IMG/VR virus record: IMGVR_UViG_3300028591_000199
Span: 4,163-68,162 of that record
Length of the DNA stretch: 64,000 bases
Direction: 5' to 3' (one strand)
Source: a virus
Part shown: piece by piece, positions 1 to 64,000 of the stretch
Layout of the letters: every line of letters begins with the position of its first letter
Numbering within the stretch: position 1 is the first letter of the stretch
Notes under the pieces: model-generated
The model's input: only the letters and a program-made list of their open reading frames with translations
Told to the model about the DNA's origin: nothing
The model's database searches: none
Position numbers and translations under genes: made by a program

Positions 1-20
1 CTAAAAGCCTCTCCGAGTGA

Positions 21-284
21 TTGTGGAGAGCAAATATTTCTACAATTATTAAAGGAAAGGAACAAAGTATAATGGTTATTATTCGATATAATCTGAACAC
101 AGAAGGGTTTGAGGATATATATGAAAAATCTAAAATAATTAAAGAACAGCTAAATGATGAAGAAGTGCTCGTAATACCTCAAGACTGGGATATTCTATTT
201 AACTGTACAACCGCGGACCTGTATGCCATCAAAGAGCACATTGAACATTTAATTCATGAAAAAGAGTTATGTGAGGAATTTTAA
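21..284 (+). CDS. hypothetical protein (true start probably ATG ~72)
   Basis: ORF whose stop overlaps the recJ ATG (TAATG); AAAGGAA SD-like sequence before ATG 72. Confidence 0.55.
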   Translation: MWRANISTIIKGKEQSIMVIIRYNLNTEGFEDIYEKSKIIKEQLNDEEVLVIPQDWDILFNCTTADLYAIKEHIEHLIHEKELCEEF

Positions 285-2026
285 TGAAAATAAATCTATT
301 ACATACAAACCTTGGTCCACGCTATACAGAAGATTTACTGCTCGCGCGCGGTATTACTGATTTAGAAAAATTTTTAAACCCCGATGAATCGTGTCTTCAA
401 ACATATAAAGATTTATCTAATATAGATACAGCAGTTGATTGTCTGGCTCACTTGGCGCCCGATGCAAAAATTGCTTTAATCGTAGACTGCGATGTTGATG
501 GATATACATCTTCCGCAATTATATATCAATACTTAAAAGAATGGCAGCCAACTTGGAATATTACTCCTTACCTTCACGATGGCAAGGCGCACGGACTAGA
601 GGAACATTGGGAAGCAATTCAAGCCGAAGATTATCAATTAGTTTTGATTCCTGATGCGGGCAGTAATGACCATGCTTATGCAGAACAAATCCATTGCCCC
701 ATTATCATATTAGATCATCACTTAATGGATCAACCTGCTTCATCTAATATGATAGTCGTTAATAACCAGACTTCGCCCGCATATCAAAATAAAGATCTCT
801 CCGGCGCGGGAGTCGCCTTTCAATTCTGTCGGGCACTCGATGACGCGCGCGGAGAAAAGAAAGCAGAACAATATATAGATTTAGCTGCTTTAGGCGTATG
901 CGGTGATATGATGAGTGGACTACAAGTTGAAAACCAATATCTATGGAAGACTGGTTTTAAACACATTAATAACTACTTCTTTATGACTCTCGCGCGCAAG
1001 CAAGCATATTCCATAACTGGGAAAATGTATGCAAGCGATGATGACATTATCAAAGCATTGAACCCAACTTCAGTTGCATTTTATATCGTTCCACTTATAA
1101 ATGCAATGATACGCGTCGGTTCAGAAGACGAAAAGAAGCGTCTCTTCCAAGCACTCGTAGATGGACATTCTAAAGTCCCATGCCTCAAGCGCGGCGCGAA
1201 AGGTACATTTGAAGAAGTCGCAGTAGAATCCACCCGTGAGTGTGTAAATGCGCGTGCCCATCAAAATAAATTCAAAGATGATGCAGTTTTGAAACTTGAA
1301 CAGCGCATCTTTAAGTATGACTTATTAGAAAATACAATACTTTTCATTGAACTCGATGAAACTGATCGCTTCCCTTCAGAATTGAACGGCTTAATAGCGA
1401 TGCAACTCGCGCAGAAATACCAGCGTCCAACAATAGTGGCACGGCGCAATGATCAAAACTTTGTGCGTGGTTCAATTCGTGGACTTTCAAACTCTGCATT
1501 AACTTCCTTTAAGCATTATCTTGATAAAACTGGTTTATGTGAATATGTCCAAGGGCACGACAATGCAGCCGGTATTAGCATTGATGGTAACTTAGTAGAC
1601 TCGCTTATAAACCGCGCGAATGATGATTTGAAGGATTATAACTTCCTTGAAAGTCAATACGATGTCGAATTTGCACGCCAAGCACTTGATAATGACCTTA
1701 TAAAGTTAATTACAGATATTGCACAATATAAAGACCTCTGGGCGCAGCAAAATAGTGAGCCATTAATTTACATTAAAGACCTTCATTGTACTTGGAGTGA
1801 TATTCAAATTATGGGTAAAAACCATGATACAGTTAAAATTATGAAAAATGGCGTTGCTTATATGAAATTCTTTGCAAAAGATATGATTGCAGAATTAGAA
1901 CCACTTACAGATATTAAATTAGAAGTTGTGGGACGCGCCAATATGAATGAATGGAATGGCATTGTAACACCGCAAATTTTTATTGAAAATTACCAAATTA
2001 CAGAAGATAAATTAACAGACTTTTAA
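284..2026 (+). CDS. recJ: RecJ-like single-stranded DNA exonuclease (DHH family)
   Basis: Motifs DCDVDG, PDAG, LDHH, LSGAGV, DMM, RGSIRG, GHDNAAG. Confidence 0.92.
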   Translation: MKINLLHTNLGPRYTEDLLLARGITDLEKFLNPDESCLQTYKDLSNIDTAVDCLAHLAPDAKIALIVDCDVDGYTSSAIIYQYLKEWQPTWNITPYLHDGKAHGLEEHWEAIQAEDYQLVLIPDAGSNDHAYAEQIHCPIIILDHHLMDQPASSNMIVVNNQTSPAYQNKDLSGAGVAFQFCRALDDARGEKKAEQYIDLAALGVCGDMMSGLQVENQYLWKTGFKHINNYFFMTLARKQAYSITGKMYASDDDIIKALNPTSVAFYIVPLINAMIRVGSEDEKKRLFQALVDGHSKVPCLKRGAKGTFEEVAVESTRECVNARAHQNKFKDDAVLKLEQRIFKYDLLENTILFIELDETDRFPSELNGLIAMQLAQKYQRPTIVARRNDQNFVRGSIRGLSNSALTSFKHYLDKTGLCEYVQGHDNAAGISIDGNLVDSLINRANDDLKDYNFLESQYDVEFARQALDNDLIKLITDIAQYKDLWAQQNSEPLIYIKDLHCTWSDIQIMGKNHDTVKIMKNGVAYMKFFAKDMIAELEPLTDIKLEVVGRANMNEWNGIVTPQIFIENYQITEDKLTDF

Positions 2027-2039
2027 GCGAGGTAATTAA

Positions 2040-2585
2040 ATGAACCACGAACACGGATATAGCTATCCAATGGGAAAGCAAGAAATTACAGACTATCTCA
2101 AAGCGCGCTTGACACCAGATGCTTTAATTCTTGATGTTGGTCCAGGCGAAGGAACATATCGTAACTATTTAGGAACTTCTTATACTTGGGAAGCAGTTGA
2201 AATTTGGCATCCTACAGTAGAATTTCTAACAGGTAAATATAATACAATTTACGAACAAGACATTCGATCTTTTAATTATACAAAAGACTACGATTTAATT
2301 ATCTTTGGTGATATATTAGAACATCTCTCAATCTCCGACGCACAAGAAGTCCTACGTACCGCGCAAGAACACTCGCGCGTGATAATGGTCGCAGTCCCGT
2401 ATACTCTACCTCAACCACCTCTGCATGGAAATGAAGCAGAAAGACACCTCCAACCAGATTTAACTCCTGCTCTAATGACAGAACGCTATCCTTCATTAGA
2501 ACTCATCTTAATGGTGGGTAATCCTCAAAAGCCACTTTATGGCTATTATTATTGGGCTTACAATCCCGCGCTGGGTACTGCTTAA
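2040..2585 (+). CDS. class I SAM-dependent methyltransferase
   Basis: ILDVGPGEG motif I, acidic residue in AVEI, YDLIIFGDILEHL. Confidence 0.75.
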   Translation: MNHEHGYSYPMGKQEITDYLKARLTPDALILDVGPGEGTYRNYLGTSYTWEAVEIWHPTVEFLTGKYNTIYEQDIRSFNYTKDYDLIIFGDILEHLSISDAQEVLRTAQEHSRVIMVAVPYTLPQPPLHGNEAERHLQPDLTPALMTERYPSLELILMVGNPQKPLYGYYYWAYNPALGTA

Positions 2586-2589
2586 TCCT

Positions 2590-2628
2590 AATCCGTAACG
2601 AACCAAAAAATAATTCGTTACGGATTTT
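2590..2628 (+). terminator. intrinsic terminator
   Basis: AATCCGTAACGAA-loop-TTCGTTACGGATT followed by T-rich run. Confidence 0.8.
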
Positions 2629-2631
2629 AAT

Positions 2632-2660
2632 TTGAATTTTTGTGAAAAATGTGTTATAAT
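2632..2660 (+). promoter_or_regulatory. sigma-A-type promoter of dnaE
   Basis: TTGAAT-17 bp-TGtTATAAT, then AGAAAGGAG SD. Confidence 0.75.
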
Positions 2661-2691
2661 AATATAAAGAAAAATAAGAAAGGAGAAATAG

Positions 2692-5600
2692 ATGGAAAAA
2701 TTACAATATACTGGTAGCGTCCATAATCATACCGAGTATAGCAATCTACGTCTTCGTGACTGTATCATCAAACCCGAGTCACTAGTCCAGCGTGCGATTG
2801 AACTTCAGCATAAAGTAGTGGCATTTACAGACCATGAAACTGTTGCAAGTTGGATGAAAATTGAAAAGTTAATTGATAAATATCCTGACATTAAAATTTT
2901 GCGCGGGAATGAAATCTATCTCTGTCGAGATGGTCTTAATGCACAAAATTATAATCGAGAAACAGATAGATATTATCATTTTATTTTAATTGCTAAGGAC
3001 TTGATCGGTGCAAAGCAGATAATGGAAATTTCAACTCGTGCTTGGATGAGATCATACATGGCGCGCGGTATGCGCCGAGTCCCAACTTATTATAACGACT
3101 TAATTGAAGTTATTGGTGCGAATCCCGGACATGTAATTGGAAGTACAGCCTGTTTAGGTGGTTGTCTGCCTACTCAGATTCTTAAACTGCGTAATCAAAC
3201 TAACAATAATTTACTTCAAAGAATTATCAAATGGTTTACACAGATGAATGAGATATTTGGTCAAGATAATTTCTATTTTGAACTTCAACCATCTCATAAT
3301 TCTGAGCAAATCTATGTTAATCGAAAACTTATAGAATTTAGTGTAGGGTGGAATATCCCATATATAATTACAACTGACTCTCATTATCTCAAAAAAGAAG
3401 ATAGAGAAATTCATAAAGCATATCTAAACGCGCAAAATGGCGACCGCGAAGTTGATGAATTTTATGCAACTACATATATGATGGGTACAGAAGAACTTGA
3501 ATCATATCTTCAGTTGACAGATGAAGAACTTCAAACTGCATATCAAAATATTCAAACTCTTGCAGATAGTTGTGAGCCATTTACACTTGCAAAACCACTT
3601 CGTATTCCTAACCTTAAATGGCGCGAAGTAATATCTTATTATAGTTCTTATCCAGAGTGGTTTGAACGTATACCGATGTTAAAGACATTTCTTGAGTCTC
3701 CTCATAAGGCAGATAGATATCTTGTTAATGCAGTTATAGATGGTATTATGCGGCATCCTGACCTCCAAGATGAGCAGATGTATGCAGAAATCAATAAAAA
3801 TCTTGAAATGACTTGGGTATCTTCAGAAGTTAATAATGCAAGATGGAGTGCTTATTATTTAAATCTCCAACAAATCATAGATCTTTGTTGGGAAGCCGGT
3901 TCATTAGTTGGACCGGGACGCGGTTCGGGTGTTGGATTTATATTACTCTATGTACTTGATATTACACAGATCAATCCCCTGCGAGAAAAGACTCGCACGT
4001 TCCCATGGAGGTTTCTTAATCCAGACCGTGTGTCAGTCCTCGATGTTGATTTTGATATAGAAGGCGCGCGACGTGCAGATGTACTTGCGAAATTTAGAGA
4101 ATTCTATGGAAGTGATAGAGTAGCAAATGTTGCGACATTCCGAACTGAACAATCTAAAGCCGCAATCCTTACAGCCGCGCGAGGTCTAGGAATTGATGTA
4201 GACATCGCGCAATATATAGCCAGTCTTGTTCCAGCAGACCGAGGCAAATATCGTACTCTTGATCAATGTATGTATGGAGATAAAGATAATGACTGGGCGC
4301 CGATACGTCAATTTCAAATTGAAATGGAACAGAACTATCCCGAACTTTGGCGAGTCGCGCACAGTATCGAAGGTTTAATTTGTGGTAGTGGCATCCACGC
4401 TGGCGGAGTTATCTTTGTAGATGAACCTTTTACAGAATCTACTGCTCTTATGCGCGCGCCTGATGGTACAATTTGTACGGCATTTGAACTCCACGATTCG
4501 GAAGCGGCAAGCTTGATTAAATATGATGCTTTGTCAGTTGAAGCGATGGATAAAATTCATATTTGTATAGATTTATTATGTGAATATGGATATGTAGAAC
4601 GTGAACGTACATTAAAAGAGACATATGAAAATCTTATAGGTATTTATAATATAGAACGTGATAATCCTAAAATGTGGGAAATGGTTTGGAATCACGAGAT
4701 TAATTCTCTCTTCCAAATGGAACAACAATCAGGTATTCAAGGAATTGCAACACTTCATCCAACATCTGTTGATGATTTAGCTATTCTCAATTCAACAATC
4801 CGTCTAATGGCGCAAGAAAAAGGTGGTGAAATGCCGACTGAGAAGCTCGCGCGCTTCAAAGCAGACCCCTCACAATGGATTAAGGAAATGGAACAATATG
4901 GATTAGGCGAAACAGAACGTAAAATTCTCGCGCCAGTTCTTTCCATGTCTTATGGGTTGTGTATCGCGCAAGAGCAATTTATGGAGTTGGTTCAACTACC
5001 AGAGCTTGGAGGCTTTTCTCTAACGTGGGCAGATAAATTGCGTAAGTCTATTGCAAAGAAGAACCCTAAAGAGTATGAAGCGTTGACACAAGAATTTTAT
5101 GAAACTACATCAAAAAAAGGTATAAATCAGCGATTTGCTCATTATGTTTGGGATAAATTGATCGCTATGTCCCGTGGGTATGGCTTCAATCAATCGCATA
5201 CCCTCGCATATAGTCTAATTGCCTTACAAGAAATGAATTTAGCATACCATTATCCCATTATCTTTTGGAACTGTGCTTGTTTAATTAGCGATGCAGGCAG
5301 CGCAGATGAAGAAGAAATTGATGAAGAAGCCGAAGAAGAAACAAAAATTGAAGAATCATATTCTAATGAAATGGAAGAATTTGGAGAAGATGATGAAGCA
5401 GAATCGTCTTATGATGAAGATGAAGATTGTGATGGCTATCCCGCAGAAGTAATCAAAACAACAGATGGCAAGAAAAAGAAAAAGACAAAAACCACAAACT
5501 ACGGTAAGGTCGCGGCGGCAATAGGCAAAATTAAAAGCACTGGCGTCATAGTAATCCCACCAGATATTAATACTTCCACCTTCACTTTTTCTCCAGATAT

Positions 5601-6699
5601 AGAATCTAATGCAATTAGATATGGACTTAGTGGTATCACGCGTATTGGAGATGAACTCATAAAATCTATTATTGCAAACCGTCCCTATACAGGATGGGAA
5701 GATTTCCTTCAAAAAGTAAAACTAAACAAGCCACAAATGGTGAATCTCATCAAAGCGGGCGCGTTTGACCAATTTGGAGATCGTGTTGCAATAATGCATG
5801 AGTATATTAACTTAATTAGTGACGCAAAAAAGCGCGTTACTCTTCAAAATATGAAGATGTTAATAGACTTCCAACTTTTACCTGAAGAGTTAGACTTCCA
5901 GTGTCGTGTCTATAACTTTAACAAATATCTTAAAAAGTTTAAGGAAGGTATATATTATGGGTTGGATACCGTGGCTTATAATTTCTATAGTAATAATTTC
6001 GATATTGATCTTCTTGTGGAATCCCAAGAATCCGAAAGCAAAATGAAAATTCTACAAACACGTTGGGACAAAATTTATCAAGCGCAAATGGATAAAGTGC
6101 GTCCCTATGTGAAAAAACATAATGTAGAATTATTACAGCAAATTAACAACCGACTTACTCAAGATATGTGGAATAAATATTGCCAAGGCTCAATTTCTAA
6201 ATGGGAAATGGAAGCAATCTCATGCTACATACATCCGCATGAATTAATTGAAGTTGATCCTGAACAATTTGGAGGAGACTACTTTAAGTCTTTATCTCCA
6301 ACTCCCGAAATTGAAAGATATATCCCTATTCGAGGAAAGTTAATTCCTATCTTAAAGCTTTCTCGTATTATTGGTACAGTTCTTGACAGAAATAAAAGTA
6401 AACATACAGTTACTTTACTTACAACTGATGGAGTTGTGACTGTAAAGATTTATGGTGCAGTATATGCAATATATGATAAGCGTCTTTCCGCGCGCGGCGC
6501 TGACGGAAAGAAACACGTAATTCGTAATAGTGAATTTTCACGCGGTAATAAAATTATAGTAACTGGTGTACGTGATGGAGATAACGAGTTCCGCGCGAAG
6601 AAATATAAAAATACTCCATATCATCTTGTAGAGACAGTTAGTTCTGTTGATGAACAAGGAAATATTACAATAGATAATCGTAATGACGAGGAAGAGTAA
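2692..6699 (+). CDS. dnaE: DNA polymerase III alpha subunit (family C) with PHP domain
   Basis: HNHTEYS/TDH/DSH PHP motifs, GPGRGSG, FLNPDRVSVLDVDFD, GIHAGGV, KYDAL, YGFNQSH. Confidence 0.95.
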   Translation: MEKLQYTGSVHNHTEYSNLRLRDCIIKPESLVQRAIELQHKVVAFTDHETVASWMKIEKLIDKYPDIKILRGNEIYLCRDGLNAQNYNRETDRYYHFILIAKDLIGAKQIMEISTRAWMRSYMARGMRRVPTYYNDLIEVIGANPGHVIGSTACLGGCLPTQILKLRNQTNNNLLQRIIKWFTQMNEIFGQDNFYFELQPSHNSEQIYVNRKLIEFSVGWNIPYIITTDSHYLKKEDREIHKAYLNAQNGDREVDEFYATTYMMGTEELESYLQLTDEELQTAYQNIQTLADSCEPFTLAKPLRIPNLKWREVISYYSSYPEWFERIPMLKTFLESPHKADRYLVNAVIDGIMRHPDLQDEQMYAEINKNLEMTWVSSEVNNARWSAYYLNLQQIIDLCWEAGSLVGPGRGSGVGFILLYVLDITQINPLREKTRTFPWRFLNPDRVSVLDVDFDIEGARRADVLAKFREFYGSDRVANVATFRTEQSKAAILTAARGLGIDVDIAQYIASLVPADRGKYRTLDQCMYGDKDNDWAPIRQFQIEMEQNYPELWRVAHSIEGLICGSGIHAGGVIFVDEPFTESTALMRAPDGTICTAFELHDSEAASLIKYDALSVEAMDKIHICIDLLCEYGYVERERTLKETYENLIGIYNIERDNPKMWEMVWNHEINSLFQMEQQSGIQGIATLHPTSVDDLAILNSTIRLMAQEKGGEMPTEKLARFKADPSQWIKEMEQYGLGETERKILAPVLSMSYGLCIAQEQFMELVQLPELGGFSLTWADKLRKSIAKKNPKEYEALTQEFYETTSKKGINQRFAHYVWDKLIAMSRGYGFNQSHTLAYSLIALQEMNLAYHYPIIFWNCACLISDAGSADEEEIDEEAEEETKIEESYSNEMEEFGEDDEAESSYDEDEDCDGYPAEVIKTTDGKKKKKTKTTNYGKVAAAIGKIKSTGVIVIPPDINTSTFTFSPDIESNAIRYGLSGITRIGDELIKSIIANRPYTGWEDFLQKVKLNKPQMVNLIKAGAFDQFGDRVAIMHEYINLISDAKKRVTLQNMKMLIDFQLLPEELDFQCRVYNFNKYLKKFKEGIYYGLDTVAYNFYSNNFDIDLLVESQESESKMKILQTRWDKIYQAQMDKVRPYVKKHNVELLQQINNRLTQDMWNKYCQGSISKWEMEAISCYIHPHELIEVDPEQFGGDYFKSLSPTPEIERYIPIRGKLIPILKLSRIIGTVLDRNKSKHTVTLLTTDGVVTVKIYGAVYAIYDKRLSARGADGKKHVIRNSEFSRGNKIIVTGVRDGDNEFRAKKYKNTPYHLVETVSSVDEQGNITIDNRNDEEE

Positions 6700-7841
6700 T
6701 GGCGACAATCGGAATTTTTGATTGGGATTTTTTAAACTATCAACACGTAATTCCCAATCTTGAATGTGCAAAACTATATACATATTTTCACAATCATCAC
6801 GAAATTGCCGTATTAACGCCAACATTAAATCCCGCGCCATATACAAAATTTTTTGTGCGAAAAGAGTATGATGATGGACAATATCCTTCAACTCTTTTCG
6901 CACCTAATTGCGAATATGGCGGGCGAGCCTTTACACCATTACATTATCAACCTCTCGCACCGGATATTGAAAAAACAATTCCTTTTTTCTATCCTTATCA
7001 AAAATATACAGATCATTTTGGTAGTACAAAATTTGATAAAGCACAAATTCGACATATTTTAAACTGCGCGCACATTCGTCTTTCAACAGATGAGCAAAAA
7101 CCAAAATCACTTAATCAATTATTGCGTATTACAAATACAGGACGATATACAGGCATCATATTTCATGACTATGACCTCGCGCGCATCGAAGGAGCCTATG
7201 ATATTATTTATAATCTAAGCCATACTCGATTTTTCAAAACTAAAGCTGGAGTTAATCCATATGCGATAGGGAATAAATTTCCAATTCAAGTTAACAACCC
7301 AACTGAATTAGAAAAATGGTTAAAAATTATTGCTATGCCAAATTTATTCTGCTTACAGTATAATGGTTTAATGGAAGACCACATCCTATATGCTTTATGT
7401 ACAGAAAATACAAAAATGGCACGCCAAGTTTATTATAATATCACCGCATCCTGTTCCGATGAGAACCATTTTTTCTTTGAAATGTTACCTCAAATTTTTC
7501 TTCAGGTTTTATTTCTGCGAAGAATGGGTATAAAAATTTTACTTAAATATGATGAGCAAAAAATAATCACGCCCGCGTTACAATATTTGCTAGATCTCAT
7601 AAATAGTTGGTTACGATTTACATATTACGAAGAATCCCGCCATGTCCAAAGTCTATATGAATTTTGTACTGCTACTAAAAAGAAAATAGCATACCAAGAT
7701 TGGCGCTTTAGAAATGTCAGTGTTTCTATTGATCAGATGAGAGATGCATTTCAATATGTACGTGAACGCAATTATGATTTGTTTAAACTATTCTATGAAA
7801 TAGATACAGTATCTTATAAAGGAGGACATTTTGTACAATGA
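6699..7841 (+). CDS. hypothetical protein; N-terminus resembles phage radical-SAM-associated proteins but CxxxCxxC is absent
   Basis: IGIFDWD...PNLECAKL...YGGRAF pattern; translationally coupled to dnaE (TAATG). Confidence 0.45.
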   Translation: MATIGIFDWDFLNYQHVIPNLECAKLYTYFHNHHEIAVLTPTLNPAPYTKFFVRKEYDDGQYPSTLFAPNCEYGGRAFTPLHYQPLAPDIEKTIPFFYPYQKYTDHFGSTKFDKAQIRHILNCAHIRLSTDEQKPKSLNQLLRITNTGRYTGIIFHDYDLARIEGAYDIIYNLSHTRFFKTKAGVNPYAIGNKFPIQVNNPTELEKWLKIIAMPNLFCLQYNGLMEDHILYALCTENTKMARQVYYNITASCSDENHFFFEMLPQIFLQVLFLRRMGIKILLKYDEQKIITPALQYLLDLINSWLRFTYYEESRHVQSLYEFCTATKKKIAYQDWRFRNVSVSIDQMRDAFQYVRERNYDLFKLFYEIDTVSYKGGHFVQ

Positions 7842-8032
7842 CTGGAGAAGAAATCAGAATAGCAATAGCTAAAAATGATGAAATTATTGAAAAGTCTGTA
7901 ACAAATACTTTTGTACTTAATAAGCGCGCGAGAGAAGCCCTACAAGCAAATGCAAAATTACGCAGTATCTGCCCGCATCAGTACAACAATAATATCTGTA
8001 TCTACTGTAATAAGGAGAAATCAGCAGAATAA
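7838..8032 (+). CDS. small hypothetical protein with C-terminal CPH..CIYC
   Basis: Coupled ORF (ATGA overlap), AAAGGAGG SD. Confidence 0.6.
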   Translation: MTGEEIRIAIAKNDEIIEKSVTNTFVLNKRAREALQANAKLRSICPHQYNNNICIYCNKEKSAE

Positions 8033-8247
8033 TGGAAATTATACTTTATTCAACTCATTGCCCTAAATGTAAGGTTTTAACCTTAAAATTAGACAAAAAA
8101 CATATACCTTATACAGTAGAGACTAGCGTAGATAAAATGCTTGCGCTAGGTTTAAAGACCGCACCCGCTTTATCTGTTGATGGCACGATAATGCCATTTG
8201 CAGAAGCTAATGCTTGGGTAAATAATCAAAAAGATTGGGAGAACTAA
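8032..8247 (+). CDS. nrdH: glutaredoxin-like NrdH redoxin
   Basis: LYSTHCPKC (CxxC), TAP-L-VDG; directly upstream of nrdD. Confidence 0.8.
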   Translation: MEIILYSTHCPKCKVLTLKLDKKHIPYTVETSVDKMLALGLKTAPALSVDGTIMPFAEANAWVNNQKDWEN

Positions 8248-9279
8248 TGGCGACTATTAATATTCGGCTTAATAAAAATTTTACTTCTCAATATAATAAA
8301 TTACAAAATGAGTATGGAGAAGAATTTGCTCGTCTAAATGGATTCGCAGATGAACAACTTAGCTACACAGATTTCATTCAAAACTTCATTGGTTCTGAAA
8401 CAGTAGCAGATGCTTCAGTTGATGGCAATGCTAATGTAGGAACAAAAGATATGCGTACCCTTATGAATGAAATGCCCAAGGCGCATAGAAAACTATTAGC
8501 ATTTCATAAGATTTATTATGAACTTAATAAAAAATACGGTTTTAAAATTGCAAATCAATGGTTAGAAGCAGAATGGACAAAGGCACTCTACATGCATGAT
8601 GCAGATACATCTACTTATATCCATTATTGTTTTGCATATGATTTAAAAGACCTTGCAGAAAAAGGTCTATTTTTCCTTGAACGATTTAATGCAGAGCCCC
8701 CGCAACATCTGGCAACTTTTGTAGATTTTGTAAAAGAATATATCAGCTATGCAGCAAATAGATCTTCTGGTGCAGTCGGGCTTCCAAATTTAATTCCTTA
8801 TATGTATTATTTTTGGAAAAAGGATTGTGATACTGGATATGCAACTAAATCTCCTGACTATTACGCGCGCCAGCAAATTCAAAGATTTATTTATGCTGTT
8901 AATCAGCCATATGTGCGTGACGGTATGCAAAGTGCTTTTACAAATGTAAGCGTATACGATAGCGAATATCTTGATGCTTTATTTGGTGGTGCAGAATTTC
9001 CTGATGGTAGTTTTATGATTGATGCGCTTGATGAAATTAAAGAGTTTCAGAAACTTTTTATGGAAGTAGTGGCTGATATCCGTACGCACAATATGTTTAC
9101 CTTCCCGGTATTGACGATATCGCTATTATACCAAGATGGACATTTCGTTGATGAAGAATTTGCACGCTGGGGCATTGCACATAATATGAAATGGAACGAT
9201 TCAAATCTCTTTATTGATGATAGTGTGACAAGTCTATCAAATTGCTGCCGTCTAAAATCTAATATTGATGATCTAGGGT
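8247..9279 (+). CDS. nrdD: anaerobic (class III) ribonucleotide reductase, exon 1
   Basis: YMHD, HYCF, SGAVG, QSAFTN, FTFPV, SNCCRL; no ATP cone; frame interrupted after GGG T. Confidence 0.9.
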
Positions 9280-10206
9280 AAACTTAAAATGCCCGATAAC
9301 TTATTTACCTACGAATCGGTAGGGGTACGAAGTAAAAACGTGCTAACGAGGAAAGCTAAACCAATATGGCAAGCTAATCTCGTGGAAGGAGAATTGGTAT
9401 GAAAGCAATTTATAAAATTACGAATAAATTAAATAATAAATGTTACATTGGACAATCCAATAATCCAATGCAGCGATGGAAACAACATAAATGGAGAGCA
9501 TTAAATGCACTCGACAAAGGAAAATCAGCTATTCATGATGCTCTTAGAGAAGTTGGTATAGAAAATTTTGATTTTTCAATAATTGGATGGTTTGAAGACT
9601 ATAATGAAAAAGAAAAATATTATATAGCCTATTATAATTCCTTAATTCCTAATGGATATAATATTATGCCTGGTGGAGAAGAGCCACCGCACAAATATGG
9701 TGAAGAACATCCTAATTCAATTTATTCTCAAGAATTAATTGATAAAATTATTGATGATTTAGTTTCACATAAATATACTCAAAAAGAAATTCAAGATAAA
9801 TATGGTATTAAGCAAATTCTTGTCACATCTATTAATCGTGGAGTAACACATCGACGAGAAGGACTTGAATATCCAATTATAAAAACTAGCAAATATCATT
9901 GTTCAGATGAAGAATTTGAACAAATAATATATTTATTAAAAAATTCAAAATGTACTTGCGCCGAAATTGGACAGTATTTTGGTTTTAGTAGTTCTACAAT
10001 TAAAGCTATTAATGCTGGGCGCAATCATCATATGGATAATTTAACTTATCCAATTCGTAATTTTAGGGGAAAGGCTAATTCTCAGTCTGTAGAGGCCATC
10101 CTCGCCAAGAGGAGTACAGAGACTATTGATACGTCTTTGGAAATGTAAGTTTGCGCGAAAGCGTATAAGAAATGGTCCAAGCCGTATGAAAATACGGATT
10201 AACTTG
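9280..10206 (+). ncRNA. group I self-splicing intron (IA-like) in nrdD
   Basis: P1 GGGU/GCCC with U.G at the 5' splice site; P10 TTAAAAT/ATTTTAA; P3 ACTTAT/GTAAGT; P4 ACGAG/CTCGT; P7 GGCCAT/ATGGTC; P8 TGCGC-GAAA-GCGTA; P9 CCGTAT-GAAA-ATACGG; terminal G10206; splicing restores LG-Y-FNSVGG. Confidence 0.92.
9399..10148 (+). CDS. intron-encoded GIY-YIG homing endonuclease
   Basis: AIYKITN..KCYIGQS, conserved R, E and GYN; C-terminal HTH-like repeats; lies inside the intron. Confidence 0.9.
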   Translation: MKAIYKITNKLNNKCYIGQSNNPMQRWKQHKWRALNALDKGKSAIHDALREVGIENFDFSIIGWFEDYNEKEKYYIAYYNSLIPNGYNIMPGGEEPPHKYGEEHPNSIYSQELIDKIIDDLVSHKYTQKEIQDKYGIKQILVTSINRGVTHRREGLEYPIIKTSKYHCSDEEFEQIIYLLKNSKCTCAEIGQYFGFSSSTIKAINAGRNHHMDNLTYPIRNFRGKANSQSVEAILAKRSTETIDTSLEM

Positions 10207-11096
10207 ATTTTAATAGCGTCGGCGGCACTGCACTCAAAGTTGGGTCTGTAAAAGTTTCAACTATTAATCTCGCGCGCCTTGCATTACAGTATTCTTCTGA
10301 GCAAGACTACTTAGTTGCTTTGCGTGACCTTGTAGAATTAGATTGCAAAGTACTAGATGTAGTTCGTCATATTATTCAGCGCAATGTAGAAAAAGGATTA
10401 TTGCCTAACTTTACAAAAGGGCTAGTAGATTTTGAGCATCTTTATAATACAGTTGGTATTATAGGTGTTTATGAAACAATGAAAGCATTTGGCTATACTC
10501 GTATTGATGAGTTCGGCAACACTTTCTATACAATAGACGCAGACCGTTTTGGGAAAAAGATTTTTGAAGTAATCCATCGTACCAAAGACCAATTTGCACT
10601 TGATAAAAATTATAAGATAAATCTTGAACAAATTCCAGGTGAGACCGCTGCAGTCAAAATGCAACAAGCAGACGAATATTTATATCCCGAAACAGTTGTA
10701 AAAGATTTACCACTTTATGGCAATCAATTTATACCTCTTGGAATTAAGACTACGCTTCAAGAACGTATTCGTATTGCTAGTTTATTCGACTCTTATTGTA
10801 ATGGCGGTTCGATTGCACATATAAATATTGATGCGCCATTTGATTCATTTGATAAAGCCTGGAACTTAACAAAATATATTGCAGATCAAGGTCTAACTTA
10901 TTTTGCGTTTAATACAAAAATACAGACTTGCGCTAAGAACCATGCATTTTATGGGAAAAAATGTCCTGTTTGCGGTGGAGATGTAGCAACTGAATACACT
11001 CGTATTGTTGGTTTCTATACTCCTATTAAAACATGGTCAGCGCAGCGTAAAGCAGAATATAAACTTAGAGAATGGGAGAATATAAATGGAGAATAA
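10207..11096 (+). CDS. nrdD: anaerobic ribonucleotide reductase, exon 2
   Basis: FNSVGGTALKVGSVKVSTINLARLA, EQIPGE, GGSIAH, CPVCG, glycyl-radical loop TRIVGFY. Confidence 0.9.
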
Positions 11097-11298
11097 TACA
11101 CCTATTTTAGATGAACCTCATATTCCATTACATGTATTGCGTCGCGCAATTAAACAACTAGAAGATCAAGATGATAATACCCCTTTAAGTTTTACATTTA
11201 TAATGACTCTTTGTTTTCCAACTGTAGCCGATAATATTCGTACTTGGGGCAAAGATTGTTACACTGCTGGATTTATTGACGGAATGAAACAAAAATGA
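11086..11298 (+). CDS. hypothetical protein
   Basis: Overlapping ORF within the nrd operon, GGGAG SD. Confidence 0.6.
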   Translation: MENNTPILDEPHIPLHVLRRAIKQLEDQDDNTPLSFTFIMTLCFPTVADNIRTWGKDCYTAGFIDGMKQK

Positions 11299-11831
11299 TA
11301 GTAAAAGATGTTAACTTTGAAGATTTAGTTAATTATAAAGAGCCTTCTATGTTTATAGCTTTTCCACATTGTACCTTTAAATGTGATAAAGAGAATGGTT
11401 GTGAATTGTGTCAAAATAGCAAATTAGTTTTAGAACCTGATATTGTAATAGATAAAACTCAATTAATTGAGTATTATATGAAAAATTCTTTAACAAAAGC
11501 TATTGTATGCGGCGGATTGGAACCATTTGATAGTGAATTAGATTTATTACCGTTAATTGATACACTTCGGCGCCAGTATAAATGTAATGATCCGATTATT
11601 ATCTATACTGGTTATACTGAAGAAGAACTAGACAATGGTTTGTTTGGTCATTCACAGCCGGCGCAACAAAAGGTTTATTGGGAAGCTATTAAAGCATATC
11701 CTAATATAATTGTAAAATTTGGTCGTTTTAAACCGAATCAAAAGCCTCATTTTGATCCAGTTTTAGGCGTTAATTTAGCATCTGATAATCAATATGCAAA
11801 AGAGGTTGGAACTGATGGTACGTATGCATAA
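11295..11831 (+). CDS. nrdG: anaerobic RNR activase (radical SAM)
   Basis: CTFKC-x5-CELCQN Cys cluster, GGLEP, IYTGY, GRF, LASDNQ; follows nrdD. Confidence 0.8.
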   Translation: MIVKDVNFEDLVNYKEPSMFIAFPHCTFKCDKENGCELCQNSKLVLEPDIVIDKTQLIEYYMKNSLTKAIVCGGLEPFDSELDLLPLIDTLRRQYKCNDPIIIYTGYTEEELDNGLFGHSQPAQQKVYWEAIKAYPNIIVKFGRFKPNQKPHFDPVLGVNLASDNQYAKEVGTDGTYA

Positions 11832-12315
11832 AAATCCTAGTGATGAAAAATATGAAACTATTGCTAAAGCAATTAATGAAAATGACGGATATTGTATATG
11901 TTCTATAAATCATGCGCCAGAAACTAGATGCCCTTGTCAAGCTTTTCTGTTACAAGATAAATCTGGTTTCTGTCACTGTGGTAGATACTATAAAGTATAT
12001 GACGCACCAGTAGTTACTTTGTGTGGTAGTACAAGATTTAAAGAAGAATTTGAAATGTTAAATGAGCAATTAACTAAACGAGGATGTATTGTATTTTCTT
12101 GTGGCATTTTTGCTCATAGCGATGATATTTCACTTACTGATAAAGAAAAAGAGTTACTTGATGAAATTCATAAAAAGAAAATTGAAATGTCTGATATCAT
12201 CTATGTAGTTAATAAAGATGGATATATTGGCTCTTCAACTCAGTCAGAAATTGAATGGGCGCGGGAACTTGGTAAGCAAATTATTTATTTAGAGAATAAA
12301 GGAGAAAATGAATGA
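11815..12315 (+). CDS. fusion of ferredoxin:thioredoxin reductase catalytic domain and NDT/DUF4406-like domain
   Basis: GYCIC...CPC...CHCG in the N-terminus; VTLCGSTRF...SDIIYVVN..GYIGSST..EIEWARELGK in the C-terminus. Confidence 0.7.
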   Translation: MVRMHKNPSDEKYETIAKAINENDGYCICSINHAPETRCPCQAFLLQDKSGFCHCGRYYKVYDAPVVTLCGSTRFKEEFEMLNEQLTKRGCIVFSCGIFAHSDDISLTDKEKELLDEIHKKKIEMSDIIYVVNKDGYIGSSTQSEIEWARELGKQIIYLENKGENE

Positions 12316-12887
12316 AAGCATATCTCGCAGGTGGAATCTTTTGTTATGGAGACTTTTTAAGGAATACAGAATGGGCTTCTAAGTTGCGCGCGGCATTCCC
12401 CGAGATGGAATTATACAGCCCTATTGAAAATACGGACATAAATGGTACTGAAGGGAAAAAGAAGTTTGCAGGATCACAACTTATAGCAAATGGTGATAAC
12501 GCACGTTTAAATTATACTGATGTTTTAATCGCTTGCATTGACGGGGACGTTATTCCTGCTGGCACAGCCGCAGAAATTGGTAAATTTCACGAAAAAATTG
12601 AGCGTGGAGACCATAAATTAATTGTTGGTATTTGTACTGACAACCGTCAATGCCATCTAACACATAGCCAAGCCAAAGATGAGGGTGGTGCTGCCGCGCC
12701 AGGTGAGCAACAATACTCATATCATAATCTTTATGTTACTGGATTAATTAAACAAGGCGGTACACTTGTGGATAATATTGATGATGCTATTTGCGCGATC
12801 CGAGTATGGTTTGAAGCTAATCGTGGTTATTTAGCAGGTAAAGCCTTACGACGAGTTATGGGCAAATTGCAAGAAGAAAATAATTAA
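12312..12887 (+). CDS. nucleoside 2-deoxyribosyltransferase-family protein
   Basis: KAYLAG, YSP, D..L..TD, GTAAEIG, NLYV. Confidence 0.75.
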   Translation: MKAYLAGGIFCYGDFLRNTEWASKLRAAFPEMELYSPIENTDINGTEGKKKFAGSQLIANGDNARLNYTDVLIACIDGDVIPAGTAAEIGKFHEKIERGDHKLIVGICTDNRQCHLTHSQAKDEGGAAAPGEQQYSYHNLYVTGLIKQGGTLVDNIDDAICAIRVWFEANRGYLAGKALRRVMGKLQEENN

Positions 12888-12902
12888 GGAATGGATTAAT
12901 AA

Positions 12903-14183
12903 ATGAAAAATTTAATATATGATATTTCTGATATACCACGCCCTTGGTATAAATGTTTAATTTATGCAATTCAGCAAGTTTTAGCAGTTTTTGTTGCAAC
13001 TGTGCTAATTGCTTCAATTTGTGGCACTCCGATTAGTTCTTGCTTATTCGGCGCCGGACTTGCCACAATTATTTACCAACTTATTACAAAGTTTAAGTCT
13101 CCAATGTTTATTTCAAGTTGCGGCGCGACAGTATCTGCCGTCATTGGCGCATTAACAATCGGAGAAACTCGCAATTACTTTTTAGTGGTAATTGGAGGTT
13201 TAGTAATATTTGCAATTTATGCAATACTTGCTGGATTAGTCAAATGGCGTGGGATTAATGTAATAAATAAAATTTTCCCACCTGTTATTGTTGGTTCAAT
13301 TACACTTGTTATTGGTATTAATCTTGCGGGTTTTATACCTACATATGTACAAGTTCAAGGGGAACATAGTAATATTGGATTAATCGTTGCACTTATTACA
13401 ATGTTAGCAGTTGCAATTACTTCTCATTATTTTAAAGGATTTTGGAAAACTATTCCTTTCTTGTTTGGTCTTGTCATAGGATATATCATCTCCATTGTCC
13501 TAACAGTGACAGGAGCCGCGCAACTTGTAGACTTTAGTGTATTTAAGAATATGTCAATAATTTCAATGCCAGAGTGGACATTTGCCTACTGGTCATTCAA
13601 AACTATTACAATCACACAAATACTTGAAGTTATTGCATTGTTTGCACCAGTTGCCCTATGCTCAGCACTGGAACACTACTCTGATCATCAGGTTTTGTCA
13701 AACATTATTGGTACAAATCTTATTAAAACACCGGGATTGCATCGTACTCTACTTGGTGATGGAACTGCATCCCTTGCGGGCACGATAGTGTGCGGGCTGC
13801 CTAATACAAGTTATGGTGAATCTATTGCGACAGTTGGATTTTCACAAGTCGCATCGACTCTTGTCCTTACTGTCGCGGCAGGTATAATGATTGTACTTTC
13901 ATTCATTACTCCCGTCCAAGCTATTCTTGCCTCTATACCATCTTGCGTTTTTGGCGGATGCGCGATGATTTTATATGGTTATATAGCAGCTAGCGGTTTA
14001 AAAACACTTATTAATTCAAAAACAGATTTTAACGACAATAAAAATCTTGTTGTCGCAAGTGTTATTCTTACAGTTGGTGTAAGCGGTATTTGGCTTTTCA
14101 ATGAAGCCATTACTGGAGTTGCACTCGCAATGATATTGGGTGTAGTATTAAACTTAATATTGAGAAAAAAGGAAAAAACTTGA
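12903..14183 (+). CDS. uracil/xanthine permease (NCS2, UraA/PyrP-like)
   Basis: Multi-TM protein; QQVLAVF, FPPVIVG, LEH, RTLLGDG, PNTSYGES signature, PSCVFGG. Confidence 0.88.
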   Translation: MKNLIYDISDIPRPWYKCLIYAIQQVLAVFVATVLIASICGTPISSCLFGAGLATIIYQLITKFKSPMFISSCGATVSAVIGALTIGETRNYFLVVIGGLVIFAIYAILAGLVKWRGINVINKIFPPVIVGSITLVIGINLAGFIPTYVQVQGEHSNIGLIVALITMLAVAITSHYFKGFWKTIPFLFGLVIGYIISIVLTVTGAAQLVDFSVFKNMSIISMPEWTFAYWSFKTITITQILEVIALFAPVALCSALEHYSDHQVLSNIIGTNLIKTPGLHRTLLGDGTASLAGTIVCGLPNTSYGESIATVGFSQVASTLVLTVAAGIMIVLSFITPVQAILASIPSCVFGGCAMILYGYIAASGLKTLINSKTDFNDNKNLVVASVILTVGVSGIWLFNEAITGVALAMILGVVLNLILRKKEKT

Positions 14184-14208
14184 TTTCTTCCTCATTTTTT
14201 GATATAAT
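14180..14208 (+). promoter_or_regulatory. sigma-A-type promoter
   Basis: TTGATT-17 bp-TGaTATAAT. Confidence 0.7.
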
Positions 14209-14241
14209 AAATTTAGAAAAAATGAGAATATGAGGTAAATA

Positions 14242-14463
14242 ATGAGATTAATTGAAACAATACAAAAATATGTAGTTGACAGTGAAGATGCCGCGCGCAG
14301 CCTTATTGAAGAATTTCGTGAAGACGCGCGCAAGAAAGGCTATCGCATTAAAAAAGCCAGTTATGAATATAAGACTAAAAAGTCAAAAGGAGAGATTATT
14401 GCCGAAGCGTGGGTAGTATCTGTCAACCAGATTCATGGCTCGCTTTGGGAGGAACTTGAGTAA
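14242..14463 (+). CDS. hypothetical protein
   Basis: ORF with GAGGT SD downstream of a promoter. Confidence 0.7.
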   Translation: MRLIETIQKYVVDSEDAARSLIEEFREDARKKGYRIKKASYEYKTKKSKGEIIAEAWVVSVNQIHGSLWEELE

Positions 14464-15350
14464 TGCCAGAAGCACTAACTAAAGGACAAGTTGAAGAAAT
14501 AAAAAACCAATTAGGCGATATAGTCCAAACTAATGATAATAGTGAAGATTATATGGAAATGCTTTTAAAGCTTTTATCTTTACCAGATGAACAATTTGAA
14601 GTACTCGCGCCAGGCGTTTTACAATCATATGAGCAAAGCGTAAACAATCCAGTTGATAAAATTGCGCTTGTTCAAGCTTTAAATGCTGCGGGTTCAAAAG
14701 CAGAAGACATAATGCAAAATTTTGATAGCATTATGGAAAGCATTGATAAAATTTCTTTATCGCGCGCAAAGAGAGATTTCCTTAAACAAATTATTTCAAC
14801 TATGGCTAATGCGATTAATGACACTGAAGGTATCAGTAAGCGTCTAGTCCCAGTAGCAATAGAACTTTGTAATGAAGAGGCAAAGATACCTCAATATGCA
14901 CATATTACTGATAGCGGTGTAGATGTATATGCTATAGAAGATATAGTTATACATCCAGGTGAGACAAAACAAGTACCAGTTGGTTTTAAAGTCGCGCTTC
15001 CTGTGGGTTTTGAACTTCAAGTCAGACCCAAAAGCGGGCGCTCTATGAGATCAAAACTACGTATTGCTAATACACCTGGTACTATAGATCAAGGATATCG
15101 TGATGAAGTATGTATTCTCTTAGAGAATATCGAAGCTCCAATTAAAGATATACATTATATATTTAATGATGATGGACATCCTATAATTACTGCAATCGAT
15201 CATGGTTCTGATATTACGATTGATAAAGGTGAAAAAATTTGTCAATTAGTTCTCGCAGAAAGCCCTAAAATTGCCTGGTATCGAGTCGATAAAGTAGAAG
15301 AAATTGGAGAAAATCGTGGAGGCGGCTTTGGCAGTACCGGCTTAAAATAA
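14463..15350 (+). CDS. dut: trimeric dUTPase with ~125-aa N-terminal extension
   Basis: SGVD, RPKSG, GTIDQGYR, KICQLV, RGGGFGSTG motifs. Confidence 0.9.
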   Translation: MPEALTKGQVEEIKNQLGDIVQTNDNSEDYMEMLLKLLSLPDEQFEVLAPGVLQSYEQSVNNPVDKIALVQALNAAGSKAEDIMQNFDSIMESIDKISLSRAKRDFLKQIISTMANAINDTEGISKRLVPVAIELCNEEAKIPQYAHITDSGVDVYAIEDIVIHPGETKQVPVGFKVALPVGFELQVRPKSGRSMRSKLRIANTPGTIDQGYRDEVCILLENIEAPIKDIHYIFNDDGHPIITAIDHGSDITIDKGEKICQLVLAESPKIAWYRVDKVEEIGENRGGGFGSTGLK

Positions 15351-16069
15351 TGTCTTCTATTACGTTAGAATCAATCCAAGCCGAATTAGCAGATTCAGGC
15401 TGGATTGTAGTCTCACCAACATATACAAATTTAAAGACAGAAATGACCTTCCAATGTGAGGAAGGTCATAACGTCTATGCTACTTGGGCGCAAATACGTC
15501 AGAAACGAGTATGCCCCATATGCGCGCGCAATCAATTAAAAAATCCCAATACAGAGCCACATCATAAAGCAAAAGGTACAACTCGTATTTTAGCACTTGA
15601 CCAAGCAAGCCATATTTCTGGTTGGTCTATTTATGATAATAAAAAATTAGTAACTTATGGTACTTTTGAAGCGGTCGGCGCCACGGAAGCAGAGCGTATG
15701 CACAGTGTTAATGAGTGGTTTGAATCAATGATTCAAAATTGGAATCCAGATGTCGTAGGTATTGAAGGAATACAGTACCAAGCACAATTTGGCGTAACAA
15801 CTTTCCAAACACTCGCGCGCCTTCAAGGAATTTTGATGGAGACTTGTATGCAAAAGAAACTTAAATATAAGATTTGTCCTACAAATACATGGCGCGCCCA
15901 CTGTGGTGTAAAAGGACAGTCACGCGCAGACAAGAAAGCATCTATGAAATTGTTAGTAAAGAAATGGTATGATATTCAAGTCAGCGATGATTGCGCTGAT
16001 GCTGTTGGTATTGGAAAGTATTTATCAGAAACATTTGCACCACAAATTACAATCGTAAATTGGGAATAA
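15350..16069 (+). CDS. RuvC-like Holliday junction resolvase with N-terminal Zn-ribbon
   Basis: C..GH..CPIC; ILALDQ, GIEG, DDCADAVGIG. Confidence 0.78.
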   Translation: MSSITLESIQAELADSGWIVVSPTYTNLKTEMTFQCEEGHNVYATWAQIRQKRVCPICARNQLKNPNTEPHHKAKGTTRILALDQASHISGWSIYDNKKLVTYGTFEAVGATEAERMHSVNEWFESMIQNWNPDVVGIEGIQYQAQFGVTTFQTLARLQGILMETCMQKKLKYKICPTNTWRAHCGVKGQSRADKKASMKLLVKKWYDIQVSDDCADAVGIGKYLSETFAPQITIVNWE

Positions 16070-16072
16070 ATA

Positions 16073-16098
16073 AAAACACCTCATTTCAGAGGTGTTTT
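16073..16098. terminator. bidirectional terminator between convergent modules
   Basis: AAAACACCTC-ATTTCA-GAGGTGTTTT with A/T runs on both sides. Confidence 0.8.
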
Positions 16099-16122
16099 CT
16101 TTTATTAATAATTATTTATGTT

Positions 16123-19100
16123 TTAATAATGACGTATAAATGATTTTTTACTAACTCCATTGATATCAGTATAAGTTCGCGTAGGAGCATATTCGCCTTC
16201 TTTGTATTGTAATGCTTGTACCGATGCGGCGATACGATGGAATAAATCTTCAAATTGGGTATGATAATTTTGTACTTTAAAACTATCTTTCGATGGATCG
16301 TCAAAATTATAGGTACATTCAGAAATAATTACTTTTTCTTTATAAGGCGTTTTTATTCCTTTAGTCCAAATATATCCAAATAAATCAGGATCTTGAATAT
16401 AACAAATATCTCCTAAATGAAAAATTCGTCCATTGTAATCGCTTATTGTTTCTACTCGTACAACAGAAATATTATATGTTACACGCGGCAAAGCAGAAGT
16501 ATAAGCGACATCAACTGCAGCCATATAATATTCATTATTATCTATATATTTAGTACTAGACCAAGTGCCTTCTTTTAAAAATGGAGCATATTTATAATAA
16601 AATGCTTCATTCAGAGCATTTTCTTTTACTAAAATTTTCTCTTGCTCCTCAACCATAGGAGCTATTTTTGCATTTAATATATCAACTTGTTCTTGGATAT
16701 TAGATATATTATCTAAATATTTAATAAGATCCTGCTGGGCTTGCTGAATTGTTATTGCCCTCGCGCGCAGGGTGTCTGTGCTTGAGGCAATCGCTGTAGA
16801 GATCGCTTCACTCAAAGTAGATTTGTTAGTGGCTTGCATCAAAAAATCACTAGAAGTGTTAATTTCTTCTATTGTAGCATCATATGCTTTTTGTTGCACT
16901 GCTAGTAAACTTTCATGCCGTGTTAAGAAAGTGTTATTTTCAATAATTTGGTTGCTTAATTCATCATAACGTATATTTAATTTGTTTAAACGGGATAAAT
17001 ACGCTAAATTAGTCGTCCCAAAAAATAAATCATCATAAATATAGATATTAGGATCTTCTCCATATAAATCATTATTTACATTTGTTTTATCTAATAAACC
17101 TTGACGAATAAAATAAGTAAAATCTAAAATATAACTTTCACGAGAATAATTTAAAGCACTATTTGCAATTGTGCACATACCATTAATGCCTAAATCATTA
17201 ACATAAGGTATTACAATAGTTTTTGTTGTAATAGAATCTGAATTAGTAGTTCGCTGTATGCTTTTTAGGTCAATACTGTAAGTAAAAGCTAAACCATTAT
17301 CTTCACCAATTACTTTTTTAACACGAATATATTTTTCTGGCTGATTGGTTTCATAATTATATACTAAAAAACCGCTAATTGTATGTGGAATATATAATTG
17401 AACCCAACATTGAAAAGATTCTGCCAATGTTTGAAGTATATTAAAACGATTCGATTGTTTTATATTTACATTACAAACCTTTTCGAAATTAGTATAATAT
17501 TGAGGTTTAAATACATTTTCGGGCTCAGGATCGAGGGATATTTTAATATATTTTAAATCTGCGGGATCTGTTAAATTTTTTGCATCATTTGTATAATAAT
17601 ATTTATAGACTGGTTGAACAATTGTATTAGTATTGGAAAAATCATAAGGATAAACAGGATTTACTCCATCTATTGTAGTATAATCAAAAAATTCAATTTT
17701 GGGAATCATTAAATATAATTCACCTGAGTTTCGATTCGCCGGACACCACAAAATAATACCAATCTTTTCTTTTGCGCGTTGTGCTTTTGTAAAAGATTTA
17801 TTACATTTAAAGTACCACTCATAAATATCACTATTATTGCTATATTTAGGAACCACTACAGATTGATAATTTTTAGAACCGCTTGTTATTATATCTGTAC
17901 GCGCCCACCCATTATTCCAAGTATAAACTTCACAATAGTCATCTTTCAAAAAGCCAGTATCTACATAAATTTGTGTTGAATCTGTAGAAATATCGCTAAT
18001 TTCAAATGAGTCAGTCGTACCAAATCTATTTCCTTTTATTATACCATTTTTAATATAATAATATTTTGAATTTTCTTCAATCCCAAAATTATTTCTTAAT
18101 TGAGTACTAGATGCTCCCTTAAGCATACTATAAGTATATTTGGTATTATAAGGATAAATGTAAGTATTAGTACCACTCTGCTGTGATTGTAAATAAGTAG
18201 TAATACGCGGTGTAAAAGGTGCTTCTAATTTACCTGTTGGAGAGAAATGCGACCATGCTGTATAACTATCATTTCCATACCCGCATTGCGCGCGCATCCA
18301 AAATTCTTTACCTGGCTGTAATCCATCTTCAAGTAAAGTTAAATTATTACTTAATCCACTATTGACTACTGTATTGATTGCAGTAGCACTAGGAATTTGA
18401 TAGACTAGCTTGTTATTAATGGTATTAATTCCAGAATCTTCAGTACCACCAGCCCCATTACGTCCTTTTAGTCTTAAATAATTTGTAAAATTAGGATCTT
18501 CAAAAATTAATTTCGTTGAAGTTAATCCACCACTCCATCCTTGTAGGTTACTAAAGGTATTTCCATTTACAATATAATCTTGAATAATAGTAACATCATT
18601 ATATAAAGTTGTTTGATAGCCACTAATTGGTTGCCCATCTGTATATTCATTTACATAACGCCCTAATACTGGCTCATAATGGCTTTTTTGTCCTTGAACT
18701 AGGCGTCGCGCGAAAAATGTAGGTGTTGCAAGAGAGTCTAAATCAAATGTAAAATAAGTAGTATTATTATATTGAAAAGTAATAATATTATTATTAACTT
18801 CCCAATCTATAGGAATGATAATAGAAGGAGTAATATTATCTTGAAAGTGATAAATGTTTCCATCTACCCATTCATTCTTACTTAAATCTTGATATCCATT
18901 ATTACAAACTAAAAATTGTATGCGTGTAGTACCTGTATTGGTATATTCTTGCACAATATTAGTCTTATAATATCCACATTTAAGCCCTATATCATATAAT
19001 TGTGAATAAAATAAATAAATAATATCTCCACTAGAAAGCGATTGATTTTGACTATTAGTACGTTCTTCATATAATAACTCATTTATATTATTATTTAACG

Positions 19101-19629
19101 TAGTCTCATATACTGCTTCGCGCACATCCTGTTGTATTAAATCAGAATTAGCTTCATCATATTGCCAATCAGTACCTTTTAACACAACTGAAATTAGTTC
19201 ATCAATTGTGCCACTACCATTCTGCAATTCATTGTCTAAAATAATATGATAACCAGAACGACTTAATTCTTGCACAAAACGATCTTTACAAGTAATATTA
19301 TAAATTTTCTTGCTACTATCTACATTTACATCTTTAATAATAAATTCATACCAATCATTGCGCCAATAACACTTGACTATTTGTTCTGGAATCATATAAC
19401 TAATCCAAGGATTTTGCATTATAGTATTACTAATAGGATCGGAATAATTATAAGCGATTGAAAAATTAAGAGTTTTCTCGCCATTAATTTTCATATTTAA
19501 TTTTATATTAAAGGCATGACAAGGGTCTATTAAAGTATTAGACCCTATAATGCCAATTTTTTCTTCTGAAAAAGGAGAAGCAGTATTTTGAAGAACAATA
19601 CGCCACAAACTGAGTTCATATTTTTCCAT
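16123..19629 (-). CDS. tail tip / Tal-like minor structural protein with large insertion and coiled coil
   Basis: Follows Dit; NGEKTLNFSI, EFIIKDV, LKGTDW, SNRFNILQTLAE-F, LKSIQR, LGD C-terminal motifs typical of siphophage tail proteins. Confidence 0.65.
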   Translation of the reverse strand: MEKYELSLWRIVLQNTASPFSEEKIGIIGSNTLIDPCHAFNIKLNMKINGEKTLNFSIAYNYSDPISNTIMQNPWISYMIPEQIVKCYWRNDWYEFIIKDVNVDSSKKIYNITCKDRFVQELSRSGYHIILDNELQNGSGTIDELISVVLKGTDWQYDEANSDLIQQDVREAVYETTLNNNINELLYEERTNSQNQSLSSGDIIYLFYSQLYDIGLKCGYYKTNIVQEYTNTGTTRIQFLVCNNGYQDLSKNEWVDGNIYHFQDNITPSIIIPIDWEVNNNIITFQYNNTTYFTFDLDSLATPTFFARRLVQGQKSHYEPVLGRYVNEYTDGQPISGYQTTLYNDVTIIQDYIVNGNTFSNLQGWSGGLTSTKLIFEDPNFTNYLRLKGRNGAGGTEDSGINTINNKLVYQIPSATAINTVVNSGLSNNLTLLEDGLQPGKEFWMRAQCGYGNDSYTAWSHFSPTGKLEAPFTPRITTYLQSQQSGTNTYIYPYNTKYTYSMLKGASSTQLRNNFGIEENSKYYYIKNGIIKGNRFGTTDSFEISDISTDSTQIYVDTGFLKDDYCEVYTWNNGWARTDIITSGSKNYQSVVVPKYSNNSDIYEWYFKCNKSFTKAQRAKEKIGIILWCPANRNSGELYLMIPKIEFFDYTTIDGVNPVYPYDFSNTNTIVQPVYKYYYTNDAKNLTDPADLKYIKISLDPEPENVFKPQYYTNFEKVCNVNIKQSNRFNILQTLAESFQCWVQLYIPHTISGFLVYNYETNQPEKYIRVKKVIGEDNGLAFTYSIDLKSIQRTTNSDSITTKTIVIPYVNDLGINGMCTIANSALNYSRESYILDFTYFIRQGLLDKTNVNNDLYGEDPNIYIYDDLFFGTTNLAYLSRLNKLNIRYDELSNQIIENNTFLTRHESLLAVQQKAYDATIEEINTSSDFLMQATNKSTLSEAISTAIASSTDTLRARAITIQQAQQDLIKYLDNISNIQEQVDILNAKIAPMVEEQEKILVKENALNEAFYYKYAPFLKEGTWSSTKYIDNNEYYMAAVDVAYTSALPRVTYNISVVRVETISDYNGRIFHLGDICYIQDPDLFGYIWTKGIKTPYKEKVIISECTYNFDDPSKDSFKVQNYHTQFEDLFHRIAASVQALQYKEGEYAPTRTYTDINGVSKKSFIRHY

Positions 19630-19642
19630 TAAATCTTCTCCT

Positions 19643-22231
19643 TTAGATAAAATAATGTATTAATTGCCCATAAACAATTTCCACATTTGGAGTATAAATT
19701 AATAATTGTTTTTGAGGAATAGGAATAAAATCACCACTAATTATATAATTATTATAAACTGTTCCAGTTGGTTGAAAGGAACTAGTATTATAATCATAAT
19801 ATACTCCATAAATAGATTGTTGCAAACTATCCCAACATACGAATATATCTGTTCCTTGAATAGAAGTTTTAGGTGTCATAGGCGCACAGGTCATAATAGT
19901 TTGATAACTAGTCGTCCAGAAGCCTTCAGGAGGAGGTGTTTGATTATTCATCCGTATTTCTAAAGAATTATTTTGTAGCTGTTCTAATTTAAAATAAAGT
20001 TTTAAATGCCCAAGTATATCGCCAACATTATATGAAATAAATGAATATTGTGACTTTTCACTTGAAGCGCGACCTTGATTTTCATATGTAACAAAAGAAT
20101 CAGAAATACCAGATCGTGTTAAGATGGAACTTGCAGCATTAACGATCATTTCAACTGTAGTAGAAGTACTTAATAAATAATCTACACTATTGCTCCACTC
20201 ATCTTTATTAGTTAAATTCCAATTTGGAATTTCAGGTCTTAACATAGTAACTTTATTAACTATTGTAGGTCTATCTAAAATCCATGGAGAAGGTCCAGTA
20301 GGAGCACTGCTATCTTGCTTGCGCCAACTTCCAATTGCTTTGGCGGCAACAGTCTCATCAAGCATCTGGTTAAGATCTAACCAATCTTGTAGAAGAATGT
20401 TCTTTTGCTGAGCAGGATCAGCTAAACCAGTAGTAGTAAAATCATATAGTGTGCTTCCAGATTCTTGAGGCTGAACAAAGTAATTAGTGTTATCTAATAA
20501 ACTAAGACCTACTGTTGTATTGTAAAAATTTTGTAAACGTGCTTTTAAATTACTAATTTGTGCAGGCCAGTTGATCCCAGGCGAAGAAAACCAAGTATCA
20601 TAAGCATGCCATAAGTTTTGTGAATAGTCTTTAGTAGTAGTAGGATTGCTCCCCCAAGAAAAACCCCAGTTACTAAACGCAATACCATCAGTAAACTGAC
20701 CATTAAAAGCGCTTAAATCACTCCGTAAGTCATCAAGATTTGTTTCTTCCCAAATTCCAATATATTTATCTAGTTTAGCTAAAAAACTTCGGCATAAATC
20801 ATAATAGATTGGTTGTAATAAAATATCATAAATAGTATCTTCAAATGGAGACTGATATGGTGAAGGGATATGAGAGAATCCAATATTTGTAATGAAAAAA
20901 CTTAAAAAAGTTCTAAGAGCATAGTATGTTGAAGATTGGTTATAGTTAACTTCAAAATTTTTCCAATTAGCATTTGTATCTAATAAAATATTTTTTATAT
21001 ACTTCTTAAAATTAGAATAACTACTAATTATATTATATATTTCTTTCCTATATAAATTAATAGTATCTAAATTAGAAAATATTGGTTGAACCGTTCTGCT
21101 CGGCTCGCTTTGATCTAAATCACAAAGTAAAAAAGCAATAATACTATCTAGAATACTATAATCATAAGCTGGAGATAGCATATCATCATATCTATGCCAC
21201 CAAATTCCCATGAGACTTAAAAACGGTGAATAATTATTATTATTAATTTTTGTAATTTGACTTTCTACAATTCCAGTAGAAGTATATATAGAGATTGAAG
21301 TAGATTTTCCAGCTAACCAATCATCAAAAGATAAATTTGAAGTATAGGAAGAACCAGGATTGGCATTCCCATTGACCCAAACATTTTTATAACCACTTAA
21401 AGCTTCCCAAGTTCTTTTTGTACAGTAATTCCCCTGTAAAGGAGATTCTGCACCAGGAAATACATCTTCATACTCTATATAAGAATCAATAATACCTTGT
21501 ATTTTATTTTTAATTTTATCTTTAGTATAACAATTAAAAATTAAATCTGCGCCGACCCATCTAACTTGATCAGTTGTTATATTCCCAGTAGCAATCTCTT
21601 CAACTACCATCATTTTTTCTAAAGTAGGTATATATTGTTTTGGTATGAGCGCACTTAAATTAACTTTATCTTGAGTAATTCCATTCTCTAACTCAGGCAA
21701 GGTGCTAGCCAAAGCACGCGCGTAGCCATCATAACAAATAAAATTTAAAGTTCCTTCTCCTTTATAAACCCTTTCTATTTGTTTAGTATCTGTTGATATA
21801 TTCTTACCTAATTGATGGTTATGTATAATTGTTGAAGTGCTTCTATCTCCGACTTCCTTATCAAAACATAAAACCTTCCATTGCGGCGGAGACTGTAATT
21901 TACACCTATACGCTTTATAAGGTAATTCATCAAATATCAAATATCCAGTTTTTTTAGGGTCAAAATGTAACCGTAATTGATGATATAGCGTTTCATTTAA
22001 TTCATCAAAAGCAACATTTATAGTAATTGGTCTCTGTGTATAATAACTATCCCAATATAATGTGCCATCCCGTCCCGGCAATGTTTGAGTATTATCTTTA
22101 AATGCAGGTGTAAGCGTATCATCGTAACGAGAGCCATTACTGACTCGCATTAATTTAAATTCTGAACTATGCTTTCCATCAAACCAAAACCCAATAAAAT
22201 CTTGAGTTGGAATGCCGTTTGCTCCAGCCAT
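19643..22231 (-). CDS. distal tail (Dit)-like protein with large internal insertion
   Basis: F-FDGKHSSEF, PGRDG, GYLIFDELPYKAY, GTLNFICYD; directly downstream of the tape measure gene. Confidence 0.7.
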   Translation of the reverse strand: MAGANGIPTQDFIGFWFDGKHSSEFKLMRVSNGSRYDDTLTPAFKDNTQTLPGRDGTLYWDSYYTQRPITINVAFDELNETLYHQLRLHFDPKKTGYLIFDELPYKAYRCKLQSPPQWKVLCFDKEVGDRSTSTIIHNHQLGKNISTDTKQIERVYKGEGTLNFICYDGYARALASTLPELENGITQDKVNLSALIPKQYIPTLEKMMVVEEIATGNITTDQVRWVGADLIFNCYTKDKIKNKIQGIIDSYIEYEDVFPGAESPLQGNYCTKRTWEALSGYKNVWVNGNANPGSSYTSNLSFDDWLAGKSTSISIYTSTGIVESQITKINNNNYSPFLSLMGIWWHRYDDMLSPAYDYSILDSIIAFLLCDLDQSEPSRTVQPIFSNLDTINLYRKEIYNIISSYSNFKKYIKNILLDTNANWKNFEVNYNQSSTYYALRTFLSFFITNIGFSHIPSPYQSPFEDTIYDILLQPIYYDLCRSFLAKLDKYIGIWEETNLDDLRSDLSAFNGQFTDGIAFSNWGFSWGSNPTTTKDYSQNLWHAYDTWFSSPGINWPAQISNLKARLQNFYNTTVGLSLLDNTNYFVQPQESGSTLYDFTTTGLADPAQQKNILLQDWLDLNQMLDETVAAKAIGSWRKQDSSAPTGPSPWILDRPTIVNKVTMLRPEIPNWNLTNKDEWSNSVDYLLSTSTTVEMIVNAASSILTRSGISDSFVTYENQGRASSEKSQYSFISYNVGDILGHLKLYFKLEQLQNNSLEIRMNNQTPPPEGFWTTSYQTIMTCAPMTPKTSIQGTDIFVCWDSLQQSIYGVYYDYNTSSFQPTGTVYNNYIISGDFIPIPQKQLLIYTPNVEIVYGQLIHYFI

Positions 22232-22323
22232 TAATTCCTCCTTTCATCTCAATAGATTTAAATTCTATATTCCTATTATAAGTATAAAAATTTAAAACTT
22301 ACTTTATATTTTTACTTACATGA

Positions 22324-22350
22324 CGCGCGATTAAATTTTATAATCGCGCG
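22324..22350 (-). terminator. hairpin after tape measure gene
   Basis: CGCGCGATTA-loop-TAATCGCGCG inverted repeat. Confidence 0.55.
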
Positions 22351-22362
22351 CCTTATAAGCAA

Positions 22363-25300
22363 TTAACGTAACCAATTTATAGACTGCACATTACGATAAT
22401 TTGCATCTTCTACAATTTGAGACTTAATACGATCTGCAAGTTGATCGACCGCATAATCACTATCGAGTTCTGCGTCGATGTGAATGTCGAAGTAATTATC
22501 TCCAGATGCCATCTGGAAGAGACGCTCAAAGCGATCCATAAGATCGACACGAGATACATAGAGGTCAAGAGCAGAGGATTTACCAGTAAGAGCATTAACA
22601 AGTTCAAGAAATGCAGAGGTTTGCTCAGCATTAAGGACATATTCGGGTTTGGAAGGTGTCCCATCGAGCCATGCAGGACCGGTTGTAGATGAAAGACCAC
22701 CAGTTGCATAGGCAGTCATAACATTTTTGCCTCCGCCTTTTCCTTGTCCTTTCCAGTATTCATCAGCCCATTTATACAACATTGTTTTTTGCTCAGGAGT
22801 TAATGGCATCCAAGCATCTTGTACAATTTGAGGTAATTTCCCCCAACGCTTTAATTGATCCGAAGTTAAATTATATTTACGAATAAAAGCTTGCATACGA
22901 ATTACAGGATCGGCAGTCTCTGGAGGAGCAGGATATTTACCTCCACCGCCTCCACCGCTTCCATTACTTCCGCCGCCTCCGCCGCTTCCGCTTCCACTCG
23001 CGTTATTATAAACAATAGTTGTATTTCCACCAGGTTCTATACCTTCAACTGCTTTTTTAATGTCATCTTCTTTTGTCTTAATATCATTATAAGCACCTTT
23101 AATATACTCTTCATTTAACTCATCCGTGCCTTCTATAACATCTGTCCACTTTTTATATAATGCATCTTTGTCTAATGCTTTAGTAAACGGATTCTGAGAA
23201 GGGTCGTCATTTGCCAATAATTTTCCAAATTTAGTATTTTCTAATTCGACTCCATTCGCTTGTAAATTTTGTGTTTCTGTAACTAAATTTTTTACATCTT
23301 GCCAAACCATGCCACTATCTTTCCACCACTGTAACTGAGCTTCTAATGTCTGAATCTGCATCTCTCTTTGCTGCGCCGCTTTTTCATTATCATTACTTAA
23401 CTTATCAAGTGCTTGGTCAACAAGTTCATCTTCATATTCACTGCGCGCGTCATCTAATTCTTGCTGTAACTGCATAATCTCTAATTGATTACTACCAGAA
23501 GTATCGCGTTGTAAATAAGCAAGACGGGCTTCTTTATCTGCGATATCTTCTTCTTTCTTCGTATTATCACGAATCTGACGTTCTAATTCAATAGACTCTT
23601 GCATAGCATCAAGAATATTAGAGTTCGCTTCATTAATAGCATCATTAACAGCACTTAATTCATCAATGCGATCTTGTTGTTCTTTTTCCAAAGCCGCCGC
23701 AATCTGATCGTATACATCAGCCGCGTTAGATAGAACTTCTTTTCTCAAATCAAGCAAACTTTGCTCAATCTCCCAAAGTGATTCTTCTGACTCATACATT
23801 GTATCCAAAACTTCTTGAATCTTATCAACATACGCATCAAGCGCCGCACCTTGATCAGAGCGGTTTGGATCATTTTCAATCGCTTTTGCAAATTCTTCAT
23901 CAACTTGAATGGTTCCATTAGTCCAATCAATTTGTACTGCACCAGTTACACCCCATTCATCAAAGGTTTTACGATTTCCGTTGGAATCTTCGTAAATGCT
24001 AGAACCTAAGCCAGCCGCTTTATTGCGCGCCGCTTCATTAATTTGGCGTTGGAGTTCTGCTTCTTTTGTGAGTGAATCGACCCGCGCATGGTAATTATCA
24101 ACTATATCTTGATTAGTTTTCCAAGCACCGTTAAGGAGTTCATTGTGTTCATGTTCTAAGCGATTGCGTTCGCGCAGAAGTGAATTTTCTTCTTGTTGGA
24201 GATTATATAAGCGGTCATATTTATTATCCCAATATTTTGGTTTTTCAGAACTGCCGCCACCACCGCCGCCGGATCCTTTACCTGCATTTTTCGCACCAGC
24301 AGTTTTATTAGCAAATGAAATGCCACCACCACCAGAACCGGTAGACGTCAATGTCTTAACAACAGGAACTTTAGTAGTAACTTCATCTTTCCAATCACTA
24401 CTCATAGGTACGCTAATATCACCTACAGACCAGCTACCTGTACCATGATGTTCTACCGTTTGTTCAGCAGTTTCCTCAGTAATTTCAGCATCAAATCCCA
24501 TCAATCTAAACATCTCAGAAACTTGATCCTTAGTTAACCCAGCCGTGGCGATCATTTCATTACAAGACTTAATAAAGTCCTGATCATCTAATTTCGCTCC
24601 AACTTCTAACTGAGGTAAATCAATTTGATTTAAATAGGTAGAAAATGCTTCAATGGCTTGTTTGCCTTCTGCAGTTTTAACTTTTAGCCCACCTAAATAA
24701 TCTATTGATGCAGCCTTCTGTAATTTTTCAATCGCTTCTACATCACCTTCAGCCGCTTTCTTCAGCGCTTTCATATTCTCTGCATTGTTCCAGAAGTCTT
24801 TTGATAAGTCTTGTGATGTATTCAACATCAAATTCACAGATTTCTTTAATTCATTAAATGCAGCTATATCTTCTGAAGTAGAAGCTTTGATAAGACCTGT
24901 ATCTTTATCAATAAGTTCAGTCCAAGTATCATAGGAATCAATGATTTGTCCTAAACCAGTATTAAGTTTTGTATTGGCTAGCGCCAACATTGTAACAAGT
25001 TTTTCTTGTCCTTCAAGATATGGATTGAGGTCAATGATGGCTTGGCGCATCGCATTAAATTCTGCGACATCACCGCCCATGTCAGTAATCTCATTCTGCG
25101 CCGCCCAACGTACTGCTTCAGGTGTAGAATCTTCACGACTATATAATTCAGCAGCAGTTGATTGAGTAGATGTTAAAAGATCAACTGTGTCTTGTAAGGT
25201 TTTTAAGATTACATCTTGATTATCATAAGCATCTTTACGAGAATTATATTCAGCTTCAAGTGCTTGGAGGAAATCTTCAGTCGTTCCATAATCTCCAGGA

Positions 25301-28300
25301 CGTATGCCAAGTTTATCTACTAATGTTGCCATTGAACCAAGGCCGCCGAATATATTATTATTACCACTAGTAAATTCTTGGAAGGTTTGCCCACTACCAA
25401 AAATTTCCTTATCAGACTGAATCTGTTCTTTAAAAGTATCCAAAGCTAATTGTGCTTCTTCAATGTTAGCTTCTTGTAGTGCTCGTTCAATATTTTTTCT
25501 TTCACTTTCAGGTATCTGCCATCCTTCAACAGTTAATGTTAATATACCTTTTATATCAATTCCTTGATCTATTAATGCTTGTACATCTTGTTCAGTACCT
25601 TTGCCTTCTACTAATCTATCAATCAATTCTTTATTACCCTTAAATTGATTCATAAATAAATTAGTAAGTGAAAGTGCTTCTTGTAAATCTTTAATATACA
25701 ACTTCGCGCCTGCCGTCGCGGCATCCCAAAATGCTTTAATCTCAGTATCCTTTACACCCATGTTACGCAATTCATCCATTAATGCTAACATAGAGCGCAT
25801 ATCAGATAAATCAGTAGAGGATAAAAGTTTTCCTAGAGAAGCTTGCTGTTCACGGTTCAAGCCAGATTTATTTACTAAACCAAGTACCGATTCAGCATAA
25901 GCTTTACCTTCTGCTTTAGGCATAGACTCAACTTGATCTGCTAAAGCAAGAACTAAAGTATTTGAGAGTTTTTCAGAATCTTCTTTCCTAATACCAACAC
26001 CTTGAAGAATTTCAGTTGCTTCTTTAAAAGCTTCTTTCAGTTCCTTTGCTTGAGACTGAATTGTAGCACTTAGCATATCTGTTGCTTCTACTATATAAGG
26101 AACTGCATTGCCGGATACATTTTTAATAATATCTTGCTGTTCTGCACTCAAATCCTCAAACTTCATAGTTTGGAATCCTAATGCCTCAGCCATTTCTTTT
26201 TCAGTATTATATCCAAGTTGTTGAGCAAATTGTTTTAATTGTTCATCTACATCGTCAGTTAAATCTGTCATCTCATCAATAGTACGCTCTCCAAACTGAC
26301 CAGTAATTAAAGCAGCTAAGTCAGATTGATCTGTCTGACTCAAACGTTTTTGCATCCGAGTAAGAAAATCATCAATATTTTCTCCCATCTGCTTCATTAT
26401 ATCCATTTGAGCAATAGCTAATTCTAATTGATCTTCACCAAGTTCAGTATCTACTTGTGAAAGTTCAATACCTTTCATCGCGGCGTAGATTACTCGGAGA
26501 TCATGCTTACGATTTTTATTATCACCAATTAAATCGGTGTCCATATTTATATTATACTCTTCCGCAATACGCTGATAAGTCTCGGAATCTTTTATGCCAC
26601 CTTGATATGCAGCAATACCTCCTGCAGCCATACCTCCAGATAGATGCCCAATAGTTATATAATTTATTAAACTATCAGAAATAGCTTTAGTTAATTGATT
26701 ACCATTAATATTACTTGAAATAGCATTTACTATATCAGAGCTAAATTCATATCCTAAATTAGTATCACTAAGAGTACTACCAAATAATGCAGCTAATTGA
26801 GTTTGTGTTTCTTTATTAGCTTTACTTAGTGTTTGTGTATATTCTTGGATGCTATCTTCTGCATCTTTTAATGATTCTACTGTTACGCCTAATTCATCAG
26901 CTAAACTTTGAAGGTTATCCTCGCTTAACCACAAAGAAGGATTATCTAAAAATCTAGCACTAATAATGTCAGCAGCTTCTGCAAGATCTAGATTAAATGC
27001 GGATGACAAAGATGTAGGATCTAAAACATCCCTTAAATTTTTCGCAAATGTATCACGTGCCACTTTTGTAGTGAAAGACTGTAAACGTATATTGGCGGCT
27101 GCCGCTCCAGCATTAGCAGTAACCATTCTACGGCGGCTTAAATTTTCTGCCTCAGTCCATCCAGCTTCAGATATAATAAGACGCCCATCTTCAAAGCTTG
27201 TATATTGTGCGAGTGTAGAATATTTTTGAATTAGATCTAAAACTTCTTGATTAGAATCGCGTAATAATTGATACCATTCTCTAGTGCCTTTTTGCGCTTC
27301 TTCAAGGGATTTTTGTAATTCATTATATTTATTATGATCTTCAAATAAAGCATCGTAAGCGTCTTTCGCTAATTTTGCTTCCTCTTCTGCCTTAGACGCA
27401 GCTTCTTTGGCTTGTTCTAATTGATATGTTAAAGAATTTTGATGCACTGCTTTCGCAATAAGTGTGATCACAGCAATTAAGCCCACAAAAGCAAGAGTAA
27501 TTGCTAAAATTGTGGTTAAGAAAGCACCCCAGCTTAAATTAGCCATCCAACCAGCTGTTTGTGCTTTTAATCCAGCTCGAATAGCTCCTTGCCCAAAAGT
27601 ATCCCACAGAACTTTAATAACAGGAATTAATGTACCAACTAACATCAATCCTGTGCCAAGTAATGAAATGATTTTAGTTAAGCCTTCAGGCGCACCAAGA
27701 TTACTAAGAATTCCACTAAACATCATAAGTGCCATACCAGCACCTTGAAAAGCAGAGGCCATAGCTTGGGCACGTTTATTTACTATTTCTGTAGCAGTAG
27801 GTATGCTTTGTAATTCAGCTTTTAAGCGCTTGGCAGCATCATCACTTAAATTTAAATTAGCAATTAATTGATCTAATTGTTCCCCACTTAATTGACCGCT
27901 AGTAAGTTGCTGTTGAAGCATTTTAGCGTTTTCTGATAAATGTTCTCCTTCGATACCAGCCTGCTTTAATGCATTTTTAACATGGTCAATTTGTTGAGTA
28001 ACAGTCTTTGAGAAAGCAGTTTTCAGCGTATTAACAAAAGGTAACGTAGTCGCTTTTGCAATACCTTTCATTCCACCGCCGTTACTGTTAACGGCTTGTG
28101 TAAATTTATCCTTAAAAGCCATACCACTTTCAGTACCAGCCTTAGCAAATCCAGCTTTAATATTAGCAAATAGTTTAAGAAATAAAGCTTTACCACCCTT
28201 AAACAACATAATGCCAGTTAAAACTTTAGTTAAACTACCACCTAATCCCGGTAATGCATTGGTAGCTTTATCTACAATAGTAATTAAGTCAGTTAAAACG

Positions 28301-30174
28301 CCAACTACAAACTTAATCGCAGTAGAATCTGTAATACCCATAAGGAATGTATCCCAAGCATTCTTTAACTGCGCCAGCTTAGTCTCCAATGACTCTAATG
28401 TCTTCTCAAATTGTTGTTGAGACTCGCCCGCCGCATTATTCGCGATACTCACTAATTCTTGAGTACGCTGATAATCCGACATCATAGCAATAAAACGAGA
28501 CTGTTGACGAGAACCAGCAGCCATCGTAGCGATATATCTTTGAGTTGTTAAATCAAGTGTGTTCCACTTAGAAGCCAACTCCATAAATATATCATCTAAC
28601 CCCTTCATACCGGTTAGATATTCATTTAAATTAATACCCGCAACACGAAGCGCCGCAGATACCTTATTAACATTTATTTCTTCGCCCTCAATATCTCCCA
28701 TCAATTCGCCTTGAGAATAAAGCGATTTAACTTCAGAGAAACGAGCAATAACAGTCTTCAACGCAGTACCAGCGGTTTCTGCCGATTCACGCGTAGTTTC
28801 AATAATTTGCGATAAGAACGCCGCAGTATTTTCAAATGACATATTCGCGTTATTAGCAAGCGAAGCCACTTTGGTCATAGCGGTTGAAATTTCATCAACA
28901 TTCGACGCAGTACGCGCAGCCAAAGCAGAATAAACATCATTAATATTCTTCGCAGTAGTTTCATTAATTTCCATATTGAAACCACGAAGAGCGTTTGTCA
29001 TACGGTCAGTAGCATCTGCAGCGTCAAGTCCTGCAATACGAGCCATCTTCAAAGTTTCATTAGAGACTTGCATAACTTGGTTCGTATTTAAACCTTGCTG
29101 GTAGAATAACGTTGCTGCCTCATATGCATCATGTATTGAAATACCAAGTTCATTCGCGCGCTGAGTATACATAGGTAACTGTGCCCACATATCACCAACA
29201 TCAAATTTTGTAACAACTGCAGTTTCTGTCATAACTGCATCGAGGTCTTTGACAGTATCAAATGCAGATTGTACAGCGCGCTTGAAGAGTTGGACTGCAT
29301 TATTTAAGCCAAAGAAATAAGCAACTCGATTTTTAAATTGATCGAGTTCATCACCAAGTGCATTGGTCTGGTGAGCAGTCTCACCCATAGCATTGCCAAA
29401 GTCACGCGTGCCTTGCGCCGCCTGACCCACTTGTTCAGGAAATTTACCATAAGCTTGTTCAAGTTCAGTGCGTAAACGCTCTATTTCTTGCTCAAGTTCT
29501 TTATTTTTTGCGATGAGTTGATTTTCTGTTTGTGCTGCTTCGCCAGTATCAGAAGTCATCGCCTCTAAAGCTTCACTATAAGCTTTAACAGCATTTCTAT
29601 ATATAATCCAACTTTCTGTTTGATCTCTTTTAGCTTTCTCTGCTTTATCTAATTCTGTTCTTAAACGACCTAAAGACTTCCCTGCCGCGTCGAAATTTCC
29701 TTCTTTAAACTGCTCAATAAAATTTTGCCAAGACTTAGCATTGCTAGGTGGTTGTTTACTAAATTCTTGTATTTTTTCTAATTGTTCAGTTCTAAGATTA
29801 CTAAGCTTATTCTCTAACTCTCCAATTTCTTTATTTAAACTTTGAACCTTGGTCGAGTCAAAATCCCACTTAATATTTTGGAAATCAATCTTCCCAACTG
29901 TTTGTTGTAACTGTATAAAATCCGCATTAATGCGTTTCATCGCATTATCGAAATCAGTTACATTACCTTTAGACTTAAAACCAGAGTTTATGGCATTAGT
30001 TGCTTTTGCCACATTATTTTCCATATCATTGAAAATTTTACTAAATTTACCCTGTAACTCTGGCGGCAATTTTAGTTGACTTAATGCATTTTGAATTTGT
30101 TTTATATTACTTGTAACATCACTTATATCTGCAACTGTTTTTAATGTTAAAGTAATAGTTTTTGCATCAGGCAT
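22363..30174 (-). CDS. tail tape measure protein (2603 aa)
   Basis: TP901-type core (LDAVMTE..V, ETAGTALKT, AGSRQQSRF), TM segments, coiled coils, C-terminal YATGG..GPAWLDGT..PEYVLNA. Confidence 0.92.
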   Translation of the reverse strand: MPDAKTITLTLKTVADISDVTSNIKQIQNALSQLKLPPELQGKFSKIFNDMENNVAKATNAINSGFKSKGNVTDFDNAMKRINADFIQLQQTVGKIDFQNIKWDFDSTKVQSLNKEIGELENKLSNLRTEQLEKIQEFSKQPPSNAKSWQNFIEQFKEGNFDAAGKSLGRLRTELDKAEKAKRDQTESWIIYRNAVKAYSEALEAMTSDTGEAAQTENQLIAKNKELEQEIERLRTELEQAYGKFPEQVGQAAQGTRDFGNAMGETAHQTNALGDELDQFKNRVAYFFGLNNAVQLFKRAVQSAFDTVKDLDAVMTETAVVTKFDVGDMWAQLPMYTQRANELGISIHDAYEAATLFYQQGLNTNQVMQVSNETLKMARIAGLDAADATDRMTNALRGFNMEINETTAKNINDVYSALAARTASNVDEISTAMTKVASLANNANMSFENTAAFLSQIIETTRESAETAGTALKTVIARFSEVKSLYSQGELMGDIEGEEINVNKVSAALRVAGINLNEYLTGMKGLDDIFMELASKWNTLDLTTQRYIATMAAGSRQQSRFIAMMSDYQRTQELVSIANNAAGESQQQFEKTLESLETKLAQLKNAWDTFLMGITDSTAIKFVVGVLTDLITIVDKATNALPGLGGSLTKVLTGIMLFKGGKALFLKLFANIKAGFAKAGTESGMAFKDKFTQAVNSNGGGMKGIAKATTLPFVNTLKTAFSKTVTQQIDHVKNALKQAGIEGEHLSENAKMLQQQLTSGQLSGEQLDQLIANLNLSDDAAKRLKAELQSIPTATEIVNKRAQAMASAFQGAGMALMMFSGILSNLGAPEGLTKIISLLGTGLMLVGTLIPVIKVLWDTFGQGAIRAGLKAQTAGWMANLSWGAFLTTILAITLAFVGLIAVITLIAKAVHQNSLTYQLEQAKEAASKAEEEAKLAKDAYDALFEDHNKYNELQKSLEEAQKGTREWYQLLRDSNQEVLDLIQKYSTLAQYTSFEDGRLIISEAGWTEAENLSRRRMVTANAGAAAANIRLQSFTTKVARDTFAKNLRDVLDPTSLSSAFNLDLAEAADIISARFLDNPSLWLSEDNLQSLADELGVTVESLKDAEDSIQEYTQTLSKANKETQTQLAALFGSTLSDTNLGYEFSSDIVNAISSNINGNQLTKAISDSLINYITIGHLSGGMAAGGIAAYQGGIKDSETYQRIAEEYNINMDTDLIGDNKNRKHDLRVIYAAMKGIELSQVDTELGEDQLELAIAQMDIMKQMGENIDDFLTRMQKRLSQTDQSDLAALITGQFGERTIDEMTDLTDDVDEQLKQFAQQLGYNTEKEMAEALGFQTMKFEDLSAEQQDIIKNVSGNAVPYIVEATDMLSATIQSQAKELKEAFKEATEILQGVGIRKEDSEKLSNTLVLALADQVESMPKAEGKAYAESVLGLVNKSGLNREQQASLGKLLSSTDLSDMRSMLALMDELRNMGVKDTEIKAFWDAATAGAKLYIKDLQEALSLTNLFMNQFKGNKELIDRLVEGKGTEQDVQALIDQGIDIKGILTLTVEGWQIPESERKNIERALQEANIEEAQLALDTFKEQIQSDKEIFGSGQTFQEFTSGNNNIFGGLGSMATLVDKLGIRPGDYGTTEDFLQALEAEYNSRKDAYDNQDVILKTLQDTVDLLTSTQSTAAELYSREDSTPEAVRWAAQNEITDMGGDVAEFNAMRQAIIDLNPYLEGQEKLVTMLALANTKLNTGLGQIIDSYDTWTELIDKDTGLIKASTSEDIAAFNELKKSVNLMLNTSQDLSKDFWNNAENMKALKKAAEGDVEAIEKLQKAASIDYLGGLKVKTAEGKQAIEAFSTYLNQIDLPQLEVGAKLDDQDFIKSCNEMIATAGLTKDQVSEMFRLMGFDAEITEETAEQTVEHHGTGSWSVGDISVPMSSDWKDEVTTKVPVVKTLTSTGSGGGGISFANKTAGAKNAGKGSGGGGGGSSEKPKYWDNKYDRLYNLQQEENSLLRERNRLEHEHNELLNGAWKTNQDIVDNYHARVDSLTKEAELQRQINEAARNKAAGLGSSIYEDSNGNRKTFDEWGVTGAVQIDWTNGTIQVDEEFAKAIENDPNRSDQGAALDAYVDKIQEVLDTMYESEESLWEIEQSLLDLRKEVLSNAADVYDQIAAALEKEQQDRIDELSAVNDAINEANSNILDAMQESIELERQIRDNTKKEEDIADKEARLAYLQRDTSGSNQLEIMQLQQELDDARSEYEDELVDQALDKLSNDNEKAAQQREMQIQTLEAQLQWWKDSGMVWQDVKNLVTETQNLQANGVELENTKFGKLLANDDPSQNPFTKALDKDALYKKWTDVIEGTDELNEEYIKGAYNDIKTKEDDIKKAVEGIEPGGNTTIVYNNASGSGSGGGGGSNGSGGGGGGKYPAPPETADPVIRMQAFIRKYNLTSDQLKRWGKLPQIVQDAWMPLTPEQKTMLYKWADEYWKGQGKGGGKNVMTAYATGGLSSTTGPAWLDGTPSKPEYVLNAEQTSAFLELVNALTGKSSALDLYVSRVDLMDRFERLFQMASGDNYFDIHIDAELDSDYAVDQLADRIKSQIVEDANYRNVQSINWLR

Positions 30175-30196
30175 TTGCCATTCCTCCTAAAATAAA

Positions 30197-30231
30197 AAAT
30201 TGACACTAACATATAAAGTTAATGTCAATTT
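30197..30231 (-). terminator. intrinsic terminator
   Basis: AAATTGACA.TAAC-loop-GTTA.TGTCAATTT with T run on the minus strand. Confidence 0.6.
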
Positions 30232-30236
30232 ATATC

Positions 30237-31016
30237 TTATAAGTCACTAGTAAGATCATCAGATAAATAATACCATTCACTTACATAGCTATCTCCTCTT
30301 GAACCCACTGGAACGCCAATCGCTTGGAAGTTCGCCACAATCGGACTTGCTTGCGCGCCCAGCCTTATAGATAAATCAGACATTAACTTGAGATGGGGTA
30401 TTTTTATAAGCCCCGTCACAACTTGTCCAGTTGTATCATCCTTTACACGCGTTTGACCTTCTAAGGATACATAACCATTTATGAGGCGGCGCCCTATAGT
30501 CAGAAGAGTTCCTTTTCCTTGATAGTCAAATTCGTAATCCACAATCACATTTGTATATGGACTAGAAATTAAAAGTTTCTTTCCATCTTGGGTGAAATTT
30601 ATCGAAGTACCAGTTGAAGCATCGTATACATATATATTATGCGCCGGTGTATATTTACAAGTAATATAACCATTTGCATCACTTTCTAAATATTCACGTT
30701 GTGTAACTAGTATTCCATAGTTTGCACTTATCTCATACATTTTCGCATTAGTAAGAAGTGAGAATTGTTCTTTTGAAAAGACTCCTCGACTAAAAGAAAG
30801 TTGAATTTCTTTTGTTGTATCCCACCACACATGCGCACGATTATCAAATCCGCCGCGCGCCGCAACACGTGAGCGCAATTCTTGTAAGCCAGCGATTTGA
30901 ATTTTATCGAAATATAAGAGAGTTTCACCGGGTTGGAAATGTTTTTTTCCTATATCCATTTCATAAGTAGCTTTTAAACGAACTGACTCGAAATCTTTAA
31001 AACTACCTTGTTCCAT
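30237..31016 (-). CDS. second tail-tube-like protein (paralogue of 31082..31957)
   Basis: LYFD..ARGG..W-D..KEI..FS and G-T..IP-K..S motifs align by eye with the neighbouring gene. Confidence 0.6.
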   Translation of the reverse strand: MEQGSFKDFESVRLKATYEMDIGKKHFQPGETLLYFDKIQIAGLQELRSRVAARGGFDNRAHVWWDTTKEIQLSFSRGVFSKEQFSLLTNAKMYEISANYGILVTQREYLESDANGYITCKYTPAHNIYVYDASTGTSINFTQDGKKLLISSPYTNVIVDYEFDYQGKGTLLTIGRRLINGYVSLEGQTRVKDDTTGQVVTGLIKIPHLKLMSDLSIRLGAQASPIVANFQAIGVPVGSRGDSYVSEWYYLSDDLTSDL

Positions 31017-31039
31017 TTTGGTTTTCTCCTATAAAGAAT

Positions 31040-31063
31040 GGTGGAGGCGTTTCCACCTCCACC
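31040..31063. terminator. hairpin after major tail gene
   Basis: GGTGGAGG-CGTTTCCA-CCTCCACC. Confidence 0.6.
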
Positions 31064-31081
31064 GTTTTTTGAATTATTTAA

Positions 31082-31957
31082 TTAAGCTTCAGGATCATAT
31101 CCATTAAAACCAGTTAAAATATGATTATGATATACGCCTACGGTCTCAGCACCACCAATATCGGCTGGTTCACCCATATCATATTTCACAAGTTTCATCA
31201 TAACACCATCATCAGGACGAAGAACACGAAGATTCATATTGAAGACAGAAGGATCACCTTCAGCCTCAAGAGTAATAGTGTTTTCAGAAGTAACTTTAGC
31301 CTTCGGAATAATGAACTGGAAGAACTCATCCTTACCACTAGTATTGCTACGTGCATAAGTATCACCAACAACATAGTAAGTGCCAGGGAAAGAGTTAGCA
31401 GAAATTTCAATAACAGTATCACTATTATTGTTAACTACAACATCATAAGTGCAGAAATATTTAGTATCTTGTACTAATTCAGTTGGTGAAATAGAAGACC
31501 CAGCAGCATTATAAATTTTTGGATTTAATTTTGTGATTTTCTTTCCACCTACTACTTTATCTTTAGTCCAGCCACAGTCTTCAAGAGCGCCAGAAGAAGT
31601 AGCAGTAAAGACTTCAGTAAACATTAAAACCTTAGAACCTGATACAAACGAATCACCTGCCTTAGCCGCAGTAATATGTCTGGTGTTTCCATCACCGAAC
31701 ATAATAGCTAAAGACTTCGCAGAGAAAAGAGCGTCTTCAAGAGTGACATTAATCTCTTTGTTGTAGTCCCACATAATAAGTGCGGGGTTACCTTTACCAC
31801 CACGAGCCTCAGCCTCTTCAGCAGTCTGCTCAATAGTAGAAACTTTTAAAGTATCCAGGTAAAGAACAGGATATTCAGGCTTACCAGTATCGCTTAGCTG
31901 ATAGAATGTTACATCCGCAACTTCTTTAATGCCATATCTATCTAAAACACTAGCCAT
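31082..31957 (-). CDS. major tail tube protein
   Basis: YGIKEVADVTFY, LDTLKVS, ARGGKGN..LI-WD, IPKAKV, EGDPSVF; position and highly expressed codon bias. Confidence 0.7.
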   Translation of the reverse strand: MASVLDRYGIKEVADVTFYQLSDTGKPEYPVLYLDTLKVSTIEQTAEEAEARGGKGNPALIMWDYNKEINVTLEDALFSAKSLAIMFGDGNTRHITAAKAGDSFVSGSKVLMFTEVFTATSSGALEDCGWTKDKVVGGKKITKLNPKIYNAAGSSISPTELVQDTKYFCTYDVVVNNNSDTVIEISANSFPGTYYVVGDTYARSNTSGKDEFFQFIIPKAKVTSENTITLEAEGDPSVFNMNLRVLRPDDGVMMKLVKYDMGEPADIGGAETVGVYHNHILTGFNGYDPEA

Positions 31958-31974
31958 TTAAATATAGCCTCCAT

Positions 31975-32706
31975 TTATTCATTTAAATTTTGAATCCAAT
32001 ATTTTGGTTTTACTTTTTTTCTATCCGCACCCGCCAATAAAGAATCAACATCAATTTCATACTTTTCTTTCTGTTGATACATTTGTATTAACGGATTTAT
32101 CGCGGTATAGCTTAACTCTCCAATATTAAGTGGGTTTAAACCCATATTCATACAACAAATTGAAGCCAAAGAACTATATAAATTTAAACCTTTACCAGAT
32201 TTTGCTTTTATTCTATCTCTTAAACGAGCTTTGGCTTTCATGGCGCGGATGCGCGGGTGCTCATTTTCATCAGGAATCTCAACTGGTTTAATACCACAAG
32301 CCGCGCGCACTAAATTTTGAAATTCAAAGAAATCTTTTTCTTCAATAATTCGCAAGTCTAATACAGACTTAGCTTCTTTTACATTTCCTATAAGAATTGA
32401 CTTCTGCTCATATAGAAGTGAAACTTCTTCATGTATAAAGAATTGAAAGGCTTGTTTCACAAGACTTTCCATCTTTTTTGCTTGTAACGCAGTTCCAAGT
32501 AAAAACTCAATAGGTGTCCATTTACGATCTAAAGTAATATTTTTCTGTGTCAATTCATCTTCAATATCTTCTTGTGATAATGTTAATAAATGTAAAAATG
32601 TTGGGAATTGAGTATTAGATGCAACATCTTTAACCTTCGGTGGATAAACTAAACATAAATGTTTAAATTCAACAGGATAACCAAGAAAAAATGCTTCTTT
32701 ATTCAT
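31975..32706 (-). CDS. putative tail assembly chaperone / structural-module protein
   Basis: Position; C-terminal LLAGA..W motif. Confidence 0.4.
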   Translation of the reverse strand: MNKEAFFLGYPVEFKHLCLVYPPKVKDVASNTQFPTFLHLLTLSQEDIEDELTQKNITLDRKWTPIEFLLGTALQAKKMESLVKQAFQFFIHEEVSLLYEQKSILIGNVKEAKSVLDLRIIEEKDFFEFQNLVRAACGIKPVEIPDENEHPRIRAMKAKARLRDRIKAKSGKGLNLYSSLASICCMNMGLNPLNIGELSYTAINPLIQMYQQKEKYEIDVDSLLAGADRKKVKPKYWIQNLNE

Positions 32707-33193
32707 AATCAGTAATCCTATAACTTACTTCATAACAAGACATTTCATCAGTTAAGAAATTTAAATCAAATTCTCCACCTTGGATTCTACCCAATCCATT
32801 TATAATCTTATTATCCAAAGAATTTTGAATTTCACCAATAATAGCAAAAGGTCGTAAATTTGTATCTTTTATAATCCATTGAGTCATTGGAGTGAAAACT
32901 TCAATCTGTATGAGAATATCAGTAAACTCTAAATTATCTTTATTACGACTCGCGCGCACTATGCGCAGAGCGATTAAGCTTTGTGCCGTCTCTTTTGGAC
33001 CAACACGAGGCACAATCTTTATAAGTTTCTCTGTAATTTCTTGACGAATTTGAGTTTCTGTTAAGTCAGCACCACTTAATGGATCTTTATCAGAGTAATA
33101 TAAATACTTTAATAAGTTTTGATTTGCAAGTAATCGTTGTATAATCTTCTGTAAATTTATACCTAATTCTCCACAATTACGTACCACTGACAT
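32699..33193 (-). CDS. putative tail terminator/completion protein
   Basis: Position, size and beta-rich sequence. Confidence 0.45.
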   Translation of the reverse strand: MSVVRNCGELGINLQKIIQRLLANQNLLKYLYYSDKDPLSGADLTETQIRQEITEKLIKIVPRVGPKETAQSLIALRIVRASRNKDNLEFTDILIQIEVFTPMTQWIIKDTNLRPFAIIGEIQNSLDNKIINGLGRIQGGEFDLNFLTDEMSCYEVSYRITDYE

Positions 33194-33932
33194 CGCCTCC
33201 TAAAGGTGTATTTTTATTAAAATCTAACCAGTAGAAGTCCTCTTCAGGATCACCAGGTTGCGGTTCAGGAGGATTGGTCAAATCATATTCATAAACAGGA
33301 TCAACAGTACAATATTCAACTCCAGGAGACGATTGAATATCATAACCAGTAACTCGATAATATTCTTGGAATGGATCCTCGCCCACAATAATATAACAAT
33401 CTTTTTTCAAATACTGATTGCGCGGAAGTATAAAGAAACTAGATTTCAAATTCTCATTATAAATCGTATCCATACGACTACGTGAGCGCAATTCATCTTT
33501 CAACATATTATTTTCTTGTCCATACATGTATGCCCAAGAAGTCTGTGTAGATTTATCACGCGCGATCCAACTGATTTGATGAGTCATGCGCAGCATAATA
33601 TAACGATTATAACCACTAGCATTTATTCGTTCTAAATACCAAACCATCCAAGGATTTAAGTTATTATCTTTATCAGGTAGCATTAGAATGGTACCATCAG
33701 GAATATTAACCGAAACTTGTGTTAATAAATAATGCAAAGTTTCTGTTTCATCCTGTTTGTATTTCTCAAAAGAAGCAGGATAAACCTTATCATTCCAAAC
33801 AAAATTAATACGATAAACAGACCTACCTAAATGTAAATCGAATAATCGCTCACGTTCTGCCTGGATGCGCGTTTGATAAGTATCGCCCCATCTTTTAAGC
33901 CTTAAATTATAAATTTCTCCATATCCTATCAT
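33177..33932 (-). CDS. putative head closure/head-tail protein
   Basis: Position; start at ATG overlapping the upstream TGA. Confidence 0.45.
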   Translation of the reverse strand: MIGYGEIYNLRLKRWGDTYQTRIQAERERLFDLHLGRSVYRINFVWNDKVYPASFEKYKQDETETLHYLLTQVSVNIPDGTILMLPDKDNNLNPWMVWYLERINASGYNRYIMLRMTHQISWIARDKSTQTSWAYMYGQENNMLKDELRSRSRMDTIYNENLKSSFFILPRNQYLKKDCYIIVGEDPFQEYYRVTGYDIQSSPGVEYCTVDPVYEYDLTNPPEPQPGDPEEDFYWLDFNKNTPLGGDVSGT

Positions 33933-34183
33933 TTGCCACCTAATAAATTCATACAACTAAAAATTGTACTACGAAAATACTCATATCTTAAATGACGTAA
34001 TGATGAAATATTATAATAAATTGAAAGATAATTGATAGAGCGGTCTTCTTCAGGTATGCCCTCTAACTCAATTAAAATTGAATCTAAAAATGCTTCCCAA
34101 GCGCCGCCCTTCTCAAATTCACATAATAAGCCAAATAACTTATTCTTTAACTTATTATTATATCCTTCATATATTTCTTTCAT
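33929..34183 (-). CDS. hypothetical protein
   Basis: Coupled ORF in the structural operon. Confidence 0.6.
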   Translation of the reverse strand: MKEIYEGYNNKLKNKLFGLLCEFEKGGAWEAFLDSILIELEGIPEEDRSINYLSIYYNISSLRHLRYEYFRSTIFSCMNLLGGK

Positions 34184-34611
34184 TCAATCCTGGTTGCTAA
34201 ATCACGATAATGAAATGGCTTATAATTAATTGAGCGATAATATTTCGCTTCCAGTTTGCGCGCTTTGGATTCTTCTTTCTCCAACATCTGCTTAAACTTA
34301 TCAATTAAATTCGCCTGCGAGAAATCTCTCTCGTCATAAAGTGGTTTAACATTTTCCCAAGTAAGAATAGTACGATTTAGCCACTCACATTTCATAAAAG
34401 CGGCTAAAATCTGAATTTCATCATTCCCTAAATCATGAGTAAATTCTGTGGTTGTGTGTTCTAATGAAACTCGTGGAAATTTAAACCAGGTAATAGCCCC
34501 TTCTAAAATTTCATATAAGTCGCGCTCTATTTGATCACGAGTCCAATATTCCCACTCATCTTCTAATATTTTTGCTAAAAAGGCATTATATACAGCCGGT
34601 AACGGAGTCAT
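34180..34611 (-). CDS. putative head-tail adaptor
   Basis: Helical 143 aa; VYNAFLAKI, EIQILA-M-EW, FSQAN. Confidence 0.5.
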   Translation of the reverse strand: MTPLPAVYNAFLAKILEDEWEYWTRDQIERDLYEILEGAITWFKFPRVSLEHTTTEFTHDLGNDEIQILAAFMKCEWLNRTILTWENVKPLYDERDFSQANLIDKFKQMLEKEESKARKLEAKYYRSINYKPFHYRDLATRIE

Positions 34612-34613
34612 TA

Positions 34614-35096
34614 TTAGTCCTCCTTATCTTGTTCTAATAACTGCACCGCTTTGATCACATCGCGGCCGCAAGCCTCCTTGATTACTTTGTTCTTCTCAAC
34701 GTTCATGATTTTATTATCAATCGCGTAGTCAGCAAGTTCCTCAAGTTGAGGCTTGCTAAGTTTCTTAATTTTATCTTTAAAGCCAACCAGGCTCAGTCCT
34801 GTCCAGTAGTATTGCTTATCTTTCTCAGAAAGAACAATGATATTCTGCGGTTCAGTCGCATCTTCGGGTTCTAGACCCATATCTTTCTTAACATCAAGAT
34901 CTTCAATATAAAGAATACCCGCAGTAATCATGTTCTTAAAACCAACATCAAACATCATATCGTCTAATATTTCACGTTCAATACTAACAGACGAGCCACG
35001 TGCAGGCCAGGATCTGCGAAATCTCAAATCAGGTATATTAACACTAACTTCATGATTAACCTGACTAACAACTTTTACTTTTTCCATTGTAAACAA
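34614..35096 (-). CDS. hypothetical structural-module protein
   Basis: ORF directly after the capsid gene, AAAAGGAG SD. Confidence 0.65.
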   Translation of the reverse strand: MFTMEKVKVVSQVNHEVSVNIPDLRFRRSWPARGSSVSIEREILDDMMFDVGFKNMITAGILYIEDLDVKKDMGLEPEDATEPQNIIVLSEKDKQYYWTGLSLVGFKDKIKKLSKPQLEELADYAIDNKIMNVEKNKVIKEACGRDVIKAVQLLEQDKED

Positions 35097-35124
35097 ATCT
35101 CCTTTTAACTCTAAATAAAAATTA

Positions 35125-35149
35125 GAGGGAGGAGGAGCACTCCTCCCTC
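35125..35149 (-). terminator. terminator after major capsid gene
   Basis: GAGGGAGGAG-5 nt-CTCCTCCCTC followed by T run on the minus strand. Confidence 0.75.
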
Positions 35150-35156
35150 ATGTTAA

Positions 35157-36203
35157 TTAAAACCCATAGGGATTGGCGTTATGTCCAGCAAGTTTGGTGT
35201 TCTGATAAATACCCCAGTTGTGGTAGGTAAGAATAGCAGAACCCATCTTTTTCCAAGCATAAACTTCAAGCGAATTGTCTTTGTTCTCATGGTCTTTAAT
35301 TTGAGTAGCACCCTCAAGAACAACTTTTACAACCTTCTCCTTACCGGTAGGAAGAATGTAAGCGTACTGATCATCGATGTAGGTCTTAGTGTTGGACTCA
35401 TCAATGTAAGATTGAGGAATCTCAACAATAGGCGCGCCACGGAAGATCTTAATGAAACCAGTATTATGAATCTGGTTAATATCGTCAGGAGCATAAATAC
35501 CTTGTGCTGCATTAGCAATAGCAGGAACAATAGCATCAGGTCCCATATCAGCGATAAACGCAGGAGTAGCGAAAATTACAATGCCGTCACCATATGCACG
35601 GACAACATTCATAACTTCAACCATCTTCTGAGAATCAAAACCATTGTTAGTCTTGATATTCGCAGGCGGGAACTTACCGCTGCTATAAGCGGCAACGAGA
35701 GCTTTCTGAACCTCATAGAAGACAGCGTCAGTCAGACCCTCAGTAATAATCTCCATAACATCAGCAAGAGACTCAGCACCATCAATCATTCTCTGGAAGT
35801 CGATAGTCGCACCGCCACCAACGGCATGCGCGCCAACTTCGAAGGTATCAGCGTCAAGACGGAAAGTCTCATAAACGCCAGACAGACCAACCTGAGTTAA
35901 GAATTTCTTTGCGCGATTACGTCCAAGTTTACGACGGAACATAGCTTTCTGACCTTCGCCAACAACCTGAACCTCTGCGAAAGCAGACAGCGCAGAAATA
36001 ACTTTCTTAGGCATAACCTCATCGGTAGCCTCGATAATGATATCATAAATATCATAGCGGTTCTTCATAAATTTGTTAACAGAACCAGCAAGTTCCTTTA
36101 AACCATCAATAAATGCCGCATTAACGGAATCATTGGTAAAGTTCGCAGGAGCAGTACCTTTCGCCGCATGAAGGGCGATATCTCTAAATTCCTGTAAAGT
36201 CAT
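35157..36203 (-). CDS. major capsid protein
   Basis: 348 aa, strong SD (AAGGAGGG), highly expressed codon bias, position after protease/scaffold. Confidence 0.75.
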   Translation of the reverse strand: MTLQEFRDIALHAAKGTAPANFTNDSVNAAFIDGLKELAGSVNKFMKNRYDIYDIIIEATDEVMPKKVISALSAFAEVQVVGEGQKAMFRRKLGRNRAKKFLTQVGLSGVYETFRLDADTFEVGAHAVGGGATIDFQRMIDGAESLADVMEIITEGLTDAVFYEVQKALVAAYSSGKFPPANIKTNNGFDSQKMVEVMNVVRAYGDGIVIFATPAFIADMGPDAIVPAIANAAQGIYAPDDINQIHNTGFIKIFRGAPIVEIPQSYIDESNTKTYIDDQYAYILPTGKEKVVKVVLEGATQIKDHENKDNSLEVYAWKKMGSAILTYHNWGIYQNTKLAGHNANPYGF

Positions 36204-36223
36204 TATTATACCCTCCTTCTTAA

Positions 36224-36778
36224 TTACGCGGTGTAGCACTGAAGTTTAACACCAGGAGTACCATCAGGCATAGTGGTGTAATCAATAACACGAAGCTTCG
36301 GACCCTGAGTCGGAGCAGTGCCAGAAAGAAGCACAGCGCCGTTATCAGAAATACCACCATAAATAGGAGTGGTAGCATAAGAAGCCAGTGCAGCCTTCAG
36401 GGCATCGTCATTGGAATACGAAGTAGAATCGTAGCAAACAGTATTAGTGGTCCACTTATCACCAACTGCTAAGTAGCCCAGTCTAGGATAGAAGTCATCA
36501 ACGCGCTTAGTAGCAAAATTCTTTAAGCCGGGAGTTCTCTCATCATAAATATGCTCTGCGCTATATACAAGAGCGATCGGAAGAGAATCATCATCGGCAT
36601 ATTTTACTGTGCGAGCGACATTGTCAACAGCAAGTAACATACCATTTTCACAAACGGCAGTACTAAAATCAGTGGCGTCAAGGGCGCATTGAGCTTCGAT
36701 ACGACCGTCACGTCTGAACGCACAGTTGTTGATCTCAACCTGCCCGTAGCCCTCAATACCTAATCTTTTAAGAGCCAT
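36224..36778 (-). CDS. putative capsid decoration/minor head protein
   Basis: ENGMLL motif; between scaffold and capsid genes; highly expressed codon bias. Confidence 0.55.
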   Translation of the reverse strand: MALKRLGIEGYGQVEINNCAFRRDGRIEAQCALDATDFSTAVCENGMLLAVDNVARTVKYADDDSLPIALVYSAEHIYDERTPGLKNFATKRVDDFYPRLGYLAVGDKWTTNTVCYDSTSYSNDDALKAALASYATTPIYGGISDNGAVLLSGTAPTQGPKLRVIDYTTMPDGTPGVKLQCYTA

Positions 36779-36794
36779 TTAAAAAATCCTCCAA

Positions 36795-38162
36795 TTATTT
36801 TTTCTCATAACGAGCTAAAATTTGATCTATACCGGTTTTGGTCTGATCTTTCAGAAGCAGACCAGCATCTTGTCCCTTAAATAATGTCGAATTAGAGCAT
36901 TTTAATTGATAAGCAAGTTCTTTATCAAGATCAAGCACGGTATACTCATCTAACTTTGCTGCGAAAGTATCAAGTACGCTCGAAGCGAGTTTATCGGTGT
37001 ACTCGGCTATAACAGCTTGTTTTTGCTGAGTCTCTATAGAATGCTTATAATTATTAAGTTCTTCAATCGTAGTTTTAAGGGTTGCAACTTCTTCTTGCGC
37101 CGCCGCTTTTGCCGCATCCGCAGTAGTAAATTGGTCTTTTACGGTTTCGATCTCTGTATTTAAAGTAGAAACTTGAGTTTCATACTCGGTAATTTTACCA
37201 TTGAGTTCAGTAATTTTTTCTTCATTAGCTTTTGCGTTCTCAAGAGAAGCATCAACTAACTCATAAGTGCCGCCATTAAGAGTGCGAAGAGTATCTAAAG
37301 TATTCTTTTCAGATTCAGTCACATCTACAATATAAACGCGTACACGCTCGCCCAACTCAACAGTATCAGTTTCATCATTTTTAGTATAATAAACACGCTC
37401 ATGTGAACCAGTCTCATAATTATACGCAAGCGCATAATCATCATAGATATCACATATTGCATAGCTAATAGTCCACTGACCGTCTTCATTATATTCAGAA
37501 TTTAACAATGTCCAAATTGCTTCAAACTTCTGATTATCAGATAATTTGAAATTGAGTTTCATTTGGGACTGTCCTCCTGTGGTACTATTTTGTAATTGCG
37601 ACAATGCTTGTTCTAATTGAGAGACTAAAGTATAGAAGGCGGCGCCCTCAAAGCAAGGCTCTACTTCTTCTCCCAATACTTGTAATCCAAGAAATCCTCC
37701 ATCGTCAAATACAGCATATTTTTGTCCTTGAATAACAGCCATATGCCATTTTAATGTTTTCTCATAGAGTTCCATGGATTGCGCTTTTCCTACAATCTCA
37801 TTAGCCTCAGGATAAATCGCAGTAAATAAGAGGACATCGGCGCAACAATATTCACGCTCGACTCCATCCTCATCTACAAACTTTTCCCAAGCCACATTAG
37901 GTTGCTCAGGTACTATACCATAAATGCGTCCTTCTGTACGCGATTTTCCATGATCGGAATAATCATCATCTTCATAAATTCCCTTGACCGGCGCATAAGG
38001 TAAACTGGCAATAAGCTTTTCAGCAAATTCATCAGTAATATACGTACCATTACGATTCCCATACTTGTAGAAAATGCGGCAACGCGCTTTAGATAATGTC
38101 GCATTGTACTGCTCTAATGTACCATAAATAGCCACATTAAAGTGTGTATTTATTTCACTCAT
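36795..38162 (-). CDS. prohead protease/scaffold
   Basis: GNRNGTYI, H, QSME, LG..VEPCFEGA N-terminal protease followed by acidic coiled coil. Confidence 0.7.
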   Translation of the reverse strand: MSEINTHFNVAIYGTLEQYNATLSKARCRIFYKYGNRNGTYITDEFAEKLIASLPYAPVKGIYEDDDYSDHGKSRTEGRIYGIVPEQPNVAWEKFVDEDGVEREYCCADVLLFTAIYPEANEIVGKAQSMELYEKTLKWHMAVIQGQKYAVFDDGGFLGLQVLGEEVEPCFEGAAFYTLVSQLEQALSQLQNSTTGGQSQMKLNFKLSDNQKFEAIWTLLNSEYNEDGQWTISYAICDIYDDYALAYNYETGSHERVYYTKNDETDTVELGERVRVYIVDVTESEKNTLDTLRTLNGGTYELVDASLENAKANEEKITELNGKITEYETQVSTLNTEIETVKDQFTTADAAKAAAQEEVATLKTTIEELNNYKHSIETQQKQAVIAEYTDKLASSVLDTFAAKLDEYTVLDLDKELAYQLKCSNSTLFKGQDAGLLLKDQTKTGIDQILARYEKK

Positions 38163-39654
38163 TGGAGCCTCCTTGATTATCTATAGCGTCCTCATTTTGA
38201 ATTGTTTTTTCTGCTTTATCTTCTAATTTTTTCTCTGGCGCGCCTGCAGTTTTTACTGTACCATCTTGTACAGTACTAGTCTTACTGGATTGAGTATAAG
38301 ACGAAGCCAATGGAATCAAGATATCTGAAAGTTTTAACTCATCATTCTCTAGATTCTTTAAATTAATGAGGTCGCGCTGTGAAAGCCCTAAACCAATCGC
38401 GGGCAATAAGAAACTGTAGCCACTTTGCGCTAATTTTAAAGCATCGGTAATATAATCAGATTGATTATAATAGTTAATAGGCAATATTGAATAAGTAAAA
38501 TTAATATCACCTTTAGCGAATAACTGATTCAGAATGTATGTAATAAATCTTGAATATTTATTACCCAAGATCATCATCAAAGACATATCATTCTTAATAG
38601 AAATTTCAATCGCTTGTGAACCAGTTGGAGCAAATAGCGAGGAGGTAACTCCTGCTTCTGCATATACATTCTGAAGCATTTTTTCTAATGCAGTACGTGC
38701 ATTTTCAGATGTGGTATGAGACATAATTGCATCAACATCACCATAAGAAGTAAGAACCGAAAGATTCTTATTGTTTCCAAGCATCCTAACCATACCAGTA
38801 TGCATTTCTAGCGCTTCATCTGGCTCAAAGACTAACTGCCCATCATTTAAATGAGGAATTTTGTTGACAATAATTTTTTTAATTTCTTCTGACTCGCGTT
38901 CCTGTTCGGTATCGACAGCTTTATCATACTGTAAAGTGGCTGGAATAACATTTAAGAATAAAGGTCGTCCATCTTCAGCGAACGGGAAACAAATTCCAAT
39001 ACCGACTGGTAAAGTTACCCACGAAGTCGTGACAGCACCGTCAATCCATTTTCTATAATGCTGTCGTACGATTTTTGGATAAGTTTTTAAAATGGAATCT
39101 CGTAAAGTTTCAGATGTAATGGTATTAAAATAACTCGTATCAAATTCTACAATGTCATTACCATAAATATCTCTAAAACGAGAGCGTGCATACTCATATG
39201 GAAGATCAATAATACTGAACTCTGTCTTAGACAAAGCAGCAATCATACCATAATATGCACCATGTACAAGCGCGCGCATCGAAATTCTAGTTAAAACTTC
39301 TTTTAAATTTAGCTCGCTAACATAATCTAATGCTTTATAATACTGTTTGCTGATATGCTTTGTGGAGAGTTGCTTACCAAAACTTGGATTTGGGATTAAT
39401 AATCCCTCATAAGTTAAAACAGTAGCATAATACAAAATAATACGTCTATAAAAGCCATTTTTTTCAAAAAAGTTTCTAGAAAGAGCTTGTTGTGCTTGTA
39501 AAGTTCCTGAATCGATAATGTCATCTATCTCCTGAGGTGTATATTCTTTACACCTACGAGTAGCATTAGTATAAAATTCATCGGAAGAGACAGCCGAAGT
39601 AGAAGCAACTGCATTTTTTGTAAATAATGCAATAGATTTATGTTCAAGAGCCAT
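38155..39654 (-). CDS. portal protein
   Basis: 499 aa directly after TerL; Y-EAGV-S-LF, LASSYTQS, GAPEK. Confidence 0.7.
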   Translation of the reverse strand: MALEHKSIALFTKNAVASTSAVSSDEFYTNATRRCKEYTPQEIDDIIDSGTLQAQQALSRNFFEKNGFYRRIILYYATVLTYEGLLIPNPSFGKQLSTKHISKQYYKALDYVSELNLKEVLTRISMRALVHGAYYGMIAALSKTEFSIIDLPYEYARSRFRDIYGNDIVEFDTSYFNTITSETLRDSILKTYPKIVRQHYRKWIDGAVTTSWVTLPVGIGICFPFAEDGRPLFLNVIPATLQYDKAVDTEQERESEEIKKIIVNKIPHLNDGQLVFEPDEALEMHTGMVRMLGNNKNLSVLTSYGDVDAIMSHTTSENARTALEKMLQNVYAEAGVTSSLFAPTGSQAIEISIKNDMSLMMILGNKYSRFITYILNQLFAKGDINFTYSILPINYYNQSDYITDALKLAQSGYSFLLPAIGLGLSQRDLINLKNLENDELKLSDILIPLASSYTQSSKTSTVQDGTVKTAGAPEKKLEDKAEKTIQNEDAIDNQGGSNE

Positions 39655-39657
39655 CGC

Positions 39658-41463
39658 TTAATTTCCTCCGGAATAAAAAACTAGTTGACGCCGTCCAGCA
39701 CTCGCGCGCCGTTTAAGCTTTAAAGAATAATCTTCTTCTAATTCTTTAATGCGCCATAATCCATAAGCAAAAGCAGAATATTTATCTTTTGGAAAACGCG
39801 CATTAATTTGTTCAAGTGCTATATCTAGACCATTGCGCTTAAGACGTAAATTTGCCATTTCTTCAAATAAGCGAGTTGTAAGTTCATGTGGCATTAAACG
39901 TTTAATTCGTTTTTCAAATGGCATTTTTTGTCCTACTTTTGTTGCTAGCAAAGCGGCGCGAGCTTCTTGTTCAGTAATCAAAAATCGAACCATTCCACTT
40001 GAAAGACGAGTATAAGCATTACTATGAATTTTAGAATTGAGCGGTCCATTTGCTTTCAGCGAATAGAGAATCATTGGCGCATCTTTTGGCTGAACTTTTT
40101 TATAATCATCATTATTAAAAAATCCAAATGCGGGCCAGACTTGCCCATTTTCATCTACTTGTTCTCGAATCATTTCATCGCCCAAGCCAACGCCTAAACC
40201 ATTAGTATCAATAACAGTCTCGCGCGGATTGTAAGCCATAATTAAACGCTTTAAATCTATTGCTTGTTTGTGGAATTGTTTGCGGTCAGCAGATAAGCCT
40301 AAAACTACCACATTTACTAGAGTTGCATAAAACTTTCCATCGCGTATATTTACACGATAAATCATAGCCACTGTTTGGTCTGATAATCTTCCAACGTCTA
40401 CTGAAATTAAGTAAAAGATATTATTATCACCTTTAAATTTTTGCCGCCATTCAGGGTTTTTAATTTTTCGATATTTTGAAAGCTTTTCAAAATTAAACCA
40501 AGACTCATCTGAACCACCTTGCCAAACTCCCATATACTCTGAAGCGAAAGTTTGTTCATTATAAGAAGGAGAAAGTTTTAAAGACTGGACATATTTTCCA
40601 TCTATAAGACCATGAAGTACAGGAATCCTATAATCTAGTCCTATACTAAATGCGCGTGATGGATCAATGATTGCTTGTTCAAATGTATCTATTAATGCTT
40701 CATATGCGAAAGAAGATTTCATTCCTGCGGAGGTTGCATAGATGACTTGGGTGTTGATTGCTTCGTTTGGATTTACAAGTCCTGTCGCAGTTCTGCGCGA
40801 GACATTCATCTGAGGGAGAACGACCTCCGCAATCATGTCACCGTCTTGGTCTCTAACTTCGTCTACAAGAGTTGCATGAGTACGAATACCACGATCACTA
40901 TCTAGCGCGCCGACTATTGAAAGCCTGCTTCCATTTTTAAAGAACAAATCACAATAATCTTTACCAAAATTAGCGTGAGGTTCTCCATTATAAACCTCAA
41001 GCTCATTTTGTAATAAAGGCCAAATGCGCCAAATCTCTTGGATTTTCTGGCGCGAAATCTTCGCAGCCTGATTCTTATTTGGTGCCACGATAGAGCCAAT
41101 ATGTCCCGGTAAAAACATACACTGCAAATACTTTGCAAGAATAGATAAAAAGGTTTTTGCCGTGGCACGTGCCGCAGTAATATATATCGTCGTATATCTC
41201 ATGCACGCGCGCAAGAAAATACGTTGATAGGGAAACAGAGTAAAATTTGAGTCTACAGGCTTAATCATATCCAAATAAATATCAGGATAGACCGTATACA
41301 ATTCCCAACAGTCTTTTAATAAATTTTCATTCCTTAAAAGCCAATCCTCTGTAATAACTACACCTTTTTCTAGTTCTATTCCATCTCTAAAAAGACGCTC
41401 GCGCGGAGCAAAAGCAGACTGGTTAGGATCTCGTAAACGAATTGGCTCACTCATCACCTTCAT
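39658..41463 (-). CDS. terminase large subunit
   Basis: LFPYQR, ARATAKT Walker A variant, LVDE Walker B, SVDVG, IDTNG, KDKYSA nuclease motifs. Confidence 0.88.
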   Translation of the reverse strand: MKVMSEPIRLRDPNQSAFAPRERLFRDGIELEKGVVITEDWLLRNENLLKDCWELYTVYPDIYLDMIKPVDSNFTLFPYQRIFLRACMRYTTIYITAARATAKTFLSILAKYLQCMFLPGHIGSIVAPNKNQAAKISRQKIQEIWRIWPLLQNELEVYNGEPHANFGKDYCDLFFKNGSRLSIVGALDSDRGIRTHATLVDEVRDQDGDMIAEVVLPQMNVSRRTATGLVNPNEAINTQVIYATSAGMKSSFAYEALIDTFEQAIIDPSRAFSIGLDYRIPVLHGLIDGKYVQSLKLSPSYNEQTFASEYMGVWQGGSDESWFNFEKLSKYRKIKNPEWRQKFKGDNNIFYLISVDVGRLSDQTVAMIYRVNIRDGKFYATLVNVVVLGLSADRKQFHKQAIDLKRLIMAYNPRETVIDTNGLGVGLGDEMIREQVDENGQVWPAFGFFNNDDYKKVQPKDAPMILYSLKANGPLNSKIHSNAYTRLSSGMVRFLITEQEARAALLATKVGQKMPFEKRIKRLMPHELTTRLFEEMANLRLKRNGLDIALEQINARFPKDKYSAFAYGLWRIKELEEDYSLKLKRRASAGRRQLVFYSGGN

Positions 41464-42436
41464 CCTCCACGATAAATTCTTCTTCTTCTTTCATCGTGAA
41501 GCCATCATTATCATACTCATCTAAATCATGTTCAGTTTGCAAATCATAAAGTGAAGCTTCATTTTGTTCAACACGATGAAGTGCATTTAAGCGTTGAGTA
41601 ATTTCGTCTCCAATCCCACCCTCATTAACATATAAACGTTGGTTATAACTTTCAATATTCTTCAAAGTTTCATCAATTACATCACGAGTAGTCCCATCAT
41701 AGAATTTGTTTTGGTGACCTCTCTTCTCAAGCCAATGTCCGACTTCTGCAAAAGAATCAAAATCAACAGCATTTTTCGTATTCTTTGGTGTAAACTCCGC
41801 AACCTTTACGAGTCTATCATAACTTGTAATAAATTTATCAACTTTCTCATCACCTGCGCGAATTCTACTATCAATTTCAAGTGAGAACTTACAAATTTTC
41901 TGCGCCTGGTCGGTTTGTAACGCGCCATTGACATTTTGAGAAGTTAGCAATCCTTGGAATAAATCCTCTAAATAATAAAGCTCATCCTCATCATAATTCG
42001 CGCCCCATTTGCGGTGCAAATCTTGAATGTGTTTCTCATGAATAAGAGGAAGCTCTTCCTCAATCATACCTCTTTCGCGCAACTCTCTATACTGCTTATT
42101 ATAATCTGCCCATCCGAGTGATTCATAACATTGATCTGCAAAGACGCGCGCGTATACAGGCCAGGTATTTTCAGTCCCATTTAATTCTTCCAATCTAACC
42201 CATTCCTTTACAATCCAAGGAATGTCAGCCCATTGACAAACTTTATCAATCCAAACCCATTCATACTCATGCGCTTTCAAAAACTCATTTACGCATCCAT
42301 TACAAATTGGTAAATGCCCATCACTAAAAAAGATTGAATGACTTACACTAAAATCTTCAAGTGAGAGATAAGTCTTACATCTCGGGCATTGCTTTCCCTG
42401 AAATGCTTTCTTTGGAATTTTTGGTTCTAATGGCAT
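41447..42436 (-). CDS. putative terminase small subunit with N-terminal Zn finger
   Basis: CPRC...PICNGC; KWG motif; acidic tail; immediately upstream of TerL; start MPLEPK chosen over the longer ORF. Confidence 0.5.
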   Translation of the reverse strand: MPLEPKIPKKAFQGKQCPRCKTYLSLEDFSVSHSIFFSDGHLPICNGCVNEFLKAHEYEWVWIDKVCQWADIPWIVKEWVRLEELNGTENTWPVYARVFADQCYESLGWADYNKQYRELRERGMIEEELPLIHEKHIQDLHRKWGANYDEDELYYLEDLFQGLLTSQNVNGALQTDQAQKICKFSLEIDSRIRAGDEKVDKFITSYDRLVKVAEFTPKNTKNAVDFDSFAEVGHWLEKRGHQNKFYDGTTRDVIDETLKNIESYNQRLYVNEGGIGDEITQRLNALHRVEQNEASLYDLQTEHDLDEYDNDGFTMKEEEEFIVEDEGDE

Positions 42437-42698
42437 TTTTCCGTTTATCCTCCTTATTGGCGGCGCATAGAATCTGATAAAGTTCACGTCTGCGCAAACG
42501 AGGCGCTCGCGCATAGGATTCCATAACGTCCTTGAACAGAATTTCAAAGGGGCGCGCAACTTGTTTGCCAGACTCGTCAACTTCATCCTCTACAAGCTTT
42601 ACACCCAATATCTTACAAACTCCTAAAAAAGTTGTAGGTTCTTGGATTTTTGAAATTTCAGTCATGAATTTCTGATTCATGCTCTTATTCTTATTCAT
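42375..42698 (-). CDS. hypothetical protein
   Basis: ORF following 42703..44016 with AGAGG SD. Confidence 0.5.
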   Translation of the reverse strand: MNKNKSMNQKFMTEISKIQEPTTFLGVCKILGVKLVEDEVDESGKQVARPFEILFKDVMESYARAPRLRRRELYQILCAANKEDKRKNAIRTKNSKESISGKAMPEM

Positions 42699-42702
42699 TG
42701 GC

Positions 42703-44016
42703 TCATTTACCTCTTTTTTCTCTCAATTTTTTATCGCATTGTTTACAACGCGGTGAAAGCCCATCTTTATTTTTAGATTTCTTCATAAAATTATTTGAAG
42801 ACCGCAATAAGGTGCGGCCGCAATCTAAGCAAGTCTTAAACTCTTCCTCAAACATTAAATTTCTAACTGTTTCTGCGTGGAGATTTGCGGTCTCTGCAAT
42901 AGTAGGTAAAATCGATTGTCTATAAAGTGTACTAATATAATTAAGTGTATAGTGACGTCCTCCAGCGGATTCGATTGCACTTACGATGCGCGCGTTGTCC
43001 CATTTTAGTTCTTTTCCTTTTAATATAATGCGCTGAAAGTCCTTTAATGGAGCGAGCGCAACATATGTATCCCACAAATCCAAGATCCATTTTAGATTTG
43101 ACTCGAGGTTTGGCTTTGATTCTGCGGCAGCCCTTAAATCTCCAAGGTGTTCAACCCAGCTTACGAGATGCGCCGGATCATTAAATTTGAAGGTGCGCGC
43201 GCATTGTGAGCCGGAACTCCAAAGCCAGTCACTTAAAACTCTAAGTTCTTCTTCTTGAAAGTCTTGAGGTTCTGGAAAACGATCTTTGCGTAGTAGTTTT
43301 GCCCATAAGTCTGGTTTATCAATAAAGCTTAGTGGTTCTACATTGATGTCTTCTCCCCATAAAAATGTCTCATCTTCGTGATAGACTGGTGTAGTCGCGC
43401 CCAGTATGCTCGGCGCATAATAATCTCTTAATGTATATTGCTGTCTTCTCAACTCAACTAATAAGTGCTTCAACTTTAAAAACTGAAACATATTGAGAGA
43501 TGCTGCGCGTTGTTTAAAGGCTTCGAGGTCTGGCGCAGAGAATCGGCTTATGAGTTTTTCGCGCGGAGGTTTGGTGCGCCGGTTGTGGTCGATTTCCCAA
43601 AATTCAATAATTAAGTCTGTCTCATCAATTTGCGCCCATAGTTGTTCGAGTTGAGCTAACAAGTTAGGCGGAGCCTTTTGTCGTGCTTCTTCGCGCGAAA
43701 ATTGGAGACGAGGCACCTTATATGCCGGTTTTGAGGACGCGCGCAGCATGGATTCGTTGAAGGTAGGGGACTCTAAAAGGGCTTCGAGTGATTCGGGTTG
43801 GGAGGAGTCCCATGTACGGGATGAGGTTTCGAGTTCGAGTCCTTCTTGGCGTCCATTTAAACCGGTTTGAGGATCTTTGCCCCATAATATATATTTACCC
43901 ATCATGTCGAGTTCTTCTTCATTGGGCGTATAAGTTATAGTTTTAAGGTAGGAGCTTACGAATTGGTTACGTTCAGGACGAGTCTGTAAGTTCCAGTCGA
44001 GTTTTAGTCTGCTCAT
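42703..44016 (-). CDS. hypothetical protein with C-terminal Zn finger (possible DNA-binding regulator)
   Basis: CLDC...DGLSPRCKQC; own promoter. Confidence 0.55.
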   Translation of the reverse strand: MSRLKLDWNLQTRPERNQFVSSYLKTITYTPNEEELDMMGKYILWGKDPQTGLNGRQEGLELETSSRTWDSSQPESLEALLESPTFNESMLRASSKPAYKVPRLQFSREEARQKAPPNLLAQLEQLWAQIDETDLIIEFWEIDHNRRTKPPREKLISRFSAPDLEAFKQRAASLNMFQFLKLKHLLVELRRQQYTLRDYYAPSILGATTPVYHEDETFLWGEDINVEPLSFIDKPDLWAKLLRKDRFPEPQDFQEEELRVLSDWLWSSGSQCARTFKFNDPAHLVSWVEHLGDLRAAAESKPNLESNLKWILDLWDTYVALAPLKDFQRIILKGKELKWDNARIVSAIESAGGRHYTLNYISTLYRQSILPTIAETANLHAETVRNLMFEEEFKTCLDCGRTLLRSSNNFMKKSKNKDGLSPRCKQCDKKLREKRGK

Positions 44017-44058
44017 TTTTAGGTATATATTGTACTCCTAAGTCTATTTTCTGAATTT

Positions 44059-44087
44059 ATTATACACAAATTTGGGGGAGAATGCAA
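44059..44087 (-). promoter_or_regulatory. sigma-A-type promoter
   Basis: TTGCAT-17 bp-TATAAT on the minus strand. Confidence 0.6.
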
Positions 44088-44396
44088 ATTTTCGGGCAAG
44101 CAGGTTTATAAGTAGAGCATATAGGATGAAATTTTAGGCGAGGGATATAAAATGAAAATTTTATTTCGATGGGAATTGTTTCCAGGGCAATTTCCAATTT
44201 TTACCAGTATTTCCAAAAATCCCAAAATACACCCCCCTAGTTTTGGAAAATCTTGGAAGCATCACTTTGTTACTTCCATATATTGGAAATGATGCTGCTG
44301 AAGCAGTACCCTCCCCTCGCGCCCGCCCTCTCAAAGATATAGAAGCTAAAAAAGGAAGGATTTCCAAATCCTTCCAGCAGTCCACTTGTTAAATTT

Positions 44397-44582
44397 TTAA
44401 CGATGTCTTCTTTGCACCACTTGCACCACTACAAGCGCAATTAAAGCAACACAAAGCGCAATTAAAAGCCCAATCACGAAGACTTTGGTAGAAATTTCCA
44501 TTGACTCCACGAACGCGCCGAGCATAGCAAGAATGGTAAATATTGCCACTACAACCAATATACGAGATAAGAATGATTTCAC
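44397..44582 (-). CDS. small two-TM membrane protein
   Basis: Two hydrophobic stretches; SD AGAGAGGG; promoter TTGAAA-17-TATACT. Confidence 0.6.
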   Translation of the reverse strand: MKSFLSRILVVVAIFTILAMLGAFVESMEISTKVFVIGLLIALCVALIALVVVQVVQRRHR

Positions 44583-44647
44583 TTTTCAAGCCCTCTCTTT
44601 TCTTTTATTACTATAAGTATAACATAGTTTTAAAACTATTTCAAGTT

Positions 44648-45097
44648 TTAGTTATTGATATACTTTAAGATTGAAACAAGTTCGGTTGCATTGTACGCAA
44701 GGTTAGCGCGACGATTGCACCATTCAAGACGGTTCGCATATTCGTCATCGAATAAGATACCCTCTCTGCCATTGCCTTTCGGTGTGCCGTAAGGTATAAT
44801 GTCAATGTGAGTAAAGTTTACGCTTGCGAGGTGTTTACGAAGCCATTTGATTTTTGCTTTTGCAACTTCGGCATTGTATTTTGCATTTCCATTTTTTGCC
44901 GTCCAAGATACAATATTTATTTCGTATCCCTTGCGATTTGCATTGTTGAGAAGTCTTGCGAGAGATTGAAGATTGATAAGTCCTTTTGCTTCGGTATAAG
45001 GGCGAACCCTCTCGGCGTTCAGGTCTTCAAGCCAGCCGTTGACCGCGTAAAGGTCTGCTATCGTTCCGTCCATATCTAACCATATTGCCTTTATCAT
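44648..45097 (-). CDS. HAD-family (5'-nucleotidase-like) phosphatase, copy 1
   Basis: LDMDGTIADL, SW, K, ILFDD. Confidence 0.75.
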   Translation of the reverse strand: MIKAIWLDMDGTIADLYAVNGWLEDLNAERVRPYTEAKGLINLQSLARLLNNANRKGYEINIVSWTAKNGNAKYNAEVAKAKIKWLRKHLASVNFTHIDIIPYGTPKGNGREGILFDDEYANRLEWCNRRANLAYNATELVSILKYINN

Positions 45098-45208
45098 TGT
45101 TGTTACCTCTCTTTCTATATATAGTATATCACAAGTAAAGATATATGTCAAGGATATAATACAATGTTCATAAATTGTTTACAATTGCGCACCCGGGCGC
45201 AACCGACT

Positions 45209-45226
45209 TTGTTAAATATTTAACAA
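45209..45226. promoter_or_regulatory. Rex-box-like palindrome TTGTTAA-N4-TTAACAA (also 45899-45916; near match 44386-44403)
   Basis: Perfect palindrome matching the clostridial Rex consensus. Confidence 0.55.
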
Positions 45227-45297
45227 TCACTTTAGTATGGTAAAGTACTAATATAATAATATTTTAATATGGTAAAGTATTACTATAAAAGAAAAGT

Positions 45298-45741
45298 TCA
45301 AGCCACGCAGGACTTGAACCATTCTCTCATCTGTTTGCTCTCGCACTTACAACGGACTTTCATTCCACCGCCGTTCTTATCGCTTTCTCTTTCGAGATTA
45401 CCGAACACTCTCAAGAAGTTGGCGAACTCTGTCAAGGTCATTATGTAGGCGGTCAGGTCATTCGTTACATAAGCGACTTGTGTGCTTGCCGTGCGCGCCG
45501 TATAATCGTTGATTTTTTCTTCAAGCGTTTCGCCGTAGTTAAGTCTTGCACTCACAAGAGTAAATCTTTCGCTTTTTACACTCATTTTCAAGGATTTGAT
45601 ATCACTGTCTATGTCGAACGGAACACTGTCTTTTGCGTGTTCGGTTTCGCCCGCGATTTGAAGAGCGACAAGGCGTTCTTTCCATTCGCCTTTATTTTCG
45701 TTTGCGTATCTTTCCATATATTTCATCTGAATTGCTTTCAT
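45298..45741 (-). CDS. hypothetical protein (possible PD-(D/E)xK-like fold)
   Basis: Own promoter TTGACA-17-TATACT and SD; SDI..SVKS motif. Confidence 0.6.
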   Translation of the reverse strand: MKAIQMKYMERYANENKGEWKERLVALQIAGETEHAKDSVPFDIDSDIKSLKMSVKSERFTLVSARLNYGETLEEKINDYTARTASTQVAYVTNDLTAYIMTLTEFANFLRVFGNLERESDKNGGGMKVRCKCESKQMREWFKSCVA

Positions 45742-45975
45742 TGTGATTCCCTCTCTTTCTTTCTGTATATAGTATATCATACTACCGGTATTTTGTCAAG
45801 AGAAAATCAAAAAGTTTTTATTGTCAATATATACAAAATTAGAGGTGAGATTTTGTGCATATTGACTAGTTGGACCCGGGTGCAAGACGAAACCGACTTT
45901 GTTAAATTTTTAACAAGGGCACTCCGACCCGGGTCAAAATACCCGGGCGCGAAAAAGCGGATTATTAGTCCGCTT

Positions 45976-46188
45976 TTACAATTCGAGACCTATTCCGTTG
46001 AACACACTCCAGCCTTCTCCGATGGTGTAGAGATAAAGAACTTCGCCAGTCAAACCATCAATCATTATAACTTCTTTTGCATCCTCGGCAGCGGTAAAAG
46101 CCTTAAAGTAGAAAATTGCGAGTTCCTTATCTATAACTCTTTTAATAACTTCTTTACCCTCATAAGTTTTTACTGAAATCTGAAACAT
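45976..46188 (-). CDS. small hypothetical protein
   Basis: Promoter TTGATT-17-TATAAT, SD AGAGAGGT, terminator AAGCGGA/TCCGCTT. Confidence 0.7.
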   Translation of the reverse strand: MFQISVKTYEGKEVIKRVIDKELAIFYFKAFTAAEDAKEVIMIDGLTGEVLYLYTIGEGWSVFNGIGLEL

Positions 46189-46437
46189 ATCTTTTAACCT
46201 CTCTTTCTTGTACATTTATATTATACTATAAAAGAAAACAAAAATCAAGCACTATAAGAATTGTTTACAAAATGTTCACACTTCCGCGCCGAGTACCCGG
46301 GTCAAAATACCCGGGCATAAGGGTAGTTCTTATGGTAAAAATTGGGAATATGTATGAGTTCCATAAAATAATTATTTTACGGAATTCATCGCGCAAAAGA
46401 AAACGCGCGCAGAAGCGCACGCTTTCTCTATTGGTAT

Positions 46438-46788
46438 TTATTTCCAGCCTTCCATCCATCCACTATATCTAACGGAAATAATTTCATCGTCTTTGATGTC
46501 TTCAGTGCCTTTACTGTCGAAAATTATTGAGCAAATGTCACCGATTTCCCAATCTTCGCCACTCTCTTCAAGATAGAATTGCCAAAGATTACCATTAAAA
46601 TCTCTTACTGTTACAAGGTCATTTGCTTCGTGGATTTCTTCGACGATTGTAGCGAGCGGATAAAGATTATTGAGCATTTTGTCATTATCTTTTTCAAACT
46701 TTATTATTGTAATGACTGTTCCAATAAAGACGGCAAGTATTAAGACAAATGCAATAATAAGCGCGATACTTTGTTGCTTGTTTAACAT
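46438..46788 (-). CDS. hypothetical protein with N-terminal TM/signal anchor
   Basis: Hydrophobic N-terminus; SD AAAGGAGAG. Confidence 0.7.
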   Translation of the reverse strand: MLNKQQSIALIIAFVLILAVFIGTVITIIKFEKDNDKMLNNLYPLATIVEEIHEANDLVTVRDFNGNLWQFYLEESGEDWEIGDICSIIFDSKGTEDIKDDEIISVRYSGWMEGWK

Positions 46789-46806
46789 TGTTTTGCTCTC
46801 CTTTTT

Positions 46807-47010
46807 TTAGTAAATACGAATTACCTTTTCGACTTCACGACCGTCTTCATCTATAACCATATCAAACTCCGCGTCGGCGGTGAGCCAAAGGTCTTCATTC
46901 TTATAATCCCAGCCTTCATTCGCGGTATAGTCATCATAGACTGTCACGCGCAAGTCGCCGTATTTTGCCTTGAGTGCTTCGAGCTTTTTAATCATTTCAC
47001 TAATGGTCAT
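46807..47010 (-). CDS. small hypothetical protein
   Basis: Promoter TTGATT-17-TGaTATAAT; SD AGAGAGGT. Confidence 0.7.
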   Translation of the reverse strand: MTISEMIKKLEALKAKYGDLRVTVYDDYTANEGWDYKNEDLWLTADAEFDMVIDEDGREVEKVIRIY

Positions 47011-47305
47011 TTTGTTTACCTCTCTTTTCTTCTGTGATTATATTATATCACATAAAAAGTTAAAAATCAAGCATTATCAAAATTGTTTACAAAATGTTCA
47101 CATTTTCGCGCCGGGTCGCGCGACCCGGGTACGGACCCGGGTCTGGGATTCACCCGGGTCCGCGCTTTAGCGTGGTAAAGTGCTAAAGTGGCGCAGCCTG
47201 CGCGCCTATAAAAAGCGGTTAGCCTACGCTAACCGCCTATATAATCGCGCTCGCGCCGAGGTAAAGCGTTTGCGCGCTGTCTGGTAAAGGTTGGAAGGCA
47301 GATTT

Positions 47306-47674
47306 TTAATCTGCCTTCGCTACGCGTTCAGCCTTCATCTTGGCTTTGGCTTCGCGCTGTGCCTTATCGCGCGCTATCTTGCGCGCCTTTGCCTCTGCGC
47401 TTTTCTGCGCTTTTTCGGCTTTTTCCGCGACCTTCATCGCGTAACTGTCCGCGACGGAATAACCGTCATAGACATCGCCCTCACGCGAACCCGTAGGGAC
47501 TTTGAAGGTGAGAACGACAAATTCATCGTTGCCTTCATCATCGACACAAGGGAGCGCGATTTCGTTCGAGTTAGTCACAAGGACTTCCTCGCCCTGCCCT
47601 TCAAGGTAGGAGCGCACCGCGTTCATATAACGCGCGCGGAGAGTTTCGTGGAGAGCCTTTTTAGAAGTTGCCAT
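47306..47674 (-). CDS. hypothetical protein with Lys/Ala-rich tail (paralogue of 53956..54312)
   Basis: GEEVL-TNSNE, VLTFKVPTGSR-GD-YDGY shared. Confidence 0.75.
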   Translation of the reverse strand: MATSKKALHETLRARYMNAVRSYLEGQGEEVLVTNSNEIALPCVDDEGNDEFVVLTFKVPTGSREGDVYDGYSVADSYAMKVAEKAEKAQKSAEAKARKIARDKAQREAKAKMKAERVAKAD

Positions 47675-47834
47675 AGAGAACACCTCACTTTTCTTTTACT
47701 GTAATAATTATAGCACAAAAGTTTTAATTTGTCAAGTACTTTTTCTCAATTTCTATAATTATTATATCATAATTTTTTAAAAATTGCAAATTTGTTAAAA
47801 TTTTCCAGTGCCCGGGTACGTGTAGATTTTAAAT

Positions 47835-48080
47835 CTACACGTATAACATTATGAGAAAATAGACATTCAAGGCAACATTTGCCAAGTGCATTATCAACCC
47901 ATTGATGTGCCTATCTACGGTTATATCCTTAATGATACCGATAAGAGCAACGGCAAGACCAAACCAAGCAATAGACAAGCCGTAAATCATAATCAGTATG
48001 ACATTAATTACAGTTATAAACGCGCGCAAGTCATTCCATTCAAAAGTATATGCTTCGTGAATACGGAAAAATTTCTTCAT
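47835..48080 (-). CDS. small membrane protein
   Basis: Hydrophobic 81 aa; SD GAAAGGGG. Confidence 0.65.
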   Translation of the reverse strand: MKKFFRIHEAYTFEWNDLRAFITVINVILIMIYGLSIAWFGLAVALIGIIKDITVDRHINGLIMHLANVALNVYFLIMLYV

Positions 48081-48182
48081 TAATTTTTACCCCTTTCTTT
48101 TGGTATATATATTATAATATACAGATATGAACTAGATATGAACGAAATGTAAACATTTTTCGCGCCCGGGCGCGCCTTGCAG

Positions 48183-48623
48183 TCAGGTCAGCGACCGCAA
48201 GACCGCAAGGAGATTTTTTTCATCGTAGGCTTTCCCTCTCCATTCAAGGCGATTGTTCAATTCGTCATCGAACAGAATGTCGTTTACAGAGTGGGCAAAA
48301 GTGCTTTTCGGCGTGCCATAATGGGCGATATGAATTTCATTAAAGGTAACGGACGGAAGGTGCTTTTTCAACCACTTTACTTTAGTAGTATGTACCATTT
48401 TATCATAAGAGTCGGACGCATTTTTGCTTCCCCAACTGATAATGCCGATATTATAACCATTTTTCTGTAATTTTTTCAAAATTTTTGCAAAATGTGCAAA
48501 ATTTACAAGAGGTTTTGCAATTTTATAGGGACGAGGATTTTCTGCCCTTAATTCTGTAAGCCAATTTTCATAACCATAAAGATTGGCGATTGTTCCATCC
48601 ATATCAAAGAATATTGTAGCCAT
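48183..48623 (-). CDS. HAD-family phosphatase, copy 2
   Basis: FDMDGTIANL, WL-KHL-SV-F, YGTPK, ILFDDE; paralogue of 44648..45097. Confidence 0.75.
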   Translation of the reverse strand: MATIFFDMDGTIANLYGYENWLTELRAENPRPYKIAKPLVNFAHFAKILKKLQKNGYNIGIISWGSKNASDSYDKMVHTTKVKWLKKHLPSVTFNEIHIAHYGTPKSTFAHSVNDILFDDELNNRLEWRGKAYDEKNLLAVLRSLT

Positions 48624-48794
48624 TCATTTAAACCCCTTTCTTTTTCTATAATAATTATACTATATTTTTTGAAAAAAGTCAAGAAAAATTTTCGATTGTT
48701 TACAATTTGTTCATAAATTCGCGCGGGGTACCCGGGTGTTATACACCCGGGCGCCGCTTTAACGCATTAAAGCGTTAAAGCGGTGGTTGAGCGG

Positions 48795-49139
48795 TCACTC
48801 CGTTATGGAGTAACCGTTTACCTTGCCCTTGCCTTTGACCTTGACATCAGAGGTTACGAGCAGACCTTCCTTTTTCAACTGCGTAGCAAGCGCGGAAGCC
48901 TTTGCGGTAGTGATACCGAGTTCGGTTGCGAGCGTGGAAGCGGTAGTCTGTCCGTGTTCACGGAGATACGCGACGATTGCTTCCTTGATAGGAGCATTTG
49001 CGATTGCCGTCTTGCTCGGCTTACTTGCGCGCGAAGTGTTGCGCTTGTCGAGTTTTGCGATGGCGGCGGCGGCGAAATCTTTGAGTTCGTCGGATACTGC
49101 GCTTTCGGTGATGGCGGTGAAAAATTCGCGATTAGTCAT
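48795..49139 (-). CDS. winged-helix DNA-binding-like protein (paralogue of 54717..55073)
   Basis: MTNREF.., TAS-LA-ELGI--KA--L--L--EG-L, VKV-GKGK--GY. Confidence 0.65.
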   Translation of the reverse strand: MTNREFFTAITESAVSDELKDFAAAAIAKLDKRNTSRASKPSKTAIANAPIKEAIVAYLREHGQTTASTLATELGITTAKASALATQLKKEGLLVTSDVKVKGKGKVNGYSITE

Positions 49140-49483
49140 AATAGACCTCTTTCTCCCACTCTTTCGCGGTGGGCGCGTAGTTTTATTTTCGAGAGGGATT
49201 ACTTACTTCCCTCATCGTGTCTATATTATATCACACTTTTAAATGTTTGTCAAGGGGTTTTTGAAAAGTTTTTCAAAAATTTTTTCAAGTCTCGATTTCA
49301 TCAAGCAGTTACCGCGGAGTTTGCTCTTCTCTTTTTCCCTTGCCCCTTGACATTATTAATTATACCATAAGGCGCGTAAAATTACAATAGGCAAATTGCA
49401 CAAAGATTCATATCTTTAATTATTAATATTGTGCAAAATGACGGACGCCCGGGCAGGTGGTAATTTTTACCAATAGACTTAAA

Positions 49484-49847
49484 CAAAAAAGCGCAAAGAC
49501 ATAACCTTATGGCTTATCTTTGCGCTTTTAGTCGATTTTTTGTTATTGACTTTGATAGTGTAACCCCGCACAAAGTCTTCTCTGCAAATCGTAAACAGAT
49601 GTAGAAGTAAGGGGGCAATTCCTACTGATTTCTACTCCGCAAGAAACAACATTTAAGCCAAGCAAACAAATCCGCGCCCATTTTACAATTCTTTTTTTAG
49701 TTTTTCGATAACTTAGGGGAAAGAAACAAATGAGAGACCTAAGACCCTATAAACGCCACTTACATCACTTTTTTATAGTCGAGAGTTTAACAAGCAGTAG
49801 ATATTCTCTCCGTAGTCTATAAGGTAAATGCGCACTTCCCTTTCGAC
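49484..49847 (-). ncRNA. putative structured non-coding RNA occupying one cassette
   Basis: Promoter TTGTAA-17-TGaTATAAT (49854-49882), no ORF over ~20 aa seen, several hairpins, terminator 49487-49529. Confidence 0.5.
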
Positions 49848-49973
49848 ATTATTATTATATCACTCTTATAAGAAAATTACAATAGGCAAAATAAATAAAA
49901 TAAAATGAAAATTTGGTATACATTTTGTATATTTTGACGGTGCCCGGGCGAAAACCCACCTAATAGGTAGGTT

Positions 49974-50162
49974 TTACTTGAATGCTCTCCACTCTATTTC
50001 TTCGCGTTTAATCTCATACTCACACGGCGGCATAGATTGAAGCGTACAAGATGGAGTGTCATCATCTGAAAGGCGCAATGGACACGTTTTACAACTATTG
50101 TGAGTTCTGCAAGTCGTTTTAATACAATCAAGTGCCTCAAGCAATATTTCTCTGTCTGTCAT
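49974..50162 (-). CDS. small Cys-rich protein
   Basis: C..C...C..CPL..C; GAGGAG SD; terminator AACCTACC/GGTGGGTT. Confidence 0.65.
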   Translation of the reverse strand: MTDREILLEALDCIKTTCRTHNSCKTCPLRLSDDDTPSCTLQSMPPCEYEIKREEIEWRAFK

Positions 50163-50165
50163 TTT

Positions 50166-50297
50166 TTACTCCTCTGTATTAAAATATTTTTCTTCAAATT
50201 GTTTTATTTCTTTTGCTTCTTCTTCGGTGAAAAGACCTATCGCAAGAGCAAAATCAAGGTATTGTAAGATTGTACAAAAAATTTCATTTTTAGTCAT
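50166..50297 (-). CDS. 43-aa hypothetical protein (MTKNEIFCTILQYLDF...)
   Basis: Read manually; promoter TTGACA-17-TATAAT and GAAAGGA SD. Confidence 0.55.
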   Translation of the reverse strand: MTKNEIFCTILQYLDFALAIGLFTEEEAKEIKQFEEKYFNTEE

Positions 50298-50421
50298 TTT
50301 ATCTTTCCTTTCTGTTTTCTTGATGTATATATTATATCATATAAAAATAATTTTGTCAAGTAGTAAAATTGTAAATAAATTATGAACGTCCACCGGGGCG
50401 AATACCTACCAAGATGGTAGG

Positions 50422-50748
50422 CTATCTGCCATTTGTTGCCATTTCATCTTTCTGCGGAGGGAAGCCAACTTTTGTTTCCATACAAAACTTCCAAGGGTCT
50501 TTATCCTCATCTACTGCATATTCATCAGATTCGGTGTTTTGCATCCAAAAATCGGGGTCTGCTTCCGCAGGTTGGACAAAATCACTTTGAGAAAACTCAT
50601 ACAAGGCATTGCTAACATTTTTCGCGGCTTTATGAATTTCTGGATTGCTTGCGTTGACTTCAATAGTAGTAAAGAGTTCCATTGCTCTACGGATAATATC
50701 GAGTTCATTTTCAGAAAGATAAAGCGTTTCAGATTTTACAAAGTTCAT
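50422..50748 (-). CDS. hypothetical protein
   Basis: Promoter TTGACT-17-TATAAT; SD GAAAGGA; terminator CCTACC/GGTAGG. Confidence 0.7.
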   Translation of the reverse strand: MNFVKSETLYLSENELDIIRRAMELFTTIEVNASNPEIHKAAKNVSNALYEFSQSDFVQPAEADPDFWMQNTESDEYAVDEDKDPWKFCMETKVGFPPQKDEMATNGR

Positions 50749-50868
50749 TCTTTTTAATTCCTTTCTATTTCTATAATAATTATAGTATATTTCTTTAAAG
50801 AAGTCAATAGTTATTTAAAATGTTTACAAAATGTTCACATTTCCGCGCCCGGGCAAATACCTACTTTT

Positions 50869-51045
50869 TTAGTAGGTATCCAATCCTTCGGCGTCGGCTT
50901 CTTCGCGCGTCACTTCACGCAAGAAAATAGCATTATCAAACCATTCACTTGCAAGGCTTATTGCTTCCACTTTGTCTATTGCTTCGACGAAAAATTCTTC
51001 TCCACTATCACGGTCGACAAATTTAAAAGTTTTTTCTATTGTCAT
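50869..51045 (-). CDS. 58-aa acidic protein (MTIEKTFKFVDRDSGEEFF...GLDTY)
   Basis: Read manually; SD AAAGGGAG. Confidence 0.6.
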   Translation of the reverse strand: MTIEKTFKFVDRDSGEEFFVEAIDKVEAISLASEWFDNAIFLREVTREEADAEGLDTY

Positions 51046-51072
51046 TTTTAATTTCTCCCTTTATTTTATTTC

Positions 51073-51210
51073 TTATAGGACTTCTCTTGTTAAAACATAA
51101 CCATTATATAGTTCTGCTTGTTTCTTCGCATCTGCGTAATGATAATAAACATTATTTACTGTCCATGCCTCTTCATAACCATCATAATAAAATACAATAT
51201 AAACATTCAT
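51073..51210 (-). CDS. 45-aa protein (MNVYIVFYYDGYEEAW...), copy 1
   Basis: Read manually; near-identical copy at 53285..53422. Confidence 0.65.
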   Translation of the reverse strand: MNVYIVFYYDGYEEAWTVNNVYYHYADAKKQAELYNGYVLTREVL

Positions 51211-51215
51211 TTTTT

Positions 51216-51419
51216 TTATTCCTCATCTTCTTCTACTTCGCAATCATCATAATAACATCTTGCAACAGGATAACGCATATCTGCTTCAAAATGTCCATAT
51301 GCTTGGTCAATAGCCATATCTTCAAGGTCACTTTCGGGTAGGTCTTCTTCGTCTTCGGTATCGACTTCAACGTGATAGGTATAATTCTGTGTAAAAGTTA
51401 CTACATATTTCTTTTTCAT
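51216..51419 (-). CDS. small acidic hypothetical protein
   Basis: Promoter TTGACA-17-TATAAT; SD GAAAGGA. Confidence 0.7.
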   Translation of the reverse strand: MKKKYVVTFTQNYTYHVEVDTEDEEDLPESDLEDMAIDQAYGHFEADMRYPVARCYYDDCEVEEDEE

Positions 51420-51530
51420 TATATTTTATTTCCTTTCATTTGTTATATTTATTATACTACATAATCAAATATTTGTCAATAGAAAAATTGTAAACAATTT
51501 ATGAACAGTGCCCGGGCAACGACTGGAAAA

Positions 51531-52010
51531 TTATTCCAGTCGAGGGTCTCCGAGGTCTGGCGCGAGATATTTTTCAAGCAACCGTGCAAGAAGGCAATGA
51601 GATTGTACAAAGTCGATTGCCCATTCGGTGGCGTGCCATTCTTCGGGGAGGTCAAAATACATTTTTGCAAGTTCGGGATTTGCCTGTGCTTCTTCTCTTG
51701 AATATATTGAGCAAACGATTTTAATAAATTCAGTCTGTTCGGTTCTTCTAACAAAATCAAGTGTAAAATAATGTCCTATTTCGTGGAGAAGTGTCCAAAC
51801 CGAAAAAGGTACTGTTAAAACTTCCCCACATTCGTGACTATGTTCAAGATGATAAAGAAAACCGCCGTCAGTGTCGGGACTTACATCTTCAAAGTCAAAA
51901 TTAACTTTATGTTCATCTTCATCATACCAATTACCGTTTCCCTTTTTAAAGGTCACGCGCAATTCGGGAGCGATTGAGCGCACAATACGACGGATTTTTC
52001 TTTTATTCAT
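51531..52010 (-). CDS. putative zinc metallopeptidase (HExxH)
   Basis: LLHEIGHYFT and downstream LPEEWHATEWA; paralogue of 59252..59737. Confidence 0.6.
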   Translation of the reverse strand: MNKRKIRRIVRSIAPELRVTFKKGNGNWYDEDEHKVNFDFEDVSPDTDGGFLYHLEHSHECGEVLTVPFSVWTLLHEIGHYFTLDFVRRTEQTEFIKIVCSIYSREEAQANPELAKMYFDLPEEWHATEWAIDFVQSHCLLARLLEKYLAPDLGDPRLE

Positions 52011-52162
52011 AGGTTTTATATTTCCTTTCAAGTTTTAGTTTTCTCTCTTTCTGTATTTATTATATCATAATTAAAAAGAATTGTCAATAGTTTTTATAGA
52101 AAACTTTTTACCAATTTTTACCTGCGCGCACCGGGCGCACCCGGGCGCGGACTGGTAGAATT

Positions 52163-52882
52163 TTACATTTCTACCAGTTCTGCGAAAACTTCGGTGAGTT
52201 CCATTTCTTTCCTTTTTCTCTGCGGAATGAGCCAGCAAGCGGAATAAATGCGGTCATCATACTCTTTTCCACTATTTACCACTTCAAGGAAAATTTCGGT
52301 TTCAATTTCAACATCTTCCAAACCCGTATGACTTTCTATAAAGTTTATATTTTTCGTTATATATTTATAGGCAGTTTCGGCAGAGGTGGAAATATTTCCC
52401 TTTTCACTCATAAGTCCGTTATCAAGGGCAAAGCGGACAAAATGTTCGGTATTAAGAATAGAAGAACAAGCCATATTCCAAATATCAAAATATTTCGTAC
52501 CATAAGGGAAAAACCATTTTACAAGTGAAGCGGTGATATAATTTATATCGTTTCGTGTTGCTCTGCGGTCAAACCCCATATTATACGCGCCGACTTTTTC
52601 GACTTTGTAGTTCTTCATATCTGCGCTTATTTGTTTGCGAATGTTACAAATTACCTTAATTTCGCGCTTGCCGTTTTTGATTTCTTTCCAATAAGTGGGA
52701 ATTTTTTCAGCATAGTAAGCACTCGACATTAACTCTTTATCAAAAAAAATTTCAGCGACCACAAAAGAACGCTTTACCAAAATTTGGCTATTTTCTACAT
52801 TTACGATTGCGTATCCTATATCATAAGGAAGTGGTTGCTCTATCGTGTTTGCGGTTTCGGTATCAATAATCAGTACATTCAT
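52163..52882 (-). CDS. DEDDh 3'-5' exonuclease (DnaQ-like)
   Basis: IIDTET, AYNMGFD, HTGLED motifs. Confidence 0.8.
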   Translation of the reverse strand: MNVLIIDTETANTIEQPLPYDIGYAIVNVENSQILVKRSFVVAEIFFDKELMSSAYYAEKIPTYWKEIKNGKREIKVICNIRKQISADMKNYKVEKVGAYNMGFDRRATRNDINYITASLVKWFFPYGTKYFDIWNMACSSILNTEHFVRFALDNGLMSEKGNISTSAETAYKYITKNINFIESHTGLEDVEIETEIFLEVVNSGKEYDDRIYSACWLIPQRKRKEMELTEVFAELVEM

Positions 52883-53026
52883 TTTTTTAGTTCCTTTCCT
52901 CAACTGACATTAATATTATACTACTATAAGAGAAAAAAGTCAATAGGGCAATTTGCACAAATTTTTGTATAGTTTTTTGTGCATATTGCTTCGCGCCCGG
53001 GTGAAAACCCACCAAGATGGTAGGTT

Positions 53027-53254
53027 TTAGTTTTCTTCAATCTCATCAACGAAAACGTCACGAAAGCCGACAAACTTGTAAACTTGCTCCCATTGAAGTT
53101 GTTTACCGCATTTACGGCAGACGCCCACACATTTTTCGACTAATGCGTTTTCACCCTCAATCATCGCGCCCTCAAGGTCGTAAATGTCCTCGGAATGAAT
53201 GCGGTCGCTACCGCAGTTGGGGCATTTAAGGTCAGGATATAACTTTCTTTTCAT
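53027..53254 (-). CDS. small Zn-ribbon protein
   Basis: CPNCGS...CRKCG. Confidence 0.65.
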   Translation of the reverse strand: MKRKLYPDLKCPNCGSDRIHSEDIYDLEGAMIEGENALVEKCVGVCRKCGKQLQWEQVYKFVGFRDVFVDEIEEN

Positions 53255-53284
53255 TTTTTTATTTCCTTTCTTTGATTTTGTTTT

Positions 53285-53422
53285 TTATAAGACTTCCCTT
53301 GTTAAAACATAACCGTTATAGAGTTCTGCTTGCTTCTTTGCGTCTGCATAATTATAATAAACATTATTCACTAACCACGCTTCTTCATATCCATCATAAT
53401 AAAATACAATATAAACATTCAT
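53285..53422 (-). CDS. 45-aa protein (MNVYIVFYYDGYEEAW...), copy 2
   Basis: Promoter TTGACA(53476-81)-17-TGcTATAAT; SD AAAGGAG. Confidence 0.65.
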   Translation of the reverse strand: MNVYIVFYYDGYEEAWLVNNVYYNYADAKKQAELYNGYVLTREVL

Positions 53423-53612
53423 TTTTTATCTCCTTTTTTCTTTTGTAATAATATTATAGCACATTCTTTTAAATTTGTCAATACTCTAAATTGTAAATAA
53501 ATTATGAACAGGTTGCACCCGGGCGCATTCACAATTTGTTTACAAATTTCTTCTTGACAATTCCAAAGGAATGTGATATAATAAATACATCAAAAGAAAG
53601 GAATTTAAAAAA

Positions 53613-53834
53613 ATGACTTGTGCAGAAATTTATAAAATGATAACCGAACACACTGACTACTTATCTGTTTTTATTTGCGCCAGAAATTGGGCAAACACAG
53701 ATGAGGGCATACTGATTGCCGATAATATGGAAAAAGATATTTTCTATCGCCTTTTTGGAGATAAAATCCCCACCGATTGGCACCTTTGTTGCAACAATGA
53801 CACTGGTTGGGTTGAGTTGGGCTTTCTTTTCTAA
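53613..53834 (+). CDS. small hypothetical protein
   Basis: Promoter TTGACA-17-TGaTATAAT; SD GAAAGGA; terminator then CCCGGG. Confidence 0.7.
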   Translation: MTCAEIYKMITEHTDYLSVFICARNWANTDEGILIADNMEKDIFYRLFGDKIPTDWHLCCNNDTGWVELGFLF

Positions 53835-53955
53835 AATCTACCTTAAGGGTAGGTTTTGCCCGGGCGCCAGCGTTCATAAATTGTTTACAAATTCCCTCTT
53901 GACAAAATCTCTAATCTATGATATAATAAGTACAAACGAAAGAGAGGTAAACCCT

Positions 53956-54312
53956 ATGACCAACAAAAAGTTCGATCCTATTCGTTCCACCCTTATGCAG
54001 ACAGTATCCGATTTTCTCACCGAGAAAGGCGAAGAGGTCTTGCGCACCAATTCCAATGAGGTGTGTATGCCTATCGTGTCCGCCGACGGCGACGAAGCAT
54101 TCCTTGTCTTAACTTTTAAAGTCCCGACAGGAAGCCGAGATGGTGACCCTTATGATGGTTATGCCATCGCCGCCGATTATAAGGCAAAGTGCCTTGCCAA
54201 TGCGGAAAAGGCACAGAAAAAGGCGATTGCCAAAGCGCAGAAAATCGAGCGTGACCGCAAGATTCGAGAAGCCAAAGCAAAAGCCAAAGCCGAAAGAGAG
54301 AAAACCCAGTAA
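53956..54312 (+). CDS. hypothetical protein with Lys/Ala-rich tail (paralogue of 47306..47674)
   Basis: Promoter TTGACA-17-TGaTATAAT; SD GAGAGGT; shared motifs. Confidence 0.75.
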   Translation: MTNKKFDPIRSTLMQTVSDFLTEKGEEVLRTNSNEVCMPIVSADGDEAFLVLTFKVPTGSRDGDPYDGYAIAADYKAKCLANAEKAQKKAIAKAQKIERDRKIREAKAKAKAEREKTQ

Positions 54313-54397
54313 ACTACTGGGTTTTTCTCATGCCCGGGTATTAATTCGAGGCATTTCTACCCGGGTACTTCCACCCGGGGCGTGACAGACCGGGCGC

Positions 54398-54600
54398 TTC
54401 CAAATTTTACCAATACTGTCAAATTCTGATGGCTTCCAAAATTTTCCAACGACCCCCAAATTTTACCATTTTAAAAAATTTCAGGCAGCTGTAAATTTTC
54501 AGGCAGCTGCAAACTCTATGAGCTGGAAAAATTTTCCAGGAGCTCCAAATTCTGGCAGCTGCAACTTGCTTATCAGCTGCGCCAGGCAGCTGGAAATTTG
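54398..54600. repeat. imperfect tandem repeats CCAAATTTT(A/T)CC and AAATTTTCAGGCAGCTG
   Basis: CAGCTG at 54486, 54504, 54556, 54574, 54587; GAGCT at 54520 and 54540. Confidence 0.75.
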
Positions 54601-54678
54601 AAATGCGCGCAAAATTATGCTATATTTTATACCATAAATTTAAAAGAAAATCAAATTTTAAGCGCATCTAAAAAAGAG

Positions 54679-54699
54679 GCTGGCGCGAAAGACGCCAGC
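54679..54699 (-). terminator. intrinsic terminator
   Basis: GCTGGCG-CGAAAGA-CGCCAGC with T run on the minus strand. Confidence 0.7.
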
Positions 54700-54716
54700 T
54701 TCTAATCCATATTTAC

Positions 54717-55073
54717 TCAGGCAAGAGCGTATCCAACCTGCTTGCCCTTACCAGTAACCTTAACCTGAGTCTTAACAAGAGTGCCATCCTCAACCAGACC
54801 CTTAAGGAGAGAGGGCATCGCCTGAGGCTTAATCTCTACGCCAGCCTCTGCAATCAGAGTGGTCGCAGTCTTAGGCTCAGCGGTCATCACATTCATAATT
54901 GCCTCACGAATGGGCGCGCGAGTAGCTTCCTTCTCAGCGGCTTTCTTCGCGGAAGCCTCTCTGCGCTTACCATTAGTTGCATCGAGCTTCTCGATAGCAG
55001 CCTCAGCAAAAGCAGTAAGTTCGTCGTTCAGATTTGCGTTTACGATAGCGGTGTAGAATTCTCTGTTGGTCAT
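54717..55073 (-). CDS. winged-helix DNA-binding-like protein (paralogue of 48795..49139)
   Basis: MTNREFY.., VKVTGKGKQVGY; own promoter TTGCAA-17-TATAAT. Confidence 0.65.
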   Translation of the reverse strand: MTNREFYTAIVNANLNDELTAFAEAAIEKLDATNGKRREASAKKAAEKEATRAPIREAIMNVMTAEPKTATTLIAEAGVEIKPQAMPSLLKGLVEDGTLVKTQVKVTGKGKQVGYALA

Positions 55074-55202
55074 TTTGTTTTCTCCATTCTCGTGTAGGTC
55101 ACGACCCTTAGTTTAATTTATTTTTATGGGAGAGGGTTTAGGATTTCCCTCTCTCTTTCTTACATATATATTATATCATAGTTTTAAAACTTTTGCAAAT
55201 TT

Positions 55203-55694
55203 TTAGATGATATCGTCCGTTGTAGGATGCGCGCTACATTCACGTCCATAATAGACATACTGGCTGGGATCCAACCTCCAAGAGGGCGCATCTTCGTCTT
55301 CAGTCCAATACTTGGTGTCTGCGGCTTCTTCGCACATATCTTCCAAAAGCTGGAAAAATCTCAGAGCCTGCGCGGCATTCTCTTTCTCGCGCGCTGCTTC
55401 TTCAAGCTCGTCATTACATTCGCGTACTCTTTCCATTTTTTCTTCAAGCGGATTCTGCGCACGTTCTATAAAAGAAAGATATTCATGAATTGTTTGAGCT
55501 TGTCTTTCATAGAAATGAATGTCTTGTCGCGCGGCTTCTATCCATGCGCGCAAAGTATCTTTTGAAAGCGGTTTAATATGCCCATAAGGCGCGCCCTGTA
55601 CAAATTCTGCTACTTTTGAAGAACTAATATAGGTAGCGATAGGAAGAAACTCATTCTGCGGTGTTTTTATGAAGAACTGAGTATATTGAGCCAT
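55203..55694 (-). CDS. hypothetical coiled-coil protein
   Basis: Promoter TTGCAA-17-TGaTATAAT; SD GAAAGGG. Confidence 0.7.
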   Translation of the reverse strand: MAQYTQFFIKTPQNEFLPIATYISSSKVAEFVQGAPYGHIKPLSKDTLRAWIEAARQDIHFYERQAQTIHEYLSFIERAQNPLEEKMERVRECNDELEEAAREKENAAQALRFFQLLEDMCEEAADTKYWTEDEDAPSWRLDPSQYVYYGRECSAHPTTDDII

Positions 55695-55757
55695 TTATTT
55701 TTATTCCCTTTCTTCTTTTCTATATATATTATATCATAGTTTTCAGGTTTTTGCAAA

Positions 55758-55880
55758 ATTTTTAGGATTTTTTTCGATTTTTTTTGAAATTTTTGGAATT
55801 TTTTCAATTTTTTTTCGAATTATTTTTGGATTTTTTTGGGATTTTTTGAATTTTTTCTGGCTTTGAAAAAATTTTTTCAG
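55758..55880. repeat. phased T-tracts (~10-11 bp period)
   Basis: About 11 T5-T8 runs separated by short GGA/CGA/GAA-type spacers. Confidence 0.75.
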
Positions 55881-56564
55881 AAAATTTGCTTAATGAGAAA
55901 ATATGCGCCAGAGCTCATACAACCTTTTCCCAAAATTCAAGAAGTCATTTCACAAAGTCCCAAAATTAAGCCAGTCAAACCCCAAATCCCGTGCGCGCAT
56001 AGACCCCAATTCTTGTACGAAAAGACCGCCGACGTCAAGGATGGGCTCCCGAAAGCAAAACGCCAATTCACATTATAAGCCGGCTTAGGCGCCAGCGTAG
56101 CCTTTTGTCCGCTGGGACCCGTCTACTTCACTCCCTTATAAGTTATACTTATAAGCTGGCATATATGCTGGCTTCGACTTCCTTCTTATGCCTTTTCCCT
56201 ACGCCTTTTTCTTCTACGCCTTTCTTTTCGGTCTTCGACCTAGCTAGCTTTCAGGGCGCGCGAGACTCTTTTCACTACTTTAGCTTCGATTTTCCCCTAT
56301 AATATTTTACTTATAAGCTGGCTTATAAGTTTTCGCTTATAAGTTTTCGCTTCTATTTCCCCTTACGGGTTCTGCTTAGCTGTTTCCGCTGGCGAGATCC
56401 CAACTCGCGCTTCGCGCTCGTAGCGATTCGCCGCTCAGCCAAATTTTAGATTCTTTGAGGAAGCCATTTGGATGGGACTGGCTTTTATTATTATATATAT
56501 TTTTCTGCTTACATTATAAATGTAAACTTTCGTTTTTATTTCTCGAAAATTTTTAGTACCAAAG

Positions 56565-56978
56565 TTAAAATTTTTCGTCTATAATTACATATCCGCGTTC
56601 ATATTCCCATTCAAGGCGCGCGGGTGTAAAAATCATAATGAATCCGAAGGTTTCATCAAATCTTGAGATTGCATTGGTCTTTTTAAATTCTTCCCATTTT
56701 ACTGAAAGTGAGGAATTATATCCTTCCCAAGATGTGTAGGAATCCCATAAATAGAGTTGCGCCTCTTCAAGAGTTTTGAAGATACGATTTGGACAAGGGT
56801 CTCTATTTTCTTTATCAAAGATTACTACACCATATAAGTAGGCATTCTTTTCTTGCTTACTTGGCGCGCGAAGGGTATTTTCATTTGAATTAGTTGATGT
56901 ATTCACGAGTATAGTCACCTGCCTTAAAGTTGTCGATGCGCGCAAGCCATATTTTTCCTGTATTACATTCATAAACAT
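56565..56978 (-). CDS. hypothetical protein (start uncertain)
   Basis: ORF track; overlaps the upstream ORF. Confidence 0.4.
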   Translation of the reverse strand: MFMNVIQEKYGLRASTTLRQVTILVNTSTNSNENTLRAPSKQEKNAYLYGVVIFDKENRDPCPNRIFKTLEEAQLYLWDSYTSWEGYNSSLSVKWEEFKKTNAISRFDETFGFIMIFTPARLEWEYERGYVIIDEKF

Positions 56979-57138
56979 AACTCAGAGATGGGCTTGCGAC
57001 CATTACTATTGTTGGATTTTCTTCTGTTGTACCTTGGCGCACTGCTTGAATGTTGCAATCTCCTTTTACGGCGCGCAAGGCTTCAAATGCTTTCATCATT
57101 ATATCGAGAGTCATTCGCATTAAATTTAGCCCTCCCAA
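56890..57138 (-). CDS. hypothetical protein
   Basis: ORF with GGGAGGG SD before the internal ATG at ~57120. Confidence 0.55.
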   Translation of the reverse strand: MGGLNLMRMTLDIMMKAFEALRAVKGDCNIQAVRQGTTEENPTIVMVASPSLSYVYECNTGKIWLARIDNFKAGDYTREYIN

Positions 57139-57365
57139 ACGCCAGACTCTTCCCAGTCGCTCACTTTCTTAAACATATGAGTGGTGCAGCAAGGATACTC
57201 GTCTAGCCAATGAAGAGAAATATCAGAAATCTCTTTAAGACCATAAGTATCTATGATGTGATCCATTACAGCATTAAGGTCTTCACCCTGCGCCACACCA
57301 TATTCGGTCTCATCTTTCTCACTGAAATCACTATAAAAAGTTACTTTATAACCAAACCAATCCAT
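57126..57365 (-). CDS. small acidic hypothetical protein
   Basis: Promoter TTGCAT-17-TGaTATAAT; SD GAAAGGAG. Confidence 0.7.
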   Translation of the reverse strand: MDWFGYKVTFYSDFSEKDETEYGVAQGEDLNAVMDHIIDTYGLKEISDISLHWLDEYPCCTTHMFKKVSDWEESGVWEG

Positions 57366-57441
57366 AATAGTTCTCCTTTCTTTTATATTTATTATATCAT
57401 AGCTTTAAATAAAATGCAAATATTTCTAGAAAAATTTTTGA

Positions 57442-57693
57442 CTACCAAGTCAGGTCATCAAAGAAATCTTCTGGCAATGCAAAATCGTCCCCTTCTCCTC
57501 CGAATTTAGCATCGCGCGCAATCGAAGGAGGTAAATGAGCAGAATCTGGAAGCTCATCAAATAAAGGGACTCGGTATTTTTCTTCAGTTGCATTAAATCC
57601 ACAATTCTTTGTATCTTTATTATAGAAATCACATTCTATATTTGTACAAAAATGTGGGTCATTAAATTGAGATATAGGACAAAGCTTTCTCAT
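57442..57693 (-). CDS. hypothetical protein
   Basis: Coupled ORF, Cys-containing N-terminus. Confidence 0.55.
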   Translation of the reverse strand: MRKLCPISQFNDPHFCTNIECDFYNKDTKNCGFNATEEKYRVPLFDELPDSAHLPPSIARDAKFGGEGDDFALPEDFFDDLTW

Positions 57694-57977
57694 TCATAAT
57701 CACCAAAATAATTTTCAGTTTCGACATGAATAATTGCCTGCCCAGGACCAATCATCTGCGCGCTGATGTTGGCGATTGGCGTAGTGTTGCGCCAAAGAGT
57801 CGCAAATTGAGCACGATTAATTTCAATGGCGCGCAATTCTTCGTCTGGATCAAGACTTTTATTAGAAATTTCTTTACTCCAAACACAAACATTATCAATA
57901 TACACTCCTATAATACCAAAAGGACGCATATATGTCAAAGCTTCAGCAACTGTAAGTTTAGTCTTTTTTAACTGCAT
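57690..57977 (-). CDS. hypothetical protein
   Basis: ORF with AAAGG SD. Confidence 0.55.
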   Translation of the reverse strand: MQLKKTKLTVAEALTYMRPFGIIGVYIDNVCVWSKEISNKSLDPDEELRAIEINRAQFATLWRNTTPIANISAQMIGPGQAIIHVETENYFGDYE

Positions 57978-58124
57978 TTTTAACCAACCTTTTAATCGGA
58001 TCTTCTTTTGGAAGTAGAAGACTTTTTATTGCACAGCATTGATTTTCTTCGTCCCAAAGAGCGCATTCTTCTTTTCTGCAAGCCCTCTCTATCATATTAC
58101 GAAATGACATAAATGGACAAATCA

Positions 58125-58571
58125 TTATCTACTCCTCTTAATTTCTTTTACAATTTTTATTACGCTTTCTTCCGCGCGCAGGTGTAATTTTGTATCATCA
58201 CAGACATCATCCCAATATAGGTCGTGCGCGGTAATGTGCGCAGGAAGTTTAAATAAAGGTTTATCACCCGCTAAACTCCAACCCCACATTCGATGAAAAG
58301 TACAGCCTTTATAGGACATAAATTCTGTGTCTTCTTCAATGTATCCATCAAAAATTGTGATGCGCCCGTCATGAAATCCAAGCAACTCAGAAAGAGTTTT
58401 ATCATAGGGAGAAGCAACTTTTTCACCATACATTTTTTCATATTCAGACCGCGTATAATAACGTACTTCTTTAGTTGTATGATCAGGCTTTTCAATTAGA
58501 ATATAAGCACGCCCATTCTTCTTATATGGCTCCCCGATTAGAGGAAATTTTTGATATGTTTTCGCTACCAT
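58125..58571 (-). CDS. hypothetical protein
   Basis: ORF with GGAG SD. Confidence 0.65.
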   Translation of the reverse strand: MVAKTYQKFPLIGEPYKKNGRAYILIEKPDHTTKEVRYYTRSEYEKMYGEKVASPYDKTLSELLGFHDGRITIFDGYIEEDTEFMSYKGCTFHRMWGWSLAGDKPLFKLPAHITAHDLYWDDVCDDTKLHLRAEESVIKIVKEIKRSR

Positions 58572-58639
58572 AAGTTCTCCATTCTCAAAATAAAATCTAC
58601 ACTGTATATACTAATAATTTATAATGGTCATACAACCTC

Positions 58640-59194
58640 TTAGAGCATCTCTAAGCATTCCTTATATTTCGCTTGGCAGTCTGCAAGTACAGTTTCCAAA
58701 CTCACAGGTTTATTATTATGGCTATCCAAACCAACATGATACATATATGGGCGATCTTCAAAGAAATTAGTAAGTTGATGTGTATGCCCATAAAGATTTA
58801 TAAGTGTTTTGCTAAGCGACTCATGCTCAAGATTACCTGTATAAGTAGGATAATGTGAAAGGTAAAAATGATATTTGTTCCAATCAAGTTTATATGCTAA
58901 CTCGACATCTACTATATTATACACATGAGAATAAAGCTCTGCGCGAGTAGCAGTATCATGGTTTCCTAGCGCGATATGGATACGTCCTTGCAGTTGTTTT
59001 AGACACTTCAGACCTGACTCATTATCCTTTAGCATAATATCACCCAAAAGGTAAACATCATCATCCCATGAAACGCACTGGTTCCAATTTTTTATAATTG
59101 TCTGATTCATTTCATCTACCGACTGAAAACCACGTTTCTTCCAAATAAACTCACGATCGTGGCAGAAATGGGTATCGCTAGTTAACCAAATCAT
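58640..59194 (-). CDS. calcineurin-like metallophosphoesterase
   Basis: SDTHFCH, LGD, GNHD, SHYP, GHTH. Confidence 0.85.
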   Translation of the reverse strand: MIWLTSDTHFCHDREFIWKKRGFQSVDEMNQTIIKNWNQCVSWDDDVYLLGDIMLKDNESGLKCLKQLQGRIHIALGNHDTATRAELYSHVYNIVDVELAYKLDWNKYHFYLSHYPTYTGNLEHESLSKTLINLYGHTHQLTNFFEDRPYMYHVGLDSHNNKPVSLETVLADCQAKYKECLEML

Positions 59195-59251
59195 TTTTAT
59201 CTCCTTTCGTACTTCTTATACATACAATAAAATATTAAAATTAAAATTAAC

Positions 59252-59737
59252 TCAATCATTTTTCATCAACCAATTAAACCAATGCGCCATTATCGGATGA
59301 GTAAAGATCCAGTCCAGCATCCACTCGGTCGCCGCAGCCTCTTTGGGCAACTTATAATACTCATTTATAAGATGCGGCGCCGAATGATATACTGTATCCA
59401 AATCTATGAGAGAAAGAACAACACGCTTCTCAATATCTTCTTCACCTTCAAAAGCATCAGCATTATTGAAAGTGAAATAATGCCCAATTTCGTGCATTAT
59501 AGCAACAAAATCAAAGTTAAAATTATGCTCGTAAAGATCAAAACCCCAGTCTTCACGAATTGCGCGATAGTATTCATGAATAATATTACTTCCAAAATCA
59601 TAACCAATCGTAAAAGTTTTTGTGCGATCATTATAACAAGTTGCTTCATCCAAATCTACAACAATGGCACACTCGGGCGCGAAGTGATTTACGACGTGTT
59701 TAAGTTTTGCTATCGCTATTTTAACTTTGATATTCAT
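59252..59737 (-). CDS. putative zinc metallopeptidase (HExxH)
   Basis: MHEIGHYFT and YYKLPKEAAATEW. Confidence 0.6.
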   Translation of the reverse strand: MNIKVKIAIAKLKHVVNHFAPECAIVVDLDEATCYNDRTKTFTIGYDFGSNIIHEYYRAIREDWGFDLYEHNFNFDFVAIMHEIGHYFTFNNADAFEGEEDIEKRVVLSLIDLDTVYHSAPHLINEYYKLPKEAAATEWMLDWIFTHPIMAHWFNWLMKND

Positions 59738-59741
59738 AGGT

Positions 59742-60149
59742 TTATTCTATCCTTTCGTTCACCGTATCCATTAAATTTAGTATTGTTTTTAACTTATTGA
59801 ATTGCTCTTCCAAATCTTTTCTGTCTATAACTACATAGTCGTCTGTAGCCCACTCAAACCACTTATAATATTCACCTGTATCAGAATCTTTTACTATAGG
59901 TAAGCCCATCATTCCATTCCAATTACTAAAATCATTAAAGACTTTTATATCCTGTTTAGTGGGACAGTAAACATACATAATGTGGTCCAAATCATTCTGC
60001 CAATCTTGAATGAGATGAAGGTTTTCATCATATGCGAGAATTGTTGCTTCTTTACTCTTCTGTTCTAATTCATATTTTTTACATTCGTCTTCATTCTCAA
60101 ATCGAGTTCCATCATCTGCATAATAAATAATTTCAGTTCTCATCGCCAA
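59742..60149 (-). CDS. hypothetical protein
   Basis: YYADDGTRF..EDEC-KYE motif common in phage ORFs. Confidence 0.65.
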   Translation of the reverse strand: MAMRTEIIYYADDGTRFENEDECKKYELEQKSKEATILAYDENLHLIQDWQNDLDHIMYVYCPTKQDIKVFNDFSNWNGMMGLPIVKDSDTGEYYKWFEWATDDYVVIDRKDLEEQFNKLKTILNLMDTVNERIE

Positions 60150-60333
60150 AAGTCTCCTTTATAAAATCATTAAACCTTTCTTCAAATTCTTTTTCTTCCA
60201 AATAAAAGGGATCTCGACCATACCACGATAAAAAATTTATTAAAAGTTGTCCAAATCTCCAATCAGGACAATTAGACTGCCACTGCTTTGCTAGTCTTTC
60301 CATAAAAGGAAGTATTCTTGACTCATCTCTCAT
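60133..60333 (-). CDS. small hypothetical protein
   Basis: MRD..RI..W..PDWRFGQL..DPFY motif; promoter TTGATT-17-TGaTATAAT. Confidence 0.7.
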   Translation of the reverse strand: MRDESRILPFMERLAKQWQSNCPDWRFGQLLINFLSWYGRDPFYLEEKEFEERFNDFIKETFGDEN

Positions 60334-60405
60334 ATTTTAATACCTCTTTTCTTTCTCTATATATATTATATCATAAATTTCAAAAAAAATCAAATAAGGA
60401 TAGTG

Positions 60406-60735
60406 TTAACTATCCTCATTTTTATAACATATATGTATATAGTCCCATAATTCTTTTGGTGTGCGTAAAGGAATATCTTTTCCATCAAATCGAACCATGC
60501 CTGGCTTCCATTTGCGCCCAAAATCTAATTCATAAATGAAATAGTCCAAATCGCTTCCTGCTACTGGATCTTCAGGTAGCTCGCATAAAGAAGAAAACAA
60601 AGCATAATATTCAGAAATCCAGTTTGAAGGAACCCATTCACAGATATCTAATGCTTTAATAACTTGAGCTTCTTGTTTATACATTTTCTCTAAAGTACAA
60701 ACACCATTTATAAATTCTTCTTCTGTTAATCTCAT
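60406..60735 (-). CDS. hypothetical protein
   Basis: YFIYELDFG..DIPL-T-ELWDY motif; SD AAGGAG. Confidence 0.65.
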   Translation of the reverse strand: MRLTEEEFINGVCTLEKMYKQEAQVIKALDICEWVPSNWISEYYALFSSLCELPEDPVAGSDLDYFIYELDFGRKWKPGMVRFDGKDIPLRTPKELWDYIHICYKNEDS

Positions 60736-60741
60736 TTTATT

Positions 60742-61245
60742 TTACTCCTTAGAGTCTGAAGCGTAATGTGCATCTACCTTCCCATCAATAGTATGCTTTA
60801 TGATGCCATCCCATCCTTCCGCGAAGGTAGGATATTCAAGTTTATGCTGTTGACGAATAATAACAGAAGCTGGAACTTTTCTCGCGCGCCAAGACTGACG
60901 ATTGATTGCATCTTCTGCTGAAATAGGAAAATAATGTAACACCTTTAAATACGCATCCTCTTTACCAGATCGCTTCAATTCACGGAGTATCTGCTTGCGC
61001 GCGATGCGAGTAAGATTGGTTGCATCAAAAATTACATTTTCTTCATTTGAAAAAGCTTTCTGTAACTGATTATGCGCTATACCCCATACCTCTTTATCTT
61101 TGGACTGGTCAGCAGCATCACCAGTCAACTGTTCACGTAACTGATCCGGACAAATGATTATACAATCATCTGCCTCAGCTAACTTAAATGCCAGTGTAGA
61201 TTTTCCAGCTCCAGCAATTCCGCACATACAATGAAATAAGCTCAT
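60742..61245 (-). CDS. polynucleotide kinase (P-loop, AAA_33-like)
   Basis: GIAGAGKST, D-LR, FDATN, R..R.VP..VI, P...EGW. Confidence 0.8.
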   Translation of the reverse strand: MSLFHCMCGIAGAGKSTLAFKLAEADDCIIICPDQLREQLTGDAADQSKDKEVWGIAHNQLQKAFSNEENVIFDATNLTRIARKQILRELKRSGKEDAYLKVLHYFPISAEDAINRQSWRARKVPASVIIRQQHKLEYPTFAEGWDGIIKHTIDGKVDAHYASDSKE

Positions 61246-61248
61246 TTT

Positions 61249-62517
61249 TTAATCCTTTCCATGATATTTTAGAAGAAATTCATTAGATACTGCCTTAAAG
61301 GACTGTACGCCATCTACTGAACGGAATACAATGCCCTCACGCATACCACCGTCTATCATTGACCAACCTGATGCAAGCTTTAAGGTCTCCTCACAAGTTT
61401 TAGGAAGTGGCGCGCAACCAAGAACCGGCACGAAAGGCACATGCATCTTATCACACAAATCTTTACCGACATAAGGGTTTGCACGAGTTACAGTACCATC
61501 TTTGCGCCCAACAATGACATTAAAGATTGCAATATCATAATCTTTCATGCCATAATCACGCTTCTGAATACCAGCACCATAAATCTCGCCTTGAAGTGTC
61601 ACAAAATCAACTGGCGCGCAATCTGTAAACTTATCAAAGTAATCACGAAGCCAAAGCAGATGAAACTTCATATCATAACGTTCACTAATTTTTGTATAGA
61701 CATTCTCGTCATAGAAACACTCCTGCTTATTAGGAGTAAAACATACATTACGCGAACATACACGGTAATCACGCCCGCGCAGAGTATAAGTAGCAGAAGT
61801 GCCATCAATCTTCTCGGTCATGATATAAGCATCATAAGTCGGATTTGTAAACAAGAACGGCATATTCTGTATACGCTCCTCATCAGTCTTCTGTACCCAT
61901 ACAGGCCATTGAGACTTCTGCACCGTACGATAGAAAATCGCGACAAGTATTCTTTTACCCCAATCACGACGTGCTAGCCATCTTACAAAACGTGTCTTGA
62001 ACAATTTCGGATGACGAGCACCAATTGCAGCGAGCTTATTGCGTCCGCTAGATGACTTGCGTGTATTATCACTTGCGACGCAATAAGTGACATTCAACCG
62101 CTTAGTAAGGAAACGAGATTCGTCATTGATATCAATAACTTCATGCAATTTTGTATTATCATTAAGGCAAGCAACCTGATGACACTGCTCTGTTTGCCCT
62201 TCTTTAGTATAGGGCGCCCAACCAAATGCTGTTATGGGCATTAGCAATCCCTGTGAAATTTCACCACGGATTTTCTGCGATTTAATTTTATAATGTTTTG
62301 AAGCAAGAAAAGCCATATCAGTAAACGGCTTAACTTCTGGCAGTTTTGAATCAATCTCAAAATATACTGCTAAATCACTGATCTGAAATTCGCCTTTCCC
62401 AACCACACAATGCCAACCACCAACGTGCGCGCACTCAAGACGGTCAGCATCCATAGGGGTAATATTATCAACACGTACTAGGTAAGCTAGTTCACGCTCA
62501 TTATTTTTATTTAACAT
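61249..62517 (-). CDS. RNA ligase (Rnl2/DRB0094-like) with N-terminal OB-like domain
   Basis: KTDEERIQN, TEKIDGTS, CSRN, QGEIYG, EGIV, FKAVS. Confidence 0.85.
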   Translation of the reverse strand: MLNKNNERELAYLVRVDNITPMDADRLECAHVGGWHCVVGKGEFQISDLAVYFEIDSKLPEVKPFTDMAFLASKHYKIKSQKIRGEISQGLLMPITAFGWAPYTKEGQTEQCHQVACLNDNTKLHEVIDINDESRFLTKRLNVTYCVASDNTRKSSSGRNKLAAIGARHPKLFKTRFVRWLARRDWGKRILVAIFYRTVQKSQWPVWVQKTDEERIQNMPFLFTNPTYDAYIMTEKIDGTSATYTLRGRDYRVCSRNVCFTPNKQECFYDENVYTKISERYDMKFHLLWLRDYFDKFTDCAPVDFVTLQGEIYGAGIQKRDYGMKDYDIAIFNVIVGRKDGTVTRANPYVGKDLCDKMHVPFVPVLGCAPLPKTCEETLKLASGWSMIDGGMREGIVFRSVDGVQSFKAVSNEFLLKYHGKD

Positions 62518-62981
62518 ATAGGTTCCTCCAATTTCAAATTTATTCCATGTTCAATACACCAAATATTGATTTGCTCATACTGCGCGCGGGTCAAATTTTT
62601 ATACATTCCGTCTTTTGCATAATAATAATACATATTACTCGTAGTCAATTTAACCCAACCGCGCTCTATTAAAAATTCTTCCGCTTCACCTAAATCAAGA
62701 TCATTACCATAAATAATTTCTGTGATATAGGTTGCTTCTAGTGCATGAGATTGACCTTCATACATCTGACCATCAGGCGCGCACCAAGTATTCCGTTCAT
62801 TAGTGTCGCATTTAATTGGCATATAACCAGTCTTTTCATAAAGGTCATGCCAACTCTCATACTCTTCCAAAGGAGTGCTTTCAATTACGAAGCGAGGAAT
62901 CTGAACATATCCATCATGGCAATTAAAGTACTTCCCTCTAAAAAACTCATAATATTTATTATCATATTTGATAAATTCCAT
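62511..62981 (-). CDS. hypothetical protein
   Basis: W-APDG...H...L-ERGWVKL motif. Confidence 0.6.
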   Translation of the reverse strand: MEFIKYDNKYYEFFRGKYFNCHDGYVQIPRFVIESTPLEEYESWHDLYEKTGYMPIKCDTNERNTWCAPDGQMYEGQSHALEATYITEIIYGNDLDLGEAEEFLIERGWVKLTTSNMYYYYAKDGMYKNLTRAQYEQINIWCIEHGINLKLEEPIC

Positions 62982-62988
62982 ATAAACC

Positions 62989-63432
62989 TCAGCATTGTTC
63001 AGTTTTAGTTCTTAATGGCTTTAAATTCTCTAAATCCAAAGTTTTTAGAGCTTTAACATCTGAAATAGTCGCATAACGCCCATTTGCAACCATCAAACTT
63101 TGAACTTCATTATTCATTTCAATAAGAAGTATAGTCTTACCGATTCCATAAGCATATCCAGCTTCCCAGTTAGTACCAGCAGTAGTTTGAGTACGACCAT
63201 AGGATAATACAACAACTAAATCTGCTTGGTCTATATGCGTCACATCAGTAATAAATACCATCTGCGCCCATTCATCATTAGGATAATCCCAAGCATGAGG
63301 TATATGCATTTCCCAAGGGCAATAAACAGAACAACCTTTATCCTGTAAAATTTGTGCAACTTCATTTGCATTTTGACGCAATTTATCATTAGGAGCGCTC
63401 GTTCCAAAAGGTGCTGCTATATATACTCTCAT
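62989..63432 (-). CDS. nucleoside 2-deoxyribosyltransferase-family protein
   Basis: RVYIAAPF, VYCP, D..ID.AD, GTNWEAGYAYG, SLMV. Confidence 0.78.
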   Translation of the reverse strand: MRVYIAAPFGTSAPNDKLRQNANEVAQILQDKGCSVYCPWEMHIPHAWDYPNDEWAQMVFITDVTHIDQADLVVVLSYGRTQTTAGTNWEAGYAYGIGKTILLIEMNNEVQSLMVANGRYATISDVKALKTLDLENLKPLRTKTEQC

Positions 63433-63507
63433 TTTTATTCCTTTCTCTTTTCTATAATTATTATAACATAATTTTAATAAAAAATCAAATAAAAAAAGAG
63501 TAAATAA

Positions 63508-64000
63508 TTACTCTTTTTCTTGTAGGCTTATTTTAATTGATTTAATCATAATATCTGTTTGTACTTTATCAAGAAGTTCATCAACATAAGGGTCGTTTTT
63601 ATTATAGGGGCTATCTTTAGTAAAACGTTCACACATTTTGTCAATATGTTCGATTGACAGACTTGCTATTGTACGTGCTTTATCCCGATCATACATACCT
63701 AATTTTACTTGTATTAAGTATTCAGGATCACAAGGCTTTAAGCAGGCTTCATATGGTGCGCCGACTATATAGCGTTCAAGATAATCTTCCACGCGAAGCA
63801 GATGATGTAATTGTTTAGGATCATATCCATATTTAGCAAGCACTTTCACTTTTGATGGATAAGGATGCTCCATTGCGTGGTATTTCTCTAAAGCAACTCC
63901 TTTCATTGCTTTAATAGCACTATAAATATTATAATGCGCGACTGCTTCTCGATTTTTAACTAATCTATCCCAATCTTCTTTATAAAGAGGATTAATTATA
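63508..64000 (-). CDS. predicted nucleotidyltransferase (RlaP/NrdC.11-like), C-terminal part; runs off the window
   Basis: GYDPKQLHHLLR and L-VK-G motifs; frame stays open to the window end. Confidence 0.55.
   Translation of the reverse strand, partial: IINPLYKEDWDRLVKNREAVAHYNIYSAIKAMKGVALEKYHAMEHPYPSKVKVLAKYGYDPKQLHHLLRVEDYLERYIVGAPYEACLKPCDPEYLIQVKLGMYDRDKARTIASLSIEHIDKMCERFTKDSPYNKNDPYVDELLDKVQTDIMIKSIKISLQEKE

Follow-up and report, generated by a model that had tools for sequence, protein, structure and literature searches.

Integrons hold promoterless cassettes, whereas in the array described here each cassette bears its own promoter. The closest published concept is instead the shuffling of PeSL elements in T4-type phages, where recombination between repeated cassettes of promoter and stem-loop shuffles ORFans and yields mini-circles (PMC2839356). 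Phage T5 has a pre-early set that degrades host DNA and includes a dNMP phosphatase and nucleases (T5 preprint), and the deoxyribonucleotidase-like and exonuclease-like genes reported below resemble this set.

The array belongs to an uncultured sheep-gut phage of about 115 kb and constitutes its early-gene array. We analyzed a window of 64,000 nucleotides from a viral record of 68,162 bases, rated 59% complete, and fetched relatives via the terminase. Its tape-measure protein is very long, and its closest relatives in culture have Firmicutes hosts. The array is a string of autonomous cassettes, each running from a sigma-70-type promoter through one to three small genes to a hairpin, and a short palindrome, the joint, sits in the short spacer that separates a cassette's hairpin from the promoter region of the following cassette. 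With moderate confidence, we read this palindrome as the site of a restriction-endonuclease-fold protein and as a place where cassettes are preferentially exchanged and inverted. The features, in window coordinates, are the following:

42703-44016, minus strand: sigma-factor-like gene on the proximal flank (phrog_5767, E 7e-11)
44648-45097, minus strand: 5'-deoxyribonucleotidase-like cargo, copy 1 (phrog_2643, E 1.7e-7)
45192-54379: array of early-gene cassettes with RCCCGGGY palindromes at the junctions
45192-45197: junction site; the -35 of the 44648-45097 promoter lies 40 nt downstream
45298-45741, minus strand: candidate junction-site enzyme, 147 aa, c136 family (hmmsearch E 1e-41)
45875-45880: junction site; the promoters of the nuclease-like gene lie downstream
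45928-45947: double junction site within copy 1 of a 22-mer
45976-46215, 46438-46788, 46807-47010 and 47306-47674, minus strand: cargo with no assigned function
46296-46315: double junction site within copy 2 of the 22-mer
47124-47158: triple junction site, preceded by a one-base-short variant
47811-47816: junction site directly after a hairpin end
47835-48080, minus strand: 81-aa cargo with no assigned function, common to L012 and L019
48165-48170: junction site within a 16-bp GC-only palindrome
48183-48623, minus strand: 5'-deoxyribonucleotidase-like cargo, copy 2 (phrog_2643, E 1.2e-11)
48731-48751: double junction site
48795-49139, minus strand: small helix-turn-helix (Ren/MarR-like) cargo (phrog_142, E 2e-9; phrog_2440, E 1.1e-5)
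49448-49453: junction site
49943-49948: junction site
49974-50162, 50166-50297 and 50422-50748, minus strand: cargo with no assigned function
50392-50398: degenerate site (aCCGGGg) occupying the usual hairpin-promoter slot
50848-50853: junction site
50869-51045, 51073-51210 and 51216-51419, minus strand: cargo with no assigned function
51511-51516: junction site
51531-52010, minus strand: possible HExxH metalloprotease-like cargo, weak match (phrog_87, E 0.0034; Pfam below cut-off)
52140-52145: junction site with a one-base-short variant ahead of it
52163-52885, minus strand: DnaQ/DEDD-type exonuclease-like cargo (phrog_20187, E 4e-48; phrog_192, E 0.0011)
52996-53001: junction site
53027-53254 and 53285-53422, minus strand: cargo with no assigned function, the second copying 51073-51210
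53518-53523: junction site at the polarity switch, flanked by divergent promoters at 36 and 30 nt
53613-53834 and 53956-54312, plus strand: two plus-strand cassettes
53859-53864: junction site between both plus-strand cassettes
54333-54379: triple junction site at the distal array edge, followed by a one-base-short variant
54717-55073, minus strand: distal flanking cassette, helix-turn-helix-like paralogue (phrog_19455, E 1.2e-8)

CCCGGG occurs 24 times in the window, always within the 9.2 kb between 45192 and 54379, while in 100 dinucleotide-preserving shuffles the count averaged 2.36 (sd 1.69, maximum 9) and never reached 24. The whole 68,162-base record holds the same 24 sites and no further ones. 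The original prediction had counted 24 sites with none elsewhere, about 17 cassettes, several stacked sites and a 22-mer occurring twice, all of which we recovered: the sites form 17 junction groups, they are stacked at 45928/45942, 46296/46310, 47124-47158, 48731/48746 and 54333-54379, and the two copies of the 22-mer double site bracket the cassette 45948-46295 on either side. Stacked sites are plausible, putative scars of cassette loss. The flank-extended form RCCCGGGY is found at 23 of the 24 sites, and four of the five other CCGG tetramers in the array read RCCGGGY, one base short (CCGG starts 47111, 50393, 52131 and 54390). Outside the array, CCGG is found 36 times against 58 expected, which we read as not avoided, a point against a nuclease site.

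As for the stereotyped unit proposed earlier, promoter-like sites are enriched (71 found versus 30.9 ± 5.3 expected, eight of them matching 12/12), and the 50 nt immediately upstream, relative to transcription, fold as stably as the top 5% of 2000 background windows at 14 of 23 sites, with many stems terminating 0-3 nt ahead of the site. A crude terminator scan showed no enrichment (10 found, 10.0 expected), so that the hairpins of this unit are observed, while their role as terminators is putative. Polarity switches at 53518, as first described, with one promoter on each side. The palindrome may chiefly serve to bind a regulatory or architectural protein, acting for instance as an insulator or roadblock after each hairpin or as the target of a factor that shuts off early genes, an explanation to which we assign a real but clearly minor probability. 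On this view the nuclease-fold genes would be early cargo like any other, perhaps helping the exonuclease-like and deoxyribonucleotidase-like genes to break down host DNA, and crossovers would arise as a by-product because no other exact sequence is shared in the only neutral spacer. Each promoter-bearing junction has one site, and within a genome the copies are perfectly conserved, implying that every one of them is under selection; the likeness of the cargo to the T5 pre-early set points the same way. However, the site tracks the hairpin end, and its distance to the -35 ranges from 21 to 75 nt among promoter-proximal sites, which argues against an operator of fixed geometry, and some sites in stacks and at the array edge have no promoter.

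Cargo recurs, as had been noted: there are two deoxyribonucleotidase-like genes, two winged-helix-like genes and an internal duplication of 156 nt at 88% identity (51060-51215 and 53272-53427), the last lacking bounding sites, which does not favor a nuclease site. Since orf122 (minus strand) and orf118 (plus strand) both match one single gene in L016 and in L012, they form the inverted pair reported before. The protein encoded at 52163-52885, whose motifs we take to be those of a DnaQ/DEDD-type exonuclease, is 40% identical to an array protein of G001. The stretch 49454-49942 contains no ORF longer than about 40 codons and matches no known RNA family.

Comparison with relatives shows that this phage family uses several junction palindromes interchangeably, CCCGGG being one of them. 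In four complete relatives, it lies within the array in 8/9, 9/9, 20/21 and 19/19 cases, rather than being equally common elsewhere. Five genomes carry AGACGA-N3-TCGTCT instead, 10-15 times each and always in the array, with no matches to a control pattern. In the same slot, L014 has CGTACG-N5-CGTACG, L038 has TTAGACGT-N3-ACGTCTAA and L050 has TTAGACGA-N3-TCGTCTAA; in these three the motif stands 8-25 nt upstream of the -35 and resembles a classic dimer operator, which favors the protein-binding explanation. The joint is CGGCCG (cCGGCCG) in L029 and L032, and GCCGGC in L132 and L133; a CCGG core is present at 20 of 22 junction CGGCCG sites versus 15 of 53 controls. These alternative palindromes are likewise confined to the array. 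Across the family, each genome uses one joint type at every junction, (nearly) absent elsewhere, and the type, either a GC-only hexamer with a CCGG core or a 21-bp inverted repeat, varies between genomes. Between L044 and L050, structural genes are 93% identical and cargo about 77-88%, while every joint differs and homology ends at the joint.

Insertion, deletion and replacement of cassettes between relatives happens at this joint. In the roughly 90%-identical pair L044 and L074, both indels, the only two events for CCCGGG-type arrays, have both ends at CCCGGG, with 9 bp of identity through the site. In same-type comparisons within an 11-genome clade, counted over related and therefore non-independent genome pairs, 142 homology blocks end 0-9 bp past the motif (at most 44 in any other 10-bp bin) and 129 start 1-20 bp before it. 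Breakpoints of gain, loss and replacement are thus tied to the junction motif, as originally predicted. Two observations temper a nuclease-site reading: 106 block starts form a second cluster, 70-90 bp from the motif on its promoter side, and, as the site fills the only spacer in which a break spares both cassettes, selection alone would concentrate surviving breakpoints there. A passive linker could also be envisaged, offering in-register microhomology to general phage or host recombination in the manner of PeSL with a shorter repeat and no dedicated enzyme. The PeSL precedent (PMC2839356), the promoter-side cluster, and the motif being the longest shared stretch in 20/45 junction pairs of inverted-repeat arrays all speak for it. 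We nevertheless regard it as rather improbable: CCCGGG arrays share only 7-9 bp through the site, which in the window is the longest common substring in 9/78 junction pairs, with longer matches nearby in the other 69/78, and both observed indels nonetheless break at the site.

To compare order and orientation, we used the sigma-factor-like gene as an anchor. For 19 of the 21 relatives, cassette order counted from this gene correlates positively with that of the window (with a median rho of 0.66), whereas orientation is flipped: all 47 nuclease-like genes in terminase-oriented relatives are antiparallel to the terminase, and that of the window is parallel. All minus-strand markers of the window are flipped relative to the family, and 53956-54312, beyond the site at 53518, is the sole shared marker in family orientation. 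Markers beyond the array at 58640-59194 and 60742-61245 follow the main block, the 54717-55073 cassette is flipped together with the array although it lies beyond the last CCCGGG, and 60406-60735, a short match only, does not fit this pattern. Single cassettes therefore appear to have been inverted with their order kept, in line with the earlier idea that cassettes invert. A protein-binding site leaves this cassette-wise inversion unexplained by itself, and recombination between direct repeats, as a passive linker would provide, cannot invert cassettes.

The site of a restriction-endonuclease-fold protein gains support from two array protein families, c136 and c157. Each of the 40 loci whose sequence extends 5 kb or more upstream of the terminase has one or the other, and never both; c136 occurs only with GC-hexamer joints and c157 only with inverted-repeat joints. 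These are the only two families found to switch with motif class, which a mere protein-binding site does not predict, and a passive linker does not account for the wholesale, genome-specific replacement of joints along with the nuclease-fold gene. Identity of c157 falls as the motif changes, from at least 91% to about 50% and then 34%. Residues N16 and G18 and the catalytic-type E22, D47 and K56 are invariant in c136, as are the catalytic-type D55, E68 and K70 in c157. AlphaFold models (pLDDT 91.7 and 83.7) have restriction or homing endonucleases as their nearest solved structures, with HhaI (Z 7.5), NhoI (6.5), I-Ssp6803I (5.2), MspI (5.1) and HinP1I (5.0) for c136 and Z of at most 5.1 for c157, values under 8 that, according to the tool, may reflect a common arrangement. 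There was no Foldseek match at E ≤ 0.001, no convincing match in a profile search of solved structures and no family in Pfam or PHROG, and c136 and c157 align to each other with a probability of only 10%. The evidence for the predicted restriction-endonuclease fold is therefore middling.

Other observations weigh against a nuclease site. Hexamer type requires 10 changes on the c136 tree compared with a shuffled mean of 12.0, as few being reached in 16/200 shuffles, and is thus not significantly clustered, as a binding-site explanation would have it. L128 (CGGCCG) and L129 (CCCGGG) carry mutually nearest c136 genes with 74-76% DNA identity, a conflict only partly softened by the shared CCGG core. 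Moreover, the nuclease gene sits inside an array block that moves as a unit, with at least three switches on a terminase tree of 14 rows, so that co-occurrence could reflect linkage; a second, exonuclease-like array gene also co-varies in a close clade.

Searches for further enzymes found no C5 or N4/N6 methyltransferase in five complete genomes (two Pfam families for cytosine methyltransferase). An active enzyme would hence cut its own genome 10-24 times, which calls for explanation and is more easily reconciled with a binding site. The same absence argues against a phage-borne restriction-modification system, or host restriction sites kept for benefit, which we consider very improbable: CCCGGG, CGGCCG, GCCGGC and CGTACG are typical type II restriction sites and an array protein has a predicted restriction-endonuclease-like fold, yet sites are concentrated 10- to 50-fold at junctions whereas phages normally lose restriction sites, 21-bp inverted repeats are unlike such sites, and close relatives, probably sharing a host, differ in motif. 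No tyrosine or serine recombinase was detected in the five complete relatives or the window's own record, while positive controls matched in 14 and 12 of 14 genomes. The original prediction saw no site-specific recombinase in the window, yet a candidate site-specific enzyme gene (45298-45741) lies in the array itself. Its integron-like interpretation, or a shufflon-like system with a recombinase encoded elsewhere in the genome, accounts for a repeated boundary site and for cassettes gained, lost and inverted; we give it the lowest probability of all, since no recombinase was found, cassettes carry their own promoters, and the boundary site goes with the array rather than with the cargo, as L044 and L050, which have the same cargo but different joints, illustrate.

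Taken together, these results support the original prediction in part, retaining the gain, loss and inversion of cassettes at the joint. In the reading we prefer, the small restriction-endonuclease-fold protein would recognize the joint and probably cut or nick it, and, since every joint reads the same when inverted, breaking or crossing over at it could remove, add, swap or turn a whole working cassette, amounting to an enzymatic cut-and-join at CCCGGG. The site's primary role could be another one, and cassette shuffling may be either a selected function of these phages or a by-product of early-gene shut-off or of terminal-repeat processing.

All 24 CCCGGG sites of the window lie within 45192-54379, against a mean of 2.36 in dinucleotide-preserving shuffles of the window, none of which (0/100) reached 24. 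The viral record (68,162 bases, rated 59% complete) holds these 24 and zero additional sites, and in four complete relatives 8/9, 9/9, 20/21 and 19/19 of the CCCGGG fall inside the array; the shuffles, the whole record and the complete relatives rule out chance or base composition as the cause of the clustering. The concentration of CCCGGG in an array of early-gene cassettes, as the original prediction had it, is thus confirmed in the window and extends to the phage family, and the stacked sites, the 22-mer present twice and the polarity switch at 53518 are each as described there. A purine precedes CCCGGG at 24/24 window sites and a pyrimidine follows at 23/24, so that the window site reads RCCCGGGY. 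Five further CCGG occur in the array, four of which are versions of this joint short by one base, and CCGG by itself is not avoided outside the array. Other tetramers of the window deviate in their own ways: outside the array GCGC and CGCG are each about fivefold over-represented (339 and 257, respectively, vs. 58 expected), and GGCC is depleted both outside (11 vs. 58 expected) and inside (0 vs. 12.5 expected).

Features of the window referred to in the text
42703-44016, minus strand: sigma-like gene, at the proximal flank of the array
44100-44400: left array edge, short AT-rich repeats
45192-54379: array of early-gene cassettes with all CCCGGG sites
45209-45226 and 45899-45916: two copies of a repeated hairpin
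45298-45780: unannotated ORF, member of protein family c136
45875 and 45928: junction sites bounding a 53-bp "mini-cassette"
49454-49942 and about 49150-49447: one or two cassettes with no ORF longer than about 40 codons
50812-50830: example of the operator-like box
51060-51215 and 53272-53427: direct duplication of 156 nt
53518: CCCGGG site at which strand polarity switches
54398-54655: right array edge, short AT-rich repeats
58640-59194, 60406-60735 and 60742-61245: genes beyond the array matched in a relative genome

Promoter-like sites are enriched (71 vs. 30.9 +/- 5.3 expected), eight of them matching 12 of 12, and there is one strong promoter per cassette. A crude terminator scan gave no enrichment (10 vs. 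10.0 expected); the 50 nt transcriptionally upstream of the site rank among the most stable 5% of background windows at 14/23 sites, and the stem often ends 0-3 nt ahead of the junction site. Given that the stems end just before the sites, the order along the transcript is hairpin, site, variable boxes, -35 and -10. That the palindrome is mainly a regulatory or architectural site is an explanation that we regard as rather unlikely. The spacing from promoter-proximal sites to the -35 varies from 21 to 75 nt, and stacks of junction sites without a promoter occur; both observations speak against a classic operator, and such a function may take the form of a roadblock, an insulator or early-gene shut-off.

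In many cassettes (45165-53890), an operator-like box stands between the site and the -35, made of two half-sites 11 bp apart (TGTGAACA...TGTAAACA) in either orientation, and resembling the direct repeats bound by response regulators of the OmpR family (e.g., WalR). The exact 19-nt box is also found in five other viral contigs (L005-L009), in stretches that lack CCCGGG, showing that box and site are separable; the idea that they are parts of one element was therefore rejected. In the related arrays L128 and L129, the box adjoining the joint is GAACATATGTTC-like (e.g., L129 8320-8345 and 9020-9043), which we take to match the Gram-positive LexA (SOS) box; if so, this would suggest that some of their early promoters are under host SOS control.

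Several smaller elements accompany the cassettes. A hairpin of the TTGTTAA-N4-TTAACAA type, with AACCGACT just before it, recurs beside two junction sites, and one copy constitutes the 53-bp "mini-cassette." The ORF-less stretches each have a good promoter and a hairpin and may be small-RNA genes; an Rfam search of these cassettes gave no family match, the single sub-threshold hit lying elsewhere. Clusters of short AT-rich repeats lie at both array edges, TTCCAAA-type units with hairpins on the left and iteron-like units on the right, and could be terminal-repeat borders, an origin or binding arrays. The arrangement looks different at the distal end of the array in the related locus L017 (857, 1581 and 2018): CCCGGG lies within or just downstream of oppositely reading promoters, each then followed by a hairpin, and these units are possibly RNA-only.

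PHROG scans identified a RecJ-like exonuclease, a DNA polymerase, a portal protein, the large terminase, an RNA ligase and a tape-measure protein of 2603 aa, as well as a sigma-factor-like protein directly adjoining the array. The latter, of 437 aa, resembles sigma factors in its C-terminal part (phrog_5767, E 7e-11), and its extreme end has weak matches of zinc-ribbon or HNH-like type. A search for relatives via this gene gave none; homologues with 36-47% identity emerged later by tblastn, at the same position, in loci retrieved through the terminase. The nearest cultured terminases belong to Geobacillus virus E3 (42% identity) and to phages of Alicyclobacillus, Enterococcus, Bacillus and Lactococcus, none of which reaches 60% (the nearest cultured being 42% or less), and no near-identical DNA was found among deposited phages. 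Complete relatives have genomes of 107-128 kb. The sole public run containing the region is a sheep gut metagenome, probably the source sample, which is kept as contigs. In these contigs, word depth is 21.5-23.2 over 45057-55180 (10.1 kb) vs. 12.5-13.8 in both flanks; depth here is not copy number, and the array may be part of a long direct terminal repeat like that of T5-type phages. Among the cargo are two 5'-deoxyribonucleotidase-like genes (phrog_2643), two small helix-turn-helix proteins, one exonuclease-like protein and, weakly, one metalloprotease-like protein. The 156-nt direct duplication (88% identical copies) carries a 45-aa ORF; as it has no junction sites at its bounds, cargo can also be copied by another route.

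A search with the terminase yielded 80 related loci. Eight of them carry 5-12 CCCGGG per locus, all upstream of the terminase, and other relatives have 0-1 CCCGGG and another enriched motif in the corresponding region.

Motifs in the slot between hairpin and promoter in related loci
L014: TTTCGTACG-N5-CGTACGAAA
L038: TTAGACGT-N3-ACGTCTAA
L050: TTAGACGA-N3-TCGTCTAA
L029 and L032: CGGCCG
L132 and L133: GCCGGC

AGACGA-N3-TCGTCT occurs 10-15 times per genome in five genomes, exclusively within the array. With one flanking base counted on each side, CCGG is present in 20/22 distinct junction sites of CGGCCG arrays vs. 15/53 controls, so that a CCGG core is common to the three GC hexamers. Some arrays mix two junction hexamers, such as L123, with 13 CCCGGG and 7 CGGCCG. 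The loci L044 and L050 share 93% identity across 14.7 kb of structural genes and have cargo in common at about 77-88% identity, in a different order. Their homology ends at the joint on both sides, indicating that only the joint and a few flanking bases were exchanged, and since the common cargo is bounded by CCCGGG in L044 and by the L050 inverted repeat in L050, the joint is a property of the array. Relative to a terminase tree of 14 rows, the array block switched at least three times; as only 14 of 42 terminases passed the extraction filter, this number is a minimum.

We then compared where cassettes begin and end to differ between genomes. L044 and another relative, L074, are about 90% identical and differ by two cassette indels, each with CCCGGG at both ends (L044 3007 and 3546; L074 5471 and 5829). 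In same-type comparisons within an 11-genome clade, 142 block ends lie 0-9 bp past the motif and 129 block starts 1-20 bp ahead of it, while a second cluster of 106 block starts lies 70-90 bp toward the promoter; the genome pairs behind these counts are related, and the events are not independent. When two arrays differ in type, homology mostly breaks off no more than about 30 bp ahead of the motif and is back within about 40 bp after it. In agreement with the central idea of the original prediction, that complete cassettes are added, removed and inverted at one symmetric site, the comparative evidence thus supports the joint as the point of exchange. The joint also fills the short spacer in which breakpoints leave both cassettes whole, so that selection would likewise concentrate surviving breakpoints there. 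In source-run contigs compared at 90% likeness, many sequence joins fell at promoter and leader repeats and none at CCCGGG; with sides of only 20-27 letters they are unreliable, and they weigh neither for nor against rearrangement.

A palindrome that merely served as a passive microhomology linker is, in our judgment, improbable. Exact identity through the site does exist, with 9 bp in both L044/L074 indels and a median of 7 bp at the window joints. The longest common substring within 150 nt on either side of the window joints has a median of 10 bp, and the site itself is that substring in just 9/78 junction pairs; the junction site is not simply the longest shared stretch. Junction repeats are only 62-82% identical to each other.

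Cassette orientation provides a further comparison. In the five relatives examined, all shared cargo genes run opposite to the terminase and sigma-like genes, and in the window they are on the same strand. The window and G001, a relative genome, are collinear across 0-44 kb; beyond the array, two of three matched genes (58640-59194 and 60742-61245) follow the main block, and the third (60406-60735), a short hit only, does not fit it. All minus-strand markers of the window are flipped, and the single plus-strand marker, beyond site 53518, is unflipped. The nuclease-like genes are antiparallel to the terminase in 47/47 cases in terminase-oriented relatives, that of the window being the only exception. 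Source-run contigs, an independent assembly of probably the same data, span both the junction between sigma-like gene and array and the switch at 53518. Cassette order counted from the sigma-like gene correlates positively with that of the window (rho > 0) in 19/21 relatives with at least four markers (median rho 0.66). An en-bloc inversion would have reversed the cassette order and given a negative correlation, and was thus ruled out. A kept order with flipped orientation is the outcome expected if single cassettes were inverted repeatedly at a self-complementary site; given the many events needed, we take the evidence for it as strong but indirect. Minus-strand BLAST among CCCGGG-type loci gave 33 matches, mostly from loci fetched in opposite orientation, and among inverted-repeat-type loci 0 matches; beyond pointing to the difference in orientation, these matches say nothing about inversion among the relatives.

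Whole-genome comparison of five close-clade genomes, two of CCCGGG type and three of AGACGA type, revealed a positional replacement adjoining the sigma-like gene: a 155-aa protein of the c136 family in the former and a 182-204-aa protein of the c157 family in the latter. A profile search assigned the unannotated window ORF at 45298-45780 to c136 (E 1e-41). In 40/40 loci whose sequence extends 5 kb or more upstream of the terminase, c136 or c157 is present, never both, with c136 accompanying GC-hexamer joints and c157 inverted-repeat joints. Compared with the L050 protein, c157 members share at least 91% identity when they come from AGACGA arrays, about 50% in the case of two AGACGT arrays and 34% for the CGTACG array. 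Several arrays (L016, L012, L019, L024, L071, L123, L126, L128 and L129) have two or three c136 paralogues; the mixed-hexamer arrays are among them, which one paralogue per site type would fit.

Both array proteins display a conserved E...D...(Q/S/E)xK pattern, in an order that we take to be that of PD-(D/E)XK nucleases; N16, G18, E22, D47 and K56 are invariant in the c136 alignment, and D55, E68 and K70 in that of c157, where E35 is nearly so. AlphaFold models (pLDDT 91.7 for c136 and 83.7 for c157) were compared with 48,161 chains in a structural scan.

Fold neighbours of c136 in the structural scan
HhaI: Z 7.5
NhoI: Z 6.5
I-Ssp6803I: Z 5.2
MspI: Z 5.1
HinP1I: Z 5.0

The neighbours of c157 are the same top enzymes, at Z 3.6-5.1; both models suggest a restriction-endonuclease-like fold, at middling Z values. 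Foldseek of the nuclease-fold protein model gave no match at E<=0.001, Pfam and PHROGs gave no significant match to the array proteins, and tblastn of both against deposited phages gave none; a profile search of solved structures yielded nothing convincing (best E 0.0011, to an unrelated protein). In hhalign, the catalytic-type motifs of c136 and c157 align, with a probability of just 10%. The c136 family is large and unnamed, with 855 clusters at E<=0.001 (50% identity), nearly all of 113-198 aa; the source names of 10 of these clusters are "hypothetical protein" or blank.

Our leading hypothesis, for which we see about an even chance, makes the palindrome both the target of the restriction-endonuclease-fold protein encoded in the array and a hot spot for exchanging cassettes; that the protein acts on the joint is inferred. 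Mapped on the c136 tree, hexamer type changes 10 times vs. a shuffled mean of 12.0, and 16/200 shuffles gave as few; this clustering is not significant, which counts against a link between enzyme and site. L128 (CGGCCG) and L129 (CCCGGG) have reciprocal nearest c136 genes despite their different hexamers. Moreover, the c136 gene lies inside the array block that switched at least three times, so that co-occurrence may reflect linkage. A DEDD-type exonuclease also co-varies with motif type in the close clade, which linkage alone is able to produce; it was rejected as site reader or specificity factor, as it looks like an exonuclease. Neither N4/N6 (PF01555) nor C5 (PF00145) methyltransferases were found in five complete genomes (0/5), and an active enzyme would thus face 10-24 unprotected sites of its own.

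Tyrosine recombinases (PF00589) were found in 0/5 complete relatives and in 0/1 for the window's own record, with the control positive in 14/14 genomes, and no serine recombinase was found in these five relatives or this record, where the controls worked. This absence removes integron-like and shufflon-like mechanisms, as usually defined. The integron likeness drawn in the original prediction holds for the tandem array of exchangeable cassettes with a repeated boundary site and fails beyond that: in integrons, an IntI-type integrase adjoins the array, attI and attC are asymmetric, promoterless cassettes rely on a common promoter and attC travels with the cassette, whereas here PF00589 was not found, there is no such asymmetry, each cassette has its own promoter and the boundary site is a feature of the array. 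In shufflons and multiple-inversion systems (R64 Rci, p15B Min, Mu Gin), adjacent segments are inverted independently at short repeated sites by a recombinase of the tyrosine or serine type, and it is the ends of a single protein that are switched. The array resembles them in segments inverted independently at short repeated sites, as seen by evolutionary comparison rather than observed switching, and differs in having no detected recombinase and in that the units are whole expression cassettes.

Among published concepts, PeSL-mediated modular shuffling in T4-type phages comes closest, with a further study by Comeau et al. (2014; PMC4122927). Arbiol et al. (2010; PMC2839356) describe small non-essential early genes that each come with a stem-loop and a strong promoter of the sigma-70 type, junctions at which close relatives differ, and mini-circles; they propose modular shuffling through composite promoter/stem-loop repeats of about 100 bp, with recombination probably in the AT-rich part. 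The array likewise has sigma-70-type early promoters and stem-loops flanking small genes, and its differences between close relatives fall at regulatory junctions. In contrast, its breakpoints peak at a short palindrome rather than in the AT-rich promoter part; the crossover is an exact 6-8-bp palindrome or 21-bp inverted repeat in the gap between hairpin and promoter; and the exact match is 7-9 bp, between junction repeats that are 62-82% identical, vs. about 100 bp conserved. The joint differs from genome to genome, changes as a set between close relatives, is found together with a nuclease-fold gene and accompanies cassette inversion, whereas PeSL shuffling was proposed without a dedicated site or enzyme.

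Other systems pair short sites with nucleases. RAYTs are relatives of HUH-type transposases in bacterial chromosomes. REP/REPIN systems reportedly comprise many short intergenic palindromes with a single cognate nuclease-type gene, and their sequence classes pair with distinct enzyme lineages (PMC3337134). The array too has intergenic palindromes alongside a nuclease-type gene; its protein has a predicted restriction-endonuclease-like fold instead, and its repeats are confined to one 5-11-kb phage array, where they mark cassette borders. Among type II enzymes, MspI cuts CCGG, and HhaI and HinP1I cut GCGC. HhaI, MspI, HinP1I and I-Ssp6803I are the nearest solved folds to both array proteins, and the window's joints share a CCGG core, but Z is only 3.6-7.5, there is no sequence-level match, no partner methyltransferase was found here and the presumed targets are concentrated in the enzyme's own genome.

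We know of no junction palindrome in T5, and a literature search did not find one. The T5 pre-early region reportedly spans about 10 kb with some 17 small, mostly dispensable genes transcribed by host polymerase, including a dNMP phosphatase and nucleases (10.64898/2026.04.02.716235). The array likewise has two deoxyribonucleotidase-like genes, an exonuclease-like gene and host-type promoters; a terminal-repeat location is only hinted at, and kinship is distant at best, the nearest cultured terminases being those of Firmicutes phages (<=42%). A limited full-text search of the literature found no phage early region described as having a junction palindrome that is specific to the genome and goes together with a nuclease-fold gene.

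As for mechanism, a small phage-encoded restriction-type nuclease would cut the identical palindromes between autonomous early-gene cassettes, and the compatible ends would be rejoined or repaired, so that whole cassettes could be deleted, inserted, swapped or inverted, a natural "restriction-and-ligation" shuffling of the host-takeover gene set. Nuclease and site would then make up a specificity module open to exchange, of which a single phage family has at least five types of site. We put forward such recombinase-free site-specific rearrangement, by a small phage nuclease and end rejoining, only as a tentative proposal.

No part of phage genomes changes faster or is less understood than the early regions, where the majority of host-takeover and counter-defence genes lie; how their modularity is kept up is known in outline only, the PeSLs of T4-type phages being the sole worked example. 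The array offers a sharply defined, testable alternative, each junction bearing a single short exact palindrome that is restricted to the array. This joint is swapped as a set between phages with 93%-identical structural genes and marks the points at which cassettes are gained, lost and turned, with a restriction-enzyme-fold gene always alongside. If the site is regulatory, some 10-24 operators would have switched together, genome-wide, between near-identical phages, which would make a notable co-change of regulator and site. Two candidate enzyme-site pairs are directly testable at the bench; cutting and rejoining, if shown, could be categorically new. If the protein does read the site, these phages would have a new, recombinase-free mode of DNA rearrangement, and the large unnamed family of 855 clusters at 50% identity would gain its first function.

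Follow-up and report, generated by a model that had tools for sequence, protein, structure and literature searches.

The window analyzed here, a 64-kb stretch of DNA, belongs to an uncultured sheep-gut siphophage; its contig (G000) is a 59% fragment of a genome of ~115-125 kb, in a family with genome sizes of 112-127 kb. The gene encoding the large terminase subunit, which is of the SPbeta YonF type (39658..41463, minus strand), served as the anchor for all comparisons with relatives. Among the tblastn matches listed, the best is to Geobacillus virus E3 (41.6%), with others to Tsamsa, Lactococcus 949, Sundance and SPbeta; the named phages span 25-42% identity, and homologues with 49-83% identity are present at 80 IMG/VR loci. 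Among the 55 listed of 146 terminase matches, as among the tallied organism first words, there is no T5-like or SPO1-like phage. The genome polymerase is DNA polymerase III alpha, and a Gram-positive host is suggested by the promoters, the Shine-Dalgarno sequences and the relatives.

The gene at 42703..44016 on the minus strand encodes a protein of 437 aa whose C-terminal half resembles a sigma factor (residues 275-430 match PHROG 5767 'sigma factor' at E 7e-11). Its promoter (44088-44059, minus strand), conserved in relatives, lies in a non-coding region (44017..44396) that also holds the terminator closing the gene array (44375-44354, minus strand), and that aligns up to ~44270 with the same region of the relatives L001 and L047. 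Beyond this edge is a block of ~22 small genes, called from start codons and Shine-Dalgarno sequences, 20 on the minus strand and two on the plus strand. The 20 minus-strand genes (44397..53422; 43-239 aa) are transcribed towards the terminase and are organized as cassettes, with a consensus sigma-A promoter bearing a TG-extended -10 element, a strong Shine-Dalgarno sequence, a short ORF and a CCCGGG-containing hairpin terminator. Promoter sites matching at least 11/12 consensus positions occur 14 times in the block (12 on the minus strand of the 44397..53422 array) and once in the other 4.7 kb scanned; overall there are 84 sites, compared with 38.0 +/- 5.7 in shuffles. These data support the original prediction of small early genes behind strong promoters for the host RNA polymerase. 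A divergent promoter region (53423..53612), with perfect 12/12 promoters at 53481-53453 (minus) and 53554-53582 (plus), precedes the two plus-strand genes (53613..54312; 73 and 118 aa), which are oriented as in relatives; positions 53974-54192 match 83720-83935 of the complete relative G007 in the same orientation (tblastx).

Several array products can be assigned to families. Two minus-strand paralogues resemble HAD/NT5C-like 5'-deoxyribonucleotidases: the first (44648..45097) matches PHROG 2643 (E 1.7e-7), with Pfam NT5C below the cut-off, and the second (48183..48623) matches both PHROG 2643 (E 1.2e-11) and, above the cut-off, Pfam PF06941 (E 6e-6, 26.7 bits). A winged-helix (MarR-like) DNA-binding protein is encoded at 48795..49139 on the minus strand (PHROG 142 and 2440; Pfam MarR_2 at E 1e-4, below the cut-off). 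The minus-strand gene at 52163..52882 is assigned to the DEDDh (DnaQ-like) 3'-5' exonucleases by structure: Pfam and PDB sequence searches gave no match, but its AlphaFold model (pLDDT 80.6) retrieves RNase T, Exonuclease X, ExoI and 3'hExo with Foldseek (E from 3.5e-5, TM 0.5-0.6), and D7, E9, D105, H185 and D190 are invariant in eight homologues. The remaining products include small membrane proteins, winged-helix regulators and several very acidic small proteins. One of the latter, a 67-aa protein (51216..51419, minus strand; net charge -17, pI 4.1) that gave no match in family searches, could be a candidate DNA mimic or anti-restriction protein.

The non-coding region at the right edge (54313..54716) contains three exact CCAAWWTTTWCCA boxes (54400, 54436 and 54456), and the same box occurs at the left edge at 44194 (plus) and, with one mismatch, at 44244 (minus). 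The similar 18-mers first noticed at the two edges (44192-44209 and 54398-54415) are indeed 16/18 identical, and a search allowing up to three mismatches returns four matches, the query included, where 0.17 would be expected. Since they are members of this small box family, they are better regarded as shared putative binding sites than as marks of genome termini. The right-edge boxes are followed by an iteron cluster of CAGCTG-type repeats, which accounts for the dense run of AGCT seen earlier just past the edge (seven AGCT in 54487-54588); G007 has a homologous cluster on the corresponding side of its array (84260-84400). Two further minus-strand sigma-A-type cassettes (54717..55694; 118 and 163 aa) have TTGCAA-17-TATAAT promoters with TG at 55198 and 55756; a similar N-terminus suggests that the one at 54717-55073 is a paralogue of the winged-helix gene. 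Beyond them is a long non-coding region rich in TTTTTTGGAT-type and GCTTATAAGTTTTC repeats (55740..56560), resembling a repeat run at 85650-85760 of G007.

Within 44190-54480, the near-absence of GATC and AGCT that drew attention to the block holds on counting: there is one GATC (53974, the only one between those at 43872 and 55268) and there are two AGCT (44344 and 46982), the next AGCT being at 54487. Both words are common elsewhere (128 GATC and 146 AGCT in the window), and tens would be expected in the block, as had been supposed: 24.3 and 27.6 if the density found elsewhere in the window applied, or 18.8 and 14.8 under a maximal-order Markov model. The purge is wider than first described, and also affects CATG (2), CTAG (3), ACGT (6) and GGCC (0). 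Taken together, these six words occur at 1.4/kb in the block and 9.9/kb outside it, with sharp steps at ~43970-44350 and ~54330-54487 and a best-fit low-density interval of 44350-54320. The purge spans coding and non-coding DNA alike, beginning in the non-coding DNA beside the sigma-like gene and ending at the iteron cluster. That gene is the first outside the purged zone and has a normal site density (GATC at 43084, 43176, 43281 and 43872), while the two plus-strand genes are purged. The repeat-rich region at 55740..56560 is likewise outside the zone, with 11 six-word sites against 13.6 expected. The two cassettes to the right of the iterons are similar to those in the array but unpurged, with 14 sites/kb (18 in 54481-55760), so that the purge tracks position rather than promoter class.

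With 36% of the block non-coding and its genes short, such a deficit might be a chance outcome or a by-product of codon usage, short genes and AT-rich intergenic DNA, but two shuffle tests reject this explanation, which we consider to have virtually no chance of being correct. In 1000 synonymous-codon shuffles of the 22 called genes, with intergenic DNA fixed, the mean counts were 19.7 for GATC (1 observed), 15.3 for AGCT (2), 18.6 for CATG (2), 19.8 for ACGT (6) and 12.3 for GGCC (0), and for each of these words 0/1000 shuffles were as low as observed. CTAG is less extreme (3 against a mean of 8.2; 7/1000 as low), and the sum of GATC, AGCT, CATG and CTAG is 8, compared with a shuffle mean of 61.8 and minimum of 42. 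In the non-coding part of the block (3730 bases), the six words occur seven times against 49.7 +/- 6.4 in dinucleotide shuffles, of which 0/300 were as low. Additionally, the five most depleted of the 136 strand-symmetric 4-mers (GGCC, GATC, AGCT, CATG and CTAG) are all palindromes, although TCGA, GTAC and TGCA, palindromes of the same composition class, show little or no depletion. Relative to synonymous shuffles, TCGA, ATAT and TATA are not depleted in the block, and CGCG and GCGC are enriched. Avoidance in 23 long genes outside the block is mild (observed/shuffled 0.67-0.81; 0.29 for GGCC).

Arrays of the same kind, often poor in CTAG or AGCT, are carried by relatives. When the array side of each locus was compared with its terminase/structural side (p<0.01), CTAG was depleted in 18/32 testable loci, AGCT in 14/40 and GATC in 4/20, counts that do not represent independent events because the loci are related. 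None of the tested loci is enriched for any of these three words on the array side, and of 35-40 loci none shows depletion of the control words TCGA, GTAC, TGCA or CCGG; ACGT is enriched in 11/40 and depleted in 1/40. In G007, a single dense promoter cluster at 72-84 kb has AGCT counts of 0, 1, 1, 2 and 5 per 2 kb (~7 elsewhere) and no CTAG. Another complete relative, G010, has no clear promoter array under the strict pattern, and upstream of its terminase there is no purge of GATC or AGCT, just few CTAG. Transcription of the array runs towards the terminase in this phage and in the opposite direction in 39/41 relatives; all tblastx matches between 44397..53422 and G007 are in reverse orientation, and the cassette order is scrambled. 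The array thus appears to rearrange freely, and since the flip has no visible harm, its function seems to be independent of orientation.

Several known systems offer partial parallels. T5 has A1 and Dmp, and its early DNA breakdown and dNMP dephosphorylation may be compared with the exonuclease and two NT5C-like proteins found here. Homology to T5 genes was not found: the T5 A1/A2 families have no match among 20 block-region proteins scanned in PHROGs, and a tblastn search with the NT5C-like protein returned no record of a T5-like phage. According to the available portions of the published accounts, further likenesses to T5/BF23 are a ~10-kb segment of small early genes read by host polymerase, a siphophage genome of ~115-125 kb and a large untranslated repeat-rich region at the inner edge. 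The differences lie in the terminase family, in the polymerase (DNA polymerase III alpha here), in the DnaA-box cluster, which was not found here, and in the host, judged Gram-positive; terminal repetition and two-step entry are only putative here. In the accessible text of two reports, T5-like phages resist restriction-modification systems unless sites are present in the first-step-transfer DNA (PMC10644984, 10.1101/866236).

The array also resembles the terminal region of SPO1 in grouping some two dozen small early genes, in its Gram-positive host and in its sigma-A promoters. However, SPO1 belongs to the myoviruses rather than the siphophages and its DNA contains hydroxymethyluracil, and terminal redundancy is only putative here. 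In T7, transcription from inward-facing early promoters helps to draw the genome into the cell; the array here is flipped relative to nearly all of its relatives and faces the terminase, which argues against T7-like transcription-driven entry. As far as the sources are accessible, the T5/BF23 terminal repeats (9.7-10.2 kb) and the 12.4-kb SPO1 terminal region both hold early takeover genes, those of SPO1 with promoters and ribosome-binding sites of the highly expressed type (PMC6873191), and no report of a local restriction-site purge of the SPO1 module was found in them. The leading, first-expressed part of T7-like (Autographiviridae) genomes decides restriction sensitivity in the accessible part of a further report (PMC12455610), and a similar role would fit an array proposed to be first-exposed. 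The large Firmicutes siphophages with YonF-type terminases (SPbeta, Tsamsa/Tyrovirus, Lactococcus 949, Brevibacillus Sundance and Geobacillus E3) share with this phage the terminase at the identities given above, DNA polymerase III alpha, a very long tape-measure protein and a genome size class. Their measured ends, where the available text gives them, are repeats of 284-285 bp (Tsamsa, Thrax1-5) or 323 bp (Sundance) or are pac-type (SPbeta), and that text does not mention an early array purged of sites.

It had been proposed that the block is a direct terminal repeat of ~10.2 kb. In this model, which we regard as possible but somewhat doubtful, a T5/SPO1-type repeat of ~10.3-10.8 kb, collapsed to one copy in assembly, would have termini near 44.2-44.4 kb and 54.5-55.2 kb, with entry beginning in the repeat and stopping at the iteron cluster. 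Depth in Logan contigs (k-mer depth, one mean per contig) is 11.3 over 40001-41219 and 13.8 over 41190-45085 on the left, 21.5 over 45057-51208, 23.2 over 51186-53420 and 21.5 over 53398-55180 in the array, and 12.5 from 55152 onward. Depth is thus raised about 1.8-fold (1.7-1.9-fold over ~10.1 kb, 45.06-55.18 kb), as a collapsed two-copy repeat would give; with 22 taken as the depth inside and 11.9 for the flanks, the 13.8 value places the left step near 44.35 kb. The resemblance in size to the T5/BF23 and SPO1 segments (as available sources give them), the genome size of the family, the single box family at both edges and the untranslated repeat cluster at the inner end, which recalls the iss region in the accessible accounts of T5, are also consistent with a repeat; relatives assemble as circles with overlaps of only 55-127 nt, which a collapsed repeat would give as well. 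However, each depth step falls where the contigs break (45057-45085 and 55152-55180), at graph branch points rather than within-genome repeats, and a collapsed terminal repeat would give a simple cycle without branches. The contig crossing 54480 is at full double depth, which puts the right step near 54.7-55.2 kb; a step at 54480 would need an inside depth of ~27. Phages with related terminases, moreover, have the short repeats or pac packaging noted above, and none of those listed or tallied is T5-like or SPO1-like. Related sequences are abundant in the sample (361/584 Logan records at only 90-95% likeness), making a second phage that shares the array possible.

Such a second, co-occurring phage with the same module would explain the double depth if the array were a mobile module exchanged among related phages, its purge inherited from other hosts or genomes. 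This alternative seems unlikely, despite contig breaks at both depth steps that would fit a segment in two contexts, many diverged cassette homologues in the sample, and the scrambled order and flipped orientation described above. In overall tetranucleotide usage, the block deviates more than any other 10-kb window (r 0.87, compared with 0.91-0.98 for the rest) and remains an outlier without palindromes (0.86), so some compositional difference is independent of restriction sites. However, it shares the odd CGCG/GCGC excess of the genome, and the purge stops at the iteron cluster though similar cassettes follow. The relatives' own arrays are locally depleted with different site sets, which argues for continuing local selection rather than one inherited state. 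Exact-pattern scans, two of JGI metagenome contigs and one of IMG/VR, did not detect array sequence in a second contig, a weak argument given that a shared segment would collapse in assembly.

The loss of sites is real, strong and bounded by position, and is best explained by restriction pressure. The gene content and promoters suggest that the block is probably the first-exposed, immediate-early host-takeover array of a ~115-125 kb siphophage of gut Firmicutes. Of the original prediction, the early array and restriction-driven site loss stand, while the long terminal repeat is only partly supported. Because the sigma-A cassettes are self-contained, host polymerase could read the array once the DNA is in the cell. 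The array, which would either enter the cell first or have to work first, may meet the restriction enzymes of the host before the phage has made protection for the remaining genome. Under such early exposure, selection would strip the array of sites but act only mildly on the rest of the genome, the same pattern as for the first-step-transfer DNA of T5. Methyltransferases of families PF00145, PF01555 and PF02086 were not found in G000 or the complete G007, and self-methylation thus does not appear to be the means of protection, although a methyltransferase or other protection gene could be encoded in the part missing from the 59% complete G000. The purge would mark the array as DNA that needs to survive host defences unaided.

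Six four-base palindromes (GATC, AGCT, CATG, CTAG, ACGT and GGCC) are avoided mildly across the genome, and almost completely within the array of about 22 small-gene cassettes at 44190-54480. The original prediction had noted this for GATC and AGCT, and the counts bear it out: a single GATC (53974) lies between 43872 and 55268, and AGCT occurs only at 44344 and 46982 before a dense cluster of seven copies in 54487-54588, just past the right edge. The purge is wider than that scan had indicated. CATG is found twice in the block, CTAG three times, ACGT six times and GGCC not at all, and the five most depleted of the 136 strand-symmetric 4-mers are all palindromes. Together the six words occur at 1.36 per kb inside the block versus 9.87 per kb outside. 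TCGA, GTAC and TGCA are little affected, and CCGG is enriched because CCCGGG is present in terminator stems.

Codon choice does not account for these counts. In 1000 synonymous shuffles that kept the amino-acid sequences and the block's own codon usage, the mean counts were 19.7 for GATC, 15.3 for AGCT, 18.6 for CATG, 19.8 for ACGT and 12.3 for GGCC, and the observed number was lower than in every shuffle; the predicted shortfall of GATC and AGCT is thus present in computed form as well. The sum of GATC, AGCT, CATG and CTAG is 8, against a shuffle mean of 61.8 and a minimum of 42. The 3730 non-coding bases of the block are also purged (7 sites versus 49.7 +/- 6.4 in dinucleotide shuffles), and the purge therefore acts on the DNA itself and not on codons. 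Elsewhere, 23 long genes contain these words at 0.67-0.81 of their shuffled counts, with GGCC at 0.29. These genes (window 284-44016) also carry an excess of CGCG (165 versus 77.8, 2.1x) and GCGC (210 versus 87.2, 2.4x) over synonymous shuffles; together with the low GGCC, this excess is a genome-wide signature that is weaker inside the array.

Site density steps at approximately 43970-44350 and 54330-54487, with a likelihood optimum of 44350-54320. The two cassettes to the right of the iteron cluster (54398-54588), where the purge ends, have sigma-A-type promoters and are unpurged, at 14 sites per kb, so the purge follows position rather than promoter class. The array is purged as DNA and bounded by position, and the rest of the genome is not purged.

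Genes in the block were called from a start codon and a Shine-Dalgarno sequence, and an AGGAG/GAGG-type Shine-Dalgarno precedes every one. Twenty lie on the minus strand (44397-53422) and two on the plus strand (53613-54312), and coding DNA makes up 6561 of the 10,291 bases. A consensus scan of 43000-58000 found 84 promoter-like sites versus 38.0 +/- 5.7 in shuffles. All eight perfect (12/12) TTGACA-17-TATAAT sites are in the block, as are six of the seven 11/12 sites, the other being outside. Judging by these promoters, the array should be readable by the host polymerase at once.

Profile matches (Pfam/PHROG) identify two HAD/NT5C-like 5'-deoxyribonucleotidases and one winged-helix protein among the array products. 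A 239-amino-acid protein has no Pfam family match, and its sole PHROG has no function assigned. Its predicted structure (pLDDT 80.6) has a DEDDh exonuclease fold like those of RNase T, Exonuclease X and ExoI, and the putative catalytic D, E, D, H and D are invariant in eight homologues; a PDB sequence match to 8jol_C (E 0.79) was taken as chance. Several products are small and very acidic (one, from 51216-51419, has 67 residues and a net charge of -17), and three appear to be membrane-bound. Other small acidic proteins are encoded at 50422-50748 and 50869-51045. PADLOC, applied to 10 proteins, returned a single match, to a Cas12c model (E 0.0084, 11.7 bits), also taken as chance. A 156-nt direct repeat (51060-51215 and 53272-53427; 88% identical, with an exact 37-mer within it) carries two near-identical 45-residue genes at 51073-51210 and 53285-53422.

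Both edges of the array are marked by related sequence boxes. The two 18-mers originally proposed as bracketing the block (44192-44209 and 54398-54415) are indeed identical at 16 of 18 positions, and are members of a CCAAWWTTTWCCA box family. Non-coding DNA of 400 nt forms the right edge, where three exact CCAAWWTTTWCCA boxes precede CAGCTG-type repeats, and the left edge carries an exact copy of this box and a near-exact one, although exact hits are circular because the motif was derived from these instances. Outside the 18-mer, pairwise alignment of the two edges is weak. DnaA boxes show no clustering (20 matches versus 18.7 expected). When both edges and 55740-56560 were aligned locally to 12 relatives, the left edge alone aligned (scores 28-85). 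The iteron cluster is conserved in G007, a relative with a complete genome, and the motif TTTCAGGCAGCTG was found in that genome alone (1 of 112 loci). Relatives also have AGCT clusters near their arrays, but these are of mixed kinds and in some cases fall within genes. At two terminase loci of relatives (L063, 5240-5300; L042, 5430-5460), a GGTTCAAGTCC motif resembling a tRNA T-arm occurs in an AGCT-rich stretch beside the array, and may be a tRNA remnant.

To the left of the array is a gene for a 437-amino-acid protein (42703-44016), the C-terminal half of which matches a phage sigma-factor family (residues 275-430). The gene has its own host-type promoter, conserved in relatives, and this sigma-like protein may be what shifts transcription away from the array and onto the operon of packaging and structural genes. 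Weaker HNH, endonuclease VII and Lar-like matches at approximately residues 366-436 overlap the end of the sigma match. A search for related loci by means of this protein gave nine pattern matches, none of which was confirmed.

The record is a single IMG/VR contig of 68,162 bases, classed as linear and estimated by CheckV to be 59% complete, of which the window covers bases 4163-68162; the contig has no end overlap. The window encodes RecJ, DNA polymerase III alpha, siphovirus tail proteins, a 2603-residue ORF and a nucleobase permease. The last, a xanthine/uracil permease family protein (12903-14183; PF00860, E 1e-52), adjoins nucleotide-metabolism genes. The large terminase (39658-41463, minus strand) has its best match among cultured phages in Geobacillus virus E3 (41.6%), and further matches in Enterococcus phages, Tsamsa-like phages, Lactococcus 949, Brevibacillus Sundance and SPbeta (gene yonF). 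There are 146 matching INPHARED records, and the 55 matches listed of these are all of SPbeta, Tsamsa, 949, E3 or similar types. The block itself had no megablast match in INPHARED. In IMG/VR, 84 relatives were confirmed and 80 kept, with terminase identities of 49-83%; six records are of the complete class (112-127 kb).

Terminase genes in some of these relatives are unusual. That of G004 (locus L015, 6075-7871; a 127.6-kb genome) contains nine in-frame TAG codons; TAG may thus be recoded in some members of the family, as described for phAss-1 (PMC10607447). In G001 (L076), G002 (L075) and G003 (L050/L086), the gene matches in two to four pieces over approximately 2.5-2.8 kb, in some cases with TGA between the pieces, suggesting introns, inteins or inserted genes.

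Local purging recurs in the terminase-related family, with a site set that varies by lineage, as expected if different hosts impose different enzymes. When the array side of each locus was compared with the structural side (p<0.01), CTAG was depleted in 18 of 32 testable loci, AGCT in 14 of 40, GATC in 4 of 20, GGCC in 3 of 38, and CATG and ACGT in 1 of 40 each; as the loci are related, these are not counts of independent events. ACGT was enriched on the array side in 11 of 40 loci, and the controls TCGA, GTAC, TGCA and CCGG were depleted in none. The sole dense promoter cluster of G007, at 72-84 kb, has 0-5 AGCT per 2 kb and no CTAG. The complete genome G010 has no clear array by the strict promoter pattern and no GATC/AGCT purge. 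Methyltransferases of three common families (PF00145, PF01555 and PF02086) were found neither in the window's own genome (59% complete) nor in the complete G007. Dam-like (PF02086) genes are present in G005 (52487-53035) and in G010 (100850-101425), the latter also being the relative that lacks a GATC purge in the array.

The array of the window is flipped. Upstream of the terminase, strict-consensus promoters are directed away from that gene in 39 of the 41 relatives whose upstream sequence was long enough (one of the others has a single promoter pointing toward the terminase, and one is tied); those of the window's array point toward it. Both flanks are collinear with G007 by tblastx, on the terminase side up to 43834, and on the far side the last plus-strand array gene (53974-54192) and a gene at 54787-54918 keep their orientation. 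The homologous cassettes in between (44777-52804) are all reversed and differ in order from those of G007 (72.9-84.2 kb), and the CAGCTG cluster occupies the far side of the array in both genomes. Logan contigs, assembled independently, span 41190-45085 and 53398-55180 and agree there with the IMG contig, so the flip does not come from misassembly. The array has no long flanking inverted repeats.

The original prediction took the block to be a direct terminal repeat of approximately 10.2 kb, of the type found in T5 and SPO1. Mean k-mer depths from the Logan contigs of one public run that contains the block (labelled sheep gut metagenome, and possibly the source sample) are 11.3, 13.8, 21.5, 23.2, 21.5 and 12.5 from left to right across 40001-60000, so that the array stands at about 1.7-1.9x its flanks over approximately 10.1 kb, the size of the repeats with early takeover genes in T5, BF23 and SPO1. 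This elevation agrees with the proposal; the proposed right edge does not, as a contig across 54480 is at full double depth, which places the right step near 54.7-55.2 kb, depth being a single mean per contig and edges being resolved only to contig breaks. An invertible segment was rejected as an explanation: if a population contained both orientations, the array would still be no deeper than its flanks, and long flanking inverted repeats are absent. A collapsed terminal repeat appears in an assembly graph as a simple cycle, whereas both depth steps fall at branch points, the contig breaks at 45057-45085 and 55152-55180, which tells against the repeat. Unlike the breaks at 51.2 and 53.4 kb, which are due to the 156-nt repeat with its exact 37-mer, they contain no within-genome repeats, and other sequence must therefore join there; one falls in the conserved HAD motif of a nucleotidase gene, the other within the promoter of a cassette. 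Diverged homologues also abound in the sample, with 584 records on 40001-60000, 361 of them at 90-95% likeness.

Packaging also tells against such a repeat. The matches listed for the terminase include no T5-like or SPO1-like phage, though identities of 25-42% make them a weak proxy for packaging type, and phages with related terminases whose ends have been characterised use short repeats or pac sites. No repeated ends or repeat features were seen in the KKP_3916 and Geobacillus E3 records over stretches of 15-17 kb, and the phAss-1 record was opened by PhageTerm. The 'terminal repeats' of the six 'DTR'/complete relatives are overlaps of 55-127 nt, which are assembly closures. For this reason, and because G001 and G002 break inside short tandem repeats, the idea that contig ends grouped approximately 2.2-3.1 kb upstream of the terminase in relatives are physical ends was dropped. 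Exact-pattern scans of IMG/VR and JGI metagenome contigs found no second contig with array sequence. A long terminal repeat is thus a possible reading, but one that probably does not hold. If it exists, it would extend from the left non-coding region to just past the iteron cluster, with the purged part being the stretch up to that cluster.

The purge probably means that restriction enzymes can reach the array before some phage function comes to protect the other DNA. The array could be the first part to enter, with a pause in entry at the iteron cluster or close to it, or it could be that the array alone must stay intact long enough for expression. That the flip is tolerated argues against transcription-pulled entry as in T7, and fits an orientation-independent mechanism. 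By analogy with T5, the putative exonuclease and the nucleotidases point to host-DNA degradation and management of the nucleotide pool early in infection.

The principle that early DNA decides restriction sensitivity is already known from T5-like phages, and a similar rule is reported for T7-like phages. In T5-like phages, restriction occurs only via sites in the first-step-transfer DNA (PMC10644984; 10.1101/866236). The array shares with that DNA the local absence of sites from an early segment and their retention in the rest of the genome. As a possible counterpart to the untranslated, repeat-rich cis region that serves T5-like phages as an injection stop signal at the inner boundary, the window has the iteron cluster, which lacks DnaA boxes and is a candidate stop signal only. 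Its candidate proteins for host-DNA breakdown are unrelated to those of T5: no PHROG or Pfam family annotated as pre-early A1 or A2 was matched (20 block-region proteins in PHROGs, 10 in Pfam), and tblastn with the NT5C-like protein found no T5-like record, so that the NT5C-like proteins may be functional analogues of the T5 dNMP phosphatase (dmp), and are not homologues by search. The small-gene cluster with strong sigma-A early promoters and strong ribosome-binding sites resembles the host-takeover region of SPO1, and the PHROG matches of block proteins include none annotated as SPO1 genes 37-60.

What is new is the setting and its clarity, in uncultured large Firmicutes siphophages with SPbeta-type packaging genes, together with the purging of six words at once, the shared boxes marking the edges and the flipped array. 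A search of the literature, which was not exhaustive, found no description of the array of this phage family, and we know of nothing on entry, early functions or anti-restriction in this large gut and rumen phage group. With a seven-fold step whose edges are fixed to within a few hundred bases, the signal is very clean. Using nothing but sequence, local site loss of this kind reveals the part of a genome that meets host nucleases without protection, and therefore hints at the order of entry and expression in phages that cannot be grown. It also provides leads: the edge box clusters as candidate cis elements, early proteins that may disarm restriction or degrade host DNA, and a clear prediction for read mapping.

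It is conceivable, if unlikely, that staged entry like that of T5, but with unrelated components, is the rule throughout the lineage (siphophages of approximately 115-125 kb that have SPbeta-type terminases and infect Clostridia of rumen and gut). The array of approximately 10.3-10.8 kb would then be both a long terminal repeat and the first DNA to enter, and the CCAAATTTTACCA / CAGCTG iteron cluster at its inner edge would be the stop signal. The early DEDDh exonuclease and dNMP nucleotidases would carry out a T5-like breakdown of host DNA, after which an early product, perhaps a very acidic small protein, would shield the rest of the genome from restriction. Were staged entry of this kind to prove true, purged early islands would be a marker of it, readable from sequence alone, across phage lineages.
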